From Bigelowiella natans CCMP2755 (Eukaryota; Protista; Cercozoa): DNA of 35,996 nt. Positions 1-35,996 of this stretch are shown here, piece by piece. The notes under the pieces are model-generated. The model made no database searches. It had not been told where the DNA came from and was given only the letters and a program-made list of their open reading frames with translations. The stretch lies in assembly GCA_000320545.1 (NCBI GenBank), contig ADNK01000198.1:1-35996 (forward strand), written 5' to 3'. Each line of letters starts with the position of its first letter. Within the stretch, counting starts at the first letter, position 1. The translations under genes were made by a program, and so were the position numbers.

Positions 1-945
1 CTCTTTTCGGAGGGACTGATGATCATCGGAACGACCATCTTTGAGCATTTGTTCTCCATAATCTTAGTGATAGTTGTTGAAATAGTACCATTACCTTTAG
101 TGATAATTGTGTGAAATAGTACTACTACTACTAGTAGTAGTAGTGGCAGTAGTAGTAGCCGTGGTGGTAATAGTTACAGTCAGCATTTTACCAACGCAAC
201 ACCACAAACCACACTAATAAGAAGAAGCACGTACAACATGCTTCTGCTTCTCTCTCAATGTTTGATTGGGGAACCGTTGCGTGTGGTGAGTAGTTATCTT
301 GATAGTGTTTGCTTGGTGAATGCCTGTTACGTGTCGTGACAATTCTTACAAAGCACTCTAATCTAGTTTTCTGAACATTCTACCATTTATGCATAATTTT
401 CTCTTCATTGGATTTGCTAACACGTTTATTTTTAGTACTACCCTCTGGATATAATCCGCAGCGTTGATTGCTGTTTTAAGCTCAGGCTCGAACTATAAAT
501 GAATGCATCATAGTGGGGAGAGAGGGAAAGAAGGAAGCAGGGAGGACATGAACTATAAATAAATACATCATGGGCCTAGGGACACAGAAGAGAGAAGAAG
601 AAGAAGAAGAAGAAGAAGAAGAAGAAGAAGAGAGCCATAGAAGTAAACTTTAAGAATAAAAGTCCAACAAAACAATATCAAGTATTTGTATTTCAAAAAT
701 AAAGTTACAACAAAACAATACTCAAGTAGTTGCATGCCATCATCATCATCATCTGGATAATCTCATTAAACAACCTGTAACTCTCCCGGAAGATAGGGCA
801 GGCAGAAGGGCTTATCTTTGACGAAGTTGAAGAGAAAGCAATTCACCTATTTCATTCGATAGATAGTACGAGATTCACTATTTTATGTTAGAGATCACAA
901 CATAGAGAAATTTAAAAAGTACAGCTATATTTGTGAGAGAGAAAG

Positions 946-988
<43 letters not shown>

Positions 989-1486
989 AGGGAGGGGGAA
1001 GTTCCGTTACCTTCAGCGAGAAGGGCATCTTCCCATCAAAATCACCAGGTTTTCCCGGTGGTAACAATGTGCCACGCCATAGCTCCACAGCCCTCTTTCT
1101 CAGCGTCGTTTTCTTTGGTTTGGGTAGGGTGCTGCTGGAGGAGTTGTGCTTTTCCTCCTCCTCCTCCCTCCTCCTCCTCAAGCTGATCATTATCAGATTC
1201 CTCATGGCGATGAAGAGAACACTTTTTCTCCATTCTCCTCTCTTCTAGATCAGAAAGGAAATATTTGCCCAACCACCACTCCATTCTCTTCACCCTGCTC
1301 TTTTGTTGGGCAGGGCGACTTATCATCTTCTGCATCCCTTACAACAGCAGCAGGTGATTCCTCCTGCCTTTTAACACTCCTTCTAGTCTCATCATCCTCT
1401 TTATCGTTATCAAATGCACCATCATCCGATGATTCTGATGATGGCACAGATGGCGTCTTCTCTACACCCTCTTCTTGCTCATCCAT
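1..1486 (-). CDS. SPOC-domain protein (DIDO/PHF3/BYE1-type SPOC), multi-exon, 3' end beyond the window
   Basis: Phase-consistent GT-AG exons ~1486-1270, ~1182-1011, 846-775, 492-442 and 62-<1 give ...ELWRGTLLPPGKPGDFDGKMPFSLK|VNCFLFNFVKDKPFCLPYLPGELQ|FEPELKTAINAADYIQR|IMENKCSKMVVPMIISPSEK. By eye this follows the SPOC pattern (WxG ... LP..l.i ... DY ... P). The 5' end is uncertain, and there is a probable 1-nt error in the (CTC)n run near 1166. Confidence 0.6.
490..571. repeat. 22-bp direct repeat (60-bp spacing) containing a 3' splice site of the SPOC gene
   Basis: gaactataaatgaatgcatcat (490-511) versus gaactataaataaatacatcat (550-571). Confidence 0.8.
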
Positions 1487-1737
1487 GTTTTTGACTGATG
1501 ATTTTAGGTGTCGCTTTCACCGACTCGATTGTTCGCAAAGCTTTACTTGTCCTTTCTAGACTAGATCTAACAGAGTGAATGAAGATCCACCATGATGTAA
1601 TGATGTGATGTGCAATAACTCGTAAGGAGAGTGCGAGCTTCTTCTTCTTCTTCTTCTTCTTGACTTAACTTACTTACTAGGATATTTTCATAGATGTAGA
1701 TCTACCAACTTAATCTAATAACATTAATCGGACAATG

Positions 1738-1772
<35 letters not shown>

Positions 1773-1910
1773 AGTGTGCCACGAGTACTCTTCGTCGTTC
1801 TTCGTTAGTATTTCCTGCTGCTGCTGATGAACCCTACGAGTAGATCTACGTAGGTTCCTAATAAGTTATTCTAGTCGCATCCTTCACTTCCCAGGGGTCT
1901 GCAGTACATG

Positions 1911-2062
1911 TACGACGATTATCGAGTAGATCTAGTTTCATACGGTAGATCTACGACAATCATCGAGTAGTTAGTTAGTTAGTTAGTTAGTTATTCTTTT
2001 CGCGCCCTTGACTTCCCTAGTTTCATACAGTACGACAATCATCGAGTAGTTTCCTACGACAA
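1911..2062. repeat. Short dispersed direct repeats in the divergent SPOC/MetRS spacer
   Basis: tacgac(a/g)at(c/t)atcgagtag at 1911, 1952 and 2031; ctagtttcatac at 1932 and 2017. Confidence 0.8.
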
Positions 2063-2108
2063 CAATGACAACGAACGATGACAACACCAACAACACCAAC
2101 AACACCAC

Positions 2109-2163
<55 letters not shown>

Positions 2164-2371
2164 ACAACAACACGCAACGATTATAACAACAAGGTCAACG
2201 ACACGTCGTTTAATTTGATCATCGCAAAACTAACTATTATATTGAAATTACATGTAGTTTTGACATTGCGACAAGGTCATTTCTTGTTTAAATTATTAAA
2301 TCTCGCTTCATCTTTCCGTAGTCATAATCTACCCCACCACCACAAACCTGGAAGGCAACATTTGACCTCGA

Positions 2372-2947
2372 ATGAGGTTCGGCAGGAATACGACTGGCCT
2401 CTTGCTGGTATGTGGAAAGAAAAAGGACTTCTGTGAAGACTGGGGGTGTAGAAGAAATATCCCCTGAAAGAAAAAAAAAGAAGAAATACATTAATAATAC
2501 CTGGAGCTGGCACATTAACACCCGCGTGCATCATCATTGATTGATCTTTATTTAAAAAATACAGTTTCAACGTACATGTTTTATTGCGTAATAGACCTGT
2601 TGTTTCACCATCGTCGCTCTCCTCTTTTTCTCCATCATGGCAACATCCTCTGCATGGCTTCGTAGCACTGCAGCAGCATCGTCAAGGTGAACATCGAGTC
2701 GAAGAAGAAGAAAAAAAGAAGAAGAAGAAAAAGAAGAGGAAGATTAAAATTAAGATTGCTATTAATTTGTGTTGAATGGAATTCTGAATTATAATTTACT
2801 ACATTAGTGGATAACAAATTTCTACTACTACTACTACTACTATTACCACACTACTACCACTACGACTTATCAGGCACAGCAGCAGCAGCAGCAGCAGGCT
2901 TGCAATCTCAAGGACAAGTAGGCCTTTGGCAAGTAGTAGTAGTAGTC

Positions 2948-2992
<45 letters not shown>

Positions 2993-3245
2993 ACAATAAT
3001 AGTAGTATCCATTGCCAGGCACAGAAGTGTGTCACCTGTCTGTCGTGTATGTATGTATGTGTGCATGTAACTTAAATCGATATGTATTATTTGTGTGTGG
3101 TTATGGTCGATACTTTGGGGAATTGAATAGATTTAATGAATATTTATAGGTTCACGGATAACAGCCAGAATGTTCAACAACAAAAATTATAAAAAGTGGG
3201 TGACACCACGGTCAGCAGCATCGACACGGTGCTACTCTTCGGAGA
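2372..3245 (+). other. Bipartite targeting presequence of MetRS (signal peptide plus Ser/Arg-rich transit-like peptide), with internal ATG at 2637
   Basis: Exons 2372-2407, 2595-2686, 2874-2917 (or 2932) and 3150-3289 splice in frame to MRFGRNTTGLLL|TCCFTIVALLFFSIMATSSAWLRSTAAASSR|HSSSSSSRLAISRT...|SRITARMFNNKNYKKWVTPRSAASTRCYSS. Confidence 0.75.
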
Positions 3246-3575
3246 CCAAAACCGATGGCGGGAACAACAATAAGTTCTACATTACTACGGTGAGGAATAA
3301 TGATATATCATGCGTCATTAATTTCTTCGTCACGATCACTGGTTAAAAGTAAAGCCTTTAACAAAAAGTAGGCATGCAGCAGGAATTTTTGCGAACAACC
3401 AGTTCTTTCTAATTTTCCCCTTCTTCATTAATCATTATTACCCTCAAATGCAAAATATGGAGGCGGTGGGGGAGGGAAGACTACTGGGATACCAAAATTT
3501 CACTTTTCTTGTTTTTTATTTATCATTCGTTCCCGTTTTGTCATCATCATCATCATCATCATTATCTATCACACA

Positions 3576-3629
<54 letters not shown>

Positions 3630-4162
3630 ACAAACTTGTGCAACTTATACTCTACCCACAACTATTACTACTATTACTACTATTACTACTACTACTACTA
3701 CTAACTGGGAAACGGACGACATAGAATGATGATGATATACATGATTCTCCTTCTTCTTCTTCTTCTTCTCCAATGATATTATTGCACCAACATTACTCAT
3801 GTGGATTATGATGATGGTAGAGTACTTTGTAAGTGTAAGTGTGTAAGTGTTACCGTCTATCCTCTAATCAGTCTTTCTTCTTCCCAACTCCTTTGTATCA
3901 TCATCATCATCATCATCTTAGTGTTCACATGACATATTTATCCGGACAACTGAAGAAAGGTACAGAACAACATCACTCAAACAATCATGATCATCATCAT
4001 GATCATGATAATAGGCATAAAGAGGCTGCCACTGCTCTGTGGAAAATGTTGGAAGAAAAGGGGCAGATATATCTTGGATACTATGAAGGTTGGTAGTAGT
4101 AGTATACTTCAAGAAGAACAAGTACTACTGCTATATTTTTATTATTGTTTTTGTTTTTTATA

Positions 4163-4196
<34 letters not shown>

Positions 4197-5022
4197 TTAC
4201 TACTACCCAAAAAAATGGTAGTTAAAAGCAGCCAAAAGTTGGTGATACAATGTGAATATATGAACAAGAATAAACAAAAAAAATTGTTGCGTCGTTGTGT
4301 GTGTGATGTATTTTGTCAATGAATCAAAATAGGGTGGTATTCTGTGCGGGACGAAACATACTACAAAGAGAGTGAGTTGGTGGATGGAAAGGTAGTACTA
4401 GCAGTTGTAGGATCAGAAGTACTACTACTACTGATAGAGGAGGAGGAGGAGGAGTGCTTATACAATATAGTATTAGTATTAGTAGTAGGAGCAGCGGGTT
4501 GGTAGATAGATGATGATGATGGAGAGAGGTAGTAGTAGTAGTAGTAGTACATACAGCTGTGTTAGTTGTAGTAGTTTGTGATCGAAACTACTATGGAGGA
4601 GGAGGAGGAGGAGGAGGAGGAGGAGGGCATTATTCTCCATTGTGTATATGCATCATACTATTCATTCGGCGGTATTACTACTGCTGCTGCTGTCTACTTC
4701 TAATGCTACTAGTAGTACTAGTACTATATATTACTCGACTACCTCTACCACCTGTAACTCTGCTGCTGCAAATTCTCATGTAGTAACAACAAAAGGTTAT
4801 TCTTAGTAGTTTTTGATTGTGATCATCATCGTAGGCACCGACAGGAGCGGAAGTTGAGTGGGTGGTGAAGGAACCCTCTTATTTCTTCAAGGTGATTCAT
4901 TGAAGATTGATGATTTTAATGATTGATGATGATAGATGATAGATGATGATGCTGTGTGTATCATGAGGAGGATTCTCATAATGGTAGATAGATATATTGT
5001 TATGTGTGTGCTTCCGTGTGTT

Positions 5023-5058
<36 letters not shown>

Positions 5059-5349
5059 TCCGTGTGTTTATGTGTGTGTGTGTTATCAAAGCATTACTAC
5101 TATTATTAATCCAGTGATTTTTGAGTATTCTCTCGTTTGTTTGGTTATTTTTGTTCTTTTTGTTCTTCTTCTTCTTCTTCTTCTTCTTCTTCTTCTTCTT
5201 CTTTTTTATTATGTACAATCAGCTTTCCGAATGGCAGCAACCATTGCTCGACTTTTATGAAAGAAATCCTGGTAGGATATATCATTTAATACAATATATT
5301 ATAATAAAAAATACACTGATACGAGACGAGGAGAGGGAGGGAAAATATA

Positions 5350-5390
<41 letters not shown>

Positions 5391-6541
5391 GACATGGCAA
5401 TAAACACTGATTGGAAGGAAATAAAAAGAATCCAACTTTAAATGCTGGTCTACTGCAACAACAACAACTACAACAAGTACTAGTACTTCACTACTACTCA
5501 AAGGAGCAGCTAAATATATCAGTGTGAATATAAATAAATATAGAAATCCTACATGATCAGATTTCCTTCAGCCTGCGAACAGAAAAGCAGAAGTTGTTAA
5601 CTTCGTGTCTGGCGGTCTCCAAGACTTGTCAATCAGGTAGTATCATCCATGATATCTCTCTTGATCTCTCTTGATCTACCATCTATCATCTATCATCTAT
5701 CATCTATCTCCATCTATCATCATCATCCTCACTACTACTTTTCACAGTCGTACGACATTTGATTGGGGTGTACCTGTTCCTGGTGATGAAGAAAAAAGAC
5801 ACGTGATGTAAGTTTAGAGGAAGTAGGATCATTTGTCTTTGTCTTCTCCTCCTCCTCCTCCTCCTCCTACTACTACTACTTCTACTACTACTACTACTGC
5901 TACTTCTCCTATTATCCAGTCAATAGTCACACATAACGATGCTGTTATCACCACCACCACCACCATCATCATCATCAACATCATCATCATCATCATCACT
6001 AGGTACGTATGGATAGATGCATTGACGAACTATCTCACGGCAACCGGATTCCCCTGGAATGATGATGATGATGATGATAGCAGTAAATTCTGGCCTCCTT
6101 CTATGCATGTCATGGGTTAGTGTTGCTACAAACAAACAAACAAACGAGAGCTTAATACAAATATTATTAACATTGTTACTGATCTAATTGGTCATTGCTG
6201 CTGCTTGCTTGCTTGGGAGAATGATGATGATAAATTATCATTAGGGTTGGTTGGTTGCTCATCCATAATTTGATATTCATATAGATCTCTTTCCTCCCCA
6301 TTTCATATGTAGTACCAACTATTATGAACGAGAATCATAACTAACCGTTAAGTTTACCAAAAAAGGCATTAATAATAATTAATAATAATGATTTATTGCA
6401 GGAAAAGACATCTTAAGGTTTCATGCTGTGTATTGGCCTGCATTGCTAATGGCAGCGGTACTACATAATAAAATAATATATATATATAAACAATTTGTTC
6501 TCACCAGAAAAAGCAGCAGCAGCAGCAGCAGCAGCAACGAC

Positions 6542-6576
<35 letters not shown>

Positions 6577-7002
6577 CCAAATAATGTATGTCCCCCCCCC
6601 ATGGAAGAAGTAATAATAATAATAATAATAAGAAGAAGAAGAAGAAGGAGAATATTATCAACACATGTATGATGATGATGGTGATGATATATGCAGGGCT
6701 TAGAGCCTCCAAAGAGCGTGTTTGCTCATGGGTGGTGGATGCGAGATGGTCAAAAGGTAGGTAGTGGGTAGGTAGGTAGGTAGGTAGGTAGGTAGGTGGG
6801 TATTATTATTCATGTAGCTAGGTACTACCTACTACCCGCTGCTGCTGTGTCTGCTGATTCTGACGTCATTGTGAAGAATGACGATGGACTCTTCTTCTTC
6901 TTCTTCTTCTTCTTTTTCAACTCACAACGACTCTTCTCCCTCCCCTCTACTTAGATGTCTAAGTCAATTGGAAATGTCATCGATCCTATGGACCTGCTTC
7001 AA

Positions 7003-7034
<32 letters not shown>

Positions 7035-7245
7035 TCTATATTTATTTATTTGTTTATTTATTCTGCTACTACATGATCAGAAAGAACGAATAGTACGTAT
7101 CACTGATATTATTTTATCATGTTTGAATTAATATTAATTATAATACAAGATAATGTTGTTGTGTTTGCTGTCTAAGGTACGGAGTTGATCAAACACGATA
7201 CTTCTTAGCATCTAGGTAGTAGTAGTAGTTGTAGTAGTAGTAGTG

Positions 7246-7308
<63 letters not shown>

Positions 7309-10064
7309 CGTGTGTGTGAAAGTAAATCTTTTAGAATAAGCCCAACAGTTTGTCATGTAGAAAAGTCAATGTAATAATGACATATTTCACAACATTTATA
7401 TTCAATATTATACAGTGTAAGTTTTGGTGATGATGGCGATTATAACGAAGAAGCGATGCTTACGGTAGTAACAACAACAACAATTATCTTTGTGTCAATC
7501 AACACGAGGAAAGCAGTGAAAGTACCTCCCCTTCTCCTCCATATCCTCCCCAATCCCTCTTCCTTCTTTGGTGTAGTTGTTAGATGCATCACTGTTATCA
7601 TCATCATCATCATCATCATCATCATAGCACTACAATTTCAGATGATGATGATGATGATGATGATCAACAGGCATGTAACGGGGTATTAGCAAATGGATTG
7701 GGGAATCTGGCGCAGAGGTAGGTAGTAGTAGTGCCTTAAGATAGATTACTTACGTGATCATATAACTACTACTACTACTACTACTAGCACTACTACTTCT
7801 ACTACTACTGGAATGGATTCACCCATAACAACCAGTCAATCAACCACATCTTATCGATTAAATAGAAAGCAGCAGCGAAGGAGGAAGAAGTGGAGAGTAC
7901 CACCACATAAATTTTATTATGATTATAATCATTATTATCATTATCATTCTCGTCTCGTAGCAGTGTTATTATTGATTGGTTGATCATTCGCAACTACTAC
8001 TTTCCCATGATCATCGTGATCATGATCTTTATCATTAGATCCCTTTCTCTCTGCTTCAAGAACTGTGAGAAGAGCTTACCTCAGAAGCCAGAGGACGACA
8101 AACTCACAGAAAAAGACCGAAAACTTCTCAAGGTATTGATGCTGCCCCCTGCCTGTATGTACCCCGCTAAGAACCGATGACGCACACACTAAGCACACAC
8201 ACACTAAGCACATCATCACATGTGCGTACAGAAATCAGTAATATTATTATTTCTACACTCTCTCTAGGATGCGGAGGAATTGTTTTCTGTTGTGGATAAA
8301 TCGGTTGCATCAAAACAGCTACATAACTACTGCAAGAACATCCATTTTTTCGTCAAGGTAGTTAAGGAGGCTACTACTACTAATGGAAAACAAATGTTAA
8401 AGACTAGTAGTAGTAGCAGTCAGTAGTCATAATAAGTAGTTGTAGTAAACATAAACGCCCTTTGAGCAATGAGAGGAGAAAAAGAGCACAGCAACAAGCA
8501 GAGGAAAATTGAAGGAGGAGGAGGAGGAGGAGGAGGAAGAAGAAGAGAGACCCAATCATTAAGAACAGCTATTCAGACAAATAAACACCAGTCACCATCC
8601 ATTCATTATAACGTGATGAGCTCTACCATCGGTTGTTGTTCACTTATTATGCACCACACTATTCATTACGGAATACAAGTGTGATGATGATGATCATGAT
8701 GATGATTTGTCGCTTTTCTTAAGGATGCAAATGTGTACATCGATGGAGAAGCACCTTGGTCTTTGAAGAAAACAGATCCGGTAGTAAGTAGCACACACAA
8801 CGTGGTGATTTGCTGCATCATCATCACATCATCATCATCATCATCATTATCATTATCATCGTCGTCGTCATCACCATATTATGCGAATATGTAGACGTGT
8901 GGGGTTGTTGAGTAGTGGCAGCAGATATTTGACGATTTTCTTGATTAATGAGCCAATCTATCTATCTCTCTATCTATCTATCTACCAATAGGATCGAATG
9001 AAAGTGGTATTATGGGTGGTCTTAGAGGTATTATTATTATTATTATTAATATCATCATTTCTGCCACAAAGAGAAGAAGTGAATTAGAAGAATAAGAGAA
9101 GAAGAGAATATCATGATGACGTGATCAACAGCAGGAGGAGGATGAGAAGGAGGAGGATGGATATTAATGAAGAGAAACAAAATATGCTAGAAAAATAAAA
9201 CTATTAATTAGTAGGAAACCCTTAACCCTATCTATTCAGCTTACGAAGAGAAAAATAACACCTGGAGAATGATTTACCTTTCGCTTCTTTTGTGTGCCTT
9301 TCTTTTCCTTCTTCTTCCTCACATTCATTCAATATTTTCCCTTGTTCTCGCTCATAAATTAAGTAAGTACTTCCTCAATGTGTTTGTCTCGTATTTTCCT
9401 ATGAAAATTAGTCCGTGAGGCGTGTGGCCATTATGCTACAGCCAGTGGTATGAATAAAGAGAATAAAAGGGGGGGGGGATGAACAACGGAGATTCCAACA
9501 AGTTACTACTCTGAAAATAGTAGTAACAAGTAGGGAAAAGAAAGAACAAAACTACTTACATTAGAAGGAGGACCGAGATACTACTTAGAAATAATGACGA
9601 GATCATTTATGTTAGCACCACATCTATATTGTAGGATAACAAATACTACTAACGTGCAAAAAAGCAGTACTTATCATATCATTGATATAATCGTCGCATA
9701 ATTTGTATATAGATGCCGACAGCAATGAAGTCACTTCTCGATCAACTCCGGATCGGGGAAAGTGATAGGACCTTTGCAAATCTCAAGGTAACAGTACAAT
9801 GCTGTTGTACTATAATTCGTCTAGTATGTTGCCCCTGACAGTCCTCGTAAATATGGTATATCATGATATGTGTGCGGCTGCTGTCACAAAAACTCACTCA
9901 CCCCTCCCCCTCTTTTGTTTCAGTTCTAATGTTTTCCCTTTGCTTCAAGTATTTAACGGTGGTGGTTTCTAATTCACTAGAGTTCGGAATTGCAAGCTGA
10001 AGATATAACAAAACCGGTTGCCGTGTTTCCTCGTGTTGAAGCAGAGACGAGTAGTACAGCATGA
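2372..10064 (+). CDS. metG: Methionyl-tRNA synthetase, organellar (bacterial-type), ~25 exons
   Basis: Spliced exons give KFYITT, DIFIRTTEERH, GYYEGWYSVRDETYY, EPSYFFKLS, DLSISRTTFDWGVPVP, YVWIDALTNY, GKDILRFHAVYWPALLMA, FAHGWW, GQK|MSKSIGN (KMSKS split by intron 6757-6954), LANGLGNLAQR, APWSLKK and KPVAVFPR, ending at TGA 10062-10064. The HIGH and GTDEHG segment was not found. Confidence 0.95.
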
Positions 10065-11300
10065 TGCAGTACTCGAAAGCACGCTTTGAGCTGATGGTTA
10101 TCTGGGTGGAGATATGGCTGGAATCATTGTGCCGCAGAATTGAAATGCACATCTAATACGCTTTGAAAGATGGACTGGCAACAAAAAAGTATCGCATCGT
10201 CATCGCATGGTCGTGTGTGTATGGATATACTGGTACGCGGCATTATTCATTGACTCATGTAAAGTCGCAGCTAAGTCCAAACACTGCTACAATGTACGAA
10301 TATACATCTAGACGAGTCTGCTGCTGTGTGATCAAACGGTTTCGATCATGCTTGCTCTGCTACGCGCCTCAACATAGCTCGCAACGCATGCTAGCATGTG
10401 TACCTTGCGCGCTATTTGTACTAGCTAGCTAGCTAGCTAGTGTTGTGTATTACAGGCATTGTATGTGTAAAACTAGATAACCTTGCGGCTTGCAATGCAG
10501 TACTAGAGTAGTCATGCGATGCATGTCTTAGCTAGCGCTAGCTAGCTAGATGCTGTGACTAACGTGCTAGGCATGCTAGCATGGCCTGCATGCTATTTCT
10601 AGATTTGCATGGTCATTTCTACTACACATATGCAGCGCATGCACTCACTAAGCAAATGATGCACGTTCTAGCGTTGTGCAGGGACCTGTAGGTCCCTACA
10701 TGGGCATGCTGTCTTCGACATGTGTATCAACCACTTCACAATTGTTGGTACGACACATGCTTGTGTATGTCGTGGTTTGTTTAGTGCATGTGTGGATGTG
10801 AAGAGAGCATGTGTGCTTTTTTAGTGCACCTGGAGTGCATGTGTACATGTGTTATTCACATACGCGTACCCATGCAGGCACCTATGTAGGTCCCTATATG
10901 TAGTAGTTATTGAGATGCGTCTTCAGAGTGCGCATGCGCACTTAACATGCTGACGACAACATGTCTAGATTTGCACAAATATATATCATGCTGTCGCTGT
11001 GCCATATGATTGTCCACATGAACTAGTTATAGATGAAGCTAGATGTGGGTTTACCCATGAAGAAGTGATGAGGCAAATAGCGACGACTGCTAGACTGGCT
11101 ATAGCTGGGCAGGCTAGCAGGCTTCATACAGGGCGCACAGAGAGCTAACTTGGATGCGCTCTTGCATGCTGTGTTTAGCGTTTACTACTTTAGTGAGTCT
11201 AGATGTGCGTGATACATATATCTAGACTTTTGATGATGCGCACAATGGTTCGACTTCGTTTATGTATGTAATCGGCTTGCGTTCACACTACTTGTTCTGA
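10065..11300. other. Convergent-gene spacer, CTAG/CATG/TGCA-rich and microsatellite-poor
   Basis: Dense gctagc, gcatgc and ctagat words; a 16-bp perfect palindrome at 10927-10942; a hairpin at 10680-10697. Confidence 0.7.
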
Positions 11301-11740
11301 TCAATGTGATGTATGTACCGAAGCTTCTCTTATGTGGATATGCATATGTGCGACGACGTACAGTACTAATGAAGACATACGTCCATGTATTTGGGATGTA
11401 TTAATATGTGGTCGTAGCTGAAGAACAACTTTAATTTCATCATCATCATCATCATCATCATTATTTTTTGTGGGTAGTAGCAGTGGCAAGGTCAGCCTCT
11501 CGTATGTTTCTTGCATCTTTGTTATCAGCTCTGCATCAGGGGTTGCCAAGAATTTGTCGTACGCTCGCTTTTGCCGCTAGGGGGGGGGGGGAATGATTTC
11601 ATCAGAGAAGAGAAATAATAATAGTGGTTGTCATAAGAAGAATAAGAAGAAGAAGCAGCATACTGAAATCGGAGAAATTATACAGCACAAATCGAAAGCA
11701 CCGGCAACAGTTATAGTAATGTGCTCTTGGTTGAAGAAAC

Positions 11741-11810
<70 letters not shown>

Positions 11811-12101
11811 GGGGGGAGGGGGGGTGGGAAGGAATTTTCTCTCTGTCTTTGAGGAGATACATATTTCGTTCAATGCTGGTGGTGGTGTTATCCAAATTTA
11901 CGAGGGTGTGGATGATGTGATGTGGTGTGATGTGATGTGATGGATGCAGTCGTTTTGTTTATCGCTTTACATCATGTTTTATATTATGATTACCTCGATG
12001 TCCCTTCTCCTTCTCTTCTCTTCTTCTGTATAATCCACCTGTCGTCAATAGGAGAGCAAAGTACAAGATGAGAACTAGTCTTCTTCCACGTGAGAAGTAG
12101 C

Positions 12102-12135
<34 letters not shown>

Positions 12136-12551
12136 TTCCACAATATTATGCTCGATGATTATTTTATTAAACTGAGGTACTGCCACCATTAGCACGATGA
12201 TGATGATTCATGATCATCAATACAAGAGAGTATGATAGAATACTACTACTACTACTACTACTTTTGAAGCAACAACTGATAATCTATAATGTCTTTATTA
12301 CCTTAAGCAAATCAACAGCATCCTCTGCTTCTCCTCTCCCCTCTACGTAACTTCTAACAGCATTACCATCATTTTGATGATGATGAGTAGTAGACGCAAT
12401 GATGGTTTGCTCTCCAGTGTAGTATTCCACAGCGTGAGGTAATATATCATCCTTAACAGCATAAGCAATCGCACAATCTGCGGCCAAAGCTTCACGTATC
12501 ATCTTGAAATAGTGGCGTTCAGCTTCGTCCACCTCCTTATCAAACTCCTGA

Positions 12552-12590
<39 letters not shown>

Positions 12591-12913
12591 TTACAAGGAG
12601 GGAGAATTTTAGTATTGTATTAACTATGCTGCTCTCAGTTGCTGCTTACACATCCATATCCTTTTTGTTTGTTTGTCTTTCTTTCTTTCTAAGCTTTAGC
12701 ATCTATCTTCTTGTTACAACAACATACATACATACATGCATGCATACCGGAGGTGGTGGGATATCAATGCTAGTAAACCAGTGGAAGAATGAAGGCTGCG
12801 AGGTTAAGGGGGGGTGGGGGTTCATTCATAGAAGATTGGATCGTTCATCATTATCCATCGTTACAAGTGGGGAAGGGGGGAGATAGAGGAGAATTAGGAA
12901 GGAAAGAAGAGTG

Positions 12914-12953
<40 letters not shown>

Positions 12954-14038
12954 CGAGATTGGACAAATGAAACAAACTACTTACTCTGTGTTTGTATTTG
13001 TGATCATCGTTATCATCATCATCCTCCCCTGGTCCGTCCACCATTGCGCTCCTACAAGAAGATTCGATGTGACAACACAATCATTGTAAAATTAGTAACG
13101 TGCAGGCATATAAGCAACCAATATGAAGACAAAATGAATGAAAGAGAAGATGAACAAAGTACCGATTATTATTATTATGGGATTATCATCACATCATCAT
13201 CATCATCTAGCTAGTAATTACTTTCTGGGGTCCAAGTTTTTCCATTTTATCTGGGATGGGTTGGCTGATACGCTTATCAAATCTGTGATTCATATAATTA
13301 ATTATTGTTAAAAATGGCAAGGAAGGGTCGTTGACATAACAAAAATGAAAATGGTGATATTGATACTGATGAGCATTGATAGTAATACATTACATAGGGG
13401 TTTGGAAAAGGGGGGTTCATCACATCATCATCATCATCAATAACAACATCGTTTTTATTACCTGGCTCTAATGTTGGTACTTCGGGATCCATCTCGTAGG
13501 TCTTTGACTGATATGTTATCAACATCAGTCATCAGTTTAATTATAACAACACCACTTCACTACCACCAGCATAACCATCTGCATCAGCATGTAGATAGCG
13601 AAGAAGAACATATAGAAATCATTAAAGAGCATGCTGAGAAATTATTCCTTTTCTTATGAAACTTCTTTATTCCTTGTAGTACTTCCGTATTATTGTTATT
13701 TTTATGGCTGTTATTCTTCCTCATTTCATGCTTGTCTCACTACTACTACTACTACTACTACTACTATTACTAGATGTAGTAGTAGTAGTAGTAGTAGTAG
13801 TAGTATATGAGTAGAAGTGTGAGTAGTAGGAGTATTATTGTTGGATTGGATTGGTTGTTATGTTGTTATTATTACCAACTCTGGATGGTCGAAATATGGA
13901 TTATCACTCCTGAACTTAAAGCGCAGCTAAATCATCATTATTAACAATACAATGAATGAATTAAGACGAAGTAGTAGTAACATGGAGGAGGAGGAGGAGG
14001 AGGAGGAGGAGGACAATTGTGATGATGATCATTAGAAC

Positions 14039-14074
<36 letters not shown>

Positions 14075-14349
14075 GCCGATGGTGACTACCACTACCTACC
14101 ACACTACCTACCACTCTACCTACCACCATTACTTACTACTGGCACGAAATATCACTCCTGCTTTCTCCCCCTTTCCTTTTCTTTTCCTTGATTGATTATT
14201 TTCTTTTCTCTTGTTCAAAATTACTTAGTACTTATTACCGTGAATCCCTTCTTTGGAGGTGCTAGCATTTCTACTTCGATGTTCTCCAAATATCGTAGAA
14301 TCTCCATGTCCTTATTGCTATAATTAAATCACAAACGTGGAGACGCACA

Positions 14350-14397
<48 letters not shown>

Positions 14398-16054
14398 ATT
14401 ACGATAGAATATGATCACACACGTGACAGTAATGAATAATACTGATTAGAGTGAGTAGTTTGTTTACGAAACAGCAGTAGCAGCAGCAGCAGCACGTGGT
14501 ACCATTCTCTCTCTCCCTCTCTTTCCCTCTCGTAAGTGAGTGCTCAGCAGATTGATGAGACAACGTGAAAATTAAACTAATGCTGCTAATAGTACTAAAT
14601 CCCCCCCCCCCCCCCAACCTAATTGCATGCTTCACATCCTCGTGTGCTGAAAGCGCAAGAACCCAGAAATCAGGAATCTATTGTTAAGTATAAACGACGA
14701 TCAAACAATGATAATGATGAGGACGAAAATTGTAGTACTACATTGCAATAGATGCCTGATCGTGTCTTAAATATTTCCTTGGTATCAGCATGAAGCTGGA
14801 AACACACAAGTTATTATTATTCAAACACCACCCAATAAATAAAAAATATAGGAGAGAATGTCTATCAAAGGATGCTGATGCTGATGATGATGAGATGGAA
14901 AGAATTCTCAAATCACTCTACTTGAATAACGACGAAAGATTGATAACATCAACTTATTACTTTGTTGGCATTTCATGTGTGCGTGCAAGAAAAGATACTA
15001 TAGAGTAATCAATGTTAGAAAATGAAAGAAAAGAACGATACTACTTTCCGCTGAAGCTCATATATTTCGTTGCAGAATTTGCCGTATATCTTGTCGTACT
15101 GTTGATCGGAAGAGTGCAGTTTTTCGACAAAAGGACGAACGGATGGCTCTACTAAATTCAGGGCTGTACCTCTTGGATCATTACTATTATTTTCACCACC
15201 AATATCCCCCCCCCCCCTCAATCTAGATACGAGAAGTCGAAGCCCAACTCCTTCCTCCTCCTCTCTTCTTCTTCCCCTGTACGACGACTTCTTTGGCGTC
15301 ATCCTCCTCGTCATCGTCGTGAGGAATTCAGGAGTACCACTATCACGATTATTAGTACTACGCATCTTCCTAGCCGTAGTCTGTGAAGAAGAAGAAGAAG
15401 AAGAAGAGTAGTAAATAAAGTGTTGTTGTTTCATTCAATATCACAACTTGGTTATGAATAGCTGGCTACAACTGGCTTACATGGCATAATTAACACATCT
15501 CTATTTATCATCGTTGTTACAATATACTGCTACTCCATTCATATACACAGCGAGCACATGCATCATCGCGTCGATGCAGATATGAAAAGCTGGCAGAGAG
15601 CATGCTCTCAACCAATAATTTCTTGTCGTCGTCTTTTCAAGCTCGCTCACACAGTAGCACCACCACCTTGGTTACATCGTTCTTACTGTTATCACCACTT
15701 CTACTACCATAACTACCGCCATCAATATCATCACCATCATTAATTACAACATCCTATCATAACCTAACCCTTCTTATTTTCAATAAGCACCTGCTGCTGC
15801 TGCATCATCATTGACGGCTTGTTCGTCATGAAACTTGGTAGCGCGAGAGCTGTGATGACCACCGATAAAACCAAAGTTGTAGTAACCTTATCCCTTGCAC
15901 CACGAGTGATCTTCTGTCCCACCGTTCTTCTACTACTTGTTTTCCACACCGTGTTCCGTCTTATTGATGACGATAACATCAGTGGACCATGCTCGTGATG
16001 ACGACGACGATTTTGATGATGACTAGATGCTACTGGTTGAGTAGCAGAGGCCAT
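11301..16054 (-). CDS. Nucleosome assembly protein (NAP/SET family histone chaperone) with a long N-terminal leader
   Basis: Spliced exons: EIYELQRK|LHADTKEIFKTRSGIYCN|IPDFWVLALSAHEDVKHAI|SNKDMEILRYLENIEV...GFT|LRFKFRSDNPYFDHPEL|SKTYEM...IKWK...PSFFHWF...KDDILPHAVEYYTGE. These are the IPxFW, NPYF, SFFxxF and IPHAV..TGE motifs of the NAP family. The exact 3' end is uncertain. Confidence 0.88.
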
Positions 16055-16217
16055 TTCTTAATTCTTGCTATCGCCACCACCGGATTAGCCCGGTCGTAAC
16101 TGCTCGGAGAGAGCAAGCCACTCACTGTGTTCCTTCCTCCGCCTCCTTTCTTCGGCTCTCCCCGCCTTGAAAAGAGTTGTAGTGCTCCTCCTTGTTTTCC
16201 CTCTCTGAACTACGGGA
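16055..16217. promoter_or_regulatory. Putative compact bidirectional promoter between the NAP and BET-like genes
   Basis: ~160 bp, relatively GC-rich and microsatellite-free, between divergent ATGs at 16054 (-) and 16218 (+, inferred). Confidence 0.4.
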
Positions 16218-19200
16218 ATGGATCCTATCAGGTAGTAAAAAAACAAATGATGGAGGACTGTGCGAATTATTCCAGTTTTGTCATTTTAATAAGTGAGGAG
16301 GTCAAAAGGGGATGGATCGATGATCTCCCAGTCTATTCTCGATGTGCCATTTACAGTAGCAACTGTGCGCAAATTGTGCACTGTTCAAAACCCCCTCCCC
16401 CCCGACCCTACACGCCTATATTCTGCTACATAAATCCTGCCAGAAGGCATCAGCCATTTGAATTCACAATATGGTTTAACTTGAAGAGCGGGTTGCACAT
16501 TGCGAATACAACCACACATTCCTCTTAGAGGTATCTATGCGCCAAGAAGAACATAATCTATTGAACCAAGCTAAATAATTGTTTCCAGAGTATGACGTCA
16601 CCATTCTCTGTCTCCCCCTTATTGGATATCTAGACAGAATATCTAACAAGTGGGCCCGATGCTACCCCCCTACCCTTCCGCGATTGCCGCAACAATGAGA
16701 GACAGCGCTCACAAAGGATCACCATCGTGAGTAGTCATAGGGACTATTATGAGACTATTTGTTGGTTAATATATCATTTTGGAAGCTTAGGGCTTCGGAA
16801 ATCGCAAATAGAAAGGGGGGGGGGGGAGATAGCACCTGTGCAATGTTTCAGAACTGCAACGGTGATGTCCCTATAATTCTTTGCTATTCTATTATAAACG
16901 ACTAATAAATTTACTAGTCGTAGATAAAGATTTATAATTGATACTGAAATAGTATTTTTATGATAGGGCGTTACTTAGGATTGAAGTTGTGGATGTTGTC
17001 CGGGTAGGGGAGAATTAAGATCTTAAGAGGATCATTTGAACAGCATATATTTTCAAAAATTAATAAACTTGGCAGCGTTTTCTTTCATAGTTAGTTGACT
17101 ATATCAATGAAACGGCACATCTGATGGTGTGTCGTTCTATGCTGGAGACTGGCTGAGAGACCTGCAAGGCCGATATTTTAATTTTAAATGTACAACACAA
17201 GCTCAATTTTTTCGCCGAGCCGAGAAGAAGCGACATAGAGATTTATGGGATATTTGGCACATGTACTTGCTTAATTTTGCTCTCCGGAAAATCTCCTAAT
17301 TTGCATGCGCTCTCACGGAAAAAGAGTCTTCACGTCCCATCGCCCTTTCGTCTTCTCCGTCACCAGTCTGAGAAAATCGAAAGGCATCGTTCGCAGATCT
17401 ACTTAAGAGAAAGAAAGAAAAATTTGTAGCAAGAGCTGTAAGCAAGCTTGTACCTCTAAGAAACACCGATGAGGCAGAAGTTGGGGCAGGTTACGATTGT
17501 CGGAATTACAGTACTCCTTATCATCCTTGGCGTTTATTCATTAACGGGGGGGTGTACCTGACGAAACTATCGAATCATTTATTATAATGAAAATTAATTG
17601 AGAAGAAGGTCGTTCATTTTGTGGCGTATTCTTCTTCTTCTTCTTCTTCTTGTTCTTCTTCTTTTCCTAGGTTGTAGCAACCAAGGAGCTTCAAAGCCTC
17701 CGAAAGGAGGTAGCACGCCTGAAGCGACAGAATATTTCTCAGGAGAAGACAATCGCAGCATTAAGAGCGAAACTAAAGGCTGCTACTGTTGGTGCTATAC
17801 GTACCGCTTCTATGGAAAACTTTAGCCGAAAGAAGGGAGATACTAAAGTTGCTGCTGCTCGGCGAAATAAGGCTAGGATGGTGCGTGGGGGTGGTAATGA
17901 AATCAAAGTTGCCAAGGGAAGAAGACACCAATCTATGGCACCTCCATCAAGGGTAAATGTATGATAACTTAGTAGTACAAAAATGCATGTGTGTTCGGAC
18001 CTTGCTGACTGCGTTTCTATCATCCGTACTATCACCTGCAGAAGCATGGCCATCCCAGCACTAAACGCCGTGGTCCTCCACCAAAAAGAACTGAGATGGA
18101 GCAAGAGGCTGTGTTAAAAGATGATAGGCGTAAAAGATTGAAACACCGAAAGGCTGGAAGGGGGGGGGGAGGCGCTAGCATGTACGACGCCGTTAATAAC
18201 GATGCGAAAGGAAGGATAGACGAAGAGACGAATGGGTGGGTGGGTGATAGAGACAACGGCAGCATCGTGATTCAAATGCCAAAAACTGCGGAGAGATTGG
18301 GCACTATTCTTGATGCTGTCTTTTCATCCTTCTCGTCTCCACTGTATTCATTGGGTATAAAACCGATTTTGGGAGATGATTGTACATGGCAACGCCTCCA
18401 ATGTGATGGTGCGGTGATTCTTGCGAATAAAATCGAAGAATATGCATCTCCTTCTCCTTCATCGAAGCTTCGTTTTCTACGTGCAATCGATCTGCGGGAA
18501 AATAATATCACTGACGCTGGTGCCTATCGTCTCTTTCAAGCGTTGAAGGGATGCTGTCCAAGTACTACATAGATGAGGAAGAAAAGAAAAGAAAGAGCAT
18601 TAAGGGAGTAGTAGCGGGAAAGGAGGGAGGGGAGGGGGGAATCATCATGTAGCACCACTGTTTTTCGTTGTGTTATAGTCATTGATCAGTATAGAAGTAG
18701 AGAGTCCGCTATTACTATTAGTAGTAGCAGCAGTAGTAGTTCTGAATTATCCTCGTCTCTTTCGTCGTCATTATGATACTTCATTATATTATCTATTCGT
18801 CGTCGTAATTATCATCATCATGCTTGTTCGGGATACTTCTGCTACTTTTTCCTCCTCCTTTTCTAGGGCTAGAAGAATTGCTCCTCTCTCACAACCTTAT
18901 GCGTGATGCTGGAGGCATAGAGGCAGCTAAATTTGCACTGGAACATGGCGGAGTAATAAAAATGAGTGGCTGTTCTTGAATGTTTGTGTCTGTAGTAGTT
19001 AACAACAACAACAACTACACGAATGAAAAGAACGAAAGATGGTTTCTAGTATCCTTTATGTGGTGACGATGCTAATTCTCTTCTTCTTCTTCTTCTTCTT
19101 CTTCTTCTTCTTCTTGTTCTTATACAGGTTCGATCCATTGACCTTGCCTTCAACTCCATCACAGAAAAGGGAGCAATAGAAATAGTTGCGATCCTTGAAA

Positions 19201-21663
19201 GGGGAGTTATTTCAAACCAGAAAAGCAACAACTTGAGAAGTGGGAGAGATGATGGAAATAATAATACAGAGAAGAAAAAGAAGAACAGGGCATCATCATT
19301 ATCATCGCCAACATCCTTAGGAGATAATAGGAAAAGAACGAGACAAGCAGCAGCAGCAGCAGCAGCCTCGAAGAAAACGACAATAGTCGTCGATGATAAT
19401 GATGATGACGGTTACAACGGATGCTCCTCCTCTTCCTTCTCCTCCTCCCGCCAGGAGCACCAGCTACACACATTTGATTTATCCGAGAATCACGTACAGA
19501 TGACCACCATTGCGTGCATAAAAAAGCAACTGCGCCCTATGGAAGAAGAGAGGTAGATCTAGGGAAACAAAGTTGACTTCAGATCCTGTAGTAGTTGTAG
19601 TAGTTAGTGGTAGTAGTAGTCGCTGGAAGACAGGCAGACGTGACGGAACTGACAGCAACAATTGTGAGATAGATAGATAGATAGATAACTTTCCGATGAT
19701 GCACCATGATGACGATAAGATGATGACGACGACGACGACGACCATATTTTAACAAATAATAGATAGCAGAAGCATCTGAAACAATAGCTACTATAACACT
19801 CTCACTAAACAAAATATAATTCATTGGTTGGATTATCTACGAAAGGGCGCGTGGTAGGAATAAGCTAATAAATTCTACTCAACTACGATCTGGAAAAAGG
19901 AAGCGACAACTTGCTGCCGAGTTTACGCCTCGCATTCGACGGAACTGTTCGGCTATCATAGATATTCTGTGCAACCACAAGCTTGCAAGGTGCTAGAAGA
20001 ACGTAGTATTCGTAGTAGTAATTGCTAGGTGCTAGTTTCTATGTATTCTGCAGTTAATAATGACTAGCGAAGAAATGTAATCTTCAATCTTCTCTTTCAC
20101 TTCTATTGTCCCCTTCCTCTCGTAAGGTACTTTCTCTGCGGTCAAAGAAAGGGTGTGGAGAGCCGAATAAGCAACAGCAGCCGCAGCAGCAGCAGTCACG
20201 ATGAGGCATTCCTCGAGTGTGTTGGGGGGGGGCGACAACCCATATATTTAGACATGATTAGGGATGGAGTAGAGCAGGGGAAATACTGGCATGAAACTGA
20301 CGTTTTCGCAGCATTGAGGTAAGTAAGGAGAAGATTTACAAGAAGAAGAAGAAGAAGAAGAAGAAGAAGAAGACCACCATAAACGCCCATCATTATCATC
20401 ATCACCACCACCACCACCACCACCACTATAATGAGCATGAGCATCGTCGTCATCATCATCATCATCATAATAATCTTAGGCAATGCTTCGAAGACGCACT
20501 TTCGTTTTACAAACGTGGGTCGGCAGAGCATAAAGCAGCAGGTAGACTCTCACAACTTTTGGAGAAGAACATAGAGCTACTTCCGCCAGCGATCAGGTAA
20601 TATTTTTCTTCACTCATCTTTTCATCATGGTTGTTATTATTGTTGTCACATTCTCTTCCTCATTGATTCAGGCCCCCATTTGACCCTGCTACACCCTCAA
20701 TCGTCCGAAGAATCTTGTACCTCCACAAGGGGGGGAGGCATCAACATGTATTCTCAAAGTATGATAGAGAACTAGGAGAAGATAATAATACGCAGGAAGA
20801 CAAACAAGGAAATAATAAGAGGCCTACAATGGAGGATGATAAACAGGTAGTATGCTCCGTCATCATCATCATCATCATCATTAGCAGAAAAATACTCATC
20901 AATAGAAGAATAATCAGAGGAAGAAGAACCAACCACCATATATTACCATTTGCAACTAGCTATTCATTAGATAAATAAGACTCACAATTGCCCTGGTTTC
21001 GTTTATTTTTTCTCCTTCACCTCCTCCTTTTCCTCCCCCCCTTTCTCCTCCCCCAGGTCTTCCGTCATATTTACTCTCGTTTAGTGCGGAGACCAACCTC
21101 ATCCCGTGCTGTAATAAATCATTACGGTTGGGCATTGTTGGCGTCGCTACGAATCACACGCGTCTGGCCTTTCATTAATCCGATAGATGTTGATGCTCTT
21201 AAGGTGGTGGTGGTGGTGGTGGTGGTCGTGTATTTTTTTACTTCTTTCCGGGCAACTTCATCAATAAAGAAGAAGATCAAGAAGAATGTGATCAAATGAA
21301 AATGGAAGAGGATTAGAAATGCAGCTGCCTTCCTCCTCTACCCTATTTAATTGGTGTCCTCCTCCTTCTCCTCCTTCTCATCCCTCTCATCCTTCTCCTC
21401 CTTTCAATGCTCGTACTACCATCTGATGTTTGTTACCTTTATCATCGTCGTCTTCATCATCGTAGTTGTTGTCTCGATGACGATGACAATACGTACATAT
21501 ATACATATATACTTACTACTCTGTGGCTCTACCTGTCGCGTATACATAGATTCCTCGCTATCTTGAGATCGTAAAGACGCCAATATGTCTAGAGGACGTA
21601 AGAAGAAACCTCAATGATGGCGTCTACCAAACGCTGGATAAACTCCTTCTGGATGTAGAAAGG

Positions 21664-21694
<31 letters not shown>

Positions 21695-24134
21695 GAATAA
21701 TAAAATACATTAGACACTATTGCAGTTGTTGTTCACTGAAGATCCAAGAATTATTCCTGATCATCGTATTTTTTCTTTTACGTGATTATTACTTATTTGT
21801 CACAGGTGTTTGAAAATGCGATGAGTTTTAATCACAAGAAGACGAGGTACTTCAAAGATGCTGTCGAATGTTGGCAGCATTTCTTAGACACTATCGTCAA
21901 GACTGTTCCAAGGGATATCCTCTCCGTTTTCTTCCCTTGGCGCTCCTCCCCCCCATGTATCATGCGCCGTGTGTTTCTCTACGTCAGAAGTCGCGAACTC
22001 AAATTTACGGTAGTAGTAGCACTAGTACTAGTAGTACTGGTAGTAGTAGTTATAAGGATTTACCTCCTCACATCTAGCTTCTGAATCCGATGATGCTGCA
22101 TCATAATTATTCATCATCGTGGTCACTATCATCAGCGTCTTCACCATCATAGTTCTCAGCATGATCATTATCATTTAGTCTAATTCCTTTGTTGCTGTTC
22201 TTGTAGACCTGTAGATCTCAGGTTAGGAGACTCGCACGACGCCCTTTAAAGATGGTCTTCCGCCGTAAAAATGCAATAGAGGGTATCATGAGAATAAGGA
22301 GGAGAAAGAAGAAGAAAAAGAAGGAAAAGTTCACATGGAAGAAGAACAGCATTGAAGGAGGAGGAGCAGAGACTATTATGGGGAAAAGAAGAAGCAACAA
22401 CAACAACAACAATAGCAACAAAGAGTCGAGTACAGGAGGAGATGGTGTTGACGCGATCGACGATGGCAGCAACCATCCCTTTAGGATCATTCAATCTTAT
22501 CTACTTCACAAAATAGTTCAATTTGTCACAGTCAAAAAGAACAAGAACAAGAAGAATAAGACGAAACAGAAAGCATCATCCATACAATCAGTACCTAACA
22601 CTATGGAGGCGGGGAAGGAGGAGGAAAAGCTGAGGAAAAAGAAGAATGATAATAATGATCTTGGTAGTGAAAACGATTATGGCGATAAAGTTCAGGCCAA
22701 CGGTGAGAAGAAGAATAACAGCGGCAACAGCAGCAACAACAACAACAGCAATATCATCAAAGAAATAATATCAACATCAACCACCTCCTCCTCGTCCTCC
22801 TCATCGTTTATTTCATCATCATCGGACAACACCAAGAATATGATGACGACAATGAGGGCGAGGACGAGAAATAATGTACTGCTACAAGAAGACACCACCG
22901 ATGCTTCTTCTTCGGGTAGCCATTGCGTACATCCGAGAGAAGAGGAGCTGCTTCATGGGAAGAAGTTGTTGGAAAAGAAGAAGAAGGAACAGCTGCCAAA
23001 GGAGAAGAAGGAGGAGGAGAGAGTAGCGGTGGATGTTAAAGAGGATATGAATAATAAGGAGGAGGAGGAGGAGGGGGAAGAAGAAGAGGAAGAGGAAAGG
23101 GGTCAACAGCCACAACAGCAGCAGGGAGAGACGAAGAAAGATACAACATTAGCAAATTATTTCGACGACAATGATAATGAAGATGAGAAGGAGGATCATG
23201 AGGAGATTATTCCTGTGCAGCACCGTGGTCCTGGTAGTAATAGCGGTCGTAATTATCGATATTGGTACGTGGCCTACATCAATCCTGACACGTTTGGCTG
23301 CCTTCTCATACCGTTGCTCGAATATGATAACGGTGAAGAAGAAGAAGAAGGAGGAGGAGGACAACAGCAACTTTCTACCAACGCAAGAAACGATAACGAT
23401 AACAATAACGAAAATGAGGATGATGATGATGATGATGATGATTCCCAGCAGCATCCTCATCGCCATCGATCCAATATTCATCATCGGCGTTCATATGGAC
23501 GAAGAAGAAGGGGGAGGGAATTAAGATTAGCAGCTTCTATCACCGCTGATCCTAACAATCAGCAGTCCTGTTCACATAATAATAAGTACTATATGATAAC
23601 TGCTGATTGTACCGAGTTAGATGTAGTTCCTGCTATAAGGAGAGTAGAGGAGGAGGAGGAGGAGGAGGAGGAGCCAGGAGCAAAGCGAAGTGAAAGAAGA
23701 AGCAACCTTAATGATAATGACGATAGAATCCGTCTTATAGCAGATCAATATCATTATCCTAATTTCATGAAGAAAAAGGTAGGTAGTACTGCTCATCAAT
23801 TGATCAAGAGTAAAATTGTATTGAAATTATATCAGTAAAGAAGCAAATACTTCTAGCTATGAATAATAGTATTTATGGAACTGCTACTACTACTACTACT
23901 ACTACTACTACCTCCACTGCTACTCCTACTATTATCACCATACCAAGAATCGAATCGTTGTAGTTAGAATGAATGGTTAAGCCTCCTCCTCATCTTCTCA
24001 TTTACATAATCCTTCTCCTGCTGCTACTGCTCCTCCTCCTCAAACCCCTCTCTCCCCTCCCTCCTTCCTCGGCATTAATTCTAATGATCTCTATCTGCTG
24101 TGTTTTACTGGTGGTTCTCTTCTATCGCAACAAC

Positions 24135-24166
<32 letters not shown>

Positions 24167-25808
24167 CAAATATAAGACGAAGAAGGAGCATAACGCTTTC
24201 TTCACGTCATCACCAAGATCTTCATTCCATCGTGTTTTCGCTGGTGGTTCATCTCCTACTACACCTCTACGGTCCTCCTCCTCGTCGTGGGTGCTGCTCG
24301 ACAAAGAAGACTGCGACAAGGAGGAGGAGGAGGACGACGACGACGACGATAACGATAACGACAATAAACAACAACAACAACAACAGAAAAAGAAGAAGAA
24401 AAAGAGGAAGGGGGCAGAGGAGGAGGATGAGAAGGACGAAGAACCGGAGGAGGACGACGAGGAGGAGGAGGAGGATATTGAGGGAAAAGACAACAATGAA
24501 GTGTCAGCAGCAGCCTCGGTTGTACTACTCACTCATGATAAGAGGAGCACACATATAGTATATATACATGTATATTTATATAGATCTGTGGCTGTATTTT
24601 ACATAACCTCTATCTATCTATCTATCTATCACAATGTATTAGCAGGAGGGAAAAGCCGGCTCTCCTTCTTCTTCTTCTTCTTCTTCTTCCTCCATCATCA
24701 CTACAGAACGTCGAACCTACACTACACGTCGTTTGAGCAGCACGAAAAGAGGAAGAAAAGAAAAGGGAAAGAGTAGAACAAGGATAAATGCTCATGCAGG
24801 CCCCGTAGTAGTAAAGCCCATATTACGTTCAGTTCTCGAGACAACAACTCTCAATCGGAGCTTTTGGACAAAACGGAAGAAGACTGACATAATGATGATG
24901 CAGCACCAAGTGGTAATACTACTATTAATGTCAAATGAAGAATATATGCATTCATGCTACCATTTTCACTCACTACTACTACTACTACTAATACTACTAC
25001 TACTAATACTAGGGCTCTGGCACTGCGACATGGATTTGCCCGATTTGTGAGCTGAGCAACTCATACGATGATGACGACGATGATGCTACGGGGAGTAGTA
25101 GTGGTGGTGTAGTGTTCTGCATGAGATGCAGTGCTAGGTGCCCTGTTAATGTAAGGAATACGCTTGAGAAGGAAAAAAAGAAGAGGAAAAACAGGAAGAA
25201 CAAGATGCTACTAAAGGTGATAATCAAGAAGGAAAATGATGATGAATCAGAGGCGACTATAGGAAGAATAGGAGGAGGAGGAGGAGGCTCAATAGTAGCT
25301 GTAGCAGTACTAATACGTCTGATGGTGATAATAACCTTGATACGACTCCTTTTGCCCATTATCTCCCTCATCTCTCTCTTAATCAACAGACGACAAAACA
25401 GAATGCTGATGATGGTCATGGCCATGGCGCAGTCAATCGTCCCGACGGAAGAGAAGCGAATCTATTCGAAAAAGAACAAGATGATGACGAGAAGAAACTA
25501 CATCATAGACGACGACGAAGTGTTTGTGAGGTGGAGGATGTGAAGCAGAATATAGAAGAAGAAGAAGAAGAAGAAGAAGAAGAAGACGATGAGAGTGCCA
25601 CAGATTACTGTAACGAAGATACAAAACGGATTATGAGAAAGCGCAAAGGAAGGCCAGCGACAAATAACAAGAACAACAACAAAAAGAACAACAAGAAGAG
25701 AATCAACCACCGGCAAGAGCAGCATCAAAACCTACAAAGACCTCCCAGCACGGTGGCAGCAGGAAACGATTTTTCATCATCGGTTGGTTATTGTCACGAA
25801 AGAGGAGG

Positions 25809-25840
<32 letters not shown>

Positions 25841-25845
25841 CCATT

Positions 25846-25876
<31 letters not shown>

Positions 25877-26154
25877 CCATCATGTTCATCTTCTTCTTCA
25901 TCTTGATGATCTATATTTGTAATATATTGTTGATTTGTTGTTAATAGGATTTCTGCGAGCAGCAGCAGCAGCTACAGGATGGAGACCATATTCGTGTGAC
26001 GTGGGATGACGAGGGGACCTTTGACTGTATCCTGCATGCCCGAGAAAAAAGAGTAGGAGGAGGAGGAGGAGGAGGAGGAGGAGGACCACCGAACAATGAC
26101 GAGGAGAAGGAGAAAGGAGACTGCTGGTACGTACGTACATACTTCTAGTGGATA

Positions 26155-26190
<36 letters not shown>

Positions 26191-26245
26191 AGGTAGTAGT
26201 AGAAAAGGAGGAGGAGGAGGAGGAGGAATTAGTACAGAAGTTTCC

Positions 26246-26280
<35 letters not shown>

Positions 26281-27378
26281 CTCGTGATGATAAATACGGG
26301 TAAATGATCATGTTGATCTATCGTGTCGTATCGTATGATGTCATATATCTATCTATCTATCCTCCTCCTCCTCCTCCATATTATTATTATTTGGAGTAGT
26401 AATCCAAATAATACCTGTCCTCCTTGCCATCATTGTATCATCATCATCAGCAGCAGCAGCAACAACAACATGGTTGCTTGGTTGCTTCTTTTTTGTCTTC
26501 AAGTGAAGAGTCGCCTTGTCCTCAATATTAGTAGTTCCGACTACTACTACTTACTACTGCTACCACCATACATACATACATTCATACATTCATTCATTCA
26601 TCGATCCATCCATCCATCTTCCAGGTGCGTGACTTCACTGGATGGACGGTTTAAGGAGGTAATTCCTTTCGATACAGAGGAGGACAGCTGGGAGCTTATA
26701 GCAGCAGCAGCATCAGCAGCAGCAACAGCAGCTCAAAGAAGAAGAAGAAGAAAAAGAAGAAGAAGAGGAGGAGGGGGAAAGGCCACCGATAAGAAGAAAA
26801 AGAGAATTGCTAATAACATTGATCAAAGAGGAGGAAGAGGTGTCCCGAAGGAGAAGACCACGACGAATCGCAAGCAAAATAGCCAAGAATCATCGTCATC
26901 TTCTTCTTCCTCCAAGGAGGGAGGGGGAAGAGATAACAGCAGCCAAATCCAAGTGGTGGCCAGGAGGAGGCAGCAAGAGAAAAATAGTACAGGTAGCAGT
27001 GTAAAGACAACGAAACAAGCTATGGAGGAGGAGGAGAATGAGAAAACCAATGAGAATAACAATATTAGGAGTAGTAGTAGGAGAACCAACCCCCCCTCCT
27101 CTATCCCGCTGCTACCTCCACCACCACCGATTACATTTGAAGACAAGCAACAATTATTCCAAGAAATACATCAACTTCCCACTGGAGCCCTTGACGACGT
27201 AATTATAATTATAACAATATATATAATAGTAATAACTATTACTTCAAAGCTTTATGAAGGTTAGAGAAAAGAAAAAAGAAGAAGAAGAAGAAGAAGAAGA
27301 AGAAGAAGAGACTGATTAAAGTAGCAGTAATAGACCTTATTTTTGTAATCTATTTGTCCATTACAACAACAACACAGC

Positions 27379-27415
<37 letters not shown>

Positions 27416-27434
27416 CTAGACATGCTCTCCTGGG

Positions 27435-27467
<33 letters not shown>

Positions 27468-27807
27468 TCACCTAAGATATAACATAAACCCCCCTCAAGA
27501 CATTCTATTCTCTTCCCTCTTTACGTTGAAACTACTACTACTACTACTACTGATGATGATGATGATGATGATGATGCTCATTTCCATTCTGAATGAAAGA
27601 AGAAGAGAGATAATACAGCTAGATACGGGATGATAACATCACCAACTTGTGAGCAGAAAGATGATGATGACGATGATGATGATGATGATGAGGAGGAGGA
27701 GGAGGAGGAGGAGGAGGAATCCATATCAGTTTAATTCCAATCTCGTTGTGTCTAAGTAGGAAAGGGAGGGGTGGCACATGGACAATATCCCTTCTTCCTC
27801 CTTCTTC

Positions 27808-27850
<43 letters not shown>

Positions 27851-28287
27851 TTTTTCTCCTCCTCCTCCTACCTCCCTCCCCCCTTACTGACTTAATCTGG
27901 CTCTGTTTGTTCTCTTTCTCTTTCTCTTTGTCTTCTAGGTGGTAAAGGTAATCCAAAAGTTCCATCCTCACAGTTTGATGCAGGACAAGGGAGATGTATC
28001 CTCAAAGACACCTAACGGCGAAGTAGAGATCGATATTGGACTGTTGAGCAATCAGTGCTTGTGGGAGCTACAGCGCTTGATTGCCGCTGTGCGTCTTGAT
28101 AAACTAGAACCGAAGGTGCTACTACTAGTTGCACATATTGTGTGTGCGCGTGTGCAGTCCCTCCTCCATCATCATCATCATGGCTATTAGTTTTTGTGGT
28201 TGTTTGGTTGAGTGTGTGCTGCTCCTACTGCTGCTGTTGCTGGTGGTGGTGCTGCTGCTGCTGCAGATGGAAAGAGGCGATTGTAAG

Positions 28288-28325
<38 letters not shown>

Positions 28326-28929
28326 GTAGAACAATCCTGGATGATAAACAAAGTAAAGGAGGAGGACAAACAGTCATAAAAGACTACATAATCCTACCCG
28401 CTCATTGAAATGCGTGCACATTTATCAATATCATTATTATTATTAATATCATTATTGTTTATTACATTGTTGTTTTTGTTGTTGTCTTTGTTGTGTTCTT
28501 CTTCCACAAGGTTGGTATGCATCTTACCGTATGGTTTTCAAAACCTCCCAAGTGGTTCGGTGGGTGTATAAAGCAGGTACTTGCTTCTTCTTTTCATTTC
28601 GCAAAAAAAGGATGCCAACGTTTAGCGGCAGAAATATAATTTTGCTCAGCTAATGATATTGTCATGGCTCTCACCTGGAGAACCTATAGAAGTAGTTGAG
28701 AATTACCAAAGATATTCGGTGCGATGTATAATATCGTGTTGCTACCCTACGGAATGATTACTATATTCATTATGTAATAGAGAAAAGTGCTCTTTTGACA
28801 GCAGATTGTCTGCTGATGTAGCCCTAGCTTCAACTGTGCTCTATAAGAAAGAATATACTACCAAAAGGTATCCAAGATATCGGAAGAGAGCTGGAAATTG
28901 ACGATTGCTTATTATGACGAAGAAGAGGA

Positions 28930-28969
<40 letters not shown>

Positions 28970-29303
28970 GCATATGGTGAGAACAGGCAGTGTTGTGTCG
29001 GGGTGTGTGAATATTTTATACCGAAATTTGTAGGATTTTTTGCTCATTTGGCCATGAACACCATTTGAACAACATCATCTAGTCTTTTCTGCAGCATGGT
29101 GCCAACGTAGTAACATCAACAATAATCATTGCCATTAATGACAGGACAGGTTCTTAAAAAAGAGGAATTCTTTTAAATGAAAAAAATTGAAGATTCTCTA
29201 AAATAAAAGATTTGATGCATTTTATCATATATCTTAGGTCACAGTCTACCCAGATCCTGATGGGCACATCATTTTAAAAAGACAAGCACCCAAGCAGCTC
29301 TAA
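16218..29303 (+). CDS. Large multidomain BET-like chromatin reader: LRR, 2 bromodomains, RanBP2-type ZnF, Tudor-like, ET, Tudor-like
   Basis: Phase-consistent exon chain including 16634-16726, 16833-16861, 16967-17003, 17091-17126, 17202-17262, 17397-17551, 17671-17952, 18042-18561, 18867-18952, 19128-19552, 19858-19989, 20127-20318, 20480-20596, 21057-21203, 21550-21663, 21806-22009, 22207-23778, 25948-26126, 26625-27198, 27939-28115, 28511-28576, 28868-28930 and 29238-29303 (TAA). The start codon and the LRR-to-bromodomain junction are inferred. Confidence 0.7.
18460..19530 (+). other. RI-like (ribonuclease inhibitor/RanGAP-type) leucine-rich repeats
   Basis: LRAIDLRENNITDAGA, LEELLLSHNLMRDAGG, VRSIDLAFNSITEKGA and LHTFDLSENHV match LxxLxLxxNxIxxxG. 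Confidence 0.85.
19940..20570 (+). other. Bromodomain 1 (non-canonical)
   Basis: CSAIIDILCNHKLAR|YFL...QPIYLDMIRDGVEQGKYWHETDVFAALR|QCFEDALSFYKRGSAEHKAAGRLSQLLE. Confidence 0.75.
21100..21905 (+). other. Bromodomain 2 (canonical, WPF shelf and conserved Asn)
   Basis: VWPFINPIDVDALK|IPRYLEIVKTPICLEDVRRNLNDGVYQTLDKLLLDVER|VFENAMSFNHKKTRYFKDA. Confidence 0.9.
25031..25144 (+). other. RanBP2/NZF-type zinc finger with an acidic insertion
   Basis: WICPICELSN-(loop)-CMRCSARCP fits W-x-C-x2-C-x3-N...C-x2-C. Confidence 0.65.
25970..26700 (+). other. Tudor-like domain 1 (split by intron 26127-26624)
   Basis: LQDGDHIRVTWDDEGTFDCILH...DCW|CVTSLDGRFKEVIPFDTEEDSWELI resembles PDS5-type Tudor domains (G.rI.VwW...DG..E.....WELI). 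Confidence 0.55.
27130..28090 (+). other. ET (extra-terminal) domain
   Basis: ITFEDKQQLFQEIHQLPTGALDD|VVKVIQK...GEVEIDIGLLSNQCLWELQRLI. Confidence 0.9.
28511..29280 (+). other. Tudor-like domain 2 (C-terminal)
   Basis: PK|VGMHLTVWFSKPPKWFGGCIKQ|VSKISEESWKLTIAYYDEEEE|VTVYPDPDGHIILK. Confidence 0.55.
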
Positions 29304-30709
29304 AAGTAGCAAGTTCAGCAGTGCTGAAAATTGAAAGAGACTCAGATGATATTTTTAATACATATCAAAACGTGCTATGATACGTCTCGCTAGATGGTTC
29401 ATTGTCATGAACATTTGGAACGTAATAAAATAAAAACACTGCATCTATGTTGCTCTAGCCGACGGCTTGCAACATGTGCGATGCGATGTACTGGCGGTTA
29501 ATAATAATGCCAATGGTGATTTGCTGAATCCTAGAGTTATAAATTCCACTAAACATCACATCGATAATGAATGTCTAGCTTATTTGTGCCGATGTGCCAT
29601 ACGCACAGCAACTCGGCTACGCTTGCTAGCTTGTGATCTGCCACATTGAACATACTAAAGAATCTGGCTTCGATTTCGCGGTCGACGCAGTGCTCCCAGC
29701 ATGCAGCTGTAGTGTGACAAGGGCCATGACTTGCTACATGTTCGATTGCATTATTTGACTTGCCAAGTATGTTATTGCACGTCGTCGCTGCCGAACATTG
29801 CACAAAATAAGTTTGAATAAGGCTCATTAGCTCGCCATAGATTAATGTTGCACACAGGCGCGGTGCACATCTAGATCGACATCATGAGCTAAGCAATCGA
29901 CTAAACATCGCTAGATCAGCTCTCATGCTAGCATGCTGCGCTGCAGTTTAGCTAGCTAGATGCTCATGTTCTGGATCTGCTAGATTTGCATGCCCTGTGC
30001 ACGTGTGTTGCTTCCTATGCAGCTTCCTCTAGTCCTCCCACTGGCACGCACAGCATTTCCAGACTTCGGACATGAATGAAGCGATCGAAAGTGAGCAAAA
30101 ACTAAATCTTTCATCAGAGCAGCAATGGACGTTCGGCGTCAACACTATTTGCACTTGCTGTGGATGTAGCGGATTCATTGCAATGAGTTGCAGCAGCTCT
30201 GAAGCGCACACAGGAAAGAGCACCGCCATCCAATTCAACAAATCGTGTGCAGTAATCTATGAATATTTAATTCGTGCGTGTTCTTATGACTCTGCTCACG
30301 ACGGATGAATCGTTTTACTTCTCCCTACTTAGCGTGTATTATCATCATGATAGAGCACTGTCCCTCCACTGTGCTAGCGGCTGTATCATATCTATAAATG
30401 TCGAGCATCATGCTATGAACATACCCATACCGACGGGCGGATACTCACCAAAATGGGGGACAAGGAAGGCAACTTTATCAGTTGATGTGCTATTATTTAC
30501 TGATCTGTATGTTTCTGCGGCCTTAGATGTTCCTCTTCCAAATGAGCGAATCAAGTAATATTCCAGATGCCTATTATCATTGTCGCATCTACGGCAACCA
30601 CTACTTCCACTTGACTACCACTACTACTGCTGCTACTATGTTGTTCCTATCATCGTCACGTATTGCAGCTGCTGACTCAATAGTTGATGGAACTACGGTT
30701 GGACTGCGT
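29304..30709. other. Second convergent-gene spacer with the same composition
   Basis: Shares exact 12-16-mers with 10065-11300. Confidence 0.7.
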
Positions 30710-30744
30710 TCAGCATGCACAACCCCTGTAAAATATATAAAAGA

Positions 30745-30780
<36 letters not shown>

Positions 30781-30952
30781 CCAAAGAAAGAGAGAAAGAC
30801 GGTTGAATGTATTAGACAAAGTACACTGCTAATGCGAAGAAGTTGGCCGGAACACGAACCACTTTGTATATATACAAATCGATCAGAAACCTCGTCTGTA
30901 GTCTTGCATTCATTTGCATTTTGAAAACTCGAAAATAAGAACGATGAGAGGA

Positions 30953-30997
<45 letters not shown>

Positions 30998-32006
30998 TGT
31001 TGAGATAATACTTATTATTATTTGTACTACTTTCCGCCTCCTCCTGTGTTGCATCTGCACGTATCAGTTGTCGATGGGGCTAAGCGCCGAACCGACTCAT
31101 CAATCTCTAATCCACGGGAAGTCTAAGAAACATCACTCATCAATCTCTAATCCTCGGGAAGTCTAAGAAACATTACACGTCTTACGTCGTAAGAACAATA
31201 AAGGAGAAGTACCATTACGTTTAGGCATACAGATATAAGTACAAATCTAGCCACTTCAGTCCAAACTAAAACTACTACCACTACCACTACCACTACCACT
31301 ACCACTACCTTGAGAATCTCCTCCACAAGTGACGCAAATGCTTCATCCACATTAGCACCTACAATCATGCAAAGAGGGACGAAATTAAGAGTAGAAAGAG
31401 GATGGGAATTAGTGAGAATTCTTATTAGTGTGAAAATAATGCCATAGTTATTCCAAGGTCATTATCTTGATCATCACACTACTACTAACTACCTGTGTTG
31501 GCGGAGGTCTCGAAGTAAAGCGAATGTTGGTTTTGAGCCAACTCTTTTCCTTCTTCAGTGCTAACCTATGGAGAAGGCCGGTGACGAGAATCATCAAGAT
31601 TGGAAGGCTTTCAATAAACATTTCGAGCTGACTAATTAAGGTAAGGCGGGAGGGGGGTTGAGGGGGGAAGAGATTGTTCGAGACCCTTTTGGGACGGACC
31701 GCATTTTATATAAACGTGGACGATCATCTCACGCACACGCACACGCACACAAAGTAAGTATGAGGGTCTTGACGCATGTAAAAGGGTGTTAGTGATACTT
31801 GTTGCAAGATATTGAAAAGAAGAGATTGAGCAGTGTACTGTTGGACGCATTGGATAGTTCTCTTGTACAACTAGAGATGCTGCTGCTGGTATTACTACTA
31901 CTGCTACTACTACTTTTCGGTCCAAATCCGCCTTGTTTCCTACAATGGCGAAAGCCACTCCATCTACAAACTTGCAAGCCTCTTCTATCCTGCAAGTGCA
32001 GAAGTA

Positions 32007-32039
<33 letters not shown>

Positions 32040-33063
32040 TAATTAATAACGATGGTGGCTTTCCGACAATCCAGTTTCGATAAATAATAATACGTGGTTT
32101 TAAGTGCCATGTTGGTCATCATGGCCATTAAATTGAACAACAACAGCAGAAACGAAAACAACAACAACAATAAGAACAACGTATAGAAGAAGGTTTTTGC
32201 ATCTTTATGTCGTTCGAAGCTCCATCTACAGACAACAACATCCTCCCTTGAATGGTAGCAGAAATCATCCTACCATTTAGTGACTCGATCAAATGAGGAA
32301 GGAACCGTGACATCGTACACAACCTGATGGTTATAATCTTAATAATAATGAAGACGGTCATGAAAAATGGGCGTGCATATTGCTGTTTCAGGTGGTATTG
32401 CTCGAATGCTGACCATGATGCCTCGAGCCCCCCGGTAGTAACTCGATGTTATCGTACGGAACCGTTCTTGCCCCGCTGAATAATATGATTTGGATTTTAT
32501 TTGTGAATCTACTACTTGGTATTGTTGAGAATACTGGTGTAAACAACTACCATGCGTCTACTACTACCACCACTACTACTTTAACACCACTACTACTACT
32601 ACCACTACCCGTGTCCCATATCATAAGCTTTAGATTTCTCCCTTTGACTTTCACCGCTTTTGCTTTGAAGTCAACGCCTATCGAGTCAAGGAATAAGGAA
32701 AATATGGTTATAGTATTTGGAAGCGAAGTTGCGAAAAATGCATTGATGATAACATGATTGGTAGCTGTAACACAATAATCCCCCTTTACCTATTGTGGAC
32801 ACGAAGGAAGTGCTGAATACATCATCTACGTAACGCGAAAGCAGAGAAGTTTTCTGGAAAATATACGAAAGGGAGTCAGAACAATGGTAGGTGTTATTTT
32901 TACTTAGAAAGTCGCAAGCTTCTTTTTCCCCCCCTCGTCACCATTCATTCACGACAAATCCTCTATACATTTTAGTTCGTTTGACCCCTACGCCGCTGTC
33001 TCCTATGAGTACGATCTTAGCCAGATATGTAGGGTCTTCTTCATCTTGGACAGGGTCCTCCAT
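30710..33063 (-). CDS. Rab small GTPase (Rab1/Rab8/Rab18-like)
   Basis: KIVLIGDSGVG|KTSLL...STIG|VDFK...IWDT|AGQERFRTITSSYYRGA...VVYDVT...VGNKADL...YFETSA...NVDEAF. The final exon 30725-30710 gives the C-terminus GGGGKGCAC* (CxC prenylation motif). The gene may extend 5' of ATG 33063. Confidence 0.93.
31095..31173. repeat. Tandem 40-bp duplication spanning a Rab 3' splice site
   Basis: actcatcaatctctaatcc(a/t)cgggaagtctaagaaacat occurs at 31095 and 31135 with one mismatch. Confidence 0.95.
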
Positions 33064-33987
33064 TACAGCATCTATCCCCCTCCCTACTCGTCGTTGCACT
33101 TCGTCTCTTCCTTTATTCTTCTCGGCAATAAATGAGGCTTGAAACTGGGCTTTCAACTTGTTGTCAATGATAGGCAAAAAGTAATCGGAAATACTTCTAA
33201 GAATTAGAACGAATCGAACTCACTCAGAGACAAAAACTCAGAGGCAACGTTCAGTCTCCTTGTTTCCATCCGCAACCGAGACTACTACCACTACGAGACA
33301 ACGGATGTTCTTCGTTACTTGAGACATGGGGAAATAGCTTGTCGCAGGGTGAAAATCTGGATCTTTTCTTTCACTATTCTTCTCCGACCCTGGGCCGGTC
33401 TTCGGAAGCCTGATCATCGCTTCAGTCCTGTTGATGCTACGATCGTACATCGGTGGTGCATCGCTTGATAGGTAAATTATGATAATCGATGAATGCTGAA
33501 CTTTCATCTTCTAAGAAAGCACATGCATCTACAAGACAAACTTCGTTCGTCGAATGCGTTTGCCTGGTCGCAACAATGCATTGTGCACGTGGCGACGAAG
33601 GACAAGCTAGTGCGGATGGACAAAGATGCGATGTTCAATTTTTTCAACAACAATGTTCTAAATGTTCACTATCTTACTCAATTATTATTCCGTTAATTCT
33701 CCAGCTCTAGAAGAGAAATTTGCATTGTTGCATGTTTTCCCGCCCATTAGTATATAACAGCTTGCAAGGAAAACAGCCACCAGTTTGGCGCTCACATAGC
33801 TAGATGCAAGCATGTGGTCACTTATTTGTTAGCAAAAGTAAATGGTCGGAGTTTTAGCGCAAAAAATGTCATCAAATTTTTTTTTATTCCAATCCTTTCA
33901 TTTTGTGCCATACATTTAAGATCTTTTTTTCGGGCTTCACAGGAGAAAAACTTTTTCCGGTATTTAAAAAGAACATTAGATATATAC

Positions 33988-34071
<84 letters not shown>

Positions 34072-34142
34072 GGGGGGGGGGCTTTGCATCAACAAGAAGT
34101 GCGTATGTGCATTTCTAAGTACACATTTGTAATTATAGCACC

Positions 34143-34529
34143 TCAATATTGACGCATAATTCTTTCGGAAGAGTGTTAAGCTCTACCGCTGAAGAATGAG
34201 GCAGGGGGTTAGAAATGTAGGTACGGGAGAATATATTTTTCGCTGCATTCTTTAAGAACACGTTTGAGTTATTCTACAGGTTAAAGATGAGGTTGGAAGA
34301 TACACATATAACAGCTCGATGTAACTACGTACATATCAAACTTAGCAGCAGTCAAAAAATAAAGGCAAATGAATACAAATCGCCACATACTTAACAACCC
34401 CAACAGCACCATCACCTCCATGATCACAAACTACCACTATTGTACGACATGAAAATACCCTTCCATTGCTCCAGAGATTCTTTAAACAGTTTCAATGCAT
34501 CTGTTTTATAATTCAACACGTTTATTCTA

Positions 34530-34607
<78 letters not shown>

Positions 34608-34623
34608 CACTACAGACACCTAT

Positions 34624-34662
<39 letters not shown>

Positions 34663-35553
34663 CATATACAATTGTACTAGGAATAGGTAACTACTATATT
34701 GTATGTATGCAGATTATATATGTGCATTATTATGTAAACAATATTGAGGTAAGGGGTAACACCATCGAATCGGAGCTCATTGTCGGCATTCTCTGCTTGC
34801 TGCATTGACGCCGCAGCCATCTTTACTTGAACCTTCAACGATCATCAGCAACAGAGGAATGTAAACAGATATTTTATTAGTCTTCTGGCTGTTCTTGACA
34901 TTCATGAGATAGATCACCATGCTGCCAGATTTTTTGAGCGTTTCGGCCTTTAGCATGGTCTTTATAGCCTCTGCACGGTCCATCACCTACGATTTGGTGA
35001 AAATACTCATGATATTGACGATGCCAGAATAGCTCATTGGGAAACAATGCATGCGCGATGACACCGCTTGCCAATTAATCCAGTGATTACGTGTCTCCTT
35101 TAGAGCTACTGTTTTTCCATTTTTCGAATGATTCATACGACTCCTCGTTTTCCTCTTCTTATCGTGAACATCGTCTTCGCATTCCCATTTCATTATCACC
35201 TGGAGGCATTTCTTCGTTACGACAGAAGATCGCTGATTTCTAGTATCGTATTTCCTGCCTAATGTGACGACATGCAGAGATGAAAGGAAAAGTAGCTTAA
35301 CAATAAGATATTATTGTTGGGAGGTGGTCATTTATGACAGCTTTGCTGAAGATGTTACCTTTAAGAAAATCTTGTAGGCCTTCTTTATACTGTTCTAATG
35401 CCTGGGCTAACTTTTCCGTGCTATTCCCCTTTTATTATCATATCATCAGACAAAAATAGCTATTCTTTGAACAATGTTCTTCTTGCTCTTTTATTTTCAT
35501 TTACATACAGCCTTGCGATCAATCCGGATTGCCGCTGCAATAGTGCCTGCACC
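34143..35553 (-). CDS. Tandem MIT-domain protein (Vps4-like MIT), partial
   Basis: Exons 35553-35509, 35428-35359, 35258-35200 and 34986-~34918 give GAGTIAAAIRIDRKA|GNSTEKLAQALEQYKEGLQDFLK|GRKYDTRNQRSSVVTKKCLQ|VMDRAEAIKTMLK, a three-helix MIT pattern with RAE.iK. A second similar repeat follows (AENADNELRFD|DALKLFKESLEQW). The 5' end is lost at the palindrome and the 3' end is unresolved. Confidence 0.65.
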
Positions 35554-35644
35554 CTACTCAATAGTCATAACCGAAACATATACACATAAAGAAGAAGGGA
35601 GGGGGGAGGGGGGGAATAGAGAGAGGCGCGTTGAATATATACAA

Positions 35645-35702
<58 letters not shown>

Positions 35703-35996
35703 ATATATATAACGCGCCTCTCTCTATTCCCCCCCTCCCCCCTCCCTTCTTCTTTATGTGTATATGTTTCGGTTATGACTATAGAGTAGGGTGCAGGCAC
35801 TATTGCAGCGGCAATCCGGATTGATCGCGAGGCTGTGTGTGTATGTAAATATAAGAGCGAGAAGAACATTGTTCAAAGAATAGCTATATTTGTCTGTTTA
35901 TATGTTAATAAAAGGGGAATAGCACGGAAAAGTGAGCGCAGGCGTTAGAACAGTATAAAGAAGGCGTACAAGATTTTCTTAAAGGTAACATCTTCA
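35347..35996. repeat. Long imperfect inverted repeat (fold-back) centred on (AT)n at ~35672, running off the window end
   Basis: 35695-35996 is the reverse complement of 35347-35650 with scattered substitutions. Confidence 0.95.

Follow-up and report, generated by a model that had tools for sequence, protein, structure and literature searches.

Host genes encode the histones H2A and H2B, which are imported into the nucleomorph of Bigelowiella natans, as described in passages of PMC4822330. Passages of PMC5756292 and PMC6115763 describe the enzyme responsible for taking off periplastid leaders as an unknown peptidase, and sections of PMC3542566 and PMC4822330 name the sorting of periplastid from stromal cargo by sequence as a difficulty; 2,331 B. 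natans proteins were left as 'possibly plastid/PPC' in the part of PMC5635652 covered here. Passages of PMC5756292 report that chlorarachniophytes do not have the ubiquitin-dependent SELMA translocon. In the portion of the Suzuki 2016 table covered (PMC5635652), one of the four deubiquitinase rows listed is predicted as 'plastid', and the B. natans USP-type hydrolase JGI 35899 carries that targeting prediction; the proteomics of Hopkins 2012 found no deubiquitinase with a leader.

Here we describe a NAP1-type histone chaperone gene of B. natans whose product begins with a leader of 145 residues ending in RLRGG. A preliminary description of this DNA had read the product as a host-encoded chaperone for endosymbiont chromatin, its leader being removed after Gly-Gly by a deubiquitinase-like peptidase, and the present analysis supports that interpretation in part. 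The RLRGG observation itself (coordinates, frame, presence of the leader on the mRNA and a NAP fold) is confirmed. A Leu-Arg-Gly-Gly leader end is likely to mark a predicted protease trimming site of proteins destined for what remains of the captured green alga's cytoplasm and nucleus. What is new is the di-glycine site shared by leader ends; import of a NAP would by itself be no surprise.

The NAP gene and its transcripts

The gene lies on the minus strand of the window, by which we mean the whole stretch of 35,996 nucleotides that was analysed, and its 13 exons encode 490 residues. The features are as follows.

16055..16226, minus strand: 5' untranslated region (contig starts)
15791..16054, minus strand: coding exon 1, residues 1-88, with the basic n-region, the hydrophobic segment and the start of the Ser/Thr/Arg-rich spacer (ORF, contig ends at donor 15791, P0003)
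15839..15877, minus strand: hydrophobic core, residues 60-72, mean Kyte-Doolittle value 2.59 over 13 residues (computed; aligned hydrophobic segments in orthologues)
15381..15790, minus strand: intron 1, GT..AG, phase 0 (contig joins)
15045..15380, minus strand: coding exon 2, residues 89-200, with the remaining spacer, EEEE, RLRGG, an Asn/Asp linker and the start of the NAP dimerisation helix (ORF, contigs, structure model)
15252..15263, minus strand: EEEE patch, residues 128-131 (alignment)
15210..15224, minus strand: RLRGG, residues 141-145, where the basic leader ends and processing is proposed (translation; alignment)
12302..15137, minus strand: NAP fold, residues ~170-410, exons 2-11 (contig joints, GT/AG, Pfam, structure model, fold search)
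15380-15045, 14795-14742, 14677-14619, 14317-14239, 13926-13876, 13507-13462, 13282-13222, 13051-12985, 12795-12748 and 12547-12302, minus strand: exons 2-11 (contig joints and GT/AG)
11461..12038, minus strand: exon 12 (12038-11994) and exon 13 (11576 to a stop at ~11461 in the RNA-supported frame), encoding two C-terminal helices (contigs, P0003, structure model)

The ATG of exon 1 is at 16054 and the ORF listing places an in-frame TAA 6 bases upstream, which rules out an N-terminal extension through an upstream exon. Transcript contigs, treated as RNA because they skip GT-AG introns, splice exon 1 (16054-15791) in frame to the RLRGG exon: the phase-0 GT..AG join 15791|15380 occurs within single contigs in three of three contig runs (X1, X5, X6), and a piece ending exactly at 15791 recurs in contigs of X2, X9 and X13, while none ends there among the matches listed for X20. 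The database protein P0003 (490 aa) equals the spliced product, in which the hydrophobic stretch and RLRGG share one frame. The 12748|12547 join was picked by GT-AG and agreement with P0003, and the single raw-read run gave coverage at the 3' end of the gene only. Across 15045-15377 the X1 and X6 contigs align to the window with zero gaps and zero differing letters, and the G-run encoding the di-glycine is therefore not an assembly slip. The cluster member jgi/Bigna1/127135, from the chlorarachniophyte B. natans, matches the window's NAP translation, which bears out the expectation that the source organism has a nucleomorph. The original JGI model of the gene starts inside the NAP domain; because it has no leader, the reference gene model misses the protein as a nucleomorph candidate.

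Downstream of the leader, Pfam PF00956 matches residues 218-401 with 128 bits against a cut-off of 28.6 (E 4e-37). The structure model comprises a dimerisation helix (170-216) and a sheet (248-338) with pLDDT mostly above 90, and its best Foldseek matches are NAP1 and NAP1-H2A-H2B complexes (NAP1 E 3e-15, SET 1e-11, NRP 2e-10, Vps75 2e-9). RLRGG had been placed in the same exon as the NAP domain; this holds for the dimerisation helix, which starts in the RLRGG exon, but not for the Pfam core, which lies in later exons. Signature patterns separate NAP1-type from SET/NRP-type core ends, and the NAP1-type pattern was matched in P0003, P0002, P0155 and P0008, P0007 not being matched by the regular expression. 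The leader-bearing clade also falls outside the SET-like outgroup in the tree, and when matches are ordered by sequence only, yeast Nap1 comes after Plasmodium NAP and plant NRP. We are moderately sure, judging from these sequence comparisons, that the B. natans protein is of the NAP1 subtype. After the Gly-Gly, the mature protein would be acidic, with 345 residues, a pI of 5.0 and a mass of ~40 kDa. In all four family members compared, the C-terminus is helical and of mixed charge, with neither an acidic tail nor a CaaX-like end.

A bipartite-type leader ending in L-x-G-G

The hydrophobic stretch VTTTLVLSVVITALALPSF spans residues 57-75 (15886-15830), within the exon that begins at the ATG, and is preceded by an n-region of net charge +10. 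We take A69-L70-A71|L72 to be the candidate signal-peptidase site by the (-3,-1) rule. The spacer that follows (residues 73-145) has a net charge of +10 and is 38% Ser, Thr or Arg, and the next 25 residues carry a net charge of -2. A transit-peptide-like spacer that is basic and rich in Ser/Thr/Arg, with acidic residues after it, reportedly marks chlorarachniophyte periplastid and nucleomorph preproteins, and the B. natans NAP has this arrangement.

The hydrophobic segment might instead be an uncleaved membrane anchor, or be bypassed by a downstream start, with the protein acting in the host ER, cytosol or nucleus. Its recessed position (the core lies 59 residues after Met1, or 34 after Met26) behind the +10 n-region, the several internal Met codons within the leader and the JGI model beginning inside the NAP domain would all suit this explanation. 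So would the result that searches covering only part of the B. natans NAPs turned up none without a leader. Two of four predictors missed the signal peptide even in the shorter Amorphochlora orthologue, a point against the import reading. However, the 5' ends of the contigs lie at 16226 (three runs), 16378, 16395 or 16807, and every listed 5' piece thus begins upstream of Met1; transcripts starting downstream of the hydrophobic exon, which the preliminary description had named as evidence against import, are not among them. Moreover, in orthologues the n-region ahead of this segment is short and ordinary, with 20-23 residues, and to our knowledge histone chaperones have no role in the ER lumen. 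We consider this alternative improbable, and import of the NAP into the periplastid compartment or nucleomorph likely.

The layout of the leader is retained in other chlorarachniophytes. All three orthologues with a complete N-terminus open with a basic n-region and a hydrophobic stretch, after which comes a basic spacer that has L[RK]GG at its end, in agreement with the proposed bipartite-type leader, and a fourth, truncated at its 5' end, retains RLRGG. The alignment places L[RK]GG in P0002, in P0155 (Norrisiella; YTLRGG, 45% identical) and in P0007 (Amorphochlora; GRLKGG, 33% identical). Orthologue leaders are otherwise unalignable, with spacers of +5 to +9 and a charge of -3 to -4 over the following 25 residues. 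The EEEE patch had been described as part of the leader. It is present at residues 128-131 and is not conserved in the Norrisiella and Amorphochlora orthologues, which rules it out as part of the targeting signal.

A second leader-bearing NAP family has RLSGG or RFRGG at the same place; in P0023, a third NAP with a leader, GG is missing from the boundary. In all five leader NAPs measured, the motif sits at the switch from a basic leader (pI ~12) to an acidic mature part (pI 4.5-5.2). None of the 144 other NAPs, with 5154 residues upstream, has L[RK]GG ahead of the core. Trees were built with FastTree (134 rows, after 17 were dropped as tandem or short and 8 duplicates or fragments were skipped) and with IQ-TREE in quick LG+G4 mode (52 hand-picked rows). 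Support for the leader clade is strong, and the three leader families do not group together; neither tree, most rows of which carry no taxon name, ties the leader-NAP family to green algae, and the comparison of green-algal with rhizarian affinity that had been proposed favours neither. A profile search returned only 5 proteins, all already close to the set, and none of 598 pattern matches from a metagenome scan with the orthologue alignment was confirmed.

Could the motif have arisen by chance, from an Arg-rich leader and a G run in a repeat-rich genome? The Gly-Gly is encoded inside a run of 12 G, the window's six frames contain one further, non-coding RLRGG arising from a homopolymer run at 12801, and when residues 1-160 are shuffled, RLRGG appears in 0.12% of cases and L[RK]GG in 1.2%. 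A single RLRGG is by itself weak evidence. Its conservation and recurrence exceed chance: three genera and a second NAP family keep it at the same position, and an independent proteome holds 10 LRGG sites where ~0.9 are expected. Coincidence is accordingly largely refuted and very improbable, and the Gly-Gly is very probably a real signal shared by leader ends.

The leader shows no ubiquitin fold. Neither leader exon gives any Pfam match at E up to 1, an ESM Atlas structure search with residues 50-165 gave no usable match, and the prediction is of disorder (pLDDT below 50 for residues 1-119, low confidence around 144-154). A degenerate ubiquitin domain is ruled out by the missing fold and Pfam match. 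The term 'ubiquitin mimic' is too narrow in view of the missing fold and of the motif's variants (LRGG, LKGG, LSGG, FRGG, LQGG). What the leader does contain is a hydrophobic P4 with Gly-Gly at P2-P1 in an unfolded linker. Given the absent fold and the variable second position, a di-Gly-specific protease fits better than strict mimicry of ubiquitin.

Recurrence in the Amorphochlora pyrenoid fraction

The Amorphochlora orthologue P0007 is PPAP142 of a published plastid-pyrenoid fraction, where it ranks low, with 3, 6 and 4 peptides in three replicates; its signal peptide is called by TargetP and PredSL and not by SignalP3 or Predotar. Beside it, 10 distinct nucleus-encoded proteins unrelated to the NAP, among 134 in the table, have LRGG at residues ~51-109, against ~0.9 expected from leader composition (P ~5e-8), so the proposed count of the motif behind leaders gave a clear excess. 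Nine of the 10 sites lie behind a hydrophobic segment, compared with one internal LRGG match. The cargoes include an importin-4-like protein, CK2 beta, HSP70, a PPIase and an AAA chaperone. Leader ends in this set also include PPAP27 (MLRGG), a putative periplastid protein, and PPAP9, whose leader ends in LSLQGG and directed GFP into the periplastid compartment.

Periplastid localisation does not require the motif, because three of the six periplastid-side GFP proteins (PPAP12, PPAP13, PPAP20) have no L-x-G-G-type motif, nor is the motif clearly limited to that compartment, because PPAP10 (RRLRGG) placed GFP in the pyrenoid matrix. Among GFP-localised proteins, strict LRGG occurs in 1/6 periplastid-side and 1/15 stroma-side proteins (p 0.5), LxGG in 2/6 and 1/15 (p 0.18), and LxGG or VRGG in 3/6 and 1/15 (p 0.053); the periplastid enrichment is not significant. 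These numbers bear on the view that L-x-G-G is a general processing site of the plastid complex, and that the NAP may travel further, into the stroma or pyrenoid, with basic non-histone proteins as its clients. The location of PPAP10 and the missing enrichment favour it, as do the pyrenoid-fraction origin of the NAP orthologue and the LKGG of phosphoglycolate phosphatase, which is normally a stromal enzyme. Against it, LRGG is missing from 14 of the 15 stroma-side GFP proteins, the annotated LRGG cargoes are mostly of eukaryotic cytosolic or nuclear types, and the stroma contains no histones. The periplastid compartment penetrates the Amorphochlora pyrenoid, which explains co-purification with this fraction. 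We regard a general plastid-complex role as rather unlikely. The fraction also contains host-type proteins such as a ubiquitin-actin fusion (PPAP151), which, like the low rank of PPAP142, counts against the import reading.

A stronger competitor, though still unlikely, accepts periplastid import and gives L-x-G-G the role of a recognition signal, a stop-transfer element or a flexible hinge, the leader being kept or removed elsewhere. Most deubiquitinases need the ubiquitin fold for efficient cutting, and the leader has none; the motif is missing from half of the periplastid-side proteins. In Toxoplasma PUBL an internal RGG expected to be cut was not (PMC5487736). In the part of the PMC10927497 peptide table covered (a tryptic search, apparently of one replicate), peptides spanning or starting at the GG were absent for 6/6 proteins (PPAP9, 10, 38, 104, 134, 142) and upstream peptides for 3/3, with the downstream control peptides likewise absent in 3/3. 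Three PPAP142 peptides of one replicate, in the portion of the data covered, all fall within the mature part. Against a role without cleavage stand the position of the motif at the basic-to-acidic switch in all five leader NAPs and, read by eye, the recognisable mature sequences of the Amorphochlora HSP70 and AAA chaperone, which begin a few residues from the GG. Hydrophobic P4 with Gly-Gly is, in addition, a known cysteine-protease specificity. A cut exactly after the GG is predicted as probable, with less assurance than import itself.

Proposed processing and comparison with known systems

In the reading we prefer, the recessed hydrophobic segment would direct entry into the ER and be removed near A71, and the basic Ser/Thr/Arg spacer (73-145) would take the transit-peptide-like role in crossing the outer membranes. 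A protease reading a hydrophobic P4 and Gly-Gly at P2-P1, possibly a USP-type deubiquitinase or a clan-CE Ulp/adenain-type enzyme, would then remove the leader after Leu-Arg-Gly-Gly and so also keep the protein from passing on into the stroma, and the mature acidic protein would bind the imported nucleomorph H2A-H2B. We know of no di-Gly-specific protease placed in the periplastid compartment so far. To the whole chain, from a host-nuclear NAP1-type chaperone with a 145-residue leader through periplastid import and a predicted GG cut to H2A-H2B chaperoning for the nucleomorph, we assign a probability of roughly 0.5. More tentatively, and at odds somewhat below even, many chlorarachniophyte periplastid and nucleomorph leaders may end in L-x-G-G, with a ubiquitin-type or clan-CE protease of the remnant cytoplasm as the long-missing leader peptidase and the NAP as both a substrate and the missing nucleomorph H2A-H2B chaperone. 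If this is true, one cut both matures periplastid cargo and excludes it from the stroma, and the peptidase is found in the endosymbiont's remnant cytoplasm.

Looking forward, a short conserved leader-end motif offers a direct handle on processing and sorting in the transformable Amorphochlora, scanning for the motif could sharpen the prediction of the nucleomorph proteome, and the B. natans NAP becomes a candidate chaperone for imported nucleomorph H2A-H2B. The literature covered, to which Curtis 2012, Hirakawa 2009 and Hirakawa 2010 did not belong, contained no description of an L-x-G-G motif in targeting leaders, and the supplement of PMC5443833 had no RGG.

Among known systems, the NAP1 family (PF00956; yeast Nap1 2AYU, 5G2E, 9B3I; Plasmodium NAP 3FS3, 3GYV; C. 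elegans NAP1 6K0C) shares with the B. natans protein the long dimerisation helix, the beta-sheet domain, the core signature and an acidic mature part. The B. natans NAP differs in its 145-residue bipartite-type leader, and two C-terminal helices replace the acidic tail and CaaX-like end; it is long-branched and only 24-29% identical to the solved NAP1 structures. An acidic tail and a CaaX-like end are common in NAP1 proteins and not required. Host-encoded periplastid and nucleomorph proteins of the same organism (H2A, H2B, POLD, POLH, RFC1, RPA1, Nup98, Rae1; passages of PMC4822330, PMC5635652, PMC6411479) are likewise eukaryote-type chromatin cargo with a hydrophobic segment and a basic spacer. 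GFP places H2A, H2B, POLD, POLH, RFC1 and RPA1, as well as EFL, in the nucleomorph, and the NAP is a candidate member of this group; the passages of these three papers, including part of the Suzuki 2016 table, name neither a NAP nor a GG motif. Toxoplasma PUBL and SELMA (PMC5487736, PMC5756292, PMC6115763, in part) bring ubiquitin-related chemistry into the periplastid compartment, as proposed for the NAP leader, but SELMA belongs to red-lineage plastids and the PUBL RGG stays uncut.

Ubiquitin fusion precursors, including the chlorarachniophyte ubiquitin-actin PPAP151, are cut after LRLRGG and carry RLRGG directly before the cargo, as the NAP does; upstream of the GG, however, the NAP has a targeting sequence with no ubiquitin fold, and P3 and P4 vary. 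Cysteine proteases specific for di-glycine in unfolded linkers include coronavirus PLpro (LxGG), adenain ((M/L/I)xGG), ASFV pS273R and Ulp1/SENP. Sites of the PLpro, adenain, pS273R and Ulp1 type have a hydrophobic P4, a free P3 and Gly-Gly at P2-P1 and need no folded ubiquitin, which matches the leader variants. Unlike these sites, that of the NAP would stand at the end of a peptide for organelle targeting and not in a polyprotein or a modifier precursor.

The NAP transcript and its cargo domain

Contigs from three sequencing runs splice the two leader exons of the NAP gene together through a phase-0 GT..AG intron and continue into eleven more exons. The runs are presumed, as a guess, to be RNA, and their contigs skip canonical introns. 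The features of the window are as follows.

16054-15791, minus strand: exon with the ATG, hydrophobic stretch at residues 57-75
15380-15045, minus strand: exon 2, with EEEE, RLRGG and the beginning of the NAP helix
15224-15210, minus strand: RLRGG, residues 141-145
6004-6117, plus strand: methionyl-tRNA synthetase exon (PF09334)
about 17670-29450, plus strand: one or more spliced transcripts encoding a bromodomain (PF00439) and, by a weak Pfam match, leucine-rich repeats, divergent from the NAP gene
about 30200-33070, minus strand: spliced gene resembling a Rab-type small GTPase by eye (no Pfam match in the one short exon scanned)

An in-frame stop is found shortly upstream of Met1, and the donor of the ATG exon is a piece end in contigs of three further runs (a fourth gave none among the matches listed). 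The preliminary description was correct that a hydrophobic stretch, EEEE and RLRGG precede the NAP domain in one frame. The joined frame equals the 490-residue database protein P0003 except at two residues and the C-terminus. In all four runs compared there, the contigs carry one base more than the window at 11506 and a substituted base at 11555, which probably reflects a misassembly or a difference between strains; the window frame gives 534 residues, against 490 for the RNA-supported frame and the database protein. The reference model jgi/Bigna1/127135 (P0004, same 90% cluster as P0003) is named as Bigelowiella natans and matches the window translation, so the organism bears a nucleomorph. 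This model begins inside the NAP domain: the entire leader and the initial two thirds of exon 2 are missing from it, and any prediction that relies on leaders would overlook the protein if run on this model.

Upstream, position 16226 is an exact contig stop in three runs (X1, X9 and X13), adjoining an AG after a pyrimidine tract, where contigs carry 28, 6 and 2 loose letters, respectively, not found in the window. Possible causes are an assembly effect, trans-splicing of a leader, or an intron in the 5' UTR whose other exon lies far away; splicing here would take out the two short ORFs that begin upstream, at 16350 and 16284.

The cargo matches Pfam NAP at residues 218-401 (E 4e-37). AlphaFold models residues from about 160 to 410 with confidence, and its score stays under 50 for residues 1-119. 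The top Foldseek matches are structures of NAP1 and of NAP1-H2A-H2B (E 3e-15), followed by SET, NRP and Vps75; among solved structures, those nearest in sequence are Plasmodium NAP and plant NRP. Downstream of GG the protein is acidic (pI 5.0, 39.9 kDa), and the leader has a pI of 12. RLRGG had been called a ubiquitin mimic: the tail ahead of a cargo stands, but Pfam, the AlphaFold model and ESM Atlas gave no ubiquitin domain in the leader, and the motif varies at P4 and P3.

Conservation of the GG-ended leader

P0003 has four close relatives among 50% representatives: P0155 (Norrisiella, 45% identical) and P0007 (Amorphochlora, 33%) are complete, P0002 (80%) is 5'-truncated but keeps RLRGG, and P0008 lacks the leader region. 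In all three complete members a basic n-region is followed by a hydrophobic core (KD 2.6-3.2), 37-73 residues of basic spacer and L[RK]GG, after which the sequence turns net acidic; the leader is otherwise unalignable, and EEEE is not conserved in the leader alignment. Upstream of the core in 144 other NAPs (5154 residues), L[RK]GG never occurs and LxGG occurs in one. A second RLRGG in the window, at 12801 on the plus strand, is antisense, in a non-coding frame, and derives from a homopolymer run.

Leader-bearing NAPs form at least two more families in chlorarachniophyte-like records; trees support each family and assign none an origin. The second repeats the pattern (RLSGG in P0083, RFRGG in P0181). 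It includes a second B. natans NAP with a long N-terminal extension, P0180 (JGI Bigna1/138302), whose N-terminus has YQGG and LEGG and no clear hydrophobic core. The third (P0023, Amorphochlora) has no GG at the leader boundary.

The motif in unrelated proteins and the question of compartment

A count of the motif in unrelated proteins, proposed in the preliminary description, was made in Table S1 of PMC10927497, as far as available, which lists 154 proteins from an Amorphochlora pyrenoid fraction, 134 of them nucleus-encoded. LRGG occurs 14 times; four were set aside (plastid-encoded RbcL with an internal hit, a ubiquitin-actin fusion, the duplicate fragment PPAP102 and the internal hit PPAP93). 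The other ten lie at about residues 51-109 (by eye), nine with a hydrophobic segment ahead, against ~0.9 expected for residues 1-120 across the 134 proteins (P about 5e-8, from letter frequencies of five NAP leaders). Their cargoes are a RanGAP-like protein, a PPIase, an AAA ATPase, an importin-4-like protein, CK2 beta, HSP70 and four proteins without hits. Variants occur in PPAP9 (LQGG), PPAP134 (LKGG) and PPAP142. The last of these is P0007 itself; it bears a NAP1-related annotation, was detected with 3, 6 and 4 peptides, and has a signal peptide according to two of four predictors. The PPAP9 leader delivers GFP to the periplastid compartment (PMC10927497). The di-Gly motif is very probably a shared leader-end signal.

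In the accessible text that paper makes no remark on the motif, and our literature searches turned up no description of LRGG or GG in such leaders, though Curtis 2012, Hirakawa 2009/2010/2011/2012 and the supplementary files to PMC3542566 and PMC4494062 may mention it. The available portions of PMC12730881, PMC6559170, PMC6115763, PMC5635587 and the PMC5443833 supplement lack it, save one diatom presequence, that of translocator TPT4b, which ends near RGG (PMC5635587 Table 1).

The available GFP-localised rows number 25 (15 stroma-side, six periplastid-side, four left out as capping vesicle, ER or plastid membrane). Strict LRGG is found in 1/6 periplastid-side versus 1/15 stroma-side proteins, LxGG at the leader end in 2/6 versus 1/15 (p 0.18) and, with VRGG included, 3/6 versus 1/15 (p 0.053); these counts exclude the LxGG that lies within the PPAP23 signal peptide and the one around residue 141 of PPAP4. 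Motif-bearing PPAP10 is reported from the pyrenoid matrix, and three periplastid-side proteins, PPAP12, 13 and 20, lack the motif. Periplastid specificity therefore rests on the nature of the cargoes, not on counts. The fraction also contains contaminants, and in the peptide table, as available, junction peptides are absent for six proteins, as are downstream control peptides.

A GG-ended leader is common to RanGAP-like PPAP10, importin-4-like PPAP104 and the NAP PPAP142; the fold search also matched the yeast Nap1-H2A-H2B-Kap114-RanGTP complex (9B3I). Together the three might act as an imported module that delivers histones to a nucleomorph without a canonical pore, though PPAP10 is the one reported from the pyrenoid matrix.

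A possible import and cleavage route

Nucleomorph proteins that are encoded by the host and carry bipartite leaders are already established (PMC5635652, PMC6411479, as available), so an imported NAP is of an expected kind, and it may already be in the PMC5635652 table (Suzuki). H2A-H2B is host-encoded and imported in B. natans; for the Bigelowiella nucleomorph, the accessible part of the same source reports Hira found and FACT not, with NAP unmentioned (PMC4822330). We consider it likely (probability about 0.8) that this NAP is imported to the periplastid compartment or nucleomorph.

The steps after transcription we infer as follows. The recessed hydrophobic segment would direct ER entry (a Met26 start would shorten the n-region to 34), the basic spacer would serve onward transport, a cut after GG would follow in the periplastid compartment, and the mature NAP would chaperone H2A-H2B. 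We lean towards cleavage at GG, and give the whole mechanism roughly even odds. Of at least four deubiquitinase rows available in the PMC5635652 table, one has predicted 'plastid' localisation: JGI 35899, a USP-type, USP8/UBP5-like hydrolase of B. natans, which is a first candidate for the GG peptidase. The proteome of PMC3542566, as far as seen, has ubiquitin enzymes without leaders and notes a leader-bearing ubiquitin gene. Caution comes from Toxoplasma PUBL, whose internal RGG is not cut (PMC5487736), and from chlorarachniophytes being without SELMA (PMC5756292), both from partial sources.

The motif makes the peptidase that removes periplastid leaders testable, by mutating two residues in an alga that can be transformed. 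PLpro, adenain and Ulp/SENP enzymes read a linear di-Gly site, and the motif variants (L or F at P4, free P3, GG) fit such proteases no less well than they fit a classical deubiquitinase. As to the cargo, many NAP1 proteins have an acidic tail and a CaaX-like end, whereas the B. natans NAP has two helices in their place.

Follow-up and report, generated by a model that had tools for sequence, protein, structure and literature searches.

The window, a stretch of 35,996 nucleotides from Bigelowiella natans, contains a gene on the forward strand that is spliced and expressed. The best explanation of its product is a BET-like scaffold of the nucleus, without catalytic function, whose single frame joins LRR, two bromodomains, a C4 finger and an ET (extra-terminal) domain, a reading with a probability of roughly 0.6. 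An earlier note on this DNA had proposed a multivalent reader of acetyl marks, methyl marks and ubiquitin, Ran or RNA. The BET-like gene with these five modules stood, while the anchoring Asn of the first bromodomain, the TF motif of the finger and profile matches for the two Tudor calls are absent, and the best reading is a protein less multivalent than was proposed.

Gene model and transcripts

The model consists of 23 exons with a coding span of 17469..29303 and one frame of 2,110 residues, with a sole stop at 29301-29303. All 22 introns are GT-AG with a mean length of 250 nt, and 19 of them are supported by transcript joints or exact lengths, which confirms the single phase-consistent exon chain of the earlier note. 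The coding exons are found at 17469-17489, 17671-17952, 18042-18561, 18867-18952 and 19128-19552 (exons 1-5), 19846-19989, 20127-20318, 20480-20596, 20672-20846 and 21057-21203 (exons 6-10), 21550-21663, 21806-22009 and 22207-23778 (exons 11-13), 24177-24521 and 24646-24912 (exons 14-15), 25013-25216, 25390-25782 and 25948-26126 (exons 16-18) and 26625-27198, 27939-28115, 28511-28576, 28868-28930 and 29238-29303 (exons 19-23). The donor of exon 14 and the acceptor of exon 15 are tentative and the donor of exon 18 is putative; for introns 14 and 18 the transcript contigs, in which the tool masks simple repeats, show no joint.

The LRR and both bromodomains are found together on one spliced contig in each of two runs (X6 record 10 and X1 record 2). 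Both contigs reach from 17672 to a point inside exon 13, and their offsets to the model stay constant at 8/8 and 5/5 anchors, and they rule out separate transcripts for the LRR and bromodomain halves, the main objection that the earlier note had raised against itself. Contig-to-model offsets are constant over 17672-23323, 24706-25543 and 26784-29303. A single contig (X18 record 4) holds ET and the last four exons, and the database protein P0001, which also carries ET and the last exons, is identical to the tail of the model in 310 of 313 residues. Four raw RNA reads of X22 with A-tails give a poly(A) loose end at 29447, the one poly(A) site that the listed loose ends contain, and thus a 3' UTR of 29304..29447. 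X22 is a run recorded as RNA; none of the runs listed for the contigs is recorded as such, and their transcript status rests on GT-AG joints. Contigs of X6, X3 and X5 gain depth downstream of about 24176, which fits a 3' bias and also a separate downstream transcript.

We infer that a full-length single mRNA crosses the two unseen joints. It is very improbable that the model alone has joined two or more adjoining transcription units, with LRR-BD-BD in one gene and finger and ET in another further downstream. The stretches 24307-24706 and 26053-26629 are bridged by no contig, and there are further contig breaks at repeats inside exons 13 and 17, but every contig break coincides with a simple repeat masked by the tool, and in-frame GT-AG joints are available at introns 14 and 18. 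The higher depth downstream, the start of P0001 at 26629 and an intron-13 contig (23935-24121, X3, depth 26) that represents unspliced forms with a stop at 23838 and no ET would agree with separate units. On the other hand, an internal poly(A) end is absent among the loose ends listed, no site with many molecule starts or ends was reported, and the link from LRR to bromodomains lies on one contig.

The earlier note had placed the start of the gene at 16218, which had to be given up. Transcript letters upstream of exon 2 are all in the bin 17061-17547 in three of three contig runs (X1, X5 and X6, with 104-149 letters), and the first exon lies near 17290-17490. Exon 1 (17290..17489) would contain the 5' UTR and the likely start. 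Two candidate donors were found, 17489 with an in-frame ATG at 17469 and 17437 with no in-frame ATG, and 17489 is the probable choice. The ATG at 16218, joined directly to exon 2, gave a long frame with none of the four donor/acceptor pairs tried. Over 15791-16395 the contigs form records of their own, and reads of X22 in bin 15600-16086 map to the opposite strand.

Bromodomains and ET domain

About 31% of the positions are of low entropy, which weakens all searches, and the domain scans were run on separate exon stretches (21 for Pfam) and on P0001. BD2 (21102..21904) is a canonical bromodomain. Exon 11 alone matches PF00439 with 33.7 bits (cut-off 21.7, E 3.6e-08) and exon 12 with an E of 0.044. 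The best PDB matches of exon 11 are PBRM1 and TAF1, not BET. BD2 has a WPF shelf at residues 691-693, Tyr707 and Asn750, and its gatekeeper is Tyr756; the acetyl-lysine pocket of bromodomains is made up of WPF shelf, Tyr and Asn in the available parts of PMC8303718 and PMC10093686.

BD1 (19904..20596) is atypical and, judged by its similarity to BD2, is a predicted bromodomain. The alignment of the two has a z of 6.8, 1 of 2000 shuffles reaches the similarity score, and exon 8 (BD1) against exon 12 (BD2) gives an E of 0.001. Exon 7 has seven weak PDB matches, four of them to kinetoplastid-type bromodomains (E 0.5-1.5); exon 8 rendered nothing relevant in the PDB, and single exons of BD1 as queries gave no Pfam match. 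Tyr567 replaces the anchoring Asn (Asn750 in BD2), Phe521 replaces the ZA-loop Tyr, Glu573 is found at the gatekeeper position, the WPF shelf is lacking and a loop has an insert of about 20 residues. Because Tyr567 is at the position of Asn750, only one acetyl reader is expected, and BD2, not BD1, is predicted to read acetyl marks. Of the two bromodomains in the earlier note, BD2 passes Pfam and BD1 stands by its resemblance to BD2, with the reservation that the anchoring Asn is missing. The Asn-less bromodomain of MLL serves as a helper of the adjoining domain (PMC8303718, text available in part), and T. cruzi BDF8 is described with pseudo-bromodomains in the accessible part of bioRxiv 10.64898/2026.03.22.713544.

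The ET domain (27127..28085) is split by intron 19, and the earlier call of this domain holds: P0001 matches Pfam BET with 47.5 bits (cut-off 24.5, E 2e-12) over profile positions 1-63 of 64, and exon 20 alone reaches 27.3 bits. A PDB search with exon 20 rendered nothing relevant. ET domains bind short motifs with two hydrophobic residues.

In the likely nuclear scaffold, BD2 would dock on acetyl-lysine, and with a Tyr as gatekeeper its pocket would be narrower than that of human BET domains. ET would recruit remodellers or transcription factors through motif binding, and extra protein-binding surfaces would be provided by LRR, by BD1 with its missing Asn and by the finger. The nuclear location is suggested by five Lys/Arg runs and the lack of a leader, and none of the 21 exon stretches scanned with Pfam gave a catalytic domain.

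LRR, zinc finger and beta-rich segments

The N-terminal part begins with a likely coiled coil (17686..17787) that matches several coiled-coil Pfam families, all under cut-off (best E 0.0013); no hydrophobic leader was found in the first 120 residues. A motif scan gives four RI-like LRR motifs (18477..19546), at residues 247, 276 and 304 (spacing 29 and 28) and, past a low-complexity insert, at 416. They fit the RI-like LRR consensus, in which a repeat takes up about 28 residues and includes a helical segment, and Pfam LRR_6 remains under its cut-off (E 0.0018-0.031). With a profile built from unrelated LRRs, repeats 1 and 3 reach 9.3 and 6.6 bits, where none of 200 shuffles exceeds -0.2, and repeats 2 and 4 were not picked up. 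The best PDB match of exon 3 is the NLRP1 LRR (E 0.011). Of the earlier label of RI/RanGAP-type LRR, the RI part agrees with the four RI-like motifs, which stay under cut-off in Pfam. For RanGAP, which has a long LRR horseshoe, the count is four motifs, and no RanGAP chain is among the 12 PDB matches of exon 3 as the only query.

The C4 zinc ribbon (25031..25141) has Trp1544, Cys1546, Cys1549, Asn1553, Cys1573 and Cys1576, the pattern that defines RanBP2-type fingers (a Trp that precedes the first Cys, four Cys, and an Asn that lies between Cys 2 and Cys 3) in the available part of PMC11372445. The earlier NZF assignment is retained as a RanBP2/NZF-like C4 pattern and no further, as all Pfam scores are under cut-off and the TF motif is lacking. 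The best Pfam match is PF16988 Vps36-NZF-N (25-25.9 bits, cut-off 27, E 6.4e-06), followed by the RanBP finger PF00641 (13.5-14 bits, cut-off 27); in the PDB, rubredoxins (E 0.004) come before Vps36 (E 0.21) and Nup153 (E 0.4). Ubiquitin-binding NZF fingers have Thr-Phe/Tyr after the second Cys, where Glu1550-Leu1551 are found here, and RanBP2-type fingers without TF may be plain protein-binding modules (PMC11372445, same part). An acidic spacer of 19 residues separates Asn1553 from the third Cys.

Two candidate Tudor segments flank ET. T1 (25975..26700; model, with an internal joint that was not seen) is small and beta-rich and is interrupted by a run of Gly. Its partial model has three strands (pLDDT 57.6), its exon pieces, scanned separately, gave no Pfam or PDB Tudor match, and its best Atlas match is 0.77, under the lead level. 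Foldseek and VIA searches with the partial model were empty, which is no argument against the fold. The PDB matches of exon 18 were rejected as Tudor support, being Gly-linker artefacts, immunoglobulin-like strands and other unrelated chains. T2 (28511..29285) is a C-terminal beta-rich segment over three exons that looks Tudor-like by eye and is present in spliced form in P0001. Trp2054, Phe2062, Tyr2083 and Asp2085 were assigned by eye as candidate cage residues, and their aromatic and acidic spacings recall what we take to be the three-ring methyl-lysine cage pattern of Tudor domains. Such a three-ring cage is described for the Tudor domain of plant PDS5C in the part of bioRxiv 10.1101/2022.05.28.493846 that was available. 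Spliced T2 matched no Pfam Tudor family and no PDB sequence at E up to 10, and exon 21 had no PDB match. The chances that T2 is a Tudor-type barrel are about even, and those that it adds methyl-lysine reading are lower. The two Tudor-like domains of the earlier note were left without Pfam or PDB support, T1 as separate exon pieces and T2 in spliced form, and a lack of profile support for the Tudor calls is among the outcomes that the note had named as speaking against its proposal.

A full multivalent reader, with acetyl-lysine recognised by BD1 as well as BD2, methyl marks by a pair of Tudor domains, and ubiquitin, Ran or RNA bound by the finger, is quite improbable. All modules are in one frame, but BD1 has no anchoring Asn and a Glu at the gatekeeper position. 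The finger weakly matches those of Nup153 and Vps36, yet it has no TF, and an acidic spacer is ill-suited to RNA binding. The spacings in T2 recall the cage pattern and the partial model of T1 has three strands; against this, spliced T2 matches neither Pfam Tudor nor the PDB, and T1 lacks a third aromatic position by eye.

Further segments lie between BD2 and ET. A hydrophobic and basic segment after BD2 (21905..22290; hydrophobicity profile and basic runs) has no Pfam match and is followed by a Lys/Arg run that is a possible nuclear localisation signal. Beta-rich segments broken by acidic inserts (23245..24310) might be an extra domain that was absent from the earlier list. A single-sequence model gives four strands (pLDDT 41.5), and no homologue was found in Pfam, Atlas, protein and viral searches. 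The exon 13 model was too poor and was discarded as a fold-search query. The NCBIfam scan gave only noise, and Atlas gave no usable match.

It is distinctly unlikely that the gene encodes a signal-gated BET protein, in which a sensor of RI-like LRR and pseudo-bromodomain would control chromatin docking, BD2 and a Tudor-type tail would read acetyl and methyl marks together, and the beta-rich domain at 23245-24310 would be a new module. If true, the protein would combine acetyl and methyl reading in one BET reader that takes its input through LRR, and the literature searched has no such build.

Relatives and comparison with known systems

Exon 3 was compared with proteins of 304-2000 residues and none of 1409 candidates was orthologous; exon 12 likewise gave 0 of 6 candidates. 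Exon 20 rendered no orthologue and one hit among four candidates, P0001, a second allele of the same gene. The end of exon 13 had no match among 1.84 billion representatives. A protein of 2,110 residues falls outside the length window of these searches. A metagenome scan gave three loci of 118 candidates in which only one LRR motif matched. One viral match of 25 candidates was rejected as chance, through an acidic run, and a further viral scan gave 0 of 602.

It is unlikely, although it deserves some weight, that the gene is a drifting lineage-specific BET paralogue in which BD2 and ET alone work and LRR, BD1, finger and beta-rich segments (not Tudor) are decaying or accidental. All modules except BD2 and ET are under Pfam cut-offs or without score and several are interrupted by simple-repeat inserts, but the frame is open across 2,110 codons and 22 introns, and LRR, Cys and bromodomains retain their core positions. 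The likeness of T1 to T2 is at chance level (382 of 2000 shuffles). The second allele is intact and differs by 3 substitutions over 313 residues, and the collections searched, in which no orthologue was found, may simply lack the lineage.

The architecture is not found in the literature searched, mostly outside subscription journals, where no LRR-bromodomain-ET protein is described. Dictyostelium has an ankyrin-bromodomain-ET-BTB protein, which was not found in this literature. The TONSL/TONSOKU proteins are LRR-bearing chromatin readers with an LRR block on a chromatin-binding scaffold, as here; to our knowledge they lack both bromodomain and ET and recognise histones by means of other repeats. 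BET proteins belong to the best-conserved chromatin readers, and the protist versions described differ chiefly in how many bromodomains and ET they carry. The definition of BET as bromodomains plus ET only, which the earlier note took as established, is roughly that of the papers, though protist BET proteins vary, with one bromodomain and one or two ET in Tetrahymena (PMC12361904, in the part available). A transcript-supported LRR-pseudoBD-BD-finger-ET protein broadens the known design space, and its domains are small and separable and open to direct tests. The weight is limited by a single species and by a function predicted from sequence, and lineage-specific shuffling of readers is common; new reader architectures often arise in single lineages (bioRxiv 10.1101/2021.11.30.470311, a study that covers the architectures of readers in 172 eukaryotes).

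Tandem bromodomains followed by ET are shared with the BET family (BRD2/3/4/T, yeast Bdf1/2, Tetrahymena IBD1 and BrEt-1 to 3, T. cruzi BDF1/BDF3), as defined in the available part of PMC12361904. ET is C-terminal to the bromodomains, at least one bromodomain (BD2) is canonical with WPF and anchoring Asn, and likewise no catalytic domain was found. Unlike the two tandem canonical bromodomains of animal and fungal BET proteins, BD1 is atypical, with Tyr567 and no WPF. The bromodomains are not N-terminal: BD1 begins near residue 465, and the contig that carries it also holds the preceding stretch of about 460 residues with LRRs and coiled coil. About 1,190 residues with the zinc ribbon separate BD2 from ET, and a beta-rich tail lies behind ET. 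The gatekeeper of BD2 is Tyr, whereas BET domains have a small hydrophobic residue there (PMC10093686, available in part).

The finger shares Trp, four Cys and Asn with RanBP2-type/NZF fingers (Vps36 NZF-N, Nup153, HOIP ZnF), but has no TF motif, has 19 residues from Asn to the third Cys and is outscored by rubredoxins in the PDB. An N-terminal repeat module ahead of a bromodomain is also found in Plasmodium PfBDP1 and Tetrahymena BrAn-1 and BroW-1, where ankyrin or WD40 repeats are a proposed interaction surface (PMC10093686 and PMC12361904, partial texts); here the repeat is LRR, with two bromodomains and ET present. A bromodomain without the anchoring Asn is shared with human MLL1 and T. 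cruzi BDF8, whose atypical bromodomains are thought to be helpers or scaffolds in the available parts of PMC8303718 and bioRxiv 10.64898/2026.03.22.713544. In contrast to both, the atypical BD1 is the first of a BET-type tandem and adjoins the LRR block.

Gene structure, ends and transcript evidence

The BET-like gene is real, expressed and unusual. Its model, built from three-frame translations and from transcript contigs matched to the window (eukaryotic, simple-repeat-rich DNA), comprises 23 plus-strand exons separated by 22 introns, all GT-AG and on average 250 nt long. The frame encodes 2,110 residues and ends in a single stop at 29301-29303, where an earlier note had correctly placed the end of the gene. 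Overall that note was partly confirmed: the gene holds and is expressed, its start does not hold, and its Tudor calls gained no profile support. The proposed start at 16218 lies approximately 1.1-1.25 kb too far left, because the transcript letters upstream of 17672 (149, 146 and 104 in sequencing runs X1, X5 and X6) fit the depth of bin 17061-17547 (149.3, 146.2 and 103.8). This located the first exon. Of two candidate donors for intron 1, 17489 provides an in-frame ATG at 17469 and 17437 does not. Joined directly to exon 2 in four ways, the ATG at 16218 never yielded a long frame, and that region is the 5' end of a divergent neighbour gene.

At the other end, the database protein P0001 (from JGI; 313 residues, alone in its cluster) differs from the last 313 model residues by three substitutions, and its spliced match confirms introns 19-22. 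P0001 is another allele or strain of the same gene and not an orthologue.

The window stretch or part of it is contained in 20 of 24 listed runs from seven studies, none of them recorded as RNA; X22 is an additional run recorded as RNA-seq. The transcript comparison covered six of the 24. Contigs from X1, X5 and X6 span ten of the model joints outright, and four of these recur in X3 and X18. From 17672 to exon 13 the offset to the model is constant in X6 record 10 (8/8 anchors) and X1 record 2 (5/5), so that the total length of exons 2-13 is settled and the leucine-rich repeats (LRR) and both bromodomains (BD1 and BD2) are seen to share one spliced contig. Offsets are likewise constant across 24706-25543 and 26784-29303. 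For intron 13, X18 record 1 carries 92 letters upstream of 24176 and a depth calculated as about 56 letters in bin 23722-23932, agreeing with the joint. Altogether, 19 of 22 introns are supported by transcript data. The joints of introns 14 and 18 were not seen in contigs; both lie in masked repeats and permit several in-frame GT-AG pairs each. Further contig breaks fall at repeats within exons 13 and 17. X22, of which about 6% was read, gave 208 reads, mostly plus-strand within the gene, and four reads with A-tails behind 29447.

Split genes instead of a single transcription unit would account for the rise in depth 3' of approximately 24176 in X6, X3 and X5, and unspliced contigs over intron 13 (23935-24121, X3, depth 26) and intron 22 (28978-29265, depth about 8.6) also speak against a single mRNA. 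A split is considered very improbable. The intron contigs are of lower depth and may be nothing but unspliced precursor. Retention of intron 13 would bring the frame to a stop at 23838, leaving an LRR-BD-BD form without the extra-terminal (ET) domain.

Domains and proposed function

The ET domain is clear, with Pfam BET at E 2e-12 over 63 of 64 profile positions in P0001. BD2 matches Pfam Bromodomain in exon 11 (E 3.6e-08) and exon 12 (E 0.044), and PBRM1 and TAF1 in the PDB. It retains the WPF shelf (691-693), Tyr707 and Asn750; Tyr756, six residues past Asn750, was assigned as gatekeeper from the spacing in PfBDP1 (PMC10093686), and a gatekeeper Tyr is also described in BRD9 and GCN5 (PMC12985534).

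None of the three BD1 exons matches Pfam singly. Exon 7 has seven weak PDB matches, four of them bromodomains, and exon 8 alone gave no bromodomain match, yet BD1 is the top-scoring model window against BD2, with a score reached by 1 of 2000 shuffles. In register with BD2 it carries Tyr567 for the Asn, Phe521 for the loop Tyr and Glu573 for the gatekeeper. The anchoring Asn is described as near-universal among acetyl-lysine readers, and the Asn-less MLL bromodomain as assisting its adjacent PHD instead (PMC8303718). The rival reading, a drifting paralogue in which BD2 and ET alone are active, is considered unlikely.

Four LRR motifs lie at residues 247, 276, 304 and 416. Pfam LRR_6 is below cut-off, the NLRP1 LRR matches in the PDB at E 0.011, and with a profile from 17 unrelated repeats the scores of two motifs clearly exceed those of 200 shuffles. 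The block is RI-like, as proposed, but short; nothing found links it to RanGAP, with no RanGAP chain among the 12 PDB matches of exon 3. In a separate LRR-bearing locus, L003, a long RI-type frame (1115-2692) has one in-frame stop under table 11, and this locus may use a different genetic code.

The finger, previously called RanBP2-ZnF/NZF, has the Trp, four Cys and Asn of RanBP2-type fingers around an acidic spacer of 19 residues, but Glu-Leu stands in place of the TF motif, the defining feature of ubiquitin-binding NZF domains (PMC11372445). Every Pfam score is below cut-off, and among PDB chains rubredoxins come ahead of both Vps36 and Nup153. Two further regions were absent from the earlier list: beta-rich segments at 23245-24310, for which no homologue was found, and a short hydrophobic segment directly after BD2 (21905-22010), which resembles an F-box start but gives no Pfam match at E up to 10.

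Neither Tudor call gained profile support. For spliced T2 (28511-29285), Pfam shows no Tudor family even at E up to 10, and the PDB no match; T1 (25975-26700), scanned in separate pieces, gave no Tudor match. Three strands form in a structure model of the first T1 exon (pLDDT 57.6), for which the fold search found no counterpart. The two share no detectable similarity. Inspected by eye, T2 places aromatic and acidic residues at what is presumably a Tudor-barrel-like spacing, and T1 misses one aromatic position of that pattern. Both are kept as leads. A full multivalent reader, as first proposed with these domains, is quite improbable.

We favour a nuclear, non-catalytic scaffold (probability roughly 0.6). 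BD2 is predicted to bind acetyl-lysine on histones, and ET short motifs of partner proteins, as reported for the ET domains of humans and trypanosomes (bioRxiv 10.64898/2026.03.22.713544). Together with the neighbouring BD1, which lacks the Asn, the LRR block would make up one protein-binding unit, and the finger would be an additional one. The long charged linkers (31% low-entropy positions), five Lys/Arg runs and absence of a detected leader fit a flexible nuclear protein.

Neighbouring genes

The divergent neighbour (12287-16395, minus strand) carries a nucleosome assembly protein (NAP) match at Pfam E 3.8e-06, below cut-off. Some 0.9 kb separate its 5' end from exon 1 of the BET-like gene. 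Its first exon (ATG 16054) encodes a basic leader containing a hydrophobic stretch, possibly a bipartite targeting signal. Were the host an alga with a nucleomorph, which is a guess, the product would be a candidate for an imported histone chaperone. PMC4822330 describes imported nucleomorph histones and calls the imported chromatin proteins unknown; nothing on NAP turned up in PMC3542566.

A spliced Rab-type small GTPase gene lies at about 30600-33220 on the minus strand, where two exons match Pfam Ras (E 9e-07 and 0.00096); two near-identical copies of about 38 bases, seen by eye, stand head-to-tail in its region (31087-31174). A weak plus-strand match to the leucine-tRNA ligase RagD-binding domain (8268-8423, Pfam E 0.0011, below cut-off) is probably one exon of a tiny-exon gene at about 3100-9000. 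The intergenic stretches at about 10250-11300 and 29380-30060 are, by eye, rich in CTAG, CATG and TGCA, differing from the microsatellite-rich introns, and possibly belong to a dispersed repeat family.

Comparison with known readers

The protein would act in BET fashion but misses the strict definition, given in PMC12361904 as two canonical bromodomains at the N-terminus, and is therefore classed as BET-like. Reader domains are reported to innovate in lineage-specific bursts, with 92% of reader genes bearing just one reader-domain kind (bioRxiv 10.1101/2021.11.30.470311), and Tudor-MSH6 fusions to be patchily distributed in SAR lineages (bioRxiv 10.1101/2024.10.15.618488). No LRR-bromodomain-ET protein was described in the literature searched. 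Repeat-plus-bromodomain proteins are described from Plasmodium and Tetrahymena, but there the repeats are ankyrin or WD40 (PMC10093686, PMC12361904).
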